In this document: positions 1 to 64,000 of the stretch, in pieces
Position numbering within the stretch: the first letter of the stretch is position 1
Layout: each line of letters starts with the position of its first letter
Source of the DNA: an uncultured Bacteroidales bacterium
GTDB lineage: Bacteria; Bacteroidota; Bacteroidia; Bacteroidales; UBA932
Reading direction: 5' to 3'
NCBI GenBank assembly: GCA_946999645.1
Contig: CAMQDS010000006.1
Location: 21,883 to 85,882, forward strand
Length of the DNA stretch: 64,000 nt
Notes under the pieces: model-generated
What the model was told of the DNA's origin: nothing
Seen by the model: the letters and a program-made list of their open reading frames with translations, nothing else
Database searches by the model: none
Position numbers and translations under genes: made by a program

Positions 1-602
1 TTGTATTTGGTATTATCGCCATCTTCCTTTATGTCGGTGTTGAAGTAGGTATTCCAAACTTTGCTAATCTCTATATGACCTCATCTTCAGCAGGTATCAG
101 TGCAACTGTTGCAGGTACTATCGTAGGAATGTATTGGTTCCTAATGCTTTGTGGTCGTCTTGCCGGTGGCGCTTTTGGAGGAAAAATTTCAAGCAGACAG
201 ATGATTACTTTTGTAGGAAGTCTTGCAATAATATTCTTGTTGCTCGGTATTTTCCTTGGTGATTCCAAAACTGTATTATTCCCAGCGATTACTTCAGAAT
301 TGAAATTCTCTTTGAAGGCTATTCCTATCGGAGTAATGTTCTTCATTCTCTGTGGTCTTTGTACTTCTGTAATGTGGGGCGCTATTTTCAATCTTGCTGT
401 AGAAGGACTTGGAAAATATACTTCAGTTGCATCAGGTTTGTTTATGATTATGGTATGCGGTGGAGGCCTTCTCCCGTTGCTTCAAGGTAAGGTTGCCGAT
501 ATTTCAGGTTACCTTCCAAGTTATTGGGTGGTAGTTGTAGCCGTATTATATATAGTATGGTTTGCCCTAATTGGTTCCAAGCCTACTAAAACACTTAAAT
601 AA
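1..602 (+). CDS. MFS-type sugar:H+ symporter (glucose/galactose or fucose permease-like), C-terminal part; the 5' end lies outside the window
   Basis: The ORF is open from position 3 in the same frame as the 75..602 track ORF. The translation VFGIIAIFLYVGVEVGIPNF... has repeated hydrophobic helices typical of GluP/FucP-family MFS C-terminal halves. It is immediately followed by a ROK sugar kinase. Confidence 0.7.
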   Translation, partial: VFGIIAIFLYVGVEVGIPNFANLYMTSSSAGISATVAGTIVGMYWFLMLCGRLAGGAFGGKISSRQMITFVGSLAIIFLLLGIFLGDSKTVLFPAITSELKFSLKAIPIGVMFFILCGLCTSVMWGAIFNLAVEGLGKYTSVASGLFMIMVCGGGLLPLLQGKVADISGYLPSYWVVVVAVLYIVWFALIGSKPTKTLK

Positions 603-608
603 AATATA

Positions 609-1568
609 ATGTTACAGGATCTTGTTATTGGTATAGACATAGGTGGACAGACCACAAAGTGTGGTGTCGTAGATGCAAGGGGTACAGTTCTTTCTCAGAC
701 AGTGATTAGAACAGATACTCACACGGAAGTTGAAAATTTTATTCCAGAACTTGCAGATGCTTTAAATAGAATTATAACTGAATCTAAAGCAGACGGCTTG
801 ATAAGAGGAATAGGTGTAGGAGCTCCTAACGGAAACTATTACACTGGAGATATTGAAAACGCAGTAAATATTTCTTGGGGTGGAGGAAAGACAATACACT
901 TCTCAAAAATATTGTCAGAGGCAATGGATGGTATTCCTGTGTCACTGACAAATGATGCAAATGCTGCCGCTATGGGAGAAATGACTTATGGTGCTGCCAG
1001 AGGTATGAAAAATTTTATAATGATTACCCTTGGAACAGGAGTTGGAAGCGGAATAATAGTTAATGGCGAAGTTGTGTATGGCCATGATGGCTTTGCAGGA
1101 GAACTTGGTCACACCTGTGCTGTACGTAATAACGGTCGTTACTGTAATTGTGGCAAAACAGGCTGTTTGGAAACTTATTGTTCTGCTACAGGCGTTGCTC
1201 GAACAGCACGTGAATGGCTTGATATGAGCGATACTCCTTCTTCTCTAAGAAGTCTTGACAGGATTACATCCAAGGATGTATATAATGCTGCAAAAGAAGG
1301 TGATAAGGTTGCATTGAAGATTTTTGAGTATACAGGAAATCTTTTAGGTCAGTCCTTCGCAGATTTTATCGCATTTAGCGCCCCTGAGGCTATTGTTCTT
1401 TTCGGTGGTCTTGCAAGGGCAAAGGATTTCTTGAGAGAACCAATAGAGAAGTCTATGAACGCAAACGTACTTCCTTTGTGGAAAAATAAAGTGAAGATCG
1501 TTTTCTCTCAGTTGAAAGAATCTGATGCGGCTATTCTTGGAGCATCAGCATTGGCTTGGGAGTTATAA
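609..1568 (+). CDS. ROK-family sugar kinase (glucokinase / N-acetylglucosamine kinase-like)
   Basis: N-terminal IGIDIGGQTTKCG ATPase motif. ROK zinc motif CNCGKTGCLETYCS. Starts 7 nt after the transporter gene. Confidence 0.85.
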   Translation: MLQDLVIGIDIGGQTTKCGVVDARGTVLSQTVIRTDTHTEVENFIPELADALNRIITESKADGLIRGIGVGAPNGNYYTGDIENAVNISWGGGKTIHFSKILSEAMDGIPVSLTNDANAAAMGEMTYGAARGMKNFIMITLGTGVGSGIIVNGEVVYGHDGFAGELGHTCAVRNNGRYCNCGKTGCLETYCSATGVARTAREWLDMSDTPSSLRSLDRITSKDVYNAAKEGDKVALKIFEYTGNLLGQSFADFIAFSAPEAIVLFGGLARAKDFLREPIEKSMNANVLPLWKNKVKIVFSQLKESDAAILGASALAWEL

Positions 1569-1586
1569 ACAATTATAAGTATTCTT

Positions 1587-1621
1587 AAAACAGCCGACTG
1601 ATATTTTCAGCCGGCTGTTTT
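1587..1621. terminator. Bidirectional rho-independent terminator between convergent genes
   Basis: The arms aaaacagccg and cggctgtttt are an inverted repeat, followed by a T-run, and sit between the ROK kinase (+) and the DUF1015 gene (-). Confidence 0.55.
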
Positions 1622-1631
1622 TTATAATGTA

Positions 1632-2873
1632 TTAATCCAATTTATGTATAGTCAGTCCTGATCGCAGTTTAGGCTCAAACCATGTGGTTTTTGGAGGCAT
1701 AATGTTACCGCTATCTGCAATATTTATTAGTTGCTCCATAGAAACTGGGTACATTGCAAAAGCCACTTTCATTTCTCCGCTATCAACTCTTTTCTGCAAC
1801 TCTTCAAGTCCTCTTATTCCTCCTACAAAATCGATTCTATTATCTGTTCTTAAATCTTTTATACCCAATATCTTATTAAGGACTAAATCTGACAGTATGG
1901 TGACATCCAAAACACCTATAGGATCGTTATCATTGAAGCGTCCTTGCTTTGCATTAAGATTATACCAAAAGCCATCCAAATACATAGAAAAATTATGCAA
2001 AGCAGTCGGCTTGTATGGTTGTCTTCCCATCTTAAATATTTCAAAATCATCGCTTAGGGCAGATATGAAACTATCTGGTTCAAGTCCGTTTAAATCCTTT
2101 ACAACCCTATTATAATCTATAATATTTAGTTGACTTTCAGGAAAACATACAGCCATGAAATAATTGTATTCTTCTTCTCCTGTATGTTTAGAATTTGCCT
2201 TTTTCTTTTCTCTGCAAATTCCAGCAGCAGCCGCTGTACGGTGATGACCATCAGCAACATAAAAACATTTTATGTCGTAAGTGAATATTGCTGTTATTCT
2301 ATCAATATCAGATTGGGAGGATATAAGCCAAAGCTTGTGTCCAAAGTTATTCTCATCAATAAAATCATATTCAGGTTCCTGAGCAATCACTTGTTTTACA
2401 ATTTGATTTATTTCCTCATTGTCCTTATACGCAAAGAATACAGGTTCTATATTGGCATTTTGGATTCTGACATGTTCCATACGGTTTTCCTCTTTTTCCT
2501 TTCGTGTCAGTTCATGCCGTTTGATATTTCCTATAGAATAGTCATTTGCATTGGCACATAGAACTATACCATACTGTGTATGTCCGTTCATTGTTTGTGC
2601 GTATACATAATAATATGGCTTTTTATCTTGTTGCAGCCACCCTTTGTCTTGCCATTTTTTAAAATTATATACTGCTTGTTGATATGATTCAGGACTGTTT
2701 TCATCAATAATCGGATCAAAATCAATTTCAGGTCTGGTAATATGTAAAATTGATTTTTCACCAGCAATGGCCTTCGCCTCTTCTGAATTGAGAACATCAT
2801 ACGGAGGTCCTGCTACTTCCATAACAAGAGTTTTAGGCGGCCTTATTGCTGCAAAAGGTCTGACTTTCACCAT
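1632..2873 (-). CDS. DUF1015-family conserved protein (commonly serC-linked in Bacteroidota)
   Basis: 413 aa with N-terminus MVKVRPFAAIRP...PPYDVL. Size and synteny (directly upstream of serC on the same strand) fit the DUF1015 family. The family name is recalled, not searched. Confidence 0.55.
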   Translation of the reverse strand: MVKVRPFAAIRPPKTLVMEVAGPPYDVLNSEEAKAIAGEKSILHITRPEIDFDPIIDENSPESYQQAVYNFKKWQDKGWLQQDKKPYYYVYAQTMNGHTQYGIVLCANANDYSIGNIKRHELTRKEKEENRMEHVRIQNANIEPVFFAYKDNEEINQIVKQVIAQEPEYDFIDENNFGHKLWLISSQSDIDRITAIFTYDIKCFYVADGHHRTAAAAGICREKKKANSKHTGEEEYNYFMAVCFPESQLNIIDYNRVVKDLNGLEPDSFISALSDDFEIFKMGRQPYKPTALHNFSMYLDGFWYNLNAKQGRFNDNDPIGVLDVTILSDLVLNKILGIKDLRTDNRIDFVGGIRGLEELQKRVDSGEMKVAFAMYPVSMEQLINIADSGNIMPPKTTWFEPKLRSGLTIHKLD

Positions 2874-2876
2874 AAT

Positions 2877-3950
2877 TTATTTATTAAATTGTTCAAACTC
2901 CTGCATACACTCAATCAGTGCAAGTACATCTTCTTTAGTGCAGGCGTTATATATTGATGCCCGAAAACCGCCCACGTAGCGGTGTCCTTTAATTCCTGAT
3001 ATTCCTTTCTGAGATGCAAATTTAAGAAAGTCATTTTCTAAATTTTCATATCCTTCCGACATGACAAAACAAACATTCATAATCGAACGGTCTTTTTTGA
3101 CAACAGTACCTTGAAAAAGAGGATTTCTATCAATCTCATTATATAGTAAAGCCGCCTTTTCTTTATTAATGGCGTGAATGGCATCTACTCCGCCCATCTC
3201 TTTAAGCCATTTAAGGGTTTCCTTCATAACGAAGATAGAAAATACAGGAGGCGTATTGTACATAGATTTATTGTCTATATGTACCCTATAATCTAACATA
3301 GTAGGAATATGTCGGCTTACCTTTCCTAAGGCATCCTTTCTTATGATAGCAAATGTACATCCTGCTGTGCCTGCATTCTTTTGCGCCCCTCCATAAATAA
3401 GGGCATACTTATTTACGTCAATTCTTCGGCTTAAAATATCTGAAGACATATCGGCAATAAGCGGAACAGGACAGTCAATATCTTCCATCAACTCAGTACC
3501 ATATATGGTGTTGTTTGTAGTAATATGCAGATAATCAATATCTTCTGGGATTTTATATCCTGTCGGAATATATGTGTAATTTTTATTTGCGGAACTTGCT
3601 ATTGTGTATGCGTTCCCTATCTCTTTTGCTTGTTCAAGTGCTTTATTTGCCCATACTCCAGTATCAAGATAGCCTGCTTTTTTGTTTAAGAAGTTCATTG
3701 CAACATACAAAAACTGCATTCTTGCTCCACCTCCTAAAAAGAGAATATCATAATTATCAGGAATGTTCAAAAGTTCTCTCCATAGCGAACGGCACTCATC
3801 CATCTCCGCTTCCCATTCTTTGGAACGATGAGATATTGAAAGCAATGAAATTCCTGTATTTTTAAAATCTTTAAGTGCGTCTATAGCCCTATCTATTGCC
3901 TGAGTAGGAACTACCGCAGGACCAGCATTGAAATTATGAACTTTTACCAT
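2877..3950 (-). CDS. serC: Phosphoserine aminotransferase
   Basis: N-terminus HNFNAGPAVVP matches the SerC signature xNFsaGPa. It has the PLP-fold aminotransferase length (357 aa) and an SHRSKEW motif. Confidence 0.85.
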   Translation of the reverse strand: MVKVHNFNAGPAVVPTQAIDRAIDALKDFKNTGISLLSISHRSKEWEAEMDECRSLWRELLNIPDNYDILFLGGGARMQFLYVAMNFLNKKAGYLDTGVWANKALEQAKEIGNAYTIASSANKNYTYIPTGYKIPEDIDYLHITTNNTIYGTELMEDIDCPVPLIADMSSDILSRRIDVNKYALIYGGAQKNAGTAGCTFAIIRKDALGKVSRHIPTMLDYRVHIDNKSMYNTPPVFSIFVMKETLKWLKEMGGVDAIHAINKEKAALLYNEIDRNPLFQGTVVKKDRSIMNVCFVMSEGYENLENDFLKFASQKGISGIKGHRYVGGFRASIYNACTKEDVLALIECMQEFEQFNK

Positions 3951-3961
3951 TTTGAGACTAA

Positions 3962-4900
3962 CTATCTATATCCCAATAAATAAGAAATTACAGCCATCCT
4001 AACGTACATGCCATTACGCGCCTGTTGAAAATAATAGGCATATTCTGTAGAATCTACATCAGTTGCAATTTCTGTAATTCTTGGCAATGGGTGTAGTATT
4101 TTCATATTCTTTCTTGCATTTGTAAGCATGTTGGCTGTAAGCCTATAAGTATCTTTTACTTTATCATAATCTTCTTTTGAAGGAAATCTCTCCTGCTGAA
4201 CCCTTGTCATATATAGAATATCACAATTATCAATATTATTTGAAAGATTACTATCCTCTCTGAACTGTATTCCCTTTTCTTTCAATAAATTAAGATACTT
4301 TTCCGGCATTTTTAATTCATCTGGAGATACAAATGTAAAATGTGGATTAAAAAACGACATAGCCTCAGAAAGGGAATGAACCGTTCTTCCATACCTCAAA
4401 TCTCCCACCATATTAATATCCAAATCATCCAATCTTCCCTGGGTCTTCATAATTGAATACATATCCAAAAGGGTCTGTGTAGGATGTTGATTTGCACCAT
4501 CTCCAGCATTAATTACAGGTACACTTGATACCTTAGATGCTATTTCTGCAGCGCCTTCTATAGGGTGTCGCATTACTATCATATCAACGTATCCAGAAAC
4601 AATCCTTATAGTATCTTCAAGTGTTTCTCCTTTGCTTACACTTGTGTTTTTTGCATCAGGAAAACCTATTACTCTTGCCCCTAACCTGTTTATTGCTGCT
4701 TCAAATGATAATCTTGTTCTTGTCGATGGTTCGAAAAACAGACAGGCTATCACTTTACCAGCAAGGAAATTCTGCTCTCTTTTTTTCTCGAACTCTCTTG
4801 CTACATCAAGAATGTGCAGAAATTCTTCCTTAGAAAAATCTCTGATTGAAATTAAACTTTTTGGCATACTTATATTATAATCTTTCATATCTACATCCAT
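3962..4900 (-). CDS. pyrB: Aspartate carbamoyltransferase catalytic subunit
   Basis: Carbamoyltransferase motifs FFEPSTRTRLSFE, HPTQ, GDLRYGRTVHS and HPLPR are present. Length is 312 aa. Confidence 0.85.
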   Translation of the reverse strand: MDVDMKDYNISMPKSLISIRDFSKEEFLHILDVAREFEKKREQNFLAGKVIACLFFEPSTRTRLSFEAAINRLGARVIGFPDAKNTSVSKGETLEDTIRIVSGYVDMIVMRHPIEGAAEIASKVSSVPVINAGDGANQHPTQTLLDMYSIMKTQGRLDDLDINMVGDLRYGRTVHSLSEAMSFFNPHFTFVSPDELKMPEKYLNLLKEKGIQFREDSNLSNNIDNCDILYMTRVQQERFPSKEDYDKVKDTYRLTANMLTNARKNMKILHPLPRITEIATDVDSTEYAYYFQQARNGMYVRMAVISYLLGYR

Positions 4901-5495
4901 TTATATTACTAATTTTTTCTAAAAATAGTAACTCTTGTGACAGTTTTACTCTTACATCCAAAATGCAACTTTCTGTAATTGCCTGACTTAAAATAGCAAT
5001 GCGCAGATCCTTTATCAACCTCATTACAGGCTCTGTGTTCATATATTCGAATAGCAGTCGGAAATCTCTACATTCCGTTTTTACTATTATCTCCGAATTG
5101 GAAATAGCGTCTGCTGAGGCTGTTTTATAGGCTCTTATAAGACCAGGAACGCCTAATTTTATACCTCCGAAATATCTGACTACAACTATCAGAATATCAC
5201 TTAATTCGTTTGAAACTATCTGCCCTAAAATAGGTCTTCCAGCAGAAGATGACGGTTCTCCATCATCATTTGCCCTGAATTTATCGCCTAGGCGTCCCAA
5301 TCTATACGCATAACAATGATGTCTTGCATCGTGATATTCTTTTTTTAGAGACTCTATAATCTCTTTTATCTCTGTTTCATTTTCAACTGGAAAAGAATGG
5401 GCTATAAACCTGCTCCCTTTGTCTTTGAACAGTCCTGTAGCAGGAGCTGAAATACTCTTGTACCTGTCTTGAATATGATTTTCATCCAACAGCAT
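4875..5495 (-). CDS. yigZ: IMPACT/YigZ family protein (UPF0029)
   Basis: KGSRFIAHSFPV and HHCYAYRLG motifs characteristic of YigZ/IMPACT. 206 aa. Overlaps the pyrB start by 26 nt. Confidence 0.75.
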   Translation of the reverse strand: MLLDENHIQDRYKSISAPATGLFKDKGSRFIAHSFPVENETEIKEIIESLKKEYHDARHHCYAYRLGRLGDKFRANDDGEPSSSAGRPILGQIVSNELSDILIVVVRYFGGIKLGVPGLIRAYKTASADAISNSEIIVKTECRDFRLLFEYMNTEPVMRLIKDLRIAILSQAITESCILDVRVKLSQELLFLEKISNINGCRYERL

Positions 5496-5584
5496 AATGG
5501 GATTTCAAAATTAGTTAAAAACAGAACATTTTGCAACGAGATAGAAATATTTTGTAACTTTGAAGACAATTTCACAATTAGATT

Positions 5585-6142
5585 ATGGTATTAAAGTATC
5601 GCATTTCATTAGCAGGCATCAAAGGTTTTGCCAGAGTATATGAGCTAAGGTCGTCAATGACCCTATATGATTTCCACAAAGTTATGAGGGATGAGATGGA
5701 ATTTCCTCGCGATCAACAGATACAATTTAAGGCTCTTGATGAAAAAGGGGCTTTGGTTGCACGTTATGCAATGTTTGATTTGGGAAACGGTACGGTAGAT
5801 GATATTACTTTGGAAAACACTTTATCTAAAGGGGTTACATCATTTATATATTTCTATGATGTGACTAATAAAAAGAGTGTTATCATAACTTTTGAAGGGG
5901 AAGTGGAAAATCCTGTATCTTCAGAATTTCCAGCTCTTATAGAATCCAAAGGACCTAATCCTATTGAATTTGAAAATGGATATGTAGCATACGAAGATCT
6001 ACCCGATGAACAAAAACATCTTCATCCAGGGCATAGTGTTGATTCTGAAGAAGATGATATTGATGAGGGGGACGATGATGAACTTGATGAAGGGGATGAC
6101 GAGGATGGTAGTGAAATTTATGACGAAGACGAGGAACTGTAA
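5585..6142 (+). CDS. Hypothetical protein with a poly-acidic C-terminal tail (possibly pRiA4b ORF3-like family)
   Basis: 185-aa ORF whose last ~45 residues are almost entirely D/E. The N-terminal pattern KYRISLAGIKGFARVYEL...TLYDFHKVMRDEMEFPRDQ recalls PRiA4_ORF3-type proteins. Confidence 0.5.
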   Translation: MVLKYRISLAGIKGFARVYELRSSMTLYDFHKVMRDEMEFPRDQQIQFKALDEKGALVARYAMFDLGNGTVDDITLENTLSKGVTSFIYFYDVTNKKSVIITFEGEVENPVSSEFPALIESKGPNPIEFENGYVAYEDLPDEQKHLHPGHSVDSEEDDIDEGDDDELDEGDDEDGSEIYDEDEEL

Positions 6143-6147
6143 TCCGA

Positions 6148-7011
6148 ATGGATAGGAGACTTATAGTTATAACGGGGCCTACTGGTGTAGGAAAAACCGA
6201 CTATAGTATAGAACTTGCATTGAAATATGGCTCTCCTATTATTTCCTGTGATTCGCGTCAAATATATAAAGAAATGACAATCGGGACGGCTGTTCCGTCT
6301 AAAGAACAGTTGTCCAAAGTCAAACACTATTTTATACAAACTCATTCAGTGTCAAATTTATATACTGCAGGACAGTATGAGATTGAGGCACTGGAAATTA
6401 TATCTAAATTATTCTCCATTGGTCACGATACTCTTATTATGGCAGGAGGTTCTGGCTTTTATATAGATGCAGTATGTAATGGCTTAGATAATATCCCATC
6501 GGCAGATGAGTCTTTACGCAAAGAATTAAATGAAAGACTTAGTAAAGAAGGGGTAGAATCGTTGAGAATGGAATTGAAAGTGTTCGACCCGCTTGCCTAT
6601 TCTCAAATAGATATTAAAAATCCTCAAAGAGTACTTAGGGCCCTTGAAGTGTGCATACTTTCGGGCAGACCCTTTTCTTCGTATAAACTTGCAAAAGGGA
6701 AAAAAAGAGATTTTACCATTGAAAAAATATGTCTAACACGTCCGCGAGAAGAACTCTATTCAATGATAAATAAAAGAGTTCTGAATATGATTGACAGTGG
6801 ATTGGTAGATGAAGTACGTTCCCTTTCTGAGTTTAGAGATCTTCCAGCACTTAATACCGTAGGTTACAAGGAAGTATTTGAAATGTTAGATGGAAAAATA
6901 TCTCTTGATGAAACTGTAAATAAGATTCAATCATCTACAAGAAAATATGCAAAAAAACAGATTACTTGGTGGAGACGTGACCCTGAGGTAAAATGGCTGC
7001 AATTAACATAA
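6148..7011 (+). CDS. miaA: tRNA dimethylallyltransferase
   Basis: P-loop LIVITGPTGVGKTD followed by SCDSRQIYKEMTIGTA, the MiaA signature. Confidence 0.9.
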   Translation: MDRRLIVITGPTGVGKTDYSIELALKYGSPIISCDSRQIYKEMTIGTAVPSKEQLSKVKHYFIQTHSVSNLYTAGQYEIEALEIISKLFSIGHDTLIMAGGSGFYIDAVCNGLDNIPSADESLRKELNERLSKEGVESLRMELKVFDPLAYSQIDIKNPQRVLRALEVCILSGRPFSSYKLAKGKKRDFTIEKICLTRPREELYSMINKRVLNMIDSGLVDEVRSLSEFRDLPALNTVGYKEVFEMLDGKISLDETVNKIQSSTRKYAKKQITWWRRDPEVKWLQLT

Positions 7012-7016
7012 AATCA

Positions 7017-9230
7017 TTAATTTGCCACTTCGCATAAAAACTTTATACGCACCAATCTTATTTCCATTTCTTCGTAATCTGGTCCCATGGTTTTAACGGC
7101 TTCATCAATAGAGTCAGAAGTGGATTCCTCACGGAAATATGTATAAATATCATTCACTACGTCCATTGCGATATTAGCATTTATATAGTAGTCGAGATTT
7201 AACTTTGTTCCAGACTTTACAATATCCTCAATTTCAGACATAAGGTCATCCAATTCCATGTCTTTTGACGAGGCAATCTCTTCAAGATCCATTTTTCTAT
7301 CTATACATTGAATGATATATATCTTATTGGTGGATTTTGTAGCAATTGATTTTATCACAAAATCATCCGGTTTGGAAATATCGTTTTCTTCAACATATTT
7401 GCCAATCAACTCAATAAATTCGCTTCCATATTTTTTTGCTTTTCCTTCACCGACACCTTGACAATTTTTTAAATCTTCAAAAGAAGTAGGATACAGGATT
7501 GACATATCTTCAAGAGAAACATCCCCGAATATTACCCATGGTTGCAACCGCAACTTTTTCGCTACATCTCTTCTTAAGTCTTTAAGCATGGATAGCAGAA
7601 CCTGATCTCCTCCTCCACCGCCTTTTGTAGCAGCACCCGTGGACATAATATCATCATCGTCATCCTCCTCCGTAGTGTCTGAAAAAGAACGTTCCTCCGT
7701 AATCATAATTCTATAGGGAGACTGTAAAAATTCTAAACCTTCTTTTGTAGGCGAAATAAGTCCGTATGTATCGATCTCCTTATCTAACAGTTTACGTATT
7801 ATTCCTTGCCTGATTACCGCACTCCAGAATTTTACCCCATGTGCAGAACCTGCTCCAAATAGTTCAAGTTCATCATGTTTATAAGATTGTATCAGAGCGT
7901 TTGTCTCGCCAGCAAGAATATTCGCAATGTGCTCTATTTTAAAATGTTCTGGGAGCGAATTTATCAGTTTTATTACCAGGCACATTTCTTTTCGTCCGTC
8001 AAATCTTGACTTCGGATGAAGGCAATTATCGCAGGCTCCGCAGTTGTCCTTATCATAAGTCTCACCAAAATAATCGAGTAGAAGTTTTCTTCGACATTCG
8101 TTGGATTCTGCATAAGCGGCTGTTTCAAGAAGCAACTGTTTGCCTATTTCTTGTTCAGATACCGGTTTCCCTTGCATAAACTTTTCAAGTTTCCGAATAT
8201 CTTTGTAACTATAATAAGTAATACAAATTCCCTCCTTACCATCCCTACCTGCTCGTCCTGTCTCCTGGTAATACCCTTCAATACTCTTAGGAATATCATA
8301 ATGGATAACGAATCGGACATCTGGCTTATCGATACCCATTCCAAAAGCAATGGTAGCAACGATAACATCTGCTTCTTCCATCAAAAACTTATCCTGATTC
8401 TCAGCTCTTGTTTTGGCATCTAATCCAGCATGATAAGGAAGAGCTTTTATTCCATTAATTACCAGAATCTGTGCAAGTTCTTCCACCTTTTTACGGCTAA
8501 GGCAATATATAATCCCCGACTTTCCTGGATTTTGCTTTATGAATTTAATAATATCCTTTTCGGGGGCTTCCTTATCCCTTACTTCATAATAAAGATTAGG
8601 TCTGTTAAACGAAGACTTAAATACTTCAGCGTCTTGTATTCCAAGATTTTTCTGTATATCACTCTGTACCTTCGGAGTTGCAGTTGCCGTAAGAGCTATT
8701 ATAGGTGCTTTCCCTATTTCTTCTGCAAGAGCGCGTATTTTTCTGTATTCTGGTCTGAAATCATGTCCCCATTCGGAAATACAATGGGCTTCATCAACTG
8801 CATAGAAAGAAATCTTAAGACCTTTGAGCAGAACTATGTTCTCTTCTTTTTGTAGGGATTCTGGAGCGACATAAATAAGTTTTGTTGTCCCTGATATGAG
8901 GTCATCCCGTACTTCTGAGAGTTGAGCCTTATTGAGTGAGGAATTGAGAAAATGTGCTATCCCTTCATTTTCAGCAGAAAATCCTCTTATGGCATCCACT
9001 TGATTTTTCATTAAGGCAATCAGAGGAGAAATTACAATGGCAGTCCCTTCCATAAGTAGGGCAGGCAACTGATAACACAACGATTTGCCAGCACCCGTTG
9101 GCATAATGACAAAGGTGTCTTTCCCATTAAGTAGATTTGTTATAATCTTCTCCTGATCCCCTTTAAAGGAATCATACCCAAAGAACTCTTTAAGTTTCTT
9201 TTTTAATGAATACGACTTAGTGACGGACAT
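7017..9230 (-). CDS. recQ: ATP-dependent DNA helicase RecQ
   Basis: DEAH box DEAHCISEWGHDFRPEY, a helicase C domain, a zinc-binding cysteine cluster (CGACDNC) and an HRDC-like C-terminus. 737 aa. Confidence 0.9.
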   Translation of the reverse strand: MSVTKSYSLKKKLKEFFGYDSFKGDQEKIITNLLNGKDTFVIMPTGAGKSLCYQLPALLMEGTAIVISPLIALMKNQVDAIRGFSAENEGIAHFLNSSLNKAQLSEVRDDLISGTTKLIYVAPESLQKEENIVLLKGLKISFYAVDEAHCISEWGHDFRPEYRKIRALAEEIGKAPIIALTATATPKVQSDIQKNLGIQDAEVFKSSFNRPNLYYEVRDKEAPEKDIIKFIKQNPGKSGIIYCLSRKKVEELAQILVINGIKALPYHAGLDAKTRAENQDKFLMEEADVIVATIAFGMGIDKPDVRFVIHYDIPKSIEGYYQETGRAGRDGKEGICITYYSYKDIRKLEKFMQGKPVSEQEIGKQLLLETAAYAESNECRRKLLLDYFGETYDKDNCGACDNCLHPKSRFDGRKEMCLVIKLINSLPEHFKIEHIANILAGETNALIQSYKHDELELFGAGSAHGVKFWSAVIRQGIIRKLLDKEIDTYGLISPTKEGLEFLQSPYRIMITEERSFSDTTEEDDDDDIMSTGAATKGGGGGDQVLLSMLKDLRRDVAKKLRLQPWVIFGDVSLEDMSILYPTSFEDLKNCQGVGEGKAKKYGSEFIELIGKYVEENDISKPDDFVIKSIATKSTNKIYIIQCIDRKMDLEEIASSKDMELDDLMSEIEDIVKSGTKLNLDYYINANIAMDVVNDIYTYFREESTSDSIDEAVKTMGPDYEEMEIRLVRIKFLCEVAN

Positions 9231-9389
9231 GTCAGTTTTAAGTTATTTCTTAAAATAATAATAAGGAAATGACCATTCGTTATATAAAGATACAATAATT
9301 TTTTGTGTAACCAATATAATTCATGCTTATACTGGCAAATAATAGCTTTATGAACAAAGTTGCATTTAAAAACTAAATACAAGAAATAC

Positions 9390-9470
9390 AAGTTTTACCA
9401 ATAAAATATAAGGATTAATAAAGTTTTACCAATAAATAACTATAGTATTTAAAAGGATTACTAATAAATA
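9390..9470 (+). repeat. Imperfect direct repeats in the susC upstream region
   Basis: AAGTTTTACCAATAAA occurs at 9390-9405 and again at 9421-9436. Each copy is followed by AAGGATTA(c)TAATAAA. This lies in the 283-bp AT-rich intergenic region between divergent recQ and susC-like genes. Confidence 0.5.
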
Positions 9471-9513
9471 GGGATAGTCTGCCCACAAACATTTCTGTAA
9501 CTTCGCGGATTAT

Positions 9514-12500
9514 GTGATTGTGATGGCCCGCTCTTTACTAAAATGTATACTCATTATTGTTTTATCTATATTTTCTTTATATGGATTTTCTAAGGGAAAG
9601 ACTATTGAAATTAAGGGGTATGTGACAGATAAACAAGGCGTTCCGATAGAAGGTGCGGGCATTTTTTCCCACGAAGAGAAGGGTAAAGATACCGGTTGCC
9701 TTTCAGACTCTACAGGGTTTTTCAAGTTTTCATGCACTTGTGAGGCTAGTGGTTTTTATGTAAAAATGCTTGGCTATCAAACTCGTTATGTGCGTATAGA
9801 CAATCGTCCTCAGTATTATATAATTCTCTATGAAAGCATGCAATCGGTTGATGACGTTGTGGTTACCGGCTATGTAGACAGAAAGAAGGACAGTTATACA
9901 GGCTCAATCTATGCAATAAAAAGGGAAACGATTGATAAACTTGTTCACACCAATGCCTTGGAAATAATACGTCTTAGTTCTCCCGGTTTTGAGATTACAA
10001 AGGACATTTTACAGGGTTCTAATCCGAATAAGGTTCCTGAAATGATACTTCGTGGTAGAAGTAGTTTTGTGGAGGGGGATAAGACTAATGTCCCTCTGTT
10101 TATACTCGATGGCTCTGAAGTAGATATAAATTATGTCTTCAATATGCCGACAGAGGATATTGAGTCCATATATATTTTGAAAGATGCTCCAGCTGCTTCT
10201 TTTTATGGATCCAAGGCTGCAAATGGAGTAATTGTTATTACCACGAGATCGACAAAAGAAGGGCGTCTGCAGGTGTCTTACAGTGGAAATATGCAAATCA
10301 CATCTCCTGACTTGTCAGATTATCATTTACTTAATGCAGCAGATAAATTGGAATATGAACGTCTTGCTGGGCTTTATGGCAACTTCAAAGGCAGTAGCAG
10401 TTCTGATGTATCAAAGCAGATCCTTTATTATGAAAAGAAGGATAGGGTTAATGCAGGGGTAAATACTGATTGGAAACGATTGGCACTACGTACTGGAATT
10501 AGTCATATTCACAACATAACACTTTCAGGTGGAAGTCGAATGTTCCGTTACAATCTGTCTGGAAGTTATAATGGTATATCAGGAGTTATGGATAAGTCAG
10601 GTAAGGGCGGCTCTTCGTTAAGAATTAATCTTACTTATGGGAATATGAGAAAAATATTTTTGCAGAATATAACTTCATTTGGCAAAAATTTTTCTACAGA
10701 TGTGCCTTATGGTTCCTTTTCTGATTATGTGAAACTTAATCCATACGATAAGCCATACAATGATGATGGGACACTCAATAATAATCTTTCTTTTATCGCG
10801 GCTAATCCTTTGTATGAAAAGAATTTAAATAGTTATATAAAAAATTCGTCATATAGTTTTATAAATACTTTCCGATTGAGATGGAGTTTCTTTGAAAATA
10901 TGAGGATAGAAGCGACAATGTCCTTTTCAAGAACAGAAAGCGAGGCAGAAACTTTCTATTCTCCACATTCCAAGAAGTTCTATTTTGCAGATCCTCTTAA
11001 AAGAGGCAGTTTTGATATTTTTTATGGCAATACTGAAACAGTGTCATCAAATATATTTTTCGTATATGATAAGACTTGGATAAAAAATACTTTTATTCTG
11101 ACAAGTGGGGCAAATATTGAATCTCGTACTAACAATAGTAATTCTTTCAGAGCTATAGGAGTTTTATCAGATAAATTGGATCATCCTTCTATGGCATCTG
11201 GTTTCGCTGAAAGCAGTCACCCTGGTGGCGGACGTAATGTTACAAGGATGCTTGGCGGGTATATCAATGCAAACTATATCTTTGATAATCGGTACTTTGC
11301 AGATTTTTCAATAAGATACGAGGGGTCTTCACTTTTTGGTGCTGACAATAAATTCGCTCCTTTTGGTGCTATCGGTCTTGGATGGAATATTCATAGGGAA
11401 GAATTTATGAAGGGGAAAAATGTTTCTCTTCTTAAATTGCGTGCCAGTATCGGTTATGTGGGCAATGCTGGATTTAGTCCGTATCAGGCTCGACTTGCTT
11501 ATCGTTATAATGTTGATTTACAATATGATGGCAACGTAGGTGCAGTGCCTGTATCAATGGTAAATCCACGACTTAAATGGGAGAAAAGTCAAAAGCGGAA
11601 TTTAGGTCTTGACTTCGTAGCCTTTAATGATAGGCTAAGTGGAAGCTTGGAAGTCTATTATAATACTACCAATGATATAGTAATGACCATAGCCAAACCC
11701 TCACATATAGGCTTTAAGGACTCTAAGGAAAATCTTGGCAGGATAAGAAATTGCGGCATTGAAATGTCTTTACGAGGAAATATTTTCAGAACTTCAGATT
11801 CAAATCTAAATGTTTTTTGGAATGTTTCTCATAATGACAATAAAATAATGGAGATAAGTAATTATCTTAAAAATAGAAACAAGAAAAATGAAGAAACGTC
11901 CAAACCTTCACTTCCAAATTCTTTGTATGAAGAGGGTCAGTCTATGACAACTTTAAAAGTGATGCAGTCTGCTGGTATAAATCCTGCTAACGGAAAAGAA
12001 TTATTTGTCCTTCCTGACGGCAATCTTACATATAAGTACGATTATCATAATAAAAAAGCAGTAGGTGATATTGTCCCTACTTTACAGGGAGTTTTTGGAT
12101 TTAATTATTCTTTTAAAAATATTGAAATATCAACATTATTTGCTTATAGGTTGGGGGCAACTATATTCAATCAGACTCTTGCTATGAAAGTGGAAGGGGC
12201 TGATCCTACTTGTAATGTCGATAAAAGAGTATTTAACGATAGGTGGAAACGACCAGGTGATATTGCAAAATATAAAAGTATAACTTCGAGAGAGATAACT
12301 CCTGCTACTACGAGATTTACTTCCAAGGAGTATGCATTGGAGGGTTCTTCTCTTCAAATATCTTACAGCATACCGCAAAAATTCTGTAAAAAATTGCACA
12401 TTAGACATTTAAGGCTGTCGGCATCTACAGGAGACCTCTTCCATATTTCTACTATACGCAGAGAGAGAGGGCTTGATTATCCTTTTGCAAGAGTTTACCT

Positions 12501-12525
12501 GTTTTCACTCAATCTGAATATATAG
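9514..12525 (+). CDS. SusC/RagA-family TonB-dependent outer-membrane transporter
   Basis: 1003 aa. Signal peptide, N-terminal carboxypeptidase-regulatory-like motif IEIKGYVTDKQGVPIEGAGIF, plug motif VVVTGYVDRKKDSYTGS, then a long beta-barrel-like region. Immediately followed by a SusD-like gene. Confidence 0.85.
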   Translation: MIVMARSLLKCILIIVLSIFSLYGFSKGKTIEIKGYVTDKQGVPIEGAGIFSHEEKGKDTGCLSDSTGFFKFSCTCEASGFYVKMLGYQTRYVRIDNRPQYYIILYESMQSVDDVVVTGYVDRKKDSYTGSIYAIKRETIDKLVHTNALEIIRLSSPGFEITKDILQGSNPNKVPEMILRGRSSFVEGDKTNVPLFILDGSEVDINYVFNMPTEDIESIYILKDAPAASFYGSKAANGVIVITTRSTKEGRLQVSYSGNMQITSPDLSDYHLLNAADKLEYERLAGLYGNFKGSSSSDVSKQILYYEKKDRVNAGVNTDWKRLALRTGISHIHNITLSGGSRMFRYNLSGSYNGISGVMDKSGKGGSSLRINLTYGNMRKIFLQNITSFGKNFSTDVPYGSFSDYVKLNPYDKPYNDDGTLNNNLSFIAANPLYEKNLNSYIKNSSYSFINTFRLRWSFFENMRIEATMSFSRTESEAETFYSPHSKKFYFADPLKRGSFDIFYGNTETVSSNIFFVYDKTWIKNTFILTSGANIESRTNNSNSFRAIGVLSDKLDHPSMASGFAESSHPGGGRNVTRMLGGYINANYIFDNRYFADFSIRYEGSSLFGADNKFAPFGAIGLGWNIHREEFMKGKNVSLLKLRASIGYVGNAGFSPYQARLAYRYNVDLQYDGNVGAVPVSMVNPRLKWEKSQKRNLGLDFVAFNDRLSGSLEVYYNTTNDIVMTIAKPSHIGFKDSKENLGRIRNCGIEMSLRGNIFRTSDSNLNVFWNVSHNDNKIMEISNYLKNRNKKNEETSKPSLPNSLYEEGQSMTTLKVMQSAGINPANGKELFVLPDGNLTYKYDYHNKKAVGDIVPTLQGVFGFNYSFKNIEISTLFAYRLGATIFNQTLAMKVEGADPTCNVDKRVFNDRWKRPGDIAKYKSITSREITPATTRFTSKEYALEGSSLQISYSIPQKFCKKLHIRHLRLSASTGDLFHISTIRRERGLDYPFARVYLFSLNLNI

Positions 12526-12528
12526 GAT

Positions 12529-13935
12529 ATGAAAAAATTAAGAAAAATATATATCATATTCAGTATTTTGATTGTGTCTTCATGCGATTTTTTAGATGGA
12601 GGAGTCAAAGGTATTGTTGATAATGGTAAGATGTTTAGTAATGAACAAGGGTTCATAGATGCTATGTCAGGCGTTTATGCCTCAATGACTAATGCAGGAC
12701 TATATGGAGAAAATCTGTCTTTCGGACTTATTGACGAATTTGCCCAATTATATTATAACAATAGAGAATCTTATGAAACCACTCTTACCAAAACAATTGA
12801 TTTAAAATATAAAGATGCAGATGTAAAGTCGAGGATAGATGAGGTGTGGGAGGTAGGATATAATGTTATATCTTCTGCAAACAGTATAATAGATAATGCT
12901 GCAAAATATCACTATCCTTCGGTTCCGAGAATAAAGGCAGAGGCTCTTGCAGTAAGAGCCTATATTCATTTCGACATGCTTCAATTATTTGCTCCTGGAT
13001 ATAACAGACGCAATGAAAAAGGTATACCATACGTAAAGCATTTTACAGATGAACCTGTCTTTTATTCAACTGTAGGAGAGGTATATGATGCAATAGTTTC
13101 AGATCTTAAAGAAGCTATGACTTTGCTTAAGGATTCACCGAAAATACCTTCAGAAAAGAATGTGGAACTGCATCTTAATTATTACTCTGTAGCTGCAATC
13201 TTGGCAAGAGTAGAAAATTGGGCTGGAAAGCATAAAGAGTCTGAAAAATATGCTCTTGAAGCATTGAAAGGGGGATACGAGTTTACCTATATAGAAAAAG
13301 TAAAGGGTTTGTTCAAAGGATACACTGCATACAAAGAATGTGTTTTTGGCTTGCAGGCACCTAAAATGTATCTGAGTGTAAGAAAAAAACTTACATCCAA
13401 TAAATTGTCCGATGAAACAGATATGGTCCGTTCTAATTTTAAAGAAATTTTTTCTTTAAATACGTTTACAGCCTCAAGTAATGACTATCGTTATCAGGCT
13501 TATTTTACTCAAAGAAAGTGGGGAAGTGGAACTGTAGCATTTACAAAATTGTATGATCAATATTACGATGAACATCAGAATGTGACAGATAGCAGAATAC
13601 CTGGAATAAATCTGATAAGAATTCCTGAACTTTATTATATCCTAGCAGAATCAGTTTATGATGAAGATAAATCCAAAGCATTGATGTACTTAAATCAGGT
13701 AGTCACCGCGCGTGGACTCAGACCTTTGCCTTTAGCAGCGATAGCGGATAAGCCAGGCTTTGAAAAAGTACTTGTTAATGAGATAGTTAAAGAATTTTGG
13801 GGAGAAGGCCGTATCTTTTTTACATATAAACGTTTTCAACTGAATATGGAAGGTGTAGATGGTAAAGTACATAAGGCTTCTGATGAGGTTTATATATTGC
13901 CAGTACCTGAAAATGAAAAGGAGGAAGGCTTATGA
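12529..13935 (+). CDS. SusD/RagB-family outer-membrane lipoprotein
   Basis: Lipoprotein signal (...VSSC). 468 aa of TPR-like helical composition. Sits 4 nt after the SusC-like gene. Confidence 0.8.
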   Translation: MKKLRKIYIIFSILIVSSCDFLDGGVKGIVDNGKMFSNEQGFIDAMSGVYASMTNAGLYGENLSFGLIDEFAQLYYNNRESYETTLTKTIDLKYKDADVKSRIDEVWEVGYNVISSANSIIDNAAKYHYPSVPRIKAEALAVRAYIHFDMLQLFAPGYNRRNEKGIPYVKHFTDEPVFYSTVGEVYDAIVSDLKEAMTLLKDSPKIPSEKNVELHLNYYSVAAILARVENWAGKHKESEKYALEALKGGYEFTYIEKVKGLFKGYTAYKECVFGLQAPKMYLSVRKKLTSNKLSDETDMVRSNFKEIFSLNTFTASSNDYRYQAYFTQRKWGSGTVAFTKLYDQYYDEHQNVTDSRIPGINLIRIPELYYILAESVYDEDKSKALMYLNQVVTARGLRPLPLAAIADKPGFEKVLVNEIVKEFWGEGRIFFTYKRFQLNMEGVDGKVHKASDEVYILPVPENEKEEGL

Positions 13936-14618
13936 TAAAAATCATAATGAGAATAGGTTGTACACTTGTTTTAATCATTCTATTTTTCTCTTGCAAGTAT
14001 CAGGAAAGCTTTACTTATACGGGAAGTCGAAAAGTGAATTTTACTACTGATTCTCTGTATTTTTCTTTCGGAAAAGAGCCTTTTTCCATTACAGACACGA
14101 CTATAGTTCTTAAAGCGGAACTTATTGGTGTCCCGTCAGTTAATCCGTTATCTTTTGCTGTCGATATAGATAAAAATATGACAACAGCAATAATTGGTGA
14201 ACATTATGACGGACTTTTGAAAGAGTATAGGTTTGAACCAGGACAATCATATGCTGACATGCCAATCCACATTCATAGACGTAAATTAGATGAGACTAAA
14301 GACTATATCATAAGGCTGAGTATTGTACCTACGCCCGATTTGTCACTTGGGGTATTGGAAAACAGAAGCTTAAGTATATGCTTTAACAATTCTCTCGATA
14401 AACCTCTGTGGTGGAACTCTCTTGATATGTATCTGGGTGAATATAATGTACGTAAGTATCAGAAATTCATAGAAATATTTGGAAGACCCGTGTCAGATAA
14501 CGATATAAAGGATAATAAATATGGGGTTTTGAGAGTATTTAAGAAAGTGAAAATTTATTTTGATGCGGAGCCATATCCAGGCGTTATATTCCCTGATGTG
14601 AAATGGCCTGTTTGGTAA
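13932..14618 (+). CDS. Sus-locus accessory lipoprotein (DUF4843-like by size and position)
   Basis: Lipobox LFFSC. 228 aa. Overlaps the susD stop by 4 nt (translationally coupled). Confidence 0.5.
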   Translation: MIKIIMRIGCTLVLIILFFSCKYQESFTYTGSRKVNFTTDSLYFSFGKEPFSITDTTIVLKAELIGVPSVNPLSFAVDIDKNMTTAIIGEHYDGLLKEYRFEPGQSYADMPIHIHRRKLDETKDYIIRLSIVPTPDLSLGVLENRSLSICFNNSLDKPLWWNSLDMYLGEYNVRKYQKFIEIFGRPVSDNDIKDNKYGVLRVFKKVKIYFDAEPYPGVIFPDVKWPVW

Positions 14619-14652
14619 TTAATAGAATAAAATAGTTAATTTAAAATGTTAT

Positions 14653-16185
14653 ATGAAAAAAAGTTGTTTGTTTATTTTCGCAGTCTTTATAGTTGCGTTG
14701 GTTTCGTGCCAGAAAGAAAATCCAAATGCTGGAGGGGTTGTTACGCCAACAGAAATTGATGCCGTAAGTGGAGTAAGCCTTACTTATGAGACTACCCAGT
14801 TTTCAACTTTGAAAATCACCCCTAAAGTTAAATTTTCTAAAGGTGAGGAAAAGGATATTAAATACGAGTGGAGTGTTGACTATAAAATAGTTTCAACAGA
14901 AAAGAACCTAAATCTTAAATTGACTAAGACTGGTACCTTTGACGGCTATTTTAAGGCAAGCAGCGAGACTTCTGCTAAATTGGTAAAATTTAAGTTGAGA
15001 GTGGCTTCGCCTGCTTTTGATCAGGGAATACTTCTTCTGAGTGAAGCAGAAGGAAGACCTATGCTCACATTCAAGAATGTCGTAAAAATGGAAGATAAGT
15101 CAATTGTTGATTTCTTCTCCGAACTCAATCCAGGAGTGGTTCTTGGAAAAAAACCTGTCAATATATATTGGAAAGGCGACACTCACACTTGGCCTGGTTC
15201 TCCTACTACGTCCTCAAAAGATTTGGAGGCAATTGTGATTACTGATGATCCTGTAAAAGTATATACAATGAATTACGATGATATGAAAGTGCGTGATGAG
15301 ATTGTATATGACGGAGAGGGTGAATTTAAGCCTGAAACGGTGCTTATGCCTCATGGTAGGCAGAATTCTCTATGGAATGGTATGGAACTTTTCTTTGCTG
15401 GTAAAGGTAAATTCTATTGTATGACCGAAAGTAAGAACTTTATAAAAGTCCCATATGAAATTCCTGCAGATGCTGTGATTGCTCCATATATCTGTTCTGG
15501 TTATAGTCAGCTGACAGTGATGGCTAGTGCTATTTATGATAATTTCAATAAGAAAATGCTTTATCTTGATTCTGATGGTGAGACTATTGTAGAAGGAGAT
15601 AAATATTGCGGAGTTAAGGCTATGGCACTATTTTCTTGTGGTGCTGAATATAGGGCACCAAAGGATGATTACAGACATGAGCCATATAAGTTCATGCTAA
15701 TAGGCTCTAACGGTGATCAAATTAAGGTATTATTATTTGATGTATTCTGGCCTTCAGTAGAGGGAGCAGAGTCATTTATTAATGAATTTGATATGTCAGG
15801 AAAGATTATGCCTAATTCAACTTTATGTGTCAATCCTGCAAGACCTGTATTGTATTACTCCGTAGGTAATAAGATTTTCAGTATGAACTATGACAGCGGA
15901 AACGTAGATGCCAATCCTGTTGTTTCACTCAAGGATAATATGGAAGTTAAGAGTATTGCTTTTGACGTATATAATCCTTATCGTATGTTTGTAGCTGCAG
16001 ATGACAAAAATGAAAAAGGCGAACTTAAAGCGGCAATCTATGTCTTTGATGTAACTAATGCTACAAAACCAGCGACTCAAATGTTTGCCGAAGAACATGT
16101 CGGAGGAAGTGTAAAGAAACTTATTTACAAGGGTAATGGTTTGGAATGTAACTATCAGGGAAAAAATCCATATAAAAAAGACTAA
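14653..16185 (+). CDS. Sus-locus accessory lipoprotein (PKD-like family lipoprotein by size and position)
   Basis: Lipobox ALVSC. 510 aa, beta-rich composition. Fourth gene of the co-directional cluster. Confidence 0.5.
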   Translation: MKKSCLFIFAVFIVALVSCQKENPNAGGVVTPTEIDAVSGVSLTYETTQFSTLKITPKVKFSKGEEKDIKYEWSVDYKIVSTEKNLNLKLTKTGTFDGYFKASSETSAKLVKFKLRVASPAFDQGILLLSEAEGRPMLTFKNVVKMEDKSIVDFFSELNPGVVLGKKPVNIYWKGDTHTWPGSPTTSSKDLEAIVITDDPVKVYTMNYDDMKVRDEIVYDGEGEFKPETVLMPHGRQNSLWNGMELFFAGKGKFYCMTESKNFIKVPYEIPADAVIAPYICSGYSQLTVMASAIYDNFNKKMLYLDSDGETIVEGDKYCGVKAMALFSCGAEYRAPKDDYRHEPYKFMLIGSNGDQIKVLLFDVFWPSVEGAESFINEFDMSGKIMPNSTLCVNPARPVLYYSVGNKIFSMNYDSGNVDANPVVSLKDNMEVKSIAFDVYNPYRMFVAADDKNEKGELKAAIYVFDVTNATKPATQMFAEEHVGGSVKKLIYKGNGLECNYQGKNPYKKD

Positions 16186-16197
16186 AACAAGGTAGAG

Positions 16198-17772
16198 ATG
16201 AAAAAGAATTTTATTAAAACAATTATATTTTCGGCAATAAGCGTACTCTCTGTAGGATGCTGTAAAAATGAAGAAGTGCATATGGTTCCTCCAAAGCCTG
16301 TGCATGAACCATTGCCGATTGAATTATTATCAGAAAGTGATATGGCTGCAGATGCCAAAACTTTCGCTAAGGACGATGCTAAGACTGCTTATTTTACATT
16401 TTCAGAAGCAGTTAAAAAATTCTCATCTATTGAGATTGACGGTAAAAAATATCACCTTCCTTCAGAATCTGAACTACGTGGGATTTTTCCAGATAAAGAT
16501 GTCCTGTCTTTCGACTCAAAGAATGTTAAATCAGGTATTTCAGAAGAGATAATGATAAAAGGCAAACGTCAAAAATATTATGCTGATTATAAAAGTGCTG
16601 GAGATGGCACAACGTACGCCATAAGGTTTATGGGTAATGGCGATAAATTACGTTCTGCTTACAGATATAGGGTGGTTCGTAAAGGTAATGCTGCAGCATT
16701 GGAAATCACATGTCGTTATATCGGCTCTGAAGCAAAATTAAATATCAACAATATTTCGGAAAAGGCTTTTTGGGAAAAAGATAACGATTGGGACATTGTA
16801 AGGACAGTTCCTTTTTCTGGTTATAAAATAAATGATAAGGTAGAAGGGAAATCTTCTGTTGGATATTTTTGGACTGCTTCTGAACGTAATTTTGAAAAGT
16901 CATGGAGTGTTGTTGCTCTGCCTTATTCATCTTTCTTAACTCTTTCTGATAAAACAGTTGCCTATCCGGTGAGACTTTTACTTGGAGAGGCTCCGAAGCC
17001 TGATGTGAAACCTGCTTTGGAGTATGTGGCTGAGTACAATCTTGATATAGATGGAAGAAATTTTGCCGATTCTCACGAATGTAGTAAGTCAGGTGGGTTT
17101 TTCAGTTTCTTTGAGGCACGAAGCCGTTTCCGTCATTGGAGAGAAAAAGGCAGCGATGAATATTATCACATCCCAACCGTTGAGGAACTGCGTGGTGTCT
17201 TCCCAGATATGAATAAAGATAAGGCAATTGATTTTAGACATCAAACTGTTCGTAAAGATATAAATGAGGATATTGTAGTACACAAAGAACGCTTTACTTA
17301 TAAAGCCGATTATAAAAATACAGGCAAAAGACTTACATATGCTCTTAGATTTAAAGGAAATGGAAATTCTCAACTGAGTGCTTGGAGATATTCTCTTCGC
17401 GGCTCATTCCAAGATGGAAGCGAGGACTCATACCTTGAGGTTGCCTGCATTTATCTCGGACCTGACAAGGCAAATCTAACTTTGGATCAGGTTTCAGAGC
17501 CTAAATTCTGGGAAGACAATAAGTCTTCTATAATCATCCGTAAATTCAGTGCTGGCGGTTTTAAACTTAATTACAACTTGAAAGTTTTGTATAAAGGTGC
17601 ATCTGTTTATATTTGGTCTATGTCAGAGGCTCCTGGAGAATATAGTGATGAGGAACAGGGAATATTTAAGGAAAAACTCGCATACTATGCTACAACCGGC
17701 TCATTTGGCAGTTATATTAGAGATGTCATCAGACCAGCTCAATGTTCTGTTCGTTTATTTTCAGATAAATAG
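16198..17772 (+). CDS. Lipoprotein with two tandem paralogous domains of about 200 aa
   Basis: Lipobox SVGCC. Repeat 1 runs roughly aa 62-250 and repeat 2 roughly aa 300-500. They share KYHLPSESELRGIFPDKD / YYHIPTVEELRGVFPDMNKD, YAIRFMGNGDKL / YALRFKGNGNSQ and GYFWTASE / YIWSMSEA. Confidence 0.6.
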   Translation: MKKNFIKTIIFSAISVLSVGCCKNEEVHMVPPKPVHEPLPIELLSESDMAADAKTFAKDDAKTAYFTFSEAVKKFSSIEIDGKKYHLPSESELRGIFPDKDVLSFDSKNVKSGISEEIMIKGKRQKYYADYKSAGDGTTYAIRFMGNGDKLRSAYRYRVVRKGNAAALEITCRYIGSEAKLNINNISEKAFWEKDNDWDIVRTVPFSGYKINDKVEGKSSVGYFWTASERNFEKSWSVVALPYSSFLTLSDKTVAYPVRLLLGEAPKPDVKPALEYVAEYNLDIDGRNFADSHECSKSGGFFSFFEARSRFRHWREKGSDEYYHIPTVEELRGVFPDMNKDKAIDFRHQTVRKDINEDIVVHKERFTYKADYKNTGKRLTYALRFKGNGNSQLSAWRYSLRGSFQDGSEDSYLEVACIYLGPDKANLTLDQVSEPKFWEDNKSSIIIRKFSAGGFKLNYNLKVLYKGASVYIWSMSEAPGEYSDEEQGIFKEKLAYYATTGSFGSYIRDVIRPAQCSVRLFSDK

Positions 17773-17860
17773 TTGATTTTTGTCGGATTTACGGGTTATT
17801 CGCAAAAAAAGTGTGATATTTGCAAAATATTGGTTTAGTTGGCATTTTTGCCACTGAGTT

Positions 17861-18688
17861 ATGAAACTTATAAATTTATACAATATGAAAATAAACAAAT
17901 TTCTTGCTGCGGCTGCTGTTGTTGCTATGACTGTTGCTTGCGGAGTAAAGGGAGAAGGTTCTGCTACAGGCTCTGCAGACTCTCTTGGTACGGCTAAGCC
18001 TGTAAATCCTAAATCTCTTCTTCCATCTAAGGCTGTTAGAGATTCTGTAAGTTATCTGCTTGGAGTAAACTTCGGCTCTTTTCTTAAAGGTTATAATTTT
18101 GGGGATGATTTGAATTTTTCTCAAATAAAGGCAGGTATAAAGGACTTTATGAAAGCTAAAGGTGATCAGAGGGATTCAGCTTTCCTTAAGCAGTTTAGGA
18201 TTTCTCCTGATAAGATGAATGATCTTTTCAACTCATACCTTACAAAAAGACAAGAGTATACTCTTGCTGTAAATGCTGAAAAAGAGAAGAAATTTCTTGA
18301 CGCAAACAAGGGAAAAGATAGTGTTAAGGTTACTGAAAGCGGACTTCAATATATTATAAGAGAGGCTGGAAGTGATGTTAAGGCAGGTCCAAAGGATACT
18401 ATATTTGTTCACTATAAGGGTACACTTATAGACGGAACCGTGTTTGACAGCACTAAACCTGAGCAGCCATCTGCAAGGTTGGTAATGGATAGGGTAGTAG
18501 CAGGTTGGACAGAAGGTTTGCAACTTGTTGGCGAAGGCGGTAAAATTAAACTTTTCCTTCCTTCTGCTCTCGGATACGGTGAAAGAGGAACCAACGGTAT
18601 AGAGCCTAATTCTACTATCATCTTCGATGTTAAGGTAGATTCAGTAAGGCGTTTTGTAGAAAAGCCAGAAGAGACTAAGAAGAAATAG
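17861..18688 (+). CDS. FKBP-type peptidyl-prolyl cis-trans isomerase (FkpA-like, probably lipoprotein)
   Basis: C-terminal FKBP domain VHYKGTLIDGTVFDST...GWTEGLQLVGEGGKIKLFLPSALGYGERG. The true start may be the internal Met at 17885 (MKINKFLAAAAVVAMTVAC). Confidence 0.8.
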   Translation: MKLINLYNMKINKFLAAAAVVAMTVACGVKGEGSATGSADSLGTAKPVNPKSLLPSKAVRDSVSYLLGVNFGSFLKGYNFGDDLNFSQIKAGIKDFMKAKGDQRDSAFLKQFRISPDKMNDLFNSYLTKRQEYTLAVNAEKEKKFLDANKGKDSVKVTESGLQYIIREAGSDVKAGPKDTIFVHYKGTLIDGTVFDSTKPEQPSARLVMDRVVAGWTEGLQLVGEGGKIKLFLPSALGYGERGTNGIEPNSTIIFDVKVDSVRRFVEKPEETKKK

Positions 18689-18708
18689 TCTTTTCAATAA
18701 TATTGTGT

Positions 18709-18744
18709 AAGCCTGTCAGACTTAGTCTTGGCAGGCTTGTTTTG
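18709..18744 (+). terminator. Rho-independent terminator after the FKBP gene
   Basis: Inverted repeat aagcctgtcagac / gtcttggcaggctt followed by TTTTG. A TAttTTTG -7 promoter element for the next gene follows at about 18791. Confidence 0.5.
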
Positions 18745-18836
18745 TAAATATAGTTTAAGTTCGATTTTTCCTTTTAATCTCAAAAATATGTATTTTTGCA
18801 TTATGCGGCATTAAATTTTAAAATGCAATTCTTATT

Positions 18837-19472
18837 ATGATAACAATCGGATACAAAAACAAATTCAGTTCTATTTTAAGGGCAATAGCAGCCATCGCTA
18901 TCGGTATAGTAATGATTATCAGTACAGATGCTACTGTAACCGTTGTCAAAGTTATTTCGGCTCTAATCTTTGCTGCTGGTATTGTTTCTTTTGCGTATGG
19001 CTATTTCAATAGGAAAAAAGGAATATTTAGTCTGATGCTTGTCAATGCAGCAGTGGATATAGTAATCGGTCTTTTACTTTTCTTCTTTCCTGGAGCTATA
19101 GCAGAATTTATAATAAATGTTATAGGCGTGCTTTTGCTATTATTTGGTATAATGCAACTAATTGCACTGCTTAGTGTGATGTCATTGCTGGGTCTAAATT
19201 TTACTTCTCTCTTACTTTCAATCTTGGCTGTTATCGGTGGTATTGTGCTGATTTTTAATCCATTCAGTAAAATGATTATGGGAATTGTTACGGGAGTGTC
19301 ACTCATTGTTTATGGAGTACAGGAATTGATGTCAGCATGGAAAATGGACAAGGCTAAGAAAGAGTATAATATAAAATTCAGTGTAGACATGGATGAGGAA
19401 GAAGCTAAAGACAAAGCAATTAATGATTTTTCATATGTAAAGGATGCTGAATTTCATAAGGTTGATGAATAG
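18837..19472 (+). CDS. DUF308/HdeD-like integral membrane protein
   Basis: About six hydrophobic helices and an acidic C-terminal tail. 211 aa. Confidence 0.55.
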   Translation: MITIGYKNKFSSILRAIAAIAIGIVMIISTDATVTVVKVISALIFAAGIVSFAYGYFNRKKGIFSLMLVNAAVDIVIGLLLFFFPGAIAEFIINVIGVLLLLFGIMQLIALLSVMSLLGLNFTSLLLSILAVIGGIVLIFNPFSKMIMGIVTGVSLIVYGVQELMSAWKMDKAKKEYNIKFSVDMDEEEAKDKAINDFSYVKDAEFHKVDE

Positions 19473-19478
19473 TAATTT

Positions 19479-21431
19479 ATGATTCCAAAGGATACAGTAG
19501 ACAAAATCATAGATGCTGCGCAGATTACTGATGTAGTTGGAGACTTTGTTTCGCTTAAGAGACGGGGTGCCAATTATGTTGCCTGCTGTCCTTTTCATAA
19601 TGAGAAAACTCCTTCTTTTTATGTATCTCCATCTAAGGGAATATATAAATGTTTCGGTTGCGGAAAATCAGGTACTGCAATCGGTTTTGTGATGGAGCAT
19701 GAGAGTATGTCTTATGTGGATGCTTTGAAATTTCTTGCAAGAAAGTATGGTATAGAAGTAGTTGAAAAAGAGGAATCGGCAGAGGAGATTGCTTTGCGTC
19801 AAAGAAGTGAGAGTTTATATCTGGCTTTAGAGTATGCCAATAAATTTTTCATTGATAGTTTGAAAGAGGGGGAAGGTCGTATTCTTGGCTACAAGTACTT
19901 CAAAGAAAGAGGACTTACAGATGAAACTATAATAAAATATGGTCTTGGTTGGGCACCTAAAGGAAGGACGGTATTTTATGATGCTGCTCGGAAAGCTGGC
20001 TATAAAGAGGACTTTTTAATAGCCGCAGGACTTTGTAACAAAAATGAAGATGGAAGCATATCGGACCGTTTTTTTGATAGAGTTATATTTCCTATACATT
20101 CTGTAAGCGGTAGAGTTATTGCTTTTGGAGGACGTACTCTCAAAGGAGGACATCCTGCAATGAAATATGTAAATTCCCCTGAAACAGAGATTTACGTAAA
20201 AAGTAAGTCCCTTTATGGGATATATTTTGCCAAAAATGAAATTGCCCGTAGGGATAAATGCTTTCTCGTTGAAGGGTATCTCGATGTGCTGTCTATGCAC
20301 CAACTCGGCATTACTAACGTGGTGGCATCGAGCGGTACTTCATTGACAGTGCCTCAAATTCGTCTTATAAAAAAGTTTACACAGAATGTAACCATAATGT
20401 ATGATGGTGATTCTGCTGGAATAAATGCTGCTTTGAGGGGAATAGGTCTGATTCTTAAGGAAGGCCTAAATGTCAAAGTTGTACTAATACCAGATGGGGA
20501 TGATCCAGATTCTTTCAGTCGCAAACATAGCCTTGATGAGGTTACAGAATTTATAGATAATGCCGAAACAGACTTTATAAGTTTTAAAACAAACCTTTTG
20601 CTTAAACAGGCTGGAGATGATCCATTGAAAAAGGCAGAACTTATAAATGATATTGCTGATACCATTGCTCTTATTCCAGATGCCGTAAAACGGAGTATGT
20701 ATGTTCAGAATAGTGCTGAAAATTTTAATATAGAAGCAGATATACTATTTGATAGGGTGCAGCAATCCCGTGAAAAAATACTGGATGAAACGCTTAATGA
20801 TATAGAGCAACAGGATAATAATGATAAAATATTAAATGAGGCGAGTTGTGTTGTAGAGCAGAATGTTGAAAATGCTCTTTTGCTGCCATCTGAAAGGGAA
20901 CTGCTTTGGTTTATTTTGAAGTATGGTAGTGAAGATATGGCTTTCAATGTAGATTCTGAATTTTATGATGAAGAAAATGTTTACACTGTGGCTGAATTTA
21001 TAGATTCTGCACTTGTGGCTGATAATCACCAATTTGAGAACTCTATTTACAGAAAAGTTTATAATCTGTATTTTGAGTTTTATGACAGTAATGACCGCCT
21101 TTCTCAACAAGAAATTGTAGCAAAGCTGATGGATGGGGAAGATAGAAATGTGGCTGAAATTGTTTCTGGTTTGATTCAGGAAAATCATATACTTACAGTT
21201 CAAAATTTTGCTGCTTCTATGACCGCCCTATCTACTTTTTTGGTTAAAAATGTCCCTCGTGCTATAATCGTTTATCAATCAAAACGTATACAGGATAAAA
21301 TTATCCATTTAAATAATGAATTAAAAAAAACAATAGAAGATGAATCTTCTCAGATAGAGATAATCAAGAAAATACAAGAAAAGACATTAATCCGAAAAAA
21401 AATTGACGAGCGTCTCGGAAGAATCAGATAG
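19479..21431 (+). CDS. dnaG: DNA primase
   Basis: Zinc-finger CCPFHNEKTPSF...CFGCG. Toprim region EGYLDVLS...MYDGDSAG. 650 aa. Confidence 0.9.
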   Translation: MIPKDTVDKIIDAAQITDVVGDFVSLKRRGANYVACCPFHNEKTPSFYVSPSKGIYKCFGCGKSGTAIGFVMEHESMSYVDALKFLARKYGIEVVEKEESAEEIALRQRSESLYLALEYANKFFIDSLKEGEGRILGYKYFKERGLTDETIIKYGLGWAPKGRTVFYDAARKAGYKEDFLIAAGLCNKNEDGSISDRFFDRVIFPIHSVSGRVIAFGGRTLKGGHPAMKYVNSPETEIYVKSKSLYGIYFAKNEIARRDKCFLVEGYLDVLSMHQLGITNVVASSGTSLTVPQIRLIKKFTQNVTIMYDGDSAGINAALRGIGLILKEGLNVKVVLIPDGDDPDSFSRKHSLDEVTEFIDNAETDFISFKTNLLLKQAGDDPLKKAELINDIADTIALIPDAVKRSMYVQNSAENFNIEADILFDRVQQSREKILDETLNDIEQQDNNDKILNEASCVVEQNVENALLLPSERELLWFILKYGSEDMAFNVDSEFYDEENVYTVAEFIDSALVADNHQFENSIYRKVYNLYFEFYDSNDRLSQQEIVAKLMDGEDRNVAEIVSGLIQENHILTVQNFAASMTALSTFLVKNVPRAIIVYQSKRIQDKIIHLNNELKKTIEDESSQIEIIKKIQEKTLIRKKIDERLGRIR

Positions 21432-21454
21432 ATAAATAATAAAATAATCATAGT

Positions 21455-23647
21455 ATGACAAGCAAATTCAATAGAACTATAGTTACTGCTGCCCTTCCTT
21501 ATGCCAATGGTCCAGTACATATCGGACATCTTGCTGGTGTATATGTACCTGCAGATATATATGTAAGATATTTAAGGTTAAGAGGTAAAGAGGTACTGTT
21601 CGTATGTGGAAGTGATGAGCATGGTGTCCCAATCACAATAAAGGCTAAGAAACTTGGCGTATCACCTCGGGATATAGTTGATAAGTATCACAATATTATA
21701 AAAGACTCTTTTAACAGGCTGGGAATTAATTTTGACATATATTCAAGGACTACATCTAAAGTTCATGAAAAAAATGCTGCCGATTTCTTTAAAAAACTCT
21801 ATGATAATGATAAGTTTATAACTAAAGAAACGGAGCAGTTCTATGATCCGGAGGCAAAAACTTTTCTTGCAGACAGATATATAACCGGTATCTGCCCAAA
21901 ATGTGGACACGAAGGGGCGTATGGGGATCAATGTGAGAAGTGCGGAAGTACTCTTAGTCCTGAGGAATTGATAAATCCGAAGTCTGCTCTTAGTGGTAGT
22001 ACTCCTCAAAAAGTTAAGACAAAGCATTGGTATCTGCCTTTAGATCAATATGAACCGTGGTTGCGAGATTGGATTTTGAATAAGCATAAAGAGTGGAAAG
22101 CCAATGTATATGGTCAATGCAAAAGTTGGATTGACGGTGGTCTTCAGCCTCGTGCCGTTAGCCGTGACCTTGATTGGGGGGTTCCGCTGCCGATAGAGGG
22201 AGCAGAAGGTAAGGTACTTTATGTATGGTTCGATGCTCCTATAGGTTATATTTCTAATACTAAGGAACTTCTGCCAAATTCTTGGGAAAAGTGGTGGAAA
22301 GATAACGGAACTCGTCTTGTGCATTTTATTGGGAAAGATAATATAGTATTCCATTGTATAGTATTTCCGTCAATGCTAAAGGCAGAAGGCTCTTACATAC
22401 TTCCTGATAATGTTCCTGCAAATGAATTTCTTAATTTGGAGGGAGATAAAATATCCACATCTCGAAATTGGGCAGTATGGCTGAATGAATACGTTGATGA
22501 ATTTCCTGGACAGGAAGACGTGTTAAGGTACGTTCTCTGTGCAAATGCTCCTGAAACCAAGGATAATGACTTCACTTGGAAAGATTTACAACAACGAAAC
22601 AACAGTGAGTTGGTGGCTATTTTGGGTAATTTCGTAAACAGGGCTGTTGTGCTTACAAAGAAATATTTTGATGGGAAAGTGCCAGCTAATCTAAAACCAG
22701 AACCAGTGGATGCAGATACAATGGCACAGATACTCCCATGCAAAAAATCTTTGGAAAATTGTATTGATACATTTCATTTCAGGGAAGCACTTAAAGAAGC
22801 TATGAATATAGCGCGTATCGGGAATAAATATATTTCAGATACCGAACCATGGAAGGTTGCTAAAACGGATATGGATAGGACAGCATCTATTCTGTATACT
22901 TCTTTGCAAATATGTGCAAGTCTTGCAATTGCTTTTGAGCCTTTCCTTCCGTTTTCGTCTGAGAAACTTCGTAGAATACTTAATGTAGGTATTAACGCAG
23001 GTATGGATTATCGTAAAGGAGAAGGTCCAGCTACAGAAAATTTCTATACAGAAAAAGAAAATTATGCTTTACATACAACACATATCGGCGAACCAGACAA
23101 CCGTGGTAATGGTTTGATGCTTTCATGGGAACAGTTGGGTACATCTGATATACTTCCTGTAGGTCATGAACTGGGAGAAACGGCGCTGCTGTTTGCAAAG
23201 ATTGAAGATGATGTTGTAGATGCTCAGATAGCAAAATTGGAGAATACAAAGAAAGATAACGAGGCTAAGCAGGCAGAAAAGGACGCAATGGAAGCTGCTT
23301 CAAGAGTGGAACCGCAAAAGGAAGAATGTTCTTATGATGATTTTGAAAAAATGGATATAAGGACGGCAACAGTGCTTAGTGCAGAGAGAGTTCCTAAAAC
23401 AGATAAGTTGCTAAAACTTACTATCAATACTGGAATTGATAATAGAGTGATTGTTTCGGGTATTGCAGAGTTTTATTCTCCTGAAGAATTATTAGGAAAA
23501 CAAATTTGTATTTTAGCTAATCTCAAACCTCGTATGATTCGTGGAATTGAATCAAGGGGTATGATACTTATGGCTCGTCAGGGTGATGGCAAGATGCGTT
23601 TTATTACTCCTGTTGAGGTTTTGGCTAATGGGGCTCAAATAGGATAG
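21455..23647 (+). CDS. metG: Methionine--tRNA ligase with C-terminal tRNA-binding domain
   Basis: HIGH-region [16 protein letters not shown]. Zinc knuckle CPKCGHEG...CEKCG. KMSKS-like KISTSRN. C-terminal EMAP/tRNA-binding region. 730 aa. Confidence 0.9.
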
Positions 23648-23648
23648 G

Positions 23649-24683
23649 ATGAATATAAACTACAATATCCCTCTAAGGGCTTTTAATACATTCAAGATGG
23701 ATGTCACTGCTGCTTGTATGGTAGAATATTCATCGATTGAAGAACTTAAAGCCTTTTTTGAAGACAATAGATTGTCTGGAGAAATTCCTTTACCTTTTTT
23801 ACATATAGGAGGAGGAAGTAATCTATTGTTTACCAAAGATTTTACTGGTACAATACTACATTCTTCCATAAAATTTATCGAAAATAAAGGAAATGGAAAA
23901 GTGCGTGTGGGATCAGGAGTGTTGTGGGATGATTTTTGTCTTTACGTTTCATCGCATAATCTTTGGGGGGCTGAAAATCTTTCTTTGATACCAGGAGAAG
24001 TTGGAGCGGCAGCAGTGCAGAATATAGGAGCTTATGGACGTGAGGTTAAGGATATTATTGAGTCTGTGGAATGTTATGATATTATTGAACATAAAGAAGT
24101 AATATTTAATAATACAGACTGTGCATATTCTTATAGAGATTCTTTTTTTAAACAAGACGGAAAAGGGCGATATATAGTTACAGCTGTAAATTTCAACCTA
24201 TCAGAGACTTATGCTCCGTGTATAGATTATGGTCATATTCGTGAGAGTTTGGAAAAAATACAGAATAACGAAGAACTTACTCCAACTAAAATAAGGGAAA
24301 CTATTATAGATATTAGAAAAAATAAATTACCTGATCCTGCAGAGATCCCGAGTGCTGGAAGTTTTTTTAGAAATCCTTTTGTCCTGCCACAACAATATAT
24401 TTCAGTTAAAGATATTGCAGAAAAGGATGGACTGGGAGATGTGCCGCATTTTATCATGCCTAACGGTACTGTCAAGATACCTGCCGCTTGGTTGATAGAA
24501 AAGTGCGGATGGAAAGGCTTTAAATCAGGAAATGCAGGAGTCTATGAAAAGCAACCTTTAGTTATAATAAATTTAACTGGGAATGCAACACCAGAAGAAA
24601 TCCTTTCTATGGAAAGAAAAATTGTAGATTCTGTAAAGAATCGTTTTGGTATTTTATTACTTCCTGAAGTAGAACATATATAA
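23649..24683 (+). CDS. murB: UDP-N-acetylenolpyruvoylglucosamine reductase
   Basis: FAD-binding N-terminus LHIGGGSNLLF. 344 aa. Starts 2 nt after metG and is followed by murA. Confidence 0.75.
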   Translation: MNINYNIPLRAFNTFKMDVTAACMVEYSSIEELKAFFEDNRLSGEIPLPFLHIGGGSNLLFTKDFTGTILHSSIKFIENKGNGKVRVGSGVLWDDFCLYVSSHNLWGAENLSLIPGEVGAAAVQNIGAYGREVKDIIESVECYDIIEHKEVIFNNTDCAYSYRDSFFKQDGKGRYIVTAVNFNLSETYAPCIDYGHIRESLEKIQNNEELTPTKIRETIIDIRKNKLPDPAEIPSAGSFFRNPFVLPQQYISVKDIAEKDGLGDVPHFIMPNGTVKIPAAWLIEKCGWKGFKSGNAGVYEKQPLVIINLTGNATPEEILSMERKIVDSVKNRFGILLLPEVEHI

Positions 24684-24693
24684 GATTAATATT

Positions 24694-26013
24694 ATGAGTT
24701 CTTTTATAATAGAAGGCGGACATAAATTAAGTGGTGAAATTACTCCTCAGGGGGCAAAGAATGAGGCATTAGAGGTAATCAGTGCCGTACTTCTGACGAG
24801 TGAAAAGGTTACTATCAGCAATATTCCTGAAATTTTGGATGTAAAAAATCTTATATCCCTTTGTGTCGATATGGGAGTTAAGGTTAATTGTATTGAAAAG
24901 GGGAAATATGAATTTCAGGCTGATAACTTAGATAAGAAGTTTATACTGAGCCTTGATTTTGTCGAAAAATGTAAAAAACTGAGAGGCTCTGTAATGGTAG
25001 CCGGACCTCTATTGGCACGTTTGGGTGAGGTATATTTCCCTAAACCTGGTGGGGATAAAATAGGTCGCCGCAGATTAGATACTCATATAATGGGAATGGC
25101 AAGCCTTGGAGCAGAATTGAGTTATAGTGAAGAATGTCATGCTTATCATTTGGCTTCGCCTGCTAATTCTGGACTTAGGGGTAGCTATATGCTTTTAGAC
25201 GAAGCTTCTGTTACTGGTACGGCTAATATTCTTATGGCAGCTTCTTTGGCAAAGGGAAAAACGGTTATATATAACGCGGCTTGTGAACCATATATACAAC
25301 AACTTTGTCGTATGCTTATAAAGATGGGTGCCATAATAGAGGGTATAGGTTCCAATTTGCTTACTATCACTGGTACATCTTCTCTTAAAGGTACAAATCA
25401 TACTATTTTGCCGGATATGATTGAGGTTGGAAGTTTTATAGGAATGGCTGCTCTGAATTGCAGCAGTATTACTATCAAGAATACTTCTTATACCAATCTG
25501 GGTATTATACCCGAAAGTTTTAGAAGAGTGGGAGTTGCTCTTGAACAGAGAGGAGATGATATTTTTGTTCCAGAACAGGAAAGTTATGTGATAGAATCGT
25601 TTATGGATGGATCTATTATGACGATTGCTGATGCACCTTGGCCAGGACTTACTCCTGATCTTTTGAGCGTTATTTTAGTTGTTGCTACTCAATGTAAAGG
25701 AAGTGTTCTTATCCATCAGAAGATGTTTGAAAGTCGTTTATTCTTTGTAGACCGACTTATAGATATGGGGGCTCAGATTATCTTGTGCGATCCTCACCGT
25801 GCAGTGGTGATAGGTCATGATCATAATTTCCGGTTAAGGGCGGGTAATATGCTTTCTCCTGATATACGTGCAGGTATTGCCCTTCTTATTGCCGCCATGT
25901 CAGCTAATGGAACAAGTGTTATAGGAAATATTGAGCAGATAGACCGCGGTTATGAAGATATTGACGGGCGTTTGAATGCCTTAGGTGCATGTATAACAAG
26001 AAAATCGGAATAA
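24694..26013 (+). CDS. murA: UDP-N-acetylglucosamine 1-carboxyvinyltransferase
   Basis: N-terminus FIIEGGHKLSGEITPQGAKNEAL and the EPT-fold length (439 aa). Confidence 0.9.
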   Translation: MSSFIIEGGHKLSGEITPQGAKNEALEVISAVLLTSEKVTISNIPEILDVKNLISLCVDMGVKVNCIEKGKYEFQADNLDKKFILSLDFVEKCKKLRGSVMVAGPLLARLGEVYFPKPGGDKIGRRRLDTHIMGMASLGAELSYSEECHAYHLASPANSGLRGSYMLLDEASVTGTANILMAASLAKGKTVIYNAACEPYIQQLCRMLIKMGAIIEGIGSNLLTITGTSSLKGTNHTILPDMIEVGSFIGMAALNCSSITIKNTSYTNLGIIPESFRRVGVALEQRGDDIFVPEQESYVIESFMDGSIMTIADAPWPGLTPDLLSVILVVATQCKGSVLIHQKMFESRLFFVDRLIDMGAQIILCDPHRAVVIGHDHNFRLRAGNMLSPDIRAGIALLIAAMSANGTSVIGNIEQIDRGYEDIDGRLNALGACITRKSE

Positions 26014-26023
26014 TATTACTTGA

Positions 26024-28090
26024 ATGGGATTTTTCTATATTTTACTATCAGCATTGATTTTATCGGGACCTAAAAATATTTTGCCCGAACCAGTGAAATA
26101 TGAAGTTAAGGAAAATTATTATTGCCTTAATGGAAACATAACCTATAAAATAGAATCATACGATTTTGAAAGAAAGGAAAAACTTATAGATCAAATAAAT
26201 GAGTCTTTTCCGAAACTTATAAATGTATCTTCTAGTCCAAACATACATATATTTATTGAGGGAAAAAGGTTTAAAAATAAACTGAAGATAAATTCGTGTC
26301 CAGATAATTTAATTAATGAAGGATATAAATTAGAAATTAATAAAAAAGGAATAATTATTAGGTCCGAAGATATACAGGGGGCTTATTATGCCTTAATCAG
26401 TATTGACCAAATGCTGTTGTTTTCTTCTAACTTGCAGTATTGTAATATCTTAGACTATCCTCGTTATGGTTATAGGGGAATGATGTTGGATTTATCGCGT
26501 CACTTTAGTTCTGCAGATTTTATAAAAAAGCAGATTAATATGATGAGTAGTCTGAAAATGAATAAATTACATCTTCACCTTACAGATGATGCCGGGTGGC
26601 GTATTCAGATAGATAAGTATCCTCGACTTAAAACCTATTCGGCATGGCGTATAGGCAAGACATGGAAAGAGTGGTATAATACCACTAAATCTTATACAGA
26701 AGAAGGAACTCCAGGGGCGTATGGAGGTTACCTTACCAAGGATGAGATTAAGGATTTAGTGAAATATGCATCAAAAAGAAATATTGAAATCATCCCTGAA
26801 ATTGAAATTCCAGGACATAGTCGTGAACTTATAATGGCTTATCCGCAAATAGCCTGTCGTACCAATAAGTCTGATTTGAAAACTATGATTGAAAGTTCGG
26901 ATGTCTGCCCCGGCAATGAAGAAACATATACAATGTTTAGCAATATCTTGTCTGAAATCGCTGAACTGTTCCCATCAAAATATATTCATATAGGAGGCGA
27001 TGAGGCCGTAAAGTCTTCATGGAAAAATTGTGCTATTTGTAAGGAAAGAGTTAGAGAACAAGGATTTAACTCAATAGATGAGTTGCAGGGCTATTGTATT
27101 AATCGTATTTATAATATCGCCCACTCTTTGGGTAAAAAGATTATAGGATGGGATGAAATGTTAGATAGTAAAATTCCTGATGATGTTACTATTATGGCAT
27201 GGAGGGGAATAGAGTCTGCACAAAAAGCCATAAACACTGGGCATAAAGTAATATTTACACCTACATCACATTGCTACCTTGATTATACTCAGGACCCACA
27301 ATTTAAAGAGCCTGAATCGATAGGGGGTTATACCCCATTGGAACAATGTTATTCACTTGAACCTGAAGAGAATAACTCAGATCGCCAATATATCTTGGGT
27401 GTTCAGGGTAATCTTTGGAGAGAATTTATACCTACAGATGAATATTCCGAATACATGCTTTATCCTCGTATTTATGCTCTTGCAGAAGTTGGCTGGTCTC
27501 CTAAAGGAACAAAAAATTATACTGCATTCAGGCACAGGGCAAACGATTTTAGAAAAAAGATGAAAGAAAGAGGTTACAATTCTTTCGATATGGATACGGA
27601 GTTGGGCAATAGACCAGAATACTATCAGGTAACAGAACATTTGGCAAAGGGTAAAAAAGTAATATTCAATACAGCATACGAAGACAAGTATTCTGGATCG
27701 GGAGAAGGTACTTTGACGGATGGTCTTTTTGGGGGTTGTAATCATGCTGACGGAAGGTGGTTAGGTTTTCTTAACAAAGATGTTGAACTTACTGTAGATC
27801 TTGGTAGTGTTCAAGAACTTCATTACATAGGTTCGTCATTTTTAGGGGCTAAAAACGTGTGGATTGGAAGACCTGAAAAGGTTGAAATATTTGTTTCAGA
27901 CAACGGGCAAAACTTCAAACCGATATTAACAATTTTAGATGAAATTCCAGAACCTGTTGAAAAACAAATATTTATTAACTATGGTGGAGTAGTAAATACA
28001 TCAGCACGTTTCGTGAAATACAAAGCTTACAGGAGGAAAGCAAAGCTATATAACGACTGGCTATTTTTAGATGAACTTATAGTCAATTAA
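26024..28090 (+). CDS. GH20 beta-N-acetylhexosaminidase with C-terminal F5/8 type C (discoidin)-like domain
   Basis: GH20 catalytic motifs [14 protein letters not shown] and HIGGDEA. The C-terminal ~150 aa are beta-sandwich-like. 688 aa. Confidence 0.8.
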
Positions 28091-28887
28091 ATGTTCTCCA
28101 CATTGCTTTTGGTTCTTTCCAAAAAGGCAGCGTGTTCTTTTTTTGCTCTTTCCACAGAAACTGAACGTTTGAGTACAAAACCTGACCCAAGGTATTTTGT
28201 CCTAACATCTTCGTCGGCTGCAAGTTCTTGTGGCGTACCTTTTTGAAGAATTGTACCTTCATAAAGCAGATAAGCCCTGTCGGTAATAGCAAGAGTTTCA
28301 CCTACATTATGATCGGTTATTATAACTCCTATGTTTTTATACTTAAGTTTTGCAATTATGAACTGTATGTCTTCTACTGCTATAGGGTCTACGCCTGCAA
28401 AAGGTTCATCAAGTAAAATAAATTTAGGGTCTATAGAAAGAGCTCGAGCGATTTCACAACGTCGTCTTTCTCCTCCAGAGAGTTGAATACCAAGACTTTT
28501 GCGAACTTTGGAAAGATTAAACTCATCTATCAGAGATTCCAATCTTTCTTCTCTTTCCTCTCTGCTCATCCCTGACATCTCCATAACTGACATAATGTTA
28601 TCTTCCACTGACATCTTCCTGAAAACAGATGCTTCCTGAGGTAGGTATCCTACACCTTTTTTAGCCCTCAGATACATAGGAAGTTTGGTTATCTCTTCAT
28701 CATCAAGAAAAATCTTGCCTTCGTTAGGTACAATCTGTCCTGTAATCATATAGAAACTCGTAGTCTTCCCCGCTCCGTTAGGTCCAAGAAATCCTACAAT
28801 TTCCCCTTGTTCCACTTCCATGGAAACCCCTTTTACGACAGTCCTTATTCCATATTTTTTTACAAGATTTTCTGCTCTGAGTTTCAT
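28087..28887 (-). CDS. lptB: LPS export ABC transporter ATP-binding protein
   Basis: Walker [10 protein letters not shown], signature [15 protein letters not shown], Walker [12 protein letters not shown]. 266 aa with the LptB-type C-terminal extension. Confidence 0.8.
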
Positions 28888-28894
28888 ATTTAAA

Positions 28895-30700
28895 CTATAA
28901 TTTTGTGTCCAAGTCTAAATCTTTAACAAGATTTTTCACCTCTGGATTCATATTCATTAATTCTATAGCCCTTTCTTTTGGAGGTGTCGGCTTATTTTCG
29001 ATTTCTTCATCTTCAAGGACAGAAACCATCAGCCTTATTTTAGAAGATAATGTCAATTTTTGGAGTTGTCTTTCCAACTCATTCAACAACTTTTCTTTAA
29101 TCCATTGCTGCTGTGCAGTATTTACTACATAGAAAGTTACGGTTTTAATCCCGTCTTGTTCACTAATCTCGATTTTACTTTGTTGTAAAGTTGTTTGTAG
29201 CCGCGGACGTGAAACATATTCATTCGGTATCTTATCCCACGCCTCAGTTATTTTTTCATCGGTAGGAACTTCATTATTCTCCGATTGAACCATCTCCACA
29301 ACATTCTCGTTGTTGCTATCATCTTTTTTGAGAGATGATAATGATAGTGCAGATGCTTTTCCTAAATTTCTCCTTCTCGGCGTTGCCGTTTTTGGTTCGA
29401 CTTCGGTTTTTGGCTCTGTTTCAGTTTTTGGCTCTGCTCCGGTTTTTAGTTCTGTTTCAGTCTTTGGCTTGGCTTCAGACTTTTGCACTTTCTCGGTTTT
29501 TGTCTCTGCTTCAGTTTTTGTCTCTGCTTCAGACTTTTGCGCCCTCTCTGTTGCTGGCTCTTTCGTGTCTTTTTGAGTTTCCGATGCTCCTGTATCTTTT
29601 ACAAAATTTGAGTTTATAAAACTCAATTTCATCAAAGTAAATTCGATATGAAGCCGAGGATTTATACTAGTTCTATATCCTGATTCACAAGATATTGTAG
29701 TGTTTAGAGCATCATAGAGAAATTTTAGGGAACACTTTGCGGCTTGTTCGGCATACCTTGCTTTAAGTGACTCTGGAAGTTCCAATAGAACCGAAAGTCC
29801 GCCACTTCTCGCTACCAATAAATCTCTGAAATGAGAACTTAAGGCAGCCACAAAATGAAGTGCATTAAAGCCCTGTGACAAAATCTTGTCAAATATTAGT
29901 AAAGTATCCTGATAGTTGCCTGAAAGAAAATCGTCAACCAATTTGAAACAGTATTCATAATCCAATACATTCAAGTTTTTCAGGACAGAGTTGTAATCTA
30001 CATTATTGCCACAGAAAGCTATGGTACGGTCAAAGATTGTGAGGGCATCCCTCATGGCTCCATCTGCTTTTTGTGCTATTATATGTAGGGATTCGTCTCC
30101 GATTGTTATATTCTCCTTATTTGCAATTTCTTTTAGATTTCGCACTATGTCGGGGATGCTTATCCTATTAAAATCATAAGTCTGGCAACGGGATAATATA
30201 GTCGGAAGAATCTTATGTTTTTCAGTTGTAGCAAGTATGAAGATAGCATGTGCAGGTGGTTCTTCGAGAGTTTTCAGAAAAGCATTAAACGCTGATTGGG
30301 ATAGCATATGCACCTCATCTACGATATAAACGCTATATTTACCTATCTGTGGAGGAATATTAACTCTCTCAATTAATGCTTTTATATCTTCTACTCCGTT
30401 ATTGGAGGCTGCATCCAACTCGTGAATACAGTATGAACGCCCTTCTTGAAAGGAAACGCAGGACTCGCATTTGCAGCAAGGCTCCATATCTGGAGTAGGA
30501 TTGGAACAGTTTATAGTTTTGGCAAATATACGTGCCGCACTTGTTTTTCCAACTCCTCGCGGTCCGCAAAAAAGATAGGCATGAGCAAGTTGCCCCCTAA
30601 GTATTGAGTTCTTTAGAGTTTTTGCTATATTATCTTGACCGATAAGTGATTCGAAAGAATCTGGTCTATATTTACGTGCTGAAACTATGTACTGATTCAT
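28895..30700 (-). CDS. dnaX: DNA polymerase III subunit gamma/tau
   Basis: [13 protein letters not shown]...GPRGVGKTS clamp-loader AAA+ N-terminus. Zinc module CCKCESC. A low-complexity K/E/T-rich linker. 601 aa. Confidence 0.9.
29380..29550 (-). repeat. In-frame tandem coding repeat within dnaX (18-nt units)
   Basis: The unit TTTTTGTCTCTGCTTCAG is perfectly duplicated at 29497-29514 and 29515-29532 and is flanked by degenerate copies. It encodes (E/A)(T/P)KTE(T/V/A) repeats on the minus strand. Confidence 0.7.
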
Positions 30701-30749
30701 CCTGAATTATAAGTAGCGTAATCGCAAATTTAATCATTATTTTGTAACT

Positions 30750-31604
30750 TTGACCAAAATATGGATTATGAGAAAATTTATAATATTCATACTTTTTAGT
30801 CTTGTACCAATAAGTTTATTCGCGCAGGCTCAAATTCTTACAAAAAAAGAAAAATTAAGTGATTTCCCTAATAAAATCACCAAGGTAGTACTTTTAGGCA
30901 ATGATTTTAAGGATAGAGCAATCAAGGAGGCTGTCAATAATTCATGGCATATATCTCCTTTTGAGTTCTGTGATATGCAGTCTTTTGAAAAGTTAAAGAC
31001 AAATCCAGATTTGTATTTTCTTATGCTTGTAAATATCCGTAACAAAAAAGAATCTAAACCTGGTATTTCTGCATTTACTCTTATAAAAGGTGACAAGAAT
31101 GTTAAAAGCATTGATGATATGCTTGAAGTCATAAGCATACCTGTTTGTGCAGCAGATTCTCCTTCAGGTAAGGAAATGGCGATGATGCCTGCTCTGTTGG
31201 ATATGATGCAGGAGTATGTTGCGAAATCTCTTGTGAATGGTTTTTCTTCTATTGGCAGTATCGTGAAAAACCTTAAGTGCACCAAGAATATGGCTCTATT
31301 TTTTGATAAGGAAGACTTTTCTCCACAATTAGATTCTGTATATGTTTCAGGAAAATTTGACAAACAAATAATTGTTGGTGATGAGGGTACTGTAATAAGA
31401 GCAATGATGGATGCAAATGATATGTCTGCCGTGGGTTATGTGATTTGTCCTTCCAAGCCGCAAAAAGGTTCTCTGTGCTATCTGATGTTATTTAATGCAG
31501 GAACTCATGAACTGTACTATTTTAAAAAGAGGAAGATAGGTGGTAATCTGAATGTCGGTTTTATGAAATCAGACATAAATAAAATTATATCATTCAGAAA
31601 GTAA
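30750..31604 (+). CDS. Hypothetical secreted protein
   Basis: Signal peptide MRKFIIFILFSLVPISLFAQAQ. 284 aa. No recognisable motif. Confidence 0.55.
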   Translation: MTKIWIMRKFIIFILFSLVPISLFAQAQILTKKEKLSDFPNKITKVVLLGNDFKDRAIKEAVNNSWHISPFEFCDMQSFEKLKTNPDLYFLMLVNIRNKKESKPGISAFTLIKGDKNVKSIDDMLEVISIPVCAADSPSGKEMAMMPALLDMMQEYVAKSLVNGFSSIGSIVKNLKCTKNMALFFDKEDFSPQLDSVYVSGKFDKQIIVGDEGTVIRAMMDANDMSAVGYVICPSKPQKGSLCYLMLFNAGTHELYYFKKRKIGGNLNVGFMKSDINKIISFRK

Positions 31605-31619
31605 AATAGGTGGTAGATT

Positions 31620-32870
31620 ATGATTTGTGGAAAGGCAGAATGTGGGCTGCTATATGCAGTTAAAAGGAGTGGTTCTTCTGTCGGATATTGTTCTTTAAGC
31701 ATTAGGTGCGGAACAAGAAATGAAAATGGCTATAATAATGGAATAGCTCATTTTACGGAGCATACCATATTTAAAGGAACTTTAAGGAAAAGTTCTTCTG
31801 TTATAAATAGTTATCTTGATAAATTGGGCGGAGAACTAAATGCCTACACAACAAAAGAAGAAATTGTGCTGCATGCGACTGTTCTTAAAGAAGATCTGAA
31901 TAAGGCTGGAAATCTTTTATTTGAATTGGCAACAGAATCAACATTTCCTGAAAAGGAAATAGAAATCGAACGTGGGGTGGTTTTAGAGGAAATTAGATCT
32001 TATAAGGATAGTCCTGCCGATGATGTTTATGACAGGTTTGAACAATTACTTTTTGCTGGACATCCGCTTGCCAATTTGATACTTGGTTCGGAAGAGTCTG
32101 TTAAAAATATATCTTCTGATGAATTAAGGAGATTTGTTAAGGAAAAATTTGTCCCCTGGTCAATGGCTTTTTCTATTGTAGCAGATATTGATGAAAAGGA
32201 AATGGAAAGGCGTGTGCTGAAATTGGCAGATGCTTTTTTCCCTGAAAAATTTACAGGACAAATGATTGCTGGTAATTGTTCTGGCACCTTTTTAAATGAA
32301 AAGAAACCCATAAAAAACAACTTCAATCTTATAGAATATAAAAATAATTACGAAGTGAATGCAGTTATTGGAAGTTTTGCTCCTTCACTTTACGAAACGC
32401 AGCCTAGGTTGGCAACTGTTTTGTTTAGTAATATACTTGCTGGACCTGCATCAAATTCAATTCTTAATTCTATATTGAGAGAAAGAAACGGTTGGGTATA
32501 TTCTGTAGAGAGTTCATATACTCAATATGCTGATACAGGGATACTTGCAATCTGTCTTGGGTGTGACAAGGCAAATATTGAAAAATGTAAGGCTTCGATA
32601 CATAAGGAAATTGAAAAATTACAGACAATACCTCTTTCTGTAAGTCGTCTTAATGCTGCAAAGAAACAACTTTTGGGACAACTTGCAATTTCATCTGATA
32701 ATGGTGAGGCTCAGTGCTTAGGGATGGGAAAAAGTCTTTTGTCATATGGAAAAGTGGATTCTGACGACTTAGTGAAATCTCAGATTTTGTCTGTTTCGTC
32801 AGAGGATATTAGGAGAGCAGCTTGCAGCATTTTTAATCCTGAATATCTGTCAACACTTGTATATATGTAA
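31620..32870 (+). CDS. M16-family (pitrilysin/insulinase-like) zinc peptidase
   Basis: Inverted zinc motif HFTEH (HxxEH) followed by the downstream E. 416 aa. No signal peptide. Confidence 0.8.
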   Translation: MICGKAECGLLYAVKRSGSSVGYCSLSIRCGTRNENGYNNGIAHFTEHTIFKGTLRKSSSVINSYLDKLGGELNAYTTKEEIVLHATVLKEDLNKAGNLLFELATESTFPEKEIEIERGVVLEEIRSYKDSPADDVYDRFEQLLFAGHPLANLILGSEESVKNISSDELRRFVKEKFVPWSMAFSIVADIDEKEMERRVLKLADAFFPEKFTGQMIAGNCSGTFLNEKKPIKNNFNLIEYKNNYEVNAVIGSFAPSLYETQPRLATVLFSNILAGPASNSILNSILRERNGWVYSVESSYTQYADTGILAICLGCDKANIEKCKASIHKEIEKLQTIPLSVSRLNAAKKQLLGQLAISSDNGEAQCLGMGKSLLSYGKVDSDDLVKSQILSVSSEDIRRAACSIFNPEYLSTLVYM

Positions 32871-33514
32871 TGGAAACAGCAGAAAACAGATATATAAACG
32901 CACATAGTACTCCACAGACAGACATTCTTGCCTGGCTGGAGCGTCAAACTCATATTCGTACAAACTATCCGAGGATGTTATCGGGGCAGGTGCAAGGTAA
33001 ACTACTTACGATGATAGTGCAAATGCTCAATGCAGAAAGAGTGTTGGAAATAGGTACTTTTACGGGTTACTCTGCTATCTGTCTGGCTTCTGGCCTTGGT
33101 GAGAATGGTATACTTGATACTCTCGAACTCAATGATGAACTTGAAGATCTTATCAGAGAGGGCTTTATGAAATCAGGGTTGGAAAATAAAATAAGGCTTC
33201 ATATAGGGGATGCCCTTCAAACTCTGCAAGAGCTGAAAAATGTTCAATACGATCTTGTATATATTGATGCAAATAAACGGGAATATCCAGTTTATTATGA
33301 TATGGTAATAAACTTATTACGTCCTGGTGGAGTCATTCTTGCAGATGATGTGCTTTTAGGTGGCAAAGTATACGAAGAAAACGTTCCGCAAGATAAGCAA
33401 ACCCAAGGTCTTGTGCAATTCAATGAAAAGGTGCTGGCAGATTCGAGGGTGGAAGTGGTTATTCTCCCTATAAGGGACGGGATAAGCATAATACGAAAGA
33501 AAAACAGGGTATAG
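32870..33514 (+). CDS. Class I SAM-dependent O-methyltransferase (caffeoyl-CoA OMT/YrrM-like)
   Basis: SAM motif LEIGTFTGYSAICLA and D-x-D acidic residues. 214 aa. Its start codon overlaps the peptidase stop (ATG shares the last A of TAA). Confidence 0.75.
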   Translation: METAENRYINAHSTPQTDILAWLERQTHIRTNYPRMLSGQVQGKLLTMIVQMLNAERVLEIGTFTGYSAICLASGLGENGILDTLELNDELEDLIREGFMKSGLENKIRLHIGDALQTLQELKNVQYDLVYIDANKREYPVYYDMVINLLRPGGVILADDVLLGGKVYEENVPQDKQTQGLVQFNEKVLADSRVEVVILPIRDGISIIRKKNRV

Positions 33515-33525
33515 ATTACGCAAAA

Positions 33526-34677
33526 TCAGCCATTTACGTAATCTTTTACATCCTGTTCACTTATTGGATTTCCTCCGAGTATTAGCAATCGTTCTACAAC
33601 ATTTCTCAATTCTCTGATATTACCTGTCCACGTTTTTTGTTGTAATAATTCTATTGCTTCTTTTGAAAAGACTTTAGCCTGCATTCCAGACTCTGCACAA
33701 ATCTGATTTACAAAATAGTCTATGAGTATAGGAATATCATCTTTTCTATCATCAAGAGATGGCACCTGTATAACTATAACGCTTATACGATGATAAAGGT
33801 CTTCACGGAAAGTGCCTTTTGCTATCTCCGCTTTAAGATCTTTATTTGTCGCAGCAATAACCCTTACATCTACCTCTATATCCTTGTCGCTTCCTACTCT
33901 GGATAACTTCTTTTCTTGTAATACTCTCAATACCTTGGCTTGTGCAGCAAGGCTCATATCTCCAATCTCATCCAAAAAAAGCGTACCGCCATCGGCCTGT
34001 TCAAATTTTCCTTTGTGTTGTTTTATAGCAGAGGTGAATGCTCCCTTTTCATGTCCGAACAATTCACTCTCAATAAGTTCCGAAGGAATAGCAGCACAGT
34101 TAACCTCTATATATGGCATAGGACTCCTGTTGCTTTGCTTGTGAAGGCTTCTTGCAACTAACTCTTTTCCTGAGCCATTCGGCCCAGTAATAAGTACTCT
34201 TGCATCGGTAGGCGCTACCTTATTGATTATATCCCTTACATGTTCTATGGCTACAGACTCTCCGATCATCTGCTTTCCATATACTTTTTTCTTAAGTATT
34301 TGGTTGTCCTTGACGAGGTTTACCTTTTCTGCAGCATTTTTGATGGTTATCAAAATCCTGTTCAAATCCAGAGGCTTGGATATGAAATCAAAGGCTCCTT
34401 TTTTTATACATTCTACTGCAATATCAATATCTCCATGTCCAGAAATCATTACAACAGCAGAATCTACACCAGCAGAAATTAAGGTCTCAAGTACTTGTGT
34501 ACCTTCCATTTTTGGCATTTTTATATCACAAAAAATGACATCATACCTTTCTTTTTCCGCCATTTCGCAGGCAACAGTTCCATCTTCTGCTACATCAACA
34601 TCATATCCCTCATCCATAAGAATTTCTTTCAATGAGTTACGTATTGCCCTTTCGTCATCGGCTACAAGAATTTTCAT
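33526..34677 (-). CDS. Sigma-54-dependent response regulator lacking a C-terminal DNA-binding domain
   Basis: REC domain (ILVADDE...D at the phospho-acceptor position). AAA+ sigma-54 activation domain with Walker A GPNGSGKE, GAFTSA motif and arginine finger region. The protein ends about 15 aa after the AAA+ domain, with no HTH_8. Confidence 0.8.
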   Translation of the reverse strand: MKILVADDERAIRNSLKEILMDEGYDVDVAEDGTVACEMAEKERYDVIFCDIKMPKMEGTQVLETLISAGVDSAVVMISGHGDIDIAVECIKKGAFDFISKPLDLNRILITIKNAAEKVNLVKDNQILKKKVYGKQMIGESVAIEHVRDIINKVAPTDARVLITGPNGSGKELVARSLHKQSNRSPMPYIEVNCAAIPSELIESELFGHEKGAFTSAIKQHKGKFEQADGGTLFLDEIGDMSLAAQAKVLRVLQEKKLSRVGSDKDIEVDVRVIAATNKDLKAEIAKGTFREDLYHRISVIVIQVPSLDDRKDDIPILIDYFVNQICAESGMQAKVFSKEAIELLQQKTWTGNIRELRNVVERLLILGGNPISEQDVKDYVNG

Positions 34678-34815
34678 AATATTTTCCTCTCAATGTATTT
34701 GAACCTGTTTGCTTTGTAGTAAAAATGCAAACCCATTAATGCAAATATCGGTTAAAATTCTCTACTTTATACAATTTTTCCTATTTTTGTCCTCCGGTCA
34801 TAAGGTCGGATCCTA

Positions 34816-35526
34816 ATGTATGTTAATATGAGAGTTCCGGACATAATAATTGCCGTGGATGGCTATTCTTCAACAGGCAAAAGTACATTTGCCAAGCTCG
34901 TGGCAGAAAAGTTTTCTTTCCTTTATTTGGATTCCGGTGCATTGTATAGGGCTGTCACCTTATATTCAATGGAAAATGGATTAATAGGTGTAGATGGAGT
35001 TATAGACAATACTGGGCTTCAAAAATCAATAGAAGACTTAGATATAAGATTTGTCAATAAAGACGGTATTAATCTTACTTATATAGGTGAAAGGTGTGTG
35101 GAAAAGGAGATAAGAAGTTTGTCAGTATCAAATTTGGTAAGTCCTATTTCAGCAGTTCCGTTTGTAAGAACTTTTGTTGATAATAAGTTGCACGCTCTTT
35201 CTTCGGCTGGTCGAGTAGTAATGGATGGACGTGATATAGGTACTACTGTATTTCCTAAGGCACAATTGAAGATTTTTATGACAGCAAGGCCTGAAGTTAG
35301 GGCGAAACGGCGCTATGATGAGATGGTTGCCAAGGGTGAAACCGTAAAATTTGAAGATGTGTTGGAAAATCTTAATAACAGAGATAAGATAGATTCTTCA
35401 AGAAAGACATCTCCTCTGTCACGTCCTTCAGATGCCTTTGTCTTAGATAATTCCGATATGACATTGAAAGAAGAATTAACTTGGATGCAAGGAGTTATTC
35501 AAGGAAAATTTGGTATTTTGGAATAA
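34816..35526 (+). CDS. cmk: Cytidylate kinase
   Basis: IIAVDGYSSTGKSTFAK P-loop typical of Cmk. 236 aa. The start may be the internal Met MRVPD at about 34831. Confidence 0.8.
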   Translation: MYVNMRVPDIIIAVDGYSSTGKSTFAKLVAEKFSFLYLDSGALYRAVTLYSMENGLIGVDGVIDNTGLQKSIEDLDIRFVNKDGINLTYIGERCVEKEIRSLSVSNLVSPISAVPFVRTFVDNKLHALSSAGRVVMDGRDIGTTVFPKAQLKIFMTARPEVRAKRRYDEMVAKGETVKFEDVLENLNNRDKIDSSRKTSPLSRPSDAFVLDNSDMTLKEELTWMQGVIQGKFGILE

Positions 35527-35529
35527 TCT

Positions 35530-36456
35530 ATGGCTCTAAAAGTAGAAATAGATGGCAATTCCGGTTTCTGTGGGGGCGTAATCAGGGCAATAGGGCGCTC
35601 TGAAAAGTTCTTGAATAAAAACGAAGGGAAAGAGTTATACTCTTTAGGCTCAATTGTTCATAATGAAGCTGAACTTGAAAGATTGGCAAGTAAGGGGCTT
35701 GTCGCAATAGGAAAAGATAGATTGTCTTCTTTGTCAGGTAGCGATGTCCTAATAAGGGCGCATGGAGAGCCTCCACAAACTTATAAACTTGCAGAGAAAT
35801 ATGGTATTAATCTCATTGACTGTACCTGTCCTGTAGTTCTTCATATTCAAAAACAAATAAAACAAGCTTATGCGAGGCTGAAAAGTATGGGCGGAACTGG
35901 GCAGATAGTTATTTTTGGAAAGGTAGGTCATGCTGAGGTGCTGGGGCTTGTAGGTCAGGCAGATGGAGATGCTCTTGTCGTTGAAAATATTAAAATGTTT
36001 CGGGAGCTTCTTTCTGAAAAAAAGATAACTCTATCTGGACCTATAGAAATTTTTTCACAGACAACAAAAAATCCTGATGAATATGATTCAATATGTACAG
36101 AACTGCTAAATGCAATGTCGTTGTATAATCATATGACATGTAAGGAAATACAAGACAGTGGCATATTGATTATACACAACACTATATGTTCTCAAGTGGC
36201 ATCTCGATATGAACAATTATCTGACTTTGCCGCTTCTCACGATGTAATTGTTTTTGTCTCAGGGAAAGAAAGTTCCAACGGGAAAATATTGTATGAACTA
36301 TGTGCAAAAATAAATCCTCGTTCTCATCAAATAGTATCTGAAGAAGAAATAGACAGCTCTTGGTTTCATGATAATGATTTAGTTGGAGTTTGCGGTGCGA
36401 CATCTACCCCAAAATGGCTGCTCGAAGCCGTTGCTGGTAAAATAAGTAAGTGCTAA
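35530..36456 (+). CDS. ispH: 4-hydroxy-3-methylbut-2-enyl diphosphate reductase
   Basis: GFCGGV, GSIVHN and conserved Cys residues of the LytB fold. 308 aa. Confidence 0.8.
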   Translation: MALKVEIDGNSGFCGGVIRAIGRSEKFLNKNEGKELYSLGSIVHNEAELERLASKGLVAIGKDRLSSLSGSDVLIRAHGEPPQTYKLAEKYGINLIDCTCPVVLHIQKQIKQAYARLKSMGGTGQIVIFGKVGHAEVLGLVGQADGDALVVENIKMFRELLSEKKITLSGPIEIFSQTTKNPDEYDSICTELLNAMSLYNHMTCKEIQDSGILIIHNTICSQVASRYEQLSDFAASHDVIVFVSGKESSNGKILYELCAKINPRSHQIVSEEEIDSSWFHDNDLVGVCGATSTPKWLLEAVAGKISKC

Positions 36457-36471
36457 ATTAAGTCTAAAAAC

Positions 36472-36511
36472 ATAAAATTTTGCGTTTTTCTTACTGATCA
36501 ATATCTTTGCA
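36472..36511 (+). promoter_or_regulatory. Bacteroides-type promoter, copy 1 of a 40-bp direct repeat
   Basis: Sequence ATAAAATTTTGCGTTTTTCTTACTGATCAATATCTTTGCA. It contains a -33-like TTTG and the -7 element TAtcTTTG with 19-nt spacing. Copy 2 lies at 37257-37296 with 2 mismatches. Confidence 0.6.
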
Positions 36512-36533
36512 AAGTAATTTAAATTTAATCCAT

Positions 36534-36614
36534 ATGAAAAAGATTCAATTCTACTTAAACTATGGTCATACTTGTGGAGATGTGGATCTTATGATAATTC
36601 CGATGTACAACTAA
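36534..36614 (+). CDS. Possible 26-aa upstream small ORF (MKKIQFYLNYGHTCGDVDLMIIPMYN)
   Basis: ATG 23 nt downstream of the promoter copy 1 -7 element. Ends 13 nt before the lipoprotein start. No further support. Confidence 0.2.
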   Translation: MKKIQFYLNYGHTCGDVDLMIIPMYN

Positions 36615-36627
36615 CTGAAACATAATT

Positions 36628-37257
36628 ATGTTAAATAGAAGATTTTTAACTATTACTATAATTTATATCATTGCTCTTATTTCAATTATATCCTGTGGTA
36701 AGGATAGAGTTGAGCCTCCTATAAAAATTCATAATTATGTTGGAATATATTTATTAACTGACTTAGATTGGTCAGGAGTACCTCTTGATCTGGATGAGGA
36801 TAATGTATTGAATAATAATGTTTTGTATGAATTTATGGGACTGCCTAACTATCAACGGGCATATGCTGAGGTATATGAAAAGGATGGAGAATATATTTTT
36901 ACATTTACCCTTCCTTATCCTATATGGGATTATACTGAGCATTGTAATGATATGAAAAGTTTTATATTTACTAAGACTATTGATATATCAGAGGTAAATT
37001 ACAAACATAAAAAAGGAATAGATATTCAAACAAGCTATAAATGTCCGAAGAATTGGAACTCTGAAGATAAGTTTTTATTGGGGATAAAGGGAATAAGTCT
37101 TTATCTACCGAGAGAGAACAAAAACGAATTTGAAATTATCGTCAGATGTATAATGCCATTGTATAGTGATAGTAAAGATGTTCCGAGGTTGGATCATCTT
37201 TGTTATCACTTCACTAAAATTGAAGAAAAGAAGGCTTCTGAAACCGTCATAAATTGA
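36628..37257 (+). CDS. Hypothetical lipoprotein
   Basis: Signal peptide with lipobox IISCGKD. 209 aa. Flanked by the two promoter-repeat copies. Confidence 0.6.
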   Translation: MLNRRFLTITIIYIIALISIISCGKDRVEPPIKIHNYVGIYLLTDLDWSGVPLDLDEDNVLNNNVLYEFMGLPNYQRAYAEVYEKDGEYIFTFTLPYPIWDYTEHCNDMKSFIFTKTIDISEVNYKHKKGIDIQTSYKCPKNWNSEDKFLLGIKGISLYLPRENKNEFEIIVRCIMPLYSDSKDVPRLDHLCYHFTKIEEKKASETVIN

Positions 37258-37296
37258 TAAAATTTTGCGTTTTTCTTACTAATCAGTATCTTTGCA
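37257..37296 (+). promoter_or_regulatory. Bacteroides-type promoter, copy 2 of the 40-bp direct repeat (likely efp promoter)
   Basis: Sequence ATAAAATTTTGCGTTTTTCTTACTAATCAGTATCTTTGCA, carrying the same TTTG / TAtcTTTG elements. Lies 50 nt upstream of efp. Confidence 0.6.
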
Positions 37297-37345
37297 GACC
37301 ATTATAAATTTCAGAATAAATTAAAATTCAAAATATTACCATAGT

Positions 37346-37912
37346 ATGGCAACAACAGCTGATTTTAAAAACGGACTTTATTTAAAATTTAATGAAAAGC
37401 CTTGTATGATAGTTTGGTTCCAGCATGTGAAACCAGGAAAGGGTCCTGCTTTTGTAAAAACCAAACTTCGCAATCTTGAAAATGGCAGAATTCTTGAGAA
37501 TACATTTACCGCAGGAGCCAAAGTTGAAACAATAAGCGTAGAAAGAAGACCATATCAGTTCCTCTACAAGGATGAAGATGGGTTTAACTTTATGCATGAG
37601 GAAACTTATGAGCAGATAAATCTTCCTCACGATGTTGTAGAAAATGCAGATCTTATGAAAGAAGGTCAGCATGTGGAGATGATGTTTGTTACAGAACCAG
37701 AAGAAAGATGTCTTACATGTGAACTTCCAACCTATGTTACATTGGAAGTTACTTATACAGAACCTGCTGTGAAAGGCAATACAGCATCTACGAGTGCCCT
37801 TAAAGAATGCACCTTGGAGACAGGAGCGAAAATAATGGTGCCACTCTTTATCAATCAGGGAGATGTAATAACAGTAAATACAACTGATCGTAGTTACGGA
37901 CAACGCGTATAA
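37346..37912 (+). CDS. efp: Elongation factor P
   Basis: N-terminus ATTADFKNGLYLKFNEKPCMIVWFQHVKPGKGPAFVKTKLRNLENGR is the EF-P KOW/OB signature, including the conserved Lys loop. 188 aa. Confidence 0.9.
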   Translation: MATTADFKNGLYLKFNEKPCMIVWFQHVKPGKGPAFVKTKLRNLENGRILENTFTAGAKVETISVERRPYQFLYKDEDGFNFMHEETYEQINLPHDVVENADLMKEGQHVEMMFVTEPEERCLTCELPTYVTLEVTYTEPAVKGNTASTSALKECTLETGAKIMVPLFINQGDVITVNTTDRSYGQRV

Positions 37913-37945
37913 ATAAATATAACTTTATTGTATATAAAAGGAAAA

Positions 37946-37978
37946 AAGGCAGTCATTATCGCAACGACTGTCTTTTTT
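37946..37978. terminator. Bidirectional rho-independent terminator
   Basis: Inverted repeat aaggcagtc / gactgtct followed by TTTTTT. Lies between efp (+) and the convergent 138-aa gene (-). Confidence 0.55.
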
Positions 37979-38038
37979 GCTATATTATTATTAACTAAAC
38001 TAACCGTATATCAATAATACAAAGTGCGTGCCAAACTT

Positions 38039-38455
38039 TTAATGCTTCATTTTGTCTATCTTAAGTTGCTGAATTTTATAACTTTGCTTTTTGTAGTTTA
38101 TAAAAATTGTAACTTCGAATAATTCTCCTCCTGCACTTAATGAACCAATGGCATACTTCATATTATTGCGTCCAGCAGTGTGAGTTATATCAAATGTTCT
38201 CGGATTATACTCTTTGAAAAAAGATTTTAGTATTTGTTTTGCCTGCCCCTTACTGGAATCACTTGTTCGTGACATTATGGACACTTCAAGATTGTCGGAA
38301 AACCATGCTGAAAGTTTTTCGGCGTCTCCCTTTCGGATGTATTTGGATATTGGGATAAAAACATCATATAAATTGTTATTTGACAGACCATCAAGTCCTA
38401 CAAATAACAAAACAAACGATGTGGCAACTGCAATACGAAACCTCATTGTTTTCAT
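38039..38455 (-). CDS. Hypothetical secreted protein (DUF4783-like by size and composition)
   Basis: Signal peptide MKTMRFRIAVATSFVLLFVG. 138 aa. The 38214..38513 plus-strand ORF overlapping it is treated as a shadow ORF. Confidence 0.5.
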   Translation of the reverse strand: MKTMRFRIAVATSFVLLFVGLDGLSNNNLYDVFIPISKYIRKGDAEKLSAWFSDNLEVSIMSRTSDSSKGQAKQILKSFFKEYNPRTFDITHTAGRNNMKYAIGSLSAGGELFEVTIFINYKKQSYKIQQLKIDKMKH

Positions 38456-38550
38456 ACAAAATACTTGCTTTAATGTTGCAAATACCGAGCCACATTTATA
38501 TATTTGCCCATAATGGGCTTAACTGTAATAGGTCTTTTAAACTGCTCTTT

Positions 38551-39024
38551 ATGAAGATTACTTTATTGACAATGGGTAAAACAGATGTGACCTGGGTTAG
38601 GCAGGGCTTGGAATTGTATGTCACTCGTCTGAAACATTATATTCCATTCAGTATGATAGAATTGCCTGAATTGAAAAATGCAGGTTCTCTGACTAAGGAG
38701 CAAATAAAAGTTAAAGAAGGTCATCTTATTGCCGATATATTGAAGCCTTCAGATGAGGTAATTCTTCTTGATGAGAGGGGAAAAGAGTATTCATCAATGG
38801 AATTTGCACACTATATAGAAAATCGCTTAACATTATCTGGGAAAAATATGGTGTTTGTAATAGGTGGTGCTTATGGCTTTTCGAATGAAATTTATGAAAG
38901 AGCGGATTGTAAGATTTCTCTTTCCAAAATGACCTTTTCTCATCAAATGGTAAGAACTGTTTTTGCAGAGCAACTTTATAGAGCCTTTACTATAATAAAA
39001 GGGGAGCCTTATCATCATGAATGA
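38551..39024 (+). CDS. rlmH: 23S rRNA (pseudouridine1915-N3)-methyltransferase
   Basis: MKITLLTMGKT...ELPELK N-terminus and the SPOUT-fold length (157 aa). The start is taken at the internal Met rather than the 214-aa ORF start at 38380. Confidence 0.8.
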   Translation: MKITLLTMGKTDVTWVRQGLELYVTRLKHYIPFSMIELPELKNAGSLTKEQIKVKEGHLIADILKPSDEVILLDERGKEYSSMEFAHYIENRLTLSGKNMVFVIGGAYGFSNEIYERADCKISLSKMTFSHQMVRTVFAEQLYRAFTIIKGEPYHHE

Positions 39025-42000
39025 TTTGAAAACAGAACGGATTAATTGGCTTAAACGTCACGTTTGGCTTATTTTTTTAATAATTGCCACTTTAATACTC
39101 TTATTTTCCATATTCATAAATAGAAAATCTGATTCTGCAGATTCGGTGGCTGTCAATGTTTCCCATGTAATATCGGGAAGAATGAAAATGCTTGACTCCT
39201 ATATGTCTATAGTGGCGAGTGGGCAAGAATGGACAGAACTTGACGGTTTCCCCGACGATATGGTTATTTATCGATATGAAAATGACTCTCTTAAATCGTG
39301 GTATAATCAGTTTACTCTCGACAACGATGATATAAGCAGGAGAATGTATATACCGAGGTTTATGAGCCTTAGGTATAATGTCGTATCTCCTCTTTCAGAA
39401 GTAGATACTGTTGTAAATTATATTAATATAGGACCTAAGTGGTATTTAGTAAAGGCTAAAAAAGTAGGATTTTATACTACTATAATTGGTGGGTTGGAAA
39501 TTAAAAATATGATGTCTTCAAATTCTTATAATGGAGTAAATAGGCATCTTAAAGTATCTGACGGTTTTTCTCTTTATCCTATATCTTATAGCGGAGGGGC
39601 TCCTATATATGTTGCTAACCGGCCTCTGATTAAGATTATTCAGGAAAATAATAGGATAGGTTCTATTTTGCCAAATCCTATATATATATGGATTTCTTTG
39701 TTTATAATCCTTGCAGCCCTATTGTATTTGCTTCGCTCATATCGGACTTTTCCGATGATGTGGACAGTTATGTTATTGAATACTATTATTATAGGGACTG
39801 TAATTATATTTGGAAAAAGTTTTCAGTCGGTATCACAGATATTTTCTCCAACTATATATGCACAAGGAGCCGTTTTGTATTCATTGGCTTCATTACTGCT
39901 TCTCAACTTGTGGATTGTTGTAATGATAACCTGCATATATCTGCTGCGAAAAAATATTATTTTGGCTTTTGAAAGTAAATTTCCTCATATTGGATTTAAA
40001 CTATATGCTGGTGTTATAATTTGCTCTATCATAGCCCTTGCCATATATATACACCTTACTTTGAAGGGTGTTATAATGAATTCCAATATTACACTTGAAC
40101 TTTATCGTATTAGTGGAATAACCCAATATACAGTTTATGTATATATTTCATATATGTCCCTTCTTATTATGCTGTTGGTTCTTATTGCTCTCCTAAAACC
40201 AGCGGTAAGGAAGTTTTATGGGGTAAAATATGATGTATTGTCAAGAACTTGGAGGATAATATTTTCTATAATTAGTGCCTTGTATCTATTGGCGATGTCT
40301 TCAATAATAGGCTTTACTAAAGAAAAAAATAGAATTGATATATGGGCTAATCGTCTTGCTGTAGACAGAAATCTTGGTTTTGAGTTACGATTGAAGGGCA
40401 TTGAAACTGCTATAGCCTCTGACCCTGTATTACCCTTGCTTATTTTCAAAAACAAGGATTATAGAGTTGTAATGAGGAGGATTAAAGAGAGTTATTTGAG
40501 TAAAATAAGTCAGGATTATGAAACCACATTGCAAATATTTAGTGATTCCGATCCTGTGACTGAAACTATTAAGTATTACAGTGAACGTCTTAGAAACGGT
40601 ATTGCAATATCTGATAGTTCACACTTTGTCTATTCTCGCTCGTCTAATGGAAGGGCTCAATATACAGGTATTTTTACATACTATAATCCTTCTTTAGGTG
40701 TAACTAGATTGATTTTGGGTATAGATTCCAGTATAGATATGGAAGGTGCCGGATACGCAGGAATAATAGGGGATGCCGGTAGCGGGTCTGTCGTAGTGCC
40801 TCGTAGATATTCATATTGTAAATACCTTTCAGGTAATCTAATAAGTTATGGGGGTGTTTATCCTTATTCTACTGTATTTTCTGGAAAATTTAAAGAGATA
40901 AGTGATGATTTAGGTAGCGGCAGTGTTATAATAGGGGATTATATCCATTTTGTAAACCGTGTTTCTAATAATGAAACAATTGTAATATCTGAAAGAAAAG
41001 TTGGGTTCGTAAAATATATGGTATCAGGTTTCCTGATAGCCCTACTTGCATTTTTCTCAATAAGTATTCCTACTATAAAAAAAATTGGAAAAACTTTATT
41101 TGAAAAAAATTATTATAAGACAAGGATTAATACTGTATTGTATCTTTCCCTTTTTGCTACACTTATAGCCATGACATCTGTCAGTGTCTTATTTATTTAT
41201 AGCAGAAATGAAAAAAACATGATGGAGATGATGACGGGTAAAATTAATACAATACAGTCTTTTATAGCGGCAAGAAGTAGTTATCTTTCATCATATCACG
41301 ATTATGAAAAACCTGAATTTAGCAGTCTTATTGAAAAAATAGGAGTTTATACAAAGTCGGATGTTTCATTGTATACTCCAGAGGGCAAGGTTTTCCGCTC
41401 TACATCTCCAGAAATATTTGAACGCCTATTGCTTGGCTCCAGACTTAATGAAGATGCTTATAAAGCTATAATGTATAGAAATAAGCGATATTTTATACAT
41501 AAGGAAAAGTTTGCAGGATACTCATATTATGCAATGTATGCTCCTGTAATAAATAATGAAGGTAAAAAATTAGCCATTATTTGTGCTCCATATACTGATT
41601 CTGGTTTGGATTTTAAGGAAGATGCTGTATTTCATGCTATTTTCATAATTACCGTATTCTTAATACTTGTAGTTGTTACACGAATTTTATCTTCTAAGGT
41701 AATAGAAAGAATGTTCAGACCTTTGTTGGAAATGGGGGTTAAGATGAACCTTGCAAGAGAAAACGGGTTGGAATATATAATATATGAGAGGGATGATGAA
41801 ATTACAAGTCTTGTAAGATCATACAATCTGATGGTTCATGACCTATACGAAAGCAGCAAACAGGCGGCACAACTTGAACGCAATAAGGCGTGGAATGAAA
41901 TGGCACGTCAGGTGGCTCACGAAATTAAAAATCCGCTTACTCCTATAAAGTTGCAGATACAGCGTATAATAAGAATGAAACAGAAACATGCTCCTGATTG

Positions 42001-42586
42001 GGAGGCTAAGTTTGATACTATTGTTCCTGTAATAATGAATAGTATTGACAGTTTGACGGATACTGCTAATGAATTTTCTACTTTTGCTAAATTATATAGT
42101 GAGCCTTCTGTACTCATTGATATAGATGAACTTGCATCATCTCAGGTGATGTTGTTCTCTGGCAGAGAAAATATTATTATCCAATATATAGGACTGAAAA
42201 ATGCTATGGTTATAGGTCCTAAACCTCAACTTACGAGGGTCTTTGTCAATCTTTTGACAAATGCCATACAGGCAATCGAAAATAAACAGCAAGAAGATTT
42301 TGAAAATAATATTGAGCCTAAGCCGGGACTTATCCGTCTTTCTGTGAGAAACAGTATAGAAGACGGATATTATGATGTAGTTATCGAAGACAATGGACCA
42401 GGAGTAAAAGATGAAGATAGAAACAAACTATTTACACCTAACTTTACTACCAAGAGCAGCGGTACTGGTCTTGGGCTGGCAATATGTAAGAATATTTTGG
42501 AACTATGTGGAGGTGCCATTCAATACAGTCGTTCATTCTCGCTGCAAGGAGCCTGCTTCACCTTCCGCATACCGAAGTATAGATAA
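39017..42586 (+). CDS. Large multi-pass membrane sensor histidine kinase (no receiver domain)
   Basis: H-box HEIKNPLTPIKLQIQRI. HATPase_c with N, G1 (DNGPGV) and G2 (GTGLGLAICKNILELCGG) boxes. About 10 predicted transmembrane segments and two extracytoplasmic regions upstream of the kinase core. Overlaps the rlmH stop by 8 nt. Confidence 0.8.
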   Translation: MNDLKTERINWLKRHVWLIFLIIATLILLFSIFINRKSDSADSVAVNVSHVISGRMKMLDSYMSIVASGQEWTELDGFPDDMVIYRYENDSLKSWYNQFTLDNDDISRRMYIPRFMSLRYNVVSPLSEVDTVVNYINIGPKWYLVKAKKVGFYTTIIGGLEIKNMMSSNSYNGVNRHLKVSDGFSLYPISYSGGAPIYVANRPLIKIIQENNRIGSILPNPIYIWISLFIILAALLYLLRSYRTFPMMWTVMLLNTIIIGTVIIFGKSFQSVSQIFSPTIYAQGAVLYSLASLLLLNLWIVVMITCIYLLRKNIILAFESKFPHIGFKLYAGVIICSIIALAIYIHLTLKGVIMNSNITLELYRISGITQYTVYVYISYMSLLIMLLVLIALLKPAVRKFYGVKYDVLSRTWRIIFSIISALYLLAMSSIIGFTKEKNRIDIWANRLAVDRNLGFELRLKGIETAIASDPVLPLLIFKNKDYRVVMRRIKESYLSKISQDYETTLQIFSDSDPVTETIKYYSERLRNGIAISDSSHFVYSRSSNGRAQYTGIFTYYNPSLGVTRLILGIDSSIDMEGAGYAGIIGDAGSGSVVVPRRYSYCKYLSGNLISYGGVYPYSTVFSGKFKEISDDLGSGSVIIGDYIHFVNRVSNNETIVISERKVGFVKYMVSGFLIALLAFFSISIPTIKKIGKTLFEKNYYKTRINTVLYLSLFATLIAMTSVSVLFIYSRNEKNMMEMMTGKINTIQSFIAARSSYLSSYHDYEKPEFSSLIEKIGVYTKSDVSLYTPEGKVFRSTSPEIFERLLLGSRLNEDAYKAIMYRNKRYFIHKEKFAGYSYYAMYAPVINNEGKKLAIICAPYTDSGLDFKEDAVFHAIFIITVFLILVVVTRILSSKVIERMFRPLLEMGVKMNLARENGLEYIIYERDDEITSLVRSYNLMVHDLYESSKQAAQLERNKAWNEMARQVAHEIKNPLTPIKLQIQRIIRMKQKHAPDWEAKFDTIVPVIMNSIDSLTDTANEFSTFAKLYSEPSVLIDIDELASSQVMLFSGRENIIIQYIGLKNAMVIGPKPQLTRVFVNLLTNAIQAIENKQQEDFENNIEPKPGLIRLSVRNSIEDGYYDVVIEDNGPGVKDEDRNKLFTPNFTTKSSGTGLGLAICKNILELCGGAIQYSRSFSLQGACFTFRIPKYR

Positions 42587-42587
42587 C

Positions 42588-43895
42588 CTATTTCTGTCTT
42601 GTAAAGATTTGGATAGGGCAGCCACAAAGGTCAAAATGCTTTCTAAGCTTGTTCTCCAAGAAACGCTTATATGGTTCTTTTATATATTGTGGCAAGTTAC
42701 AGAAAAATGCAAAAGATGGAAATCTTGTTGGGAGTTGAGTTATATATTTGATTTTTACATACTTACCCTTCCATGAAGGAGGTGGATAATTTTCTATTTC
42801 AGGAAGTAGCGCATCGTTGAGTTTTGATGTACTAATCTTTCTTGAATAGTTATTATATACCCGTCCTGCTTCCTTGATTACATCCATAATTCTCTGTTTC
42901 TTAATAACAGAAGTAAATATAATAGGAATGTCATCAAATGGGGCTATTCTTGCCCGTAATGCCGCCTCGTAATTTTTCATGGTATTGCTATCTTTTTCAA
43001 AAGCATCCCATTTGTTTACAGCAAGTACACAGCCTTTCTTATTTCTAATTATGAGGTTGAATATGCTCATATCCTGAGATTCCATACCTGTAGCGGCATC
43101 AATCATAAGTATGCATACATCTGAATTTTCGATGGCTCTTATGGAACGCATTACAGAGTAGAACTCAAGGTCTTCACTGACTTTTTTCTTCTTTCTGATA
43201 CCTGCTGTGTCTACCAGCATAAATTCCAAACCAAATTTGTTGTAATAGGTTGAAATTGAATCTCTTGTCGTACCAGCTACATTTGTTACTATATTGCGTT
43301 CCTCATCTAACAGTGCATTAGTGAGTGAGGACTTGCCTACATTCGGGCGTCCTATGATTGCAATATGCGGAAGTTCAGGATGAGAGTCTGTATTATTATT
43401 TTCTTGTGGAAGAATCTTTAGAACTTCATCGAGTAAATCCCCTGTACCACTTCCGTTTGCTGCAGAAATACTCCATACTTCACCCAATCCAAGTGAATAG
43501 AATTGGTATGTATCAAAGATTTTGATTCCTGAGTCTACCTTATTGACACACAAGATCACAGGCTTTCCGCTTCTTCGCAGAATGTCTGCAATCTCCGAGT
43601 CGTAGTCTGTTACACCGACGGATGCTTCAACCATAAAGATGACAACGTCTGACTCTTCAATGGCAATGCTTACCTGTTTCCTTATCTCTTCTTCGAATGC
43701 GTCATCAGACCCTGAAGACCAACCTCCAGTGTCTACTACTGAAAACTCTTTCCCGCACCATTCGCATTTACCATAGTGCCTGTCTCGGGTTACTCCTGAT
43801 GTACCATCTACTATTGCCTGTCGCATACCGACAAGCCTATTAAACAATGTTGACTTACCAACATTTGGTCTCCCCACAATTGCTACAAGACTCAT
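42588..43895 (-). CDS. der: Ribosome-associated GTPase Der (EngA)
   Basis: Two tandem GTPase domains ([12 protein letters not shown] and [12 protein letters not shown]) plus a KH-like C-terminus. 435 aa. Confidence 0.9.
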
Positions 43896-44091
43896 AACTT
43901 CGGGTGTTGATATGCTTTTTACCTGCCTCTTCCTCTTCCTCTTCTTTAATGCATTTTATGCCCATTTTCTTCATATTTTCATTTGAGCCTACCTCTGTTT
44001 GAGGAAAAGACTTTTTTCTGAAGATAATGTTAAATGCCATTCCCAAGACACCGATCCCAAGTAGTAGAAGGGCTGATATAAAAACTTTCAT
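43855..44091 (-). CDS. Possible small membrane protein (78 aa) overlapping the der start
   Basis: One N-terminal TM helix, a poly-Glu stretch and C-terminal CSNCGETKC. Overlaps the der start by 41 nt. Support is weak. Confidence 0.3.
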
Positions 44092-44100
44092 AATAAAAAA

Positions 44101-45078
44101 TTAGAAAACAAATTCGCTACTGATAGGTTCATATTTATACACTTTTGAAATTATTTTTGCAAAAGTGCCTGCCATAGAAACTACCTTAATTTTACTCTTA
44201 TCTTTTGTAGGATCTGTTGTAAGAGGAATTGTATCGGTTACATATACCTCTTTTAATGCAGATTTGCTTATATTATCGTATGCCATTCCAGACAACACTG
44301 CATGAGTTGCACAAGCTCGTACACTCTTAGCACCTTTTTCCATCAATAGGTCTGCTGCTTTTGTAAGTGTACCGGCTGTATCAATCATGTCGTCTACAAT
44401 TATTATGTTCTTGCCTTCAACATCTCCGATTGCTGTCATAGAGGCTACTACATTTGCACGTTCACGTGATTTATGACAAATTATTACAGGACAAGCAAGT
44501 TCCTTTGCATAAGCATTTGCCCTTTTTGCACCTCCCATATCAGGAGCAGCTATTGCCAAATCCTCTATTGCAAGTGATTTTATAAATGGCAGGAATACTT
44601 TGCTCGCGTATACGTGATCAACTGGAAAATCAAAAAATCCCTGTATCTGGTCAGCATGCAGGTCACATGTCATCACTCTATCAGCACCTGCAGCCTTCAA
44701 AAGATTGGCTACAAGTTTTGCTCCTATAGAAACTCTCGGCTTGTCTTTTCTATCCTGCCTTGCCCAACCGAAGTAAGGTATTACAGCAATAACTTTATCG
44801 GCAGATGCTCTCTTGGCGGCATCAATAGCCAACAGAAGTTCCATAAGATTGTCGGTAGGAGGAAAGGTGGACTGTAGTATGAATACAGTAGCTCCTCTTA
44901 CACTTTCCGTAAATGATGGCTGAAATTCCCCATCACTAAACTGCGTTACCTCAGAGGCTCCGAGGTGGAGTTGGCAATCTTCGATAGGTTTTAGTGCATT
45001 TATTTCTTCTACCACTTTTTCTGCAAAATTGCGTGAGGCTCTGCAGGCAAATAATTCCATTCTATGTTCGTTCTGCAT
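44101..45078 (-). CDS. prs: Ribose-phosphate pyrophosphokinase
   Basis: DLHADQIQGFFDFPVDH and the PRPP-binding loop IIVDDMIDTAGT. 325 aa. Confidence 0.85.
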   Translation of the reverse strand: MQNEHRMELFACRASRNFAEKVVEEINALKPIEDCQLHLGASEVTQFSDGEFQPSFTESVRGATVFILQSTFPPTDNLMELLLAIDAAKRASADKVIAVIPYFGWARQDRKDKPRVSIGAKLVANLLKAAGADRVMTCDLHADQIQGFFDFPVDHVYASKVFLPFIKSLAIEDLAIAAPDMGGAKRANAYAKELACPVIICHKSRERANVVASMTAIGDVEGKNIIIVDDMIDTAGTLTKAADLLMEKGAKSVRACATHAVLSGMAYDNISKSALKEVYVTDTIPLTTDPTKDKSKIKVVSMAGTFAKIISKVYKYEPISSEFVF

Positions 45079-45095
45079 GTTATTATTAATTGTTT

Positions 45096-45707
45096 TTATT
45101 TATCTAAATCTTTTATCTCATTAAGAATTTCTCCTATATACCCAAGTATTTCCTCTTTTCCCATACCGGATGAAGATGAACTCGTAAAACACTCAGGCAA
45201 ACCTTCCCAATATTCAAGAAGCCTGTTTTTATAACTTAGGATCTGCTCTTTAAGTACATTAGGCCCCAACTTATCTCCTTTAGTAAAAATTATAGCAAAA
45301 GGAATGTCATTGTCTCTCAACTCATCCATAAATTCCAAATCTATTTTCTGGATGTCATGTCTTGAATCGACAAGTACAAATACCATTACCATTTCTTCGG
45401 AATATGTCAGATAATCGCCTATGATTGCAACTAATTTTTCCTTTTCTTTGAGAGGCATTTTTGCATAACCATAGCCGGGAAGATCAACGAGATACCATTC
45501 ATCATTTATTAGAAAATGATTGACTAATTTAGTTTTACCTGGGGTAGATGAGGTCATTGCCAGTTTACTATTGCCGCAAAGCATATTGATAAGAGATGAC
45601 TTCCCAACATTAGATCTGCCTATAAAAGCAAATTCAGGTAATCTGAGTTGGGGCTTTTCTGCTATCTTGGTGCTGCTTCCAGCAAAACTGGCTTTAGAAA
45701 TTTTCAT
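45096..45707 (-). CDS. engB: Ribosome biogenesis GTP-binding protein YihA/EngB
   Basis: EFAFIGRSNVGKSSLINML G1 motif, DLPGYG G3 motif and TKGDK G4 motif. 203 aa. Confidence 0.85.
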   Translation of the reverse strand: MKISKASFAGSSTKIAEKPQLRLPEFAFIGRSNVGKSSLINMLCGNSKLAMTSSTPGKTKLVNHFLINDEWYLVDLPGYGYAKMPLKEKEKLVAIIGDYLTYSEEMVMVFVLVDSRHDIQKIDLEFMDELRDNDIPFAIIFTKGDKLGPNVLKEQILSYKNRLLEYWEGLPECFTSSSSSGMGKEEILGYIGEILNEIKDLDK

Positions 45708-45821
45708 TTTGATAAATTTTCACAGGCAAAGATAATAAAAAAGCCCTCAAGAATATAAATTAATTAGTATTGAATAGGAAGTTTTATTAAATTTGTAAGT
45801 ATAAGTAATACACTGAAATTT

Positions 45822-46997
45822 ATGCCCAGAACATCTATTGACCTATATACGCTTCAAACGAAATTAAAAACAGAAATTGAGCAAATTATTCCGTCAAATA
45901 TTTGGGTAAGAGCGGAAATAAGTGCTATTAAGGTGCGCCAGGGAGGGCATTGCTATTTAGAACTTTCACAATCTGGAGATAACGGTCTTATCGCAAAGGC
46001 AGGGGCTATAATTTGGGCCTCAAAATATCGCTATCTGTCTTCTTTTTTTAAGTCTGTTACTGGAACGGAACTTTCTGAGGGGATGCGTGTTTTGGTTAGG
46101 GTGCAAGTGAATTACAGTCAACTATATGGCTTGTCCCTTATAATAGATGATATAGATGCGGAGTTTACATTAGGCGAAAACGAGTTGCTAAGACAGCAGA
46201 CAATTAATAGGCTTCAAGCCGAGGGGATGATGGACCTTCAAAAAAGACTTTCATTGCCTTTTTTGCCTTACAATCTTGCAGTTATATCTGCTGAAGACGC
46301 CGCAGGCTATGGAGATTTTATAAGGCACATACACAATAATGAATATGGCTTTGTATTTAATACGGTTCTTTTCCCGGCAAAAATGCAGGGTGTGGAGTCT
46401 CCGTCATCTATTTCCAATGCTATAAATTTGGCACAGCAATACAATTTTGATGCAATCCTTATACTTCGTGGCGGTGGTGCAAAACTCGATTTGGCTTGTT
46501 ACGATGACTATTCTCTTGCTATATCTATTGCTAAATGTCCGTTGCCTGTTATAACTGCTGTCGGTCACGAAAGGGATTATCATGTGTGCGATATGGTGGC
46601 GTATGGCTTTGAGAAAACGCCTACTGCATTGGCAGATAGGATGTTGTCTTGCTATATAATGGAAGATTCAAAAATTTCTTCTTTTGCATCTCGCTTGACG
46701 AGAGGTTTTGAAGGAAGGCTATACAATGAAAATGCTAAATTGGAAAGTGTTGAAAAATATATAAATACAGTTGTCTCTAACAGGATTACGACGGCTTTAT
46801 CTAAGTTGGATTATATAGAGATGAAAATAACTACAACTGACCCACGTAATGTTTTGGCACGAGGTTTTTCGATAGCAACTGATGTCAGAGGACAAAAACT
46901 CTCATCTGTTGAGGGGCGTAATGTTGGTGATACCGTTTATATATTATTTCAAGATGGTAAATTGAAATGTGATGTTGTTGATATAACTTACAAATAA
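45822..46997 (+). CDS. xseA: Exodeoxyribonuclease VII large subunit
   Basis: N-terminal OB-fold IWVRAEISAIKVRQGGHCYLEL, a central catalytic region and a C-terminal coiled segment. Followed by xseB. Confidence 0.8.
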   Translation: MPRTSIDLYTLQTKLKTEIEQIIPSNIWVRAEISAIKVRQGGHCYLELSQSGDNGLIAKAGAIIWASKYRYLSSFFKSVTGTELSEGMRVLVRVQVNYSQLYGLSLIIDDIDAEFTLGENELLRQQTINRLQAEGMMDLQKRLSLPFLPYNLAVISAEDAAGYGDFIRHIHNNEYGFVFNTVLFPAKMQGVESPSSISNAINLAQQYNFDAILILRGGGAKLDLACYDDYSLAISIAKCPLPVITAVGHERDYHVCDMVAYGFEKTPTALADRMLSCYIMEDSKISSFASRLTRGFEGRLYNENAKLESVEKYINTVVSNRITTALSKLDYIEMKITTTDPRNVLARGFSIATDVRGQKLSSVEGRNVGDTVYILFQDGKLKCDVVDITYK

Positions 46998-46999
46998 TT

Positions 47000-47194
47000 A
47001 TGGCAGAAGAAAAATTTGACTATTCAAAAGCTATGAAAGAGCTTGAGGATTTGGCAGCTAAAGTGGAAGATCCAAAAACTTGTTTGGATGATATCGGCAC
47101 TCTTGTAAAAAAATCAAAAAAACTCATTGAAGATTGTCGTAAATATTTGAGGTCTATAAGGGAAACAGTTGATGATATAGATAGCAATAAATAA
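47000..47194 (+). CDS. xseB: Exodeoxyribonuclease VII small subunit
   Basis: 64-aa helical protein directly after xseA. FDYSKAMKELEDLAAKVED resembles the XseB N-terminus. Confidence 0.75.
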   Translation: MAEEKFDYSKAMKELEDLAAKVEDPKTCLDDIGTLVKKSKKLIEDCRKYLRSIRETVDDIDSNK

Positions 47195-49203
47195 TGGAAG
47201 CAAAAAAAATATATGAGACTGACCCGTATCTTTTGCCGTTTAAGGATAAGATAGACTTACGTCAAGAACAAGCAGTCAAATATAAATCCCGTTTTTCGGT
47301 AAACGGTTCTCTTGCCGCAGGGATGAATAATCACCTATATTATGGATTACACAAGGCTTCTGATGGAGGTTGGGTCTTCAGAGAATGGGCGCCTAATGCC
47401 CAGAGAATATATCTTATCGGTGAGTTTAATAATTGGAAAAAACTTCCATCATACCAATTAAGAGCAATAGGATCAGGAAACTGGGAAATTTATTTGCCTG
47501 AGATGTTTCTTCATCACGAAGAACTATACAGACTTTACATAGAATGGATTGGCGGAGGTGGGGACAGGTTACCTGCTTATGTAACGAGAGTAGTACAGGA
47601 TGAAAACACAAAAATTTTCAATGCTCAAGTTTGGGATCCTTCTAAATCATACAAATGGCAAAATCCTCGTCCTGAAAAAAAAGAGTCGCCAATGATTTAT
47701 GAATGTCATATAGGAATGTCATCTGAGGAGGAAAAGGTGGCATCTTTTAATGATTTTCGTAAAGATGTGCTTCCTTATATAGCAGGATTAGGATACAATA
47801 CCATTCAAATTATGGCTCTTCAGGAGCATCCCTACTACGGCTCTTTTGGTTATCAGGTATCTAACTTTTATGCTCTAAGTTCAAGATTTGGTACACCTGA
47901 AGAATTTAAAGCCTTAGTAGATGAAGCCCATGGATATGGTATATCCGTTATTATGGATATAGTTCATTCTCACAGTGTTGATAATGAAAATGAGGGTCTT
48001 GGATTTTTTGATGGTCGTGACGATTTGTATTTTTATTCAGGGGCTCAAGGAAGACACCCTGCATGGGGTTCAAGGTGTTTTGATTATGGTAAAGATGAAA
48101 CAAAATACTTTTTGCTTTCAAATTGTAAGTTCTGGCTCGAAGAATATATGCTTGATGGCTTTCGCTTTGATGGTGTCACGAGTATGCTTTATTGGGATCA
48201 TGGCTTAGGTAAATCTTTTTCTGGATACGAAAATTATTTTGGCAGTGGAGTAGATGAGAATGCTGTTTGTTATCTTACCCTTGCTAATATGTTGATTAAG
48301 GAATTACTTCCAGATGCTTTGACTATAGCGGAGGATGTAAGTGGAATGCCTGGACTTGCCGCTTCTTTTGAGGCAGGAGGAATAGGTTTTGGCTATCGTA
48401 TGGCTATGGGAATTGCAGATCATTGGATAAAATGGATAAAAGAAAAGAGTGACAATGATTGGAGTCCTGGAGAAATATGGTATGAACTTACTAATAAGCG
48501 TGCGGATGAGAAAACAATAAGTTATGCGGAGTGTCATGATCAGGCTCTTGTAGGGGATAAAACCATAATATTCAGACTTATGGATAAAGAGATGTATTTC
48601 TCTATGAATACAGTCTCTCGCTCTCCTATAGTAGATAGGGGAATAGCCTTGCATAAGATGATTAGATTGGTGACACTATCTACAGCAGGTGGTGGGTATC
48701 TTACATTTATGGGAAATGAATTTGGTCATCCTGAATGGATAGATTTTCCGCGTGAAGGAAACGGTTGGTCTTATAAATATGCTCGTAGGCAATGGAGTTT
48801 AGTTAAACCTAAGTATCTAAGGTATTCTTATCTAATGGAATTTGATAAGGCAATGATTAAGATGGCGAAAGGCGAAGACATACTATCAGAACCTCCTATT
48901 TTATTGACAGCAGATGAGGAAAAGAAAATTTTAATTTTCATTAGGTGTAATTGTATATTCGCATTCAATTTTAATCCTACAACATCATTTACGGATTATG
49001 GGTTTTCTGCACCTGAAGGAAGTTACAGCATTATATTAAATTCTGATGAGGAGAGATTTAACGGGTTTTCTCGTATAACATTGGGGGAGAAACATATAAC
49101 TATCAAAAAAAAGTGTCCTAATGGTAATAGAAATTTCAACAATACTCTTTATCTTTACTTGCCGAGCAGGTGTGCAATTGTTTTGAAAAAATATAATCAA
49201 TAA
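47194..49203 (+). CDS. glgB: 1,4-alpha-glucan branching enzyme (GH13)
   Basis: GH13 catalytic regions DIVHSH, GFRFDGVTSMLY, AEDVSG and ECHDQ. 669 aa. Confidence 0.85.
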   Translation: MEAKKIYETDPYLLPFKDKIDLRQEQAVKYKSRFSVNGSLAAGMNNHLYYGLHKASDGGWVFREWAPNAQRIYLIGEFNNWKKLPSYQLRAIGSGNWEIYLPEMFLHHEELYRLYIEWIGGGGDRLPAYVTRVVQDENTKIFNAQVWDPSKSYKWQNPRPEKKESPMIYECHIGMSSEEEKVASFNDFRKDVLPYIAGLGYNTIQIMALQEHPYYGSFGYQVSNFYALSSRFGTPEEFKALVDEAHGYGISVIMDIVHSHSVDNENEGLGFFDGRDDLYFYSGAQGRHPAWGSRCFDYGKDETKYFLLSNCKFWLEEYMLDGFRFDGVTSMLYWDHGLGKSFSGYENYFGSGVDENAVCYLTLANMLIKELLPDALTIAEDVSGMPGLAASFEAGGIGFGYRMAMGIADHWIKWIKEKSDNDWSPGEIWYELTNKRADEKTISYAECHDQALVGDKTIIFRLMDKEMYFSMNTVSRSPIVDRGIALHKMIRLVTLSTAGGGYLTFMGNEFGHPEWIDFPREGNGWSYKYARRQWSLVKPKYLRYSYLMEFDKAMIKMAKGEDILSEPPILLTADEEKKILIFIRCNCIFAFNFNPTTSFTDYGFSAPEGSYSIILNSDEERFNGFSRITLGEKHITIKKKCPNGNRNFNNTLYLYLPSRCAIVLKKYNQ

Positions 49204-49209
49204 AAAGTT

Positions 49210-51147
49210 ATGGCCTTTCTTAAGTTTAATAAAACGGAACTTGTGAATCTTTCTTATTCGCTCAAGAGGGAAATAATATGTGCAAATAAGACAGGTGCAT
49301 ATTGTAATACCTCAATAGTGACTTGCAACACAAGGCGTTACCATGGTCTTTTAGGCGTTCCAGTTGATAATTTTTCTGGAAATAAGCATCTTTTACTTTC
49401 TTCCCTTGATGAAAGCATCATAATCAATGGACAACAATTCAATCTCGGAATACATCGATATGGTAATGTGTATGAGCCGAGAGGACATAAATATATAGTT
49501 GATTTTGAGTCTGATCCTATACCAGAAATTACTTATAAAGTAGGGGAAATTATTTTTGTGAAAAGCATTCTACTTGCTCCAGATAATGATCAAGTTTTAA
49601 TCCGTTATGAATTGGTAGATGCTCCTGCCAAAATAGAACTTCAACTAAAACCTTTCCTTGCTTTTAGAAATATACACAGTCTTACAGCAAAGAATGACGA
49701 TGCTAATACAACTTACAGAGAAATAAAAAATGGAGTTGCTTTTAAACTTTATGAGGGCTTTCCTGACTTAAATATGCAACTTAGTTCTTCAAAGGGAGTT
49801 TTTAAATATAATCCGTATTGGTATAACGGAATAACATATCTTGATGAATATAGAAGAGGTTTTGATTGCAAGGAAGATTTATTTGTGCCGGGATATTTTT
49901 CTATAAACATGAAAGAAGGAGATGTTTTATATTTTTCTGCTTCAGTAAACGAAGTCCTCCCTACAAATATCAAAAAGATTTTTAAAGACGGGTTTGCAAG
50001 GCTTGGAGAAATAAAGAATGAACATGATCAATTATTGCATTGTGCAGATCTTCTTATTCGTGACAGAAACGGCAAAAAACGCATAACTGCTGGTTTTTCA
50101 TGGCTTTATACTGGACTGCTTAGGGAAACCCTTTATGCCTTGCCGGGGCTAACTCTATTTGGAAAAGGTGGGAAAAAGGAGTTTGAAGAAATACTCGACA
50201 ATCTTATAAAGGATGAACAAGAAAGGCTTTTCCATAGAACCACTCAGGTTGAGGCTCCATTAAGATTAATTTGTGATTTGCAAATGTATATTGATTTCGG
50301 GGCTGATGAAAAACAGGTTTGGAAGAAATATGGTGATACAGTAAAGAATATAATAAAGAGTTATGCTGCAGGCGTAAGAAAGGAAATATCCTTGCAGCCA
50401 GACGGACTTTTGTGGGCTCAAATGGATAATGTGGCTCTTACTTGGATGAATGCCTACGTTGATGGACATCCTGTAACAGAAAGAGGTGGCTATCAGGTGG
50501 AAACCAATGCCTATTGGTATAATGCCCTATGCTTTGCTTTGGAAATGGAAGATAAATATGGACCAAAGAGAAGTCGTTTTAAATCTGACTGGGCTCCAAT
50601 AAGGGATTTATGTCTTAAGAATTTTCAGCCTAAATTCTTAGATCCTACTCTTGGTTATCTTGCTGATTATATTGATAATAATGGCAGACATATGGAAGTG
50701 CGTCCAAATCAACTTTATGCAGTTTGGGTGAAAAATTCTCCTATAGACGATGAAGTTGCAAGCCGCATTATGAAGGTTGTTGAAAATGAATTGATTACAA
50801 GAAGAGGCGTGCGAACTCTTTCTCCTCGTGACGCACAGTATCGCGGAGTGTATGAGGGAACTCAGACGGAAAGGGATCTTGCATATCATCAGGGCAGCAC
50901 AAGAATTTCTTGTCTATATACTTACGTCGATTGTGCGTTTAGAATGTGGGGAGCAACTTTTTATAAAAAAGCAGAGTGGTTAGTTAAAGGTTTCTATGAG
51001 GATTTGAATAAACACGGTGTAGGAACATTTTCCGAACTATACGATGGTGATCCTCCACACGAACCACATGGAGCAATCTCATCTGCGATGAGTACAGCGG
51101 CTCTTCTTGGTATAGAATATTTAATGAATAAATACGAGGAGGATTAA
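49210..51147 (+). CDS. Glycogen debranching enzyme-family protein (GDE_N + amylo-alpha-1,6-glucosidase-like C-terminal domain)
   Basis: 645 aa. N-terminus ANKTGAYCNTSIVTCNTRRYHGLL is typical of bacterial/archaeal GDE family proteins. Sits in a glycogen gene cluster. Confidence 0.65.
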   Translation: MAFLKFNKTELVNLSYSLKREIICANKTGAYCNTSIVTCNTRRYHGLLGVPVDNFSGNKHLLLSSLDESIIINGQQFNLGIHRYGNVYEPRGHKYIVDFESDPIPEITYKVGEIIFVKSILLAPDNDQVLIRYELVDAPAKIELQLKPFLAFRNIHSLTAKNDDANTTYREIKNGVAFKLYEGFPDLNMQLSSSKGVFKYNPYWYNGITYLDEYRRGFDCKEDLFVPGYFSINMKEGDVLYFSASVNEVLPTNIKKIFKDGFARLGEIKNEHDQLLHCADLLIRDRNGKKRITAGFSWLYTGLLRETLYALPGLTLFGKGGKKEFEEILDNLIKDEQERLFHRTTQVEAPLRLICDLQMYIDFGADEKQVWKKYGDTVKNIIKSYAAGVRKEISLQPDGLLWAQMDNVALTWMNAYVDGHPVTERGGYQVETNAYWYNALCFALEMEDKYGPKRSRFKSDWAPIRDLCLKNFQPKFLDPTLGYLADYIDNNGRHMEVRPNQLYAVWVKNSPIDDEVASRIMKVVENELITRRGVRTLSPRDAQYRGVYEGTQTERDLAYHQGSTRISCLYTYVDCAFRMWGATFYKKAEWLVKGFYEDLNKHGVGTFSELYDGDPPHEPHGAISSAMSTAALLGIEYLMNKYEED

Positions 51148-51149
51148 AT

Positions 51150-52445
51150 ATGAGAATATTAATGTTTGGTTGGGAGTTTCCTCCTCACATTGCTGGAGGA
51201 CTTGGAACAGCTTGTTATGGAATAGTTAAGGGCTTGGCATATAATGGAGTAGATACAATCTTTGTTATGCCATCGGCTTCTGGTGATGAAGATAAAAATG
51301 TCGCTAAAATAGTTGATGCAAGTGATGTTGCTGTTGATTTTCATGAATCGTTGAACATAGGCGAATTTCTTGATAAAATACAGTTCGTTCATATTGGTTC
51401 AAATATGATACCTTATTTGGATCCTCAAGAGTTTCATGACTTGGTGGAAAAAGAGAAAAAGCGTCAGGAAAAGGATTTCAAAGTAGTGTTCGGAAGTAAA
51501 TACAAGTTTTCCGGAAAATATGGTTCAAATCTGATGGAAGAAGTGGCACGGTATGCAATGGTTGGTGGTACTGTAGCCCTTCAAAGAAAGAATGAATTTG
51601 ATGTTATTCATGCACATGATTGGCTGACATACAATGCTGGGATAGCGGCAAAGAGGCTTACAGGGAAACCGTTGGTAGTTCATGTTCATGCGACATCATT
51701 TGACAGGAGCAGCGATCAGAATGTGGACACAAGAGTTTATGAAATAGAAAGAAACGGTATGTTGGAGGCAGATAAGGTTATTACTGTAAGTGACCTTACC
51801 CGTAATATAGTTATTACAAAGTACGGTATACCTCCTTCAAAAGTAGTAACTGTACATAATGCAGTTGATTTTACAGGAAGAAATAGTATAGATATAGAGA
51901 GAGGGGTGCGGGACAAGGTTGTTACTTTCTTGGGAAGAATAACTTTTCAGAAAGGGCCTGAATATTTTATAGAAGCTGCGGCAAAAATTCTCAAACGTGT
52001 AAAAAATGTGCGTTTTGTTATGGCAGGAAGTGGGGATATGATGAACCGCAGTATAAGGCATGTAGCAAGACTCGGTATTTCAGATAAATTCCATTTTACA
52101 GGATTTTTAAGAGGAGAAGATGTACAGAAAATGTTTGCTTTGTCGGATGTTTATGTGATGCCATCTGTATCTGAACCTTTTGGTATATCTCCTTTGGAGG
52201 CAATGCGTTCAGGTGTACCTTCCATTATCTCGAAACAATCAGGGGCTGCGGAAGTCTTGAAATATGCTTTTAAGGTTGATTTTTGGGATGTTGATGCAAT
52301 GGCAGATCGTATATTCGGGCTTCTCAAATATCCGGCGTTGTCTGAATTTGCCGCAAAACACGGATATGATGAAGTAAATGACTTGAAGTGGAATAATGCT
52401 ACTGCAAAAATAAAAAATGTATATGAATCGTTAATAAAGGGATAA
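51150..52445 (+). CDS. GT-B glycosyltransferase, archaeal-type (GT5/GT4-like) glycogen synthase candidate
   Basis: N-terminus MRILMFGWEFPPHIAGGLGTA resembles the small GT5 glycogen synthase start (M+ILxxxxEFxPxxvGGL). E-x7-E region in the C-terminal half. 431 aa. Confidence 0.65.
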   Translation: MRILMFGWEFPPHIAGGLGTACYGIVKGLAYNGVDTIFVMPSASGDEDKNVAKIVDASDVAVDFHESLNIGEFLDKIQFVHIGSNMIPYLDPQEFHDLVEKEKKRQEKDFKVVFGSKYKFSGKYGSNLMEEVARYAMVGGTVALQRKNEFDVIHAHDWLTYNAGIAAKRLTGKPLVVHVHATSFDRSSDQNVDTRVYEIERNGMLEADKVITVSDLTRNIVITKYGIPPSKVVTVHNAVDFTGRNSIDIERGVRDKVVTFLGRITFQKGPEYFIEAAAKILKRVKNVRFVMAGSGDMMNRSIRHVARLGISDKFHFTGFLRGEDVQKMFALSDVYVMPSVSEPFGISPLEAMRSGVPSIISKQSGAAEVLKYAFKVDFWDVDAMADRIFGLLKYPALSEFAAKHGYDEVNDLKWNNATAKIKNVYESLIKG

Positions 52446-52448
52446 ACC

Positions 52449-53705
52449 ATGGCTAATAAAACAATAACACTCTATTTCCAAGTTCATCAGCCTACAAGGC
52501 TTAGACTTTATAGATTTTTTGATATAGGTAAGGATTCACATTATTATGATGATTTTGCCAATAGAACTATTTTAAAAAGAGTAGCTCAACGCTGCTATCT
52601 TCCTATGAATGACTTGCTTTTAAAACTTATAAAAAAATATAAGGGCAAGTTTAAGGTGGCTTTTTCGATATCAGGTTCTGTGTTAGAGCAGTTTGAGCGT
52701 TATTCACCCGAAGTTATAGATAGTTTTAGAGAACTTGCAAATACAGGCTCTGTGGAGTTCCTTTGCGAAACTTACTATCATTCATTGGCTAGCCTTGCTT
52801 CTCCTAATGAATTTAAACATCAGGTACTTAAACATAAAGAGGCGATTAATCACTATTTTGGAATAACTCCTACAGCTTTTAGGAATACAGAACTCATATA
52901 TTCCAATTCTATAGGTGAACAGGTATATGATATGGGGTTCAAGACCCTGCTTACTGAGGGAGCAAAACATATAATGGGCTGGAAAAGTCCTGATTATGTG
53001 TACCATGCAGAAACTCGTCCGAAACTCAAACTTCTGTTAAGAAATTATAAATTCAGTGATGATATAGCGTTTAGGTTTTCAAATAAATCATGGAACGAGT
53101 GGCCGCTCACATGTGAAAAATATCTGAATTGGTTGAAAGCATCTGCTGCCGAAGGTGGTGATGTGATTAACTTGTTCATGGATTATGAAACTTTTGGTGA
53201 ACACCAAAAAGCCTCTTCTGGTATTTTTGATTTTATGAAGTATCTTCCAGAACTTATTATAAAGGACGGAACCTTTGAATTTGCCACTCCATCTGAATGT
53301 TCTGAAAAATATGAGGCTGTTGCTGATCTTGATGTCCCTGAGCCTATTTCATGGGCCGATGAAGAGAGGGATACCACTGCATGGCTTGGAAATGAACTGC
53401 AGCAGGAAGCTTTCAACAAAATATATGGTCTTATAGAAAAGTTATCATTAGTAAATGATTCTCAGTTGTGGAATGATTTTGGACATCTTCAGGAGAGTGA
53501 TCATTTGTACTATATGTGTACAAAGTTTTTCTCAGATGGAGAAGTTCATAAATATTTTAACCCTTATGACACCCCTTATGAGGCATTTATTAACTATATG
53601 AACGTTTTAAGTGATTTTACTTTAAGAGTAAATGATGAAATTTCAATTTTAGATACTAAATTTGCAGCTCCTGTGAAAAAGAAAAGGACAGTTAAAAAGA
53701 AGTAA
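52449..53705 (+). CDS. GH57-family glycoside hydrolase (alpha-amylase / 4-alpha-glucanotransferase / branching-type)
   Basis: N-terminus ITLYFQVHQPTRL with the HQP motif of GH57. 418 aa. Confidence 0.75.
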   Translation: MANKTITLYFQVHQPTRLRLYRFFDIGKDSHYYDDFANRTILKRVAQRCYLPMNDLLLKLIKKYKGKFKVAFSISGSVLEQFERYSPEVIDSFRELANTGSVEFLCETYYHSLASLASPNEFKHQVLKHKEAINHYFGITPTAFRNTELIYSNSIGEQVYDMGFKTLLTEGAKHIMGWKSPDYVYHAETRPKLKLLLRNYKFSDDIAFRFSNKSWNEWPLTCEKYLNWLKASAAEGGDVINLFMDYETFGEHQKASSGIFDFMKYLPELIIKDGTFEFATPSECSEKYEAVADLDVPEPISWADEERDTTAWLGNELQQEAFNKIYGLIEKLSLVNDSQLWNDFGHLQESDHLYYMCTKFFSDGEVHKYFNPYDTPYEAFINYMNVLSDFTLRVNDEISILDTKFAAPVKKKRTVKKK

Positions 53706-56700
53706 TGGTAGAACAAAATGTAAAGCCCGATTATCTGTTTGAGGTAAGTTGGGAGGTCTGTAATAAAATAGGGGGCATATATACAGTTATTGCCACTAAG
53801 GCTCTATATCTGAAATCAAAATTCAAGAGACATCATATTCTTATCGGTCCTGATGTATGGATGGATACGGAGAGTAATCCGGATTTCATAGAAGATGATA
53901 AATTATATTCATCATGGAAGGCTAAGGCAAATGCAAACGGCTTAAGAGTTCGTATTGGTACTTGGAATGTCCCAGGCAATCCAATAGCGATATTGGTTGA
54001 TTACAAGCAATTTCTTACAACTCAAAATGATATTCTTACTGAATATTGGTTAAAATTTGGTGTTGATTCGATTACTGGAAATTGGGATTATAAGGAGTCA
54101 GTGCTGTTTGGTTATGCTGCAGGTAAGGTAATAGAGAGCTTTTATAAATGTAATCTGATGGCATCAGATAAGGTTGTGGCTCAATTCCATGAATGGCAGT
54201 CAGGAGCAGGTCTTCTTTATTTGAAAGATACAAAACTCCCTATTGCTACGGTATTTACTACTCATGCGACAGTCTTGGGACGTTGTCTTGCCGGTAACAA
54301 TCTTCCACTTTATGATAAGTGTACCTCATACAATCCCGATGAGTATTCAAGGCGTTTCAATGTAGTTGCAAGACATTCATTGGAATCAATATCTGCCCGT
54401 AATGCCGATGTATTCACAACTGTAAGTGAAATAACTTCTGCAGAATGTGAACGTTTTCTTGGTCGAAAGCCTGACTTGGTGACACCTAATGGTTTTGAAA
54501 ACAGTTTTACTCCTAGCTCTGATGAGGAATATTCTGATAAGAGAAGTGCAGCAAGAAAGAAACTTATTGAAGTGGCTTCTGCGATGTCAGGAGAACAGAT
54601 TGAGGATGATGCCATACTTATAGGAATAGGTGGAAGGTATGAATATAGAAATAAGGGGATAGATGTTTTTATAGACTCGCTTGTTTCTCTTAGGGATAGT
54701 GGCTATTCTGGTAAAACTGTGCATGCCTTCATTATGATTCCTTCTGGTCATAAAGGGGCTGATAAACAGTTATTGTCAAAATTATCAGGGAATTTAAGTA
54801 ACAATTATACAACTCAAGTATCTCATGTTCTTATGGATAGGGAACATGATATTATAGTTAATCGTCTTTCCCAAACTGGACTTATAAACAAGCATGGTTC
54901 AAAAGTAAATGTATATTTTATTCCTTCATATCTTACTGGTAATGATGGAATATTTAATATGAAATATTATGACTTGCTGGTAGGGTTGGATTTAGCATTA
55001 TTCCCTTCATATTATGAGCCTTGGGGATATACCCCTTTGGAGGCTCTTGCATTCAGGGTGCCTACTCTTACTACAACTCTTGCCGGCTTTGGTCTTTGGG
55101 TTTTGGCGCATTATAAAAATTCAGTACATCCTGGTATTGCTATAATAGAAAGAAATGAAAATAATTATAGAGAAGTAGTTGAAGGGGTTGTAAAGAGAAT
55201 AAAAGAGATTTCCACTATAGATAATAAAACAAAAATTGCCTATATGGCTAATGCTTGTGAGGTAGCATCTATAGCATTATGGGAAAATCAAATAGTATAT
55301 TATAAAAAAGCCTATTCAATAGCCATCTGCAAGGTAATTGCAGAAAAAGGAGAATTTCCTAAAACAAATAATACTGAAAATATGAAATACGAAAAGATAC
55401 AGATAAACGCTCCTACGTGGAAGAGCGTTATGATTACACGTCATCTTCCTGAGTCACTTTCGGGCTTGGAAACATTATCAAAAAATTTATGGTGGTGCTG
55501 GAATGACAGTGCAAAGGCTCTTTTTAAGTCTGTGGATCCTGAAATATGGCATAACTCAGGACATAATCCTATGACAGTTCTTGATACAGTAAGTCTTAAG
55601 AGGTTTAATTCTCTTGCTAAAGATAAAACCTTCCTTGCTCAACTTAAGGCTGTAATGGATGAGTTTAATGCCTATATGGATTTGAAAAAAGAGCGTAAAT
55701 CTCCTCTTACCGCATATTTCTGCATGGAATACGGACTTGACACTTCTCTCAAAATCTATTCAGGAGGTCTTGGTGTATTGGCAGGGGACTATCTGAAAGA
55801 AACAAGTGATATGAATGTTAATCTTGTTGCTATAGGATTTCTGTATAGGTATGGATATTTTACGCAAGTAATTACAGCTCAGGGAGATCAGGTGGCAAAA
55901 TATGATGCTCAAGATTTTATGCGTATTCCGGCATCTCCTGTTATGGATAAGAACGGGAATTGGGTAACTACAAGTGTTGCTTTCCCGGGAAGAAATATAA
56001 CCGCACGTATTTGGAAAGTGGCTGTTGGACGTACTGACTTGTACTTGCTCGATGCTGATTATGAGGCAAATATACCTGAAGATCGTCAGGTAACTCATCA
56101 CCTTTATGGTGGCGACTGGGAAAACAGATTAAAACAAGAGTTGTTTTTAGGTGTTGGCGGTATACGTGCCTTGCGTGCTTTGGGCATCGAACCTCAAATC
56201 TTCCATTGTAATGAGGGACATGCTGCATTTACAGGGCTTGAAAGATTGCGTGAGTATATTCAAAATGATAATCTTTCATTTGCTGAGGCTCTTGAAGTTG
56301 TAAGGGCATCTTCCCTATTCACAACTCATACTCCTGTTCCTGCTGGTCATGATGCCTTCGATGAAGATATATTGAGAAAATATATAGGTCATTATCCTGC
56401 AAGACTTAAGGTTGATTGGGAAACCATGATGGGGCTTGGAAAGTTGGATGGAAGGGATGTCAATGAAAAATTCTCAATGAGTATACTTGCTGCTAATATT
56501 TCTCAAAATGTCAATGGTGTTTCACGTCTTCATGGAGAAGTAAGCCGAAATATATTCTCAAATATGTATCCTGGTTACCTACCAGAGGAATTGTTTGTAA
56601 GTTATGTTACAAATGGTGTTCACTATCCTACATGGACGGCAAAACAGTGGAAAGCAATTCATAAAAAAGCATTTGGTCCAGAATTTCAGACATATCATTA

Positions 56701-57946
56701 CAACAAACAATGTTTTGAAGGAATATACAATGTGCCTGATAGCGAAATCTGGGAAACCAGAAAGTTATTGAAAACCAATTTGATAAATATAGTAAAGGAA
56801 AGAATCTCCAATCTCAGCATGTGCAGCTACTATTCTCCTCGTGAAATAGTTGAGATAAAGGATAACCTACGTCCTGATGTGCTTACTATTGGATTTGCAA
56901 GACGTTTTGCTACCTACAAGAGAGCGACTTTGCTCTTTAGCGATTTGGATATGTTAGATTCAATAGTAAATAATCCTCAGAGACCTGTGCAGTTTATATT
57001 TGCAGGTAAGGCTCATCCAGCTGATAAAGCAGGTCAGGATTTGATAAAACAAATAATCTCCATATCAAAGCAAGAGAGATTCCTTGGAAAAATAGTATTT
57101 GTCCCAGGTTATGATATTAATCTTGCAAAAAGACTTGTTCAAGGTGTAGATGTATGGATGAATAATCCTACAAGACCTCTTGAAGCATCAGGAACATCTG
57201 GAGAAAAGGCTGCTATGAATGGAGTAATGCATTTCTCTGTGCTTGATGGCTGGTGGGTTGAAGGTTATCGTGAAAACGCGGGTTGGGCTTTACCGCAGCA
57301 AAGAACCTACGAAGATCAAAATTATCAGAATGAACTGGATGCAGCAACTATCTATGCTAAACTTGAAAATGAAATAGCTCCTGCATATTATGATGTCGAT
57401 AAAAAGACAGGTCGTTCTGAAAAATGGATAGGTTACATAAAGAATGTAATAGCCCAAGTGGCATGTAACTTTACTACCAACAGAATGTTGACAGATTATG
57501 TCAATCAATATTATACACCTCAAGCTAAACGTGCTGCAAGTCTTATAGCAAATGATTACAAATTAGCACGTCAAATAGCTGACTGGAAAGCATTTGTAGA
57601 AAGGGAATGGCCTAGCATAGAAGTCGTTTCATATACTAATACAGAATCCTCTTATAGCGTATCCCAAGAGAATTATATGCATGCTGAAGCTGTATTGAAT
57701 TTGGGTGATTTAACCCAAGGCGATATAGGTGTTGAGATGCTTTTCTGTACAACAGATAGTAAAGGAGACCTTCATATACTTGATAAGTGTGAGTTTGAAG
57801 TAGTTTCTTTTAATGATGGGGTAGCGACATATCGTGCTTCCGTCTTGCCTGAAAGGTCGGGTATGTATCAGGTGGCAACAAGAATGTATGCTAAAAATCC
57901 TTTATTGCCACATAGACAGGATTTCGGATTAGTGAGATGGTTGTAG
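53705..57946 (+). CDS. Fusion protein: N-terminal eukaryote-like (GT3) glycogen synthase + C-terminal alpha-glucan phosphorylase (GT35)
   Basis: aa 1 to about 560: FEVSWEVCNKIGGIYTV and WQSGAG, typical of GT3 glycogen synthases. aa about 570-1413: LPESLSGLETLSKNLWWCWN (alpha-glucan phosphorylase N-terminal DUF3417 pattern), FTTHTPVPAGHDAF and the PLP-lysine region EASGTSGEKAAMNG. One uninterrupted 1413-aa ORF. Confidence 0.75.
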   Translation: MVEQNVKPDYLFEVSWEVCNKIGGIYTVIATKALYLKSKFKRHHILIGPDVWMDTESNPDFIEDDKLYSSWKAKANANGLRVRIGTWNVPGNPIAILVDYKQFLTTQNDILTEYWLKFGVDSITGNWDYKESVLFGYAAGKVIESFYKCNLMASDKVVAQFHEWQSGAGLLYLKDTKLPIATVFTTHATVLGRCLAGNNLPLYDKCTSYNPDEYSRRFNVVARHSLESISARNADVFTTVSEITSAECERFLGRKPDLVTPNGFENSFTPSSDEEYSDKRSAARKKLIEVASAMSGEQIEDDAILIGIGGRYEYRNKGIDVFIDSLVSLRDSGYSGKTVHAFIMIPSGHKGADKQLLSKLSGNLSNNYTTQVSHVLMDREHDIIVNRLSQTGLINKHGSKVNVYFIPSYLTGNDGIFNMKYYDLLVGLDLALFPSYYEPWGYTPLEALAFRVPTLTTTLAGFGLWVLAHYKNSVHPGIAIIERNENNYREVVEGVVKRIKEISTIDNKTKIAYMANACEVASIALWENQIVYYKKAYSIAICKVIAEKGEFPKTNNTENMKYEKIQINAPTWKSVMITRHLPESLSGLETLSKNLWWCWNDSAKALFKSVDPEIWHNSGHNPMTVLDTVSLKRFNSLAKDKTFLAQLKAVMDEFNAYMDLKKERKSPLTAYFCMEYGLDTSLKIYSGGLGVLAGDYLKETSDMNVNLVAIGFLYRYGYFTQVITAQGDQVAKYDAQDFMRIPASPVMDKNGNWVTTSVAFPGRNITARIWKVAVGRTDLYLLDADYEANIPEDRQVTHHLYGGDWENRLKQELFLGVGGIRALRALGIEPQIFHCNEGHAAFTGLERLREYIQNDNLSFAEALEVVRASSLFTTHTPVPAGHDAFDEDILRKYIGHYPARLKVDWETMMGLGKLDGRDVNEKFSMSILAANISQNVNGVSRLHGEVSRNIFSNMYPGYLPEELFVSYVTNGVHYPTWTAKQWKAIHKKAFGPEFQTYHYNKQCFEGIYNVPDSEIWETRKLLKTNLINIVKERISNLSMCSYYSPREIVEIKDNLRPDVLTIGFARRFATYKRATLLFSDLDMLDSIVNNPQRPVQFIFAGKAHPADKAGQDLIKQIISISKQERFLGKIVFVPGYDINLAKRLVQGVDVWMNNPTRPLEASGTSGEKAAMNGVMHFSVLDGWWVEGYRENAGWALPQQRTYEDQNYQNELDAATIYAKLENEIAPAYYDVDKKTGRSEKWIGYIKNVIAQVACNFTTNRMLTDYVNQYYTPQAKRAASLIANDYKLARQIADWKAFVEREWPSIEVVSYTNTESSYSVSQENYMHAEAVLNLGDLTQGDIGVEMLFCTTDSKGDLHILDKCEFEVVSFNDGVATYRASVLPERSGMYQVATRMYAKNPLLPHRQDFGLVRWL

Positions 57947-58839
57947 CGACAGGCTTTTTTGACGGTGTCCATCTCGGGCACCGTTTTATTATAGATTTAC
58001 TTGTAAGTCAGGCACGCAGGCGTGGGGAGAAAAGCACAGTTGTGACTTTTTGGCCCCATCCTCGTGTTGTACTGCAAAATGGAGCAAGAACTTTGCGTCT
58101 TCTTAGTACGGTGGAAGAAAAAAAAGAGATACTGTCATCTCTTGGAGTAGATAATATAGAAGTTATACCCTTTACTAAAGAGTTTGCCTCTCTCACTGCT
58201 GAAGAGTATTTAAAAAAATATGTAATAGAATTGTTTGGCGGCTCCGCAATAGTATTGGGCTATGACAATAGAATGGGAAGTGACTCATGTACCCCTGATG
58301 AAATGTCTGCTATAGCAAAAAGTGTAGGCTTAGATGTTTTTAGAGCAGAAAGCGTAGTCGCAGATAGCGGAGTTGTTATAAGTTCTACCAAAATCAGAAA
58401 TCTCTTGGCTGTTGGCAACGTTAAAGAAGCATCTGAAATGTTGGGATATAACTATGGTTTGTACGGTGTTGTTGTAAGCGGAAATAGAATAGGTAGGACA
58501 TTGGGCTTTCCTACTGCTAATATGGAACTTTATGAACCTCTGAAACTTGTTCCAGGTAATGGAGTATACCTTGTTGAGGTGAAAGTTCAAAATGTTAAAT
58601 ATTTCGGTATGTGCAATATAGGTGTGCGTCCTACAATTGGAAAAAGTAATGCAATGACTATTGAAACCCATATTTTTGATTTTAATCAGGATATATATGG
58701 TATGGATATTTCATTGCGTTTCTTATCAATGATAAGAGCGGAAAAATGTTTTCCAAATCTTTATGCACTAAAGCAGCAACTCAATGCAGATATGCAAGAG
58801 TGCAAAGAGTTATTGACTTCCTATTCAAGTTCCTTATAA
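57937..58839 (+). CDS. ribF: Bifunctional riboflavin kinase / FMN adenylyltransferase
   Basis: VVATGFFDGVHLGH nucleotidyltransferase motif and a C-terminal riboflavin kinase region (GFPTANM, E...TH). 300 aa. Confidence 0.85.
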   Translation: MVVATGFFDGVHLGHRFIIDLLVSQARRRGEKSTVVTFWPHPRVVLQNGARTLRLLSTVEEKKEILSSLGVDNIEVIPFTKEFASLTAEEYLKKYVIELFGGSAIVLGYDNRMGSDSCTPDEMSAIAKSVGLDVFRAESVVADSGVVISSTKIRNLLAVGNVKEASEMLGYNYGLYGVVVSGNRIGRTLGFPTANMELYEPLKLVPGNGVYLVEVKVQNVKYFGMCNIGVRPTIGKSNAMTIETHIFDFNQDIYGMDISLRFLSMIRAEKCFPNLYALKQQLNADMQECKELLTSYSSSL

Positions 58840-58897
58840 AATATTAGTCTAAATAAAAATGCTTTGCTATATTAGCATAAACTACTGACGAATTGAT

Positions 58898-59239
58898 ATG
58901 ATTTCAATAATAATTTTGATAGTTATCTTAATTTCCAGTCTTTTTCCTTCTTTTATACAAAAGAAATTAAAAGAATCTGTTGCGTCTGCCGATAATCGAC
59001 CTGTCTTTATACCTGAGGAAGATATTTTTTTTACAAGTGAAAAGAAGAAAAAACATAAAAAGCCTAAGGTTGTGCAGGCTGCCAAGGAATGTTCTGACAA
59101 ACAGGTAAAGGAAGAAAAAGTTAAGGCGATAGATAAAGTGAAAGTGGAAGCGAAAGAGAAAGAAGAAGTTGACGAAATTACACCTGAAAGACTTATTATT
59201 TATTCGGCAATAATGACCCCTAAATTTAAAGAGTTGTAG
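58898..59239 (+). CDS. Hypothetical small protein: N-terminal TM helix plus K/E-rich tail
   Basis: 113-aa ORF between ribF and greA. No recognisable motif. Confidence 0.35.
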   Translation: MISIIILIVILISSLFPSFIQKKLKESVASADNRPVFIPEEDIFFTSEKKKKHKKPKVVQAAKECSDKQVKEEKVKAIDKVKVEAKEKEEVDEITPERLIIYSAIMTPKFKEL

Positions 59240-59348
59240 AACAGATAATATAAAATCACTATATTTGTAAAAGTAAAAGGGGTTCTGTCATTTGATACGA
59301 CAGGCCTCATTTTTAATATGATAACCATACATTAACATTTATAATATT

Positions 59349-59819
59349 ATGGCAGATGTTCATTATATGACCCAAGATGGTCTTGATAAACTTAAGAAGG
59401 ATTTGTCTGATGCATTGGCACAGAGACCGGTAATATCCGCGGCTATTGGTGAGGCAAGAGAAAAGGGAGACTTGTCAGAAAATGCAGAATATGATGCTGC
59501 ACGTGAAGCACAGGCTCTTTTGGAACTTAAGATAGCTAAATTGAAGGATTTAGTGGCTAATGCAAAGGTTATAGATGAATCTCAGATCGGTACTGACAAA
59601 GTCAGTATTATGAATAAGGTTAAAATTCAAAATATTGCTAATAAGCAGATTATGGAATTTATCATTGTCGGAGAAACCGAAGCTGATTTCGCACATGGTA
59701 AGTTGGCTGCCACCACTCCTATAGGTAAAGCCCTGATGGGACATGCCAAAGGAGATATAGTAGACGCTCATGTTCCTTCAGGAGTAATTAAGTTTAAAAT
59801 ACTTGATATCAGTTTATAG
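59349..59819 (+). CDS. greA: Transcription elongation factor GreA
   Basis: N-terminal coiled-coil with the acidic tip ...GDLSENAEYDAAREAQ and a C-terminal FKBP-like domain. 156 aa. Confidence 0.85.
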   Translation: MADVHYMTQDGLDKLKKDLSDALAQRPVISAAIGEAREKGDLSENAEYDAAREAQALLELKIAKLKDLVANAKVIDESQIGTDKVSIMNKVKIQNIANKQIMEFIIVGETEADFAHGKLAATTPIGKALMGHAKGDIVDAHVPSGVIKFKILDISL

Positions 59820-59823
59820 TATT

Positions 59824-60228
59824 ATGGCAACGATATTTACAAAAATAGCAAGGGGGGAGATTCCATCATACAAGGTGGCAGAAAATGAAAATTTTTATGC
59901 TTTTCTTGATATAAGTCCTGTAGCATTAGGTCATACTCTTGTAATTCCTAAGAATGTTGAGGATGACTATATCTTCCATTTAGATGATAAAACTTATACG
60001 GAACTTTGGGCTTTTGCCAAGAAAGTTGCAACTGCTATCAAAGCTGCTATCCCTTGTAAAAGAGTAGGAGTAGCTGTTCTAGGATTGGAAGTTCCACATA
60101 CTCACATTCATTTAATTCCTTTACAAAGTGAAGGTGATATGGATTTCAAAAAAGAGCATCTGTCTCCTTCTAAGGAAGAGTTTATTTCTATAGCAACTTT
60201 AATTAACAGTGAATATGAGAAACTTTAG
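59824..60228 (+). CDS. HIT-family (histidine triad) protein
   Basis: Histidine triad HTHIHLIP. N-terminus MATIFTKIARGEIPS. The start is chosen at the internal Met; the ORF is open from 59803. Confidence 0.8.
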   Translation: MATIFTKIARGEIPSYKVAENENFYAFLDISPVALGHTLVIPKNVEDDYIFHLDDKTYTELWAFAKKVATAIKAAIPCKRVGVAVLGLEVPHTHIHLIPLQSEGDMDFKKEHLSPSKEEFISIATLINSEYEKL

Positions 60229-61354
60229 GCTGCTTGTTTTTATTTTAGTTATAGCATGTTTTCAAGCTTGTTCAGGTACTCGCATAAAAGGAATTCTTAA
60301 CGGTGCTCCTGAGTCAGAGTTGATAATTAAAGCTCTTGATGTAAATAAGTATATTACTTTGGATACAATTAAAACATCTGCAAAGGGGAGTTATTCTTAT
60401 AAAGCAGATATACCAAAAGGACAGCCTGAGTTTATATATTTATTTTATAAAAATACGAGAGTGGCTTCTCTTATTGTAGAAAGAGGAGACAAACTGAAAG
60501 TAATTTCTGATACGTTAGGCAACTATTCTGTAACAGGTTCTCCAGAAACCAATAAACTAATCGAAGTTGAACGTGATGAGGCGGAATTTTTAAATAAGTT
60601 TGCGTCATTAAATGCCAAAATCGAGGATTTGCCTGAGAACTCAGAAGAATCGATAGCCTTGCGTAGGGAAGCTGCAAAAAATTATATTTCCTATTATAGA
60701 AGTAGGGTTCGGTATATAATGAAAAATCCTTATTCGCTTACTATAATCCCGGTATTGTATCAAACAGTAGGTTCTGTTCCAGTTTTTGGACAGATTACAG
60801 ATGCAATACATTTTAGAAATGCGTCTGATTCTCTAAAAACAGTATATCCTAATTCTAAGTATGTCAAGGCATTATCTGAAGAAGCAGACAGGAGATCCAA
60901 TCTTCTTCGTTTGAGTTCAAAAATTGAAACGGCAAAGGAATCTGCTTTTCCTGATATAGAACTTCCTGATATTTCTGGTAAAAAGGTAAAACTGAGTTCG
61001 TTAAAATCAAAAATGGTAATGCTATATTTTTGGGCAGCTGCTTCTTCAGGACAGAATATGTTTAATTTCAATGTGCTAAAGCCTTTGTACAACAATTATA
61101 GCAGTAAAGGTTTTGAAATATATGCCGTGTCTTTGGATACAGATAAAACAGCTTGGGCTAATATTGTCAGAAATCAGAATTTGCCATGGGTCAATGTTTG
61201 CGATGGCTTAGGTGTAAATTCCACAGCTGTAAGTCTTTACAATGTGTCTAAAGTGCCGATGGTCTATTTTATTAAAGACGGAGAACTTCTCCCCGATGTA
61301 GGTGTCAGGGATGAAAAATCTCTCGTTAAATATATCGAATCAGCCCTAAAATAA
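60209..61354 (+). CDS. TlpA/thioredoxin-fold lipoprotein with degenerate active site (DUF4369-like N-terminal domain)
   Basis: Lipobox FQACSG. The C-terminal thioredoxin-like region FPDIELPDISGKKVKLSSLKSKMVMLYFWAAASSGQ aligns to the TlpA WASWCGPC motif, but both cysteines are replaced. Confidence 0.6.
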   Translation: MNMRNFRLLVFILVIACFQACSGTRIKGILNGAPESELIIKALDVNKYITLDTIKTSAKGSYSYKADIPKGQPEFIYLFYKNTRVASLIVERGDKLKVISDTLGNYSVTGSPETNKLIEVERDEAEFLNKFASLNAKIEDLPENSEESIALRREAAKNYISYYRSRVRYIMKNPYSLTIIPVLYQTVGSVPVFGQITDAIHFRNASDSLKTVYPNSKYVKALSEEADRRSNLLRLSSKIETAKESAFPDIELPDISGKKVKLSSLKSKMVMLYFWAAASSGQNMFNFNVLKPLYNNYSSKGFEIYAVSLDTDKTAWANIVRNQNLPWVNVCDGLGVNSTAVSLYNVSKVPMVYFIKDGELLPDVGVRDEKSLVKYIESALK

Positions 61355-62035
61355 TTTCTTTTTACTGACTGTTGTGATAAATTCTTTCAGATAGAAAGGT
61401 TCGAAATACGCTACATCGCGGAAATTTTTATCCTGGTACTCTTTCAGTGCCGGGTTTTTCATTGAGGAAGCATCTGGGCTGCACTGTACAAATTGTGCGT
61501 TGGGAGACTTTATTACGTTTTTGCACTTCTGTGCTCCATCACCTATGAAAAGTACTTTGCCTTCTGATAATTCTTTTTGAAAACTATTTTCATCTATTAT
61601 CATAGGTGTGATTTCAGTAAGGCGTTTTCTCTCCGTATCAAATACCGTGGTATAGACTTCCATTCTACGTGCATCTACCATTGGTACGATGTATTTAAAG
61701 TCTGCTCCTACCAAGCCTTTATCGATGGCTCCAGCTGCAAGAATTTCGAGCGAACTGACTGCTAATAGAGGAATGCCTGCTCCAAAACATAGGCCTTTTG
61801 CTGTTGATACACCTACCCTCAGCCCTGTATATGAACCCGGTCCCATGCTTACACATACTGCATTACAGTCCTTTACTTTGAGTCCGTGTTCTTCAAGCAT
61901 CTCTTTTATGAAAGGTGCTGTCAGTGAAGAATGTTCCCTATTGGCGTTTTCTCTATATGATATTATCTTTCCGTCCTCTAATAATGCTGTAGAGCAAAGG
62001 GCGGTGGAGGTCTCGATAAGAATTATTCTATCCAT
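61346..62035 (-). CDS. tsaB: tRNA threonylcarbamoyladenosine biosynthesis protein TsaB (YeaZ)
   Basis: MDRIILIETSTALCSTALLEDGKII N-terminus typical of TsaB. 229 aa. Confidence 0.75.
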   Translation of the reverse strand: MDRIILIETSTALCSTALLEDGKIISYRENANREHSSLTAPFIKEMLEEHGLKVKDCNAVCVSMGPGSYTGLRVGVSTAKGLCFGAGIPLLAVSSLEILAAGAIDKGLVGADFKYIVPMVDARRMEVYTTVFDTERKRLTEITPMIIDENSFQKELSEGKVLFIGDGAQKCKNVIKSPNAQFVQCSPDASSMKNPALKEYQDKNFRDVAYFEPFYLKEFITTVSKKKLF

Positions 62036-62056
62036 TTTATTTATTAATTATATCTC

Positions 62057-62548
62057 TTATATAGTTAGAAACTTTTTGAAATATGGAAATATCGTAATAG
62101 CAATCCTATTTAGCGGCTGATACAATACAGAGTTATTCAATACTTCATTATCTACTATATGAAAATTTATATTTACCGAATTAAAAATAATTATCATAAA
62201 ACATAATAAAACCAAGGCTTTAATCCCGGAAAATATAATGCCAAGAATAGTATTTAGCCATCCTAACATGATAATTTTTACTACTGATGTCAAGAATTGT
62301 CCGATAGCCTTAAGCCCGATAGTTACTGTTACCATTATAAGAACTAATGAAATTATATATAAGATGATAAGAGAACTATCGATGTATTTTCCTATAAATG
62401 TACATAAAAGATTAGAGAATCGGAATGCTATCCAAACTCCAAGAATAATAGAAATCAAGTCTGTTATTTGTGCAATAAATCCCTTTGTTATTCCATTAAT
62501 CAAAAAAGGAATAAAACATAGAATTATAATTATATCTATGGTATTCAT
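62057..62548 (-). CDS. cvpA: CvpA-family membrane protein
   Basis: Four hydrophobic helices. N-terminus IDIIIILCFIPFLINGITKGFI resembles CvpA. 163 aa. Confidence 0.6.
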   Translation of the reverse strand: MNTIDIIIILCFIPFLINGITKGFIAQITDLISIILGVWIAFRFSNLLCTFIGKYIDSSLIILYIISLVLIMVTVTIGLKAIGQFLTSVVKIIMLGWLNTILGIIFSGIKALVLLCFMIIIFNSVNINFHIVDNEVLNNSVLYQPLNRIAITIFPYFKKFLTI

Positions 62549-62641
62549 TGCGTTTTGTAAAGAATAGAAAAATGAATTATATTTGCTGACTGTTATTCAA
62601 TGCCATTTAGGTATTTACAGGTGCAAAATTAGGTAAAAAAT

Positions 62642-64000
62642 ATGACATTCAAAGAATATAAGTCAATGGATCTTGTTACTGTAGGAAGTGATATCCTGCA
62701 GCAGTGGAAGAAAGAACATGCCTTCGAGAAATCGCTTGAACTTAGAGAAGGGGCACCGGAATTTATCTTTTTTGAAGGCCCTCCATCAGCAAACGGAATG
62801 CCGGGAATACATCATGTTATGGCCCGTTCTATCAAGGATGCAATCTGTCGGTATAAAACTCAGACAGGTTACAAGGTACGTAGGCGTGCTGGTTGGGATA
62901 CTCATGGTTTACCTGTAGAAATCGGAGTGGAAAAGAAACTTGGAATACGTAAAGAAGATATAGGCAAAACCATATCGGTTGAAGAATATAATGCCACCTG
63001 TCGTAAGGAAGTGATGAAGTATACCCGTGAATGGGTAAATATGACAGAAAGAATAGGTTATTGGGTAGATACTAATGATCCTTATATAACATATGATAAC
63101 AGATATATAGAGACTCTTTGGTATCTGCTTCGTAAGATTTACGACAAAGGTCTTCTCTATAAAGGATATTCAATTCAGCCTTATTCTCCATCTGACGGTA
63201 CAGGTTTGAGTTCTCATGAACTTAATCAGCCAGGGTGTTATAAGGATGTAACAGATACGACTATTACCTGTCAATTTGAAATCATAAAGGACGAAAAATC
63301 ACAGCCTCTTTATGGTTGTGAAACAGTGCCTGTATATTTTCTTGCCTGGACAACAACCCCATGGACTCTTTCTTCAAACACAGCACTTTGTTTAGGTCCG
63401 AATATAGAGTACGTCAGGGTAATGTCATTCAATCCATATACTGGGAGAGAAGCTATTTATGTTGTGGCTAAGCCTCTCGTAGAGACTTGGTTCAATGCAA
63501 AAGCCGCTGAAATTAATTTCGATGATTATAAAAAAGGCGACAAACTCGTCCCATATAAAATTTTAGACGGTGTATTCAAAGGCTCTGAACTGGTTGGGAT
63601 TAGATACAGACAACTTATTCCTTGGTTTAAGCCATTGGAAGATGGGGCTTTCCGTGTTATATCAGGAGATTATGTAACGATTGATGAAGGAACGGGTATT
63701 GTACACATAGCTCCTACTTTTGGTGCAGATGATAAAAAAGTGGCATCAAACTTCGGAGTGCCTCCTATGATGGTAATAGATAAGGACGGTAACCGTCAGG
63801 CATTGGTGGACAAGCAAGGACGCTTCTATCCTATTGAAGCATTGGACAGTGCGTATGTTGCTGCAAATGTATCTCCTGACTATAAGCAATATGCTGGAAG
63901 GTATGTTAAAAATGCTTTTGACGACAGCCTCCCTGCCGATGCTCCTACCTTGGATGTTGATTTGGCTATGATGCTTAAGGAAGAGGGTAAAGCATTTAAA
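62642..64000 (+). CDS. ileS: Isoleucine--tRNA ligase, N-terminal part (the 3' end lies outside the window)
   Basis: The frame is open from the ATG at 62642 to the window end. FFEGPPSANGMPGIHHVMARSIKD (HIGH region), GWDTHGLPVE and an editing-domain start. It is absent from the ORF track, presumably because no stop falls within the window. Confidence 0.85.
   Translation, partial: MTFKEYKSMDLVTVGSDILQQWKKEHAFEKSLELREGAPEFIFFEGPPSANGMPGIHHVMARSIKDAICRYKTQTGYKVRRRAGWDTHGLPVEIGVEKKLGIRKEDIGKTISVEEYNATCRKEVMKYTREWVNMTERIGYWVDTNDPYITYDNRYIETLWYLLRKIYDKGLLYKGYSIQPYSPSDGTGLSSHELNQPGCYKDVTDTTITCQFEIIKDEKSQPLYGCETVPVYFLAWTTTPWTLSSNTALCLGPNIEYVRVMSFNPYTGREAIYVVAKPLVETWFNAKAAEINFDDYKKGDKLVPYKILDGVFKGSELVGIRYRQLIPWFKPLEDGAFRVISGDYVTIDEGTGIVHIAPTFGADDKKVASNFGVPPMMVIDKDGNRQALVDKQGRFYPIEALDSAYVAANVSPDYKQYAGRYVKNAFDDSLPADAPTLDVDLAMMLKEEGKAFK

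Follow-up and report, generated by a model that had tools for sequence, protein, structure and literature searches.

A fused glycogen synthase-phosphorylase gene of gut Bacteroidales with a candidate second start site at its domain junction

One long reading frame of an uncultured Bacteroidales from the gut or rumen appears to run from a glycogen synthase straight into a glycogen phosphorylase. Is this join real, is it unusual, and does the gene make one product or two? The window that we analysed is a 64,000-nucleotide stretch of DNA, in which the frame and its upstream partners are arranged as follows:

47194..49203, + strand: GH13 branching enzyme (Pfam), operon partner upstream of the fusion
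49210..51147, + strand: GH133 debranching enzyme (Pfam), operon partner upstream of the fusion
51150..52445, + strand: GT4 glycosyltransferase (Pfam), operon partner upstream of the fusion
52449..53705, + strand: GH57 (Pfam), directly upstream of the fusion
53705..57946, + strand: complete fused ORF of 1413 aa and a stop codon, ATG start, last glycogen gene of the operon

We are confident, if short of certain, that this frame encodes a genuine single-polypeptide glycogen synthase-phosphorylase of the K16153 family, the last gene of a five-gene operon in a Bacteroidales related to Candidatus Cryptobacteroides.

As a sequence-only reading of this DNA had stated, a single 1413-aa ORF runs uninterrupted from its ATG (53705..57946, + strand); the ORF list and the translation contain zero internal stops, and the ATG shares 1 nt with the stop codon (TAA) of the GH57 gene, giving TAATG. 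All six peptides quoted in that reading are present in the translation: FEVSWEVCNKIGGIYTV at residues 12-28, WQSGAG at 164-169 and the linker KTNNTENMKYEKIQINAPTWKSV at 553-575, followed in the phosphorylase half by LPESLSGLETLSKNLWWCWN (581-600), FTTHTPVPAGHDAF (872-885) and EASGTSGEKAAMNG (1160-1173). The same reading had allowed for an assembly artefact. That suggestion is refuted by two independent Logan assemblies (SRR31166427 and SRR31166211), which encode an identical protein in the same gene neighbourhood, from DNA that differs from that of the window at 46 of the 4242 positions of the ORF; 46 of these differences are synonymous and 0 are non-synonymous. The fused ORF is under strong purifying selection. 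We therefore rejected an assembly or sequencing artefact, or a frameshift or stop-codon loss private to this genome, and attach only a negligible probability to it: no direct support for it was found, although a split arrangement does occur in other families. Nor is this assembly the sole fused case: the closest 120 protein clusters are all full-length fusions, as are the nearest 80 genome loci.

The assignment of the two halves, a GT3 synthase and a complete GT35 phosphorylase in frame, was likewise upheld, as Pfam, TIGR02094 and structure matches all agree on it, with Pfam and NCBIfam scores far past chance. A GT3 synthase occupies residues ~9-548 and a complete clade-2 GT35 phosphorylase residues 560-1413, and a flexible coil lies at 549-582; the features are these:

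53729..55348, + strand: GT3 glycogen synthase domain, residues ~9-548 (Pfam PF05693 and eukaryotic structure matches)
55016..55042, + strand: E-X7-E motif, E438...E446 within FPSYYEPWGYTPLEA (invariant; near-identical in eukaryotic synthases)
55382..55750, + strand: phosphorylase N-terminal loop and DUF3417 alpha-helical domain, residues 560-682 (PF11897 at 581-682; ScGP aligned from residue 1)
55712..57520, + strand: GT35 catalytic core, residues 670-1272 (TIGR02094; ScGP structure 9L6I, E 1e-285)
57206..57208, + strand: PLP-binding lysine K1168, equivalent to ScGP K609 (ScGP alignment; invariant in 121/121)
57572..57943, + strand: C-terminal beta-sheet domain GlgP_C (PF28476), residues ~1290-1413, boundaries approximate (PF28476 precomputed on the identical protein P0001)

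The synthase half matches Glycogen_syn (PF05693) at E 2e-97 (327.5 bits against a cut-off of 27) and the solved GT3 structures of C. elegans, human and yeast glycogen synthase at E ~1e-75; in an AlphaFold model, it is predicted to end in a long helix (507-548). With the eukaryotic enzymes (yeast Gsy2p, human GYS1, C. elegans GSY-1; PDB 3NAZ, 7Q0B, 4QLB) it has in common PF05693, the GT-B fold and the retaining GT-B synthase motifs HEW, GRYE..NKG and E-X7-E, all of which are present, and the alignment spans both Rossmann halves. All 121 close homologues carry H162, E163, W164, R311, E438 and E446; in a 45-sequence alignment spanning two clades, conservation of K317 reaches 90% or more. In eukaryotic GT3 synthases, an insert supplies extra helices that permit tetramer formation, and a cluster of arginines senses glucose-6-phosphate and phosphorylation. 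None of the features of a eukaryote-type regulated synthase (arginine cluster, phospho-regulatory tails, tetramerisation insert) was found by alignment in the window protein: the insert, ~68 residues in eukaryotes (human 371-439), is only ~19 residues here (~50 shorter); the eukaryotic cluster SRRQRIIQRNRTER aligns with DNKTKIAYMANACE, in which zero Arg are kept; and the tails are absent, the C-terminus of the synthase continuing into the phosphorylase with no free tail. As for the sugar donor, two papers (PMC7935935, PMC4432691) cite UDP-glucose-dependent glycogen synthesis by a glgC-less pathway in Prevotella bryantii. By analogy the donor of the GT3 domain is most likely UDP-glucose, the P. 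bryantii-type split relative from which we argue being only ~44% identical to the window protein in its GT3 domain. Neither galU nor glgC was found within the window.

The phosphorylase half scores 103 bits with PF00343 (cut-off 27) and 827.7 bits with the NCBIfam alpha-glucan family phosphorylase model TIGR02094 (cut-off 191.7). An instructive comparison is with the clade 2 glycogen phosphorylase of Segatella copri (ScGP, PDB 9L6I), whose whole length, beginning with Met1, aligns with residues 560-1413 (E 1e-285), the GlgP_C region matching the ScGP C-terminus down to its last residue; ScGP is a stand-alone protein of 852 aa, whereas in the fusion a 559-residue synthase and linker come first. 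The catalytic residues of ScGP (H316, R507, R508, K513 and K609; PMC12912991) correspond to H875, R1066, R1067, K1072 and K1168, which are conserved in 120-121 of 121 proteins; K1168, aligned with K609, is the PLP lysine whose region the sequence-only reading had pointed out. ScGP forms an AMP-regulated pentamer, a ring that wraps glycogen particles and is known from ScGP only; AMP inhibits the enzyme by way of a decamer, and Arg583 in its distal AMP site is required for AMP-induced decamer formation (PMC12912991). The equivalent position is Lys1142 in the window protein and K in 120/121 members of the clade; it is R in 47/47 split-locus enzymes, those in which the motif was detected. Because Arg583 is replaced by Lys1142, the regulation of ScGP may not carry over to the fusion.

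Judged by alignment, both halves are complete and all checked catalytic residues are retained. Could one domain nevertheless be catalytically inactive, and serve only as a glycogen-binding or regulatory module? Precedent exists: in some fused glycogen enzymes, such as the chlamydial GlgA-GlgB (PMC7935935), one domain is dead, and the replacement of ScGP R583 also leans this way. We consider it very improbable all the same: the checked catalytic residues of both halves are conserved in ~120 homologues, and again in the 45-sequence alignment across two clades, and conservation is high around both active sites of the fused protein.

Returning to a genuine two-enzyme polypeptide, its N-terminal GT3 domain would lengthen alpha-1,4 chains from a nucleotide sugar, and would do so without eukaryotic control devices; its C-terminal clade-2 phosphorylase would release glucose-1-phosphate from the same non-reducing chain ends. 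Since stand-alone ScGP forms a glycogen-wrapping ring, the phosphorylase moiety probably anchors the synthase on the glycogen particle. In that case metabolite levels (UDP-glucose, phosphate, AMP), not separate localisation, would decide whether glycogen is built or degraded on balance. The sequence-only reading had suggested that the fusion may bring coordinated or mutually exclusive regulation. TreS-Mak, GlgA-GlgB (Waddlia, Estrella) and GlgB-MalQ (Neisseria) likewise unite two enzymes of a single glucan pathway covalently, but they join consecutive or cooperating steps, whereas the window protein joins opposing reactions at the same chain end. PMC4432691 proposes glycogen cycling as an energy-spilling mechanism in rumen bacteria, for which a covalent synthase-phosphorylase pair offers a natural test case.

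The fusion had been flagged as unusual, an impression that did not survive comparison: the architecture is widespread, old and catalogued (KEGG K16153, and an IMG name). Relatives are encoded in at least 555 species-level genomes; single clusters of homologues hold >5000 and >4000 member sequences, and the architecture is also present in Planctomycetota, Acidobacteriota, Desulfovibrionaceae and Bdellovibrionota. KEGG K16153 is 'glycogen phosphorylase/synthase' [EC 2.4.1.1 2.4.1.11], and IMG uses the product names 'phosphorylase/glycogen(starch) synthase' and 'glycogen phosphorylase/synthase'. The former name is borne by P0040 and P0076, which are 73% and 72% identical to the window protein over the full length, and the latter by P0285 and, e.g., P0358 and P0360; named homologues of the sister clade are 56-79% identical to P0123, a figure that does not refer to the window protein. 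K16153-type proteins have the same two domains in the same order in one polypeptide of ~1400-1450 aa, with no architectural difference from the window protein, which has GT3 and GT35 in one polypeptide and full-length similarity to the named proteins. K16153 is a database category. The literature that we searched yielded the KO name and the pathway, but neither an experimental paper behind K16153 nor a study of the biochemistry or structure of a fused member, and no enzymology, proteomics or expression data for the window protein or any fused member; by contrast, the stand-alone homologue was recently shown to be an unusual AMP-regulated pentamer (PMC12912991). Among gut Bacteroidales and in several other bacterial phyla, genes of this type are common and have already been catalogued. 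As an architecture common in gut and rumen Bacteroidales that has a KEGG orthology number, it matters little in the form in which it was flagged. RefSeq labels the same proteins only 'alpha-glucan family phosphorylase', and because that name hides the synthase half, pathway reconstructions of abundant gut bacteria can miss glycogen synthase.

The claim that the two genes are adjacent but separate elsewhere is borne out: in 71 of the 80 split loci, the GT3 gene is followed on the same strand by the phosphorylase gene, 21-172 nt downstream. Split GT3 and GT35 pairs of Bacteroidaceae, Prevotellaceae and Muribaculaceae (P. bryantii B14 included) comprise the same enzymes in the same order on the same strand, with ~44% (GT3) and ~51% (phosphorylase) identity to the window protein. 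Their phosphorylase begins at the residue aligned with M560, and a stop codon and short AT-rich spacer (a gap of ~29 nt at locus L146) replace the 11-residue linker of the fusion. The proposed loss of an intergenic stop describes how fused and split forms are related, M560 aligning with the stand-alone start Met, but it is not peculiar to this lineage. A rough tree built by neighbour-joining from 117 complete GT3 domains, midpoint-rooted and without support values, has a fused root state and at least 9 fusion/fission changes; the split Bacteroidaceae/Prevotellaceae/Muribaculaceae group falls inside fused lineages in this same rough tree, on which we do not rely.

Another key observation concerns the junction itself, where what is new is a probable second start site, to judge from alignment and base composition:

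55349..55381, + strand: variable linker, residues 549-559, GEFPKTNNTEN (conservation profile and model)
55352..55411, + strand: 60-nt stretch containing the internal ATG, rich in adenine and unstructured, similar to a translation initiation region (composition and predicted MFE)
55382..55384, + strand: in-frame ATG (M560), candidate internal start codon (alignment, conservation, composition)

A coil of ~30 residues, predicted to be disordered, joins the halves: in the AlphaFold model, which covers residues 401-900 as a single chain, pLDDT is <50 for 554-577 and secondary structure is absent over 549-582. Of all 20-residue blocks of the protein, 541-560 (0.39 identity) and 381-400 (0.38) are the least conserved. 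Amid this variable linker, Met is kept at position 560 in 118/121 proteins; the aligned codon is ATG in 74/79 related loci, and 2 more carry Met one residue off. M560 aligns gap-free with the initiator Met of the stand-alone S. copri phosphorylase and also matches the start of the phosphorylase genes at split loci. The surroundings of this codon resemble those of a start. The 20 nt upstream of the 55382 ATG are 65% A, a value reached by only 0.5% of 393 internal ATGs, and the predicted MFE there is 0.0 kcal/mol, a value that none of 372 internal ATGs and none of 42 true starts in the window reaches. Across 81 related genes, the 15-codon window 553-567 has the ORF-wide maximum of excess synonymous A at third positions (A3; +0.28, against a mean of 0.00 and sd of 0.04 for all windows and +0.13 at the true N-terminus), and predicted structure is at its weakest in the 60-nt window that has residue 561 at its centre (-3.7 kcal/mol versus a mean of -13.7, sd 2.5); the A3 excess is absent from control segments. 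The 55382 ATG is the single most start-site-like spot of the fused ORF.

Bearing in mind that M560 aligns with the stand-alone start and has start-like surroundings, the gene may also make a free phosphorylase. We put at slightly below an even chance the possibility that it yields two products, the ~160-kDa fusion and a ~98-kDa phosphorylase initiated at M560 (55382); this complements the fused-enzyme reading, and the two do not exclude one another. The coincidence of the A3 maximum with the structure minimum across 81 genes, the Met that aligns with Met1 of ScGP and is conserved amid variable linker, and an MFE more open than at all other internal ATGs and all true starts compared are what the hypothesis has in its favour. 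Low structure and upstream adenines are, furthermore, the features on which initiation depends in Bacteroidia, which do without Shine-Dalgarno sequences, according to PMC6847099 and PMC13000457. On the other hand, the support is computational only, A occupies position -3 in just 31% of relatives, and the Met is lacking from more distant fused clades. In several relatives there are also out-of-frame ATGs just upstream, although AUGs tend to be avoided near genuine starts in Bacteroidetes (PMC6847099). The negative control is itself low-powered: a Met-less fused clade (nine genes, L161-L169) shows neither A3 excess nor a structure dip, but its genomes are AT-rich, and because such genomes show no A3 excess even at true N-termini, this clade tells us little. 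The search for an internal promoter gave no support for one: over the 300 nt that precede the junction ATG, the Bacteroides -7 motif TAnnTTTG is neither enriched nor conserved (0.03 per gene); a separate phosphorylase transcript is therefore not indicated.

The same signals can be read at the level of folding. Codons ending in A are a minority class in the relatives (expected A3 ~0.16), and non-preferred codons placed exactly at a domain boundary predicted to be disordered might slow ribosomes and give the synthase time to fold first, ahead of the emerging phosphorylase; the Met would then be a fossil start or a structural residue of the loop, and the similarly conserved Y562, K564 and I565 that follow it suggest a protein-level constraint there. 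We regard this as rather unlikely. It leaves unexplained why an ATG should be retained at the exact ancestral start while the neighbouring linker residues all vary, and the excess is mainly of A (0.49 observed versus 0.17 expected at junction third positions) and not of T (0.21 versus 0.16), a pattern that resembles the true N-terminus.

It is somewhat less likely than not that an internal site at M560 is maintained in this Bacteroidales clade and gives rise to a free clade-2 phosphorylase beside the fusion. If so, a two-product gene would bring the synthase:phosphorylase ratio below 1 and make it tunable by the cell, mixed rings or oligomers could carry a tethered synthase on some subunits only, and the internal start would have been a pre-adaptation that allowed the gene to split in Bacteroidaceae and Prevotellaceae. 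The start-site signature is a cheap, directly testable prediction.

Also of interest is the operon in which the fusion lies. Its five-gene order (glgB-GH133-GT4-GH57-fusion) recurs at locus L170, and GH133-GT4-GH57-fusion is also kept in a second clade. A sequence search of the PDB at E 1e-5 gave no match for the GH57 neighbour, and tRNA genes and Rfam families were found nowhere in the window. The GT4 enzyme carries a starch-synthase-like N-terminal domain; it could be the main or the priming synthase of the operon.

The fused ORF is the last gene of a tightly packed, same-strand cluster:

47194..49203, + strand: GH13 branching enzyme
49210..51147, + strand: GH133 debranching enzyme
51150..52445, + strand: GT4 glycosyltransferase (431 aa) with a starch-synthase-like N-terminal domain (PF08323, E 5e-18)
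52449..53705, + strand: GH57 protein (418 aa)
53705..57946, + strand: fused ORF, 1413 codons, ATG start, zero internal stops

The sequence-only reading had described a single ORF joining a GT3 glycogen synthase to a GT35 phosphorylase, and it was correct in every detail (ORF, Pfam and NCBIfam); all six peptide strings that it quoted are present, at residues 12-28, 164-169, 553-575, 581-600, 872-885 and 1160-1173. In Pfam, Glycogen_syn (PF05693, E 2e-97) occupies the N-terminus, DUF3417 residues 581-682 and Phosphorylase (PF00343) residues 832-1186; the NCBIfam model TIGR02094 (‘alpha-glucan family phosphorylase’) is matched at 828 bits, where the cut-off is 192. The suggestion that the fusion might be an assembly artefact is ruled out: the public protein collection contains the same 1413-aa protein, residue for residue (P0001), and two other sequencing runs (Logan assemblies SRR31166427 and SRR31166211) encode it beside the same neighbouring genes, in ORF DNA that differs from that of the window at 46 of 4242 positions. 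All 46 differences are synonymous, which both identifies these loci as different strains from the window and indicates strong purifying selection on the entire ORF, including the junction.

The fusion is therefore real, and its architecture is widespread and already catalogued; the idea that it is unusual is not supported, and the possibility that this assembly is the sole fused case is refuted. The best 120 protein clusters (70-100% identity) all contain proteins of 1395-1414 aa at 100% query coverage, with >5000 member sequences in one cluster and >4000 in another. With each GTDB species represented by a single genome, at least 555 genomes had a relative, and the fusion is full-length in every one of the top 80; most of these 80 are MAGs of gut or rumen Bacteroidales, with Candidatus Cryptobacteroides a frequent name. 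KEGG orthology K16153 (EC 2.4.1.1 2.4.1.11) is ‘glycogen phosphorylase/synthase’ (PMC8307300, PMC11017998); IMG uses that name or ‘phosphorylase/glycogen(starch) synthase’, and RefSeq only ‘alpha-glucan family phosphorylase’. Searched exhaustively, the synthase half by itself returned 505 clusters (50% identity clustering, E <1e-30); a phosphorylase follows in the same protein in 51 of the best 150, down to 34% identity. Named fused members come from Desulfovibrionaceae, Planctomycetota, Bdellovibrionota and the acidobacterium Sulfidibacter corallicola (WP_237377747.1), and a second clade within Bacteroidota, with at least 120 clusters, has fused forms only. Six contigs (L012, L014, L018, L029, L056 and L069) carry a 70-75% identical Bacteroidales-type fusion under foreign labels (Bulleidia, Methanomethylophilaceae archaeon, Eubacteriales, Acutalibacteraceae, Flexilinea and Treponemataceae); all belong to one ‘cleanbin’ MAG series, and mis-binning or mislabelling is the probable cause, not gene transfer.

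Stand-alone GT3 synthases (536-575 aa) are found in Bacteroidaceae, Muribaculaceae and Prevotellaceae. Elsewhere the two genes had been expected to be adjacent but separate, and this is borne out: among 80 metagenome loci fetched around a stand-alone synthase, the phosphorylase gene lies 21-172 nt 3' on the same strand in 71. Seven of the other nine loci stop <400 nt past the synthase, and two (L132, L158) have no phosphorylase match in the 725-876 nt downstream. At one split locus (L146), the synthase TAA is followed by a 29-nt AT-rich spacer and then the phosphorylase ATG, so a single stop codon plus a short spacer is what sets the split form apart from the fused one. A tree, rough and lacking support values, hints at a fused ancestral form and at least nine switches between the two forms.

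The glycogen synthases of C. elegans, human and yeast align with the synthase half in two stretches (E ~1e-75), and the family as a whole retains the HEW, GRYE..NKG and E-X7-E motifs. However, human segment 371-439 is matched by only ~19 residues in the fusion, the eukaryotic arginine cluster SRRQRIIQRNRTER aligns with DNKTKIAYMANACE with zero arginines kept, and the eukaryotic regulatory tails are absent. These absences mark the synthase half as a GT3 member without eukaryotic-type regulation.

The phosphorylase half and the stand-alone Segatella copri glycogen phosphorylase ScGP (852 aa, PDB 9L6I) align over their full lengths (E 1e-285); ScGP is a ‘clade 2’ enzyme that forms an asymmetric pentamer wrapping glycogen particles and is inhibited by AMP via decamer formation (PMC12912991). 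The catalytic residues of ScGP (H316, R507, R508, K513 and the PLP lysine K609) are all conserved, as H875, R1066, R1067, K1072 and K1168. In contrast, R583 of the distal AMP site, which ScGP needs for AMP-induced decamers, is replaced by lysine (K1142, 57128-57130). This position is Lys in 120 of 121 fused proteins of the window clade, varies among R, K, Q and S in the sister fused clade, and is Arg in all 47 split-locus phosphorylases in which the motif was found (L081-L160). From these residue patterns, AMP control may differ between the fused and split forms.

The joint itself is poorly conserved: residues 541-560 (0.39 identity) are among the two least conserved 20-residue blocks (381-400: 0.38), with hardly any length variation in the close set. 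In an AlphaFold model of residues 401-900 (45 sequences, mean pLDDT 79), the synthase closes in a long helix (507-548) that is followed by a coil (549-582), with pLDDT <50 at 554-577; the prediction argues for a flexible tether of ~30 residues, not a rigid interface. The fusion places two intact active sites on one polypeptide, with a flexible tether, an operon context and purifying selection.

Within this variable joint, Met560 (ATG at 55382) aligns gap-free with Met1 of ScGP and is kept in 118 of 121 proteins, whereas positions 553-559, 561 and 563 vary freely. The codon at this alignment position is ATG in 74 of 79 related loci; in another two a Met lies one residue off, and one locus has GTG. 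Bacteroidia do not use Shine-Dalgarno sequences; what guides their choice of start is weak mRNA structure together with adenines 5' of the codon (PMC6847099; PMC13000457). The 20 nt 5' of this ATG are 65% A; among 393 other in-frame ATGs only 0.5% are at least as A-rich, and among 42 true starts 9.5%. Furthermore, the 60 nt that surround it in the window are predicted to fold at 0.0 kcal/mol; all 372 other internal ATGs (mean -9.2) and all 42 true starts (mean -4.7) lie in more structured RNA. Across 81 related genes, synonymous third-position A is in excess in the seven codons before the ATG (0.49 observed, 0.17 expected) and the seven after it (0.42 versus 0.15); the true N-terminus has a like pattern (0.38 versus 0.14), and none of eight control segments is enriched. 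Scanned without bias, the whole ORF has its maximum A excess at residues 553-567 (+0.28; all windows mean 0.00, sd 0.04) and its structure minimum at residue 561 (-3.7 kcal/mol; mean -13.7, sd 2.5).

This candidate start-site signature is the only new element here, and it is purely computational so far. We regard internal initiation at Met560 as a tentative reading that falls somewhat short of probable: the A at -3 is not conserved, the Met is absent from distant fused clades, and the negative control (nine genes of the fused clade without the Met, L161-L169) has little power. The signature could reasonably reflect, instead, a pause at rare codons where the two domains meet. The second least-structured mRNA stretch lies at residues 1206-1221 (~57320-57370; mean MFE -5.9 to -8.6 versus -13.7, 80 relatives), with no matching synonymous A excess.

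The gene order GH133-GT4-GH57-fusion is also conserved in the second fused clade. The GH57 stop shares a base with the fusion’s ATG (TAATG, 53703-53707), and the ribF ORF begins 10 nt before the fusion’s stop (overlap 57937-57946); these overlaps suggest that translation is coupled, and the coupling would extend even to a flavin gene of unrelated function. The GT4 enzyme might act next to the GT3 domain as an additional or a priming glucan synthase. The GH57 protein is short: it has 418 aa, whereas its counterpart in the operon of the sister clade runs to 459-526 aa. It has no sequence match among solved structures at E 1e-5, and its activity may be branching, amylase or transferase.

Neither glgC nor galU was found within the 64-kb window. 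Prevotella bryantii has a glgC-less UDP-glucose pathway (cited in PMC7935935 and PMC4432691); by analogy, the synthase domain would add to non-reducing ends from UDP-glucose. The phosphorylase domain would shorten the same chain ends to yield glucose-1-phosphate. The phosphorylase moiety, which has glycogen sites on its surface and a C-terminal beta domain, would probably keep the synthase on the particle, and UDP-glucose supply, phosphate and AMP would then set the direction of flux. Both activities at once would amount to glycogen cycling, as discussed for rumen bacteria (PMC4432691). We found no biochemical study of the fused protein in the literature searched.

The remaining window is ordinary Bacteroidales chromosome (~36% G+C). 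It includes a sigma-54-type response regulator (33526-34677, - strand; receiver and AAA+, no DNA-binding domain detected), a 1189-aa histidine kinase (39017-42586, + strand) with no Pfam match in its first ~770 residues, a region at 9514-17772 (+ strand) in which a SusC/SusD-like polysaccharide utilisation locus precedes DUF4843, a PKD-like protein and a 524-aa protein without a Pfam match, and a GH20 hexosaminidase (26024-28090).
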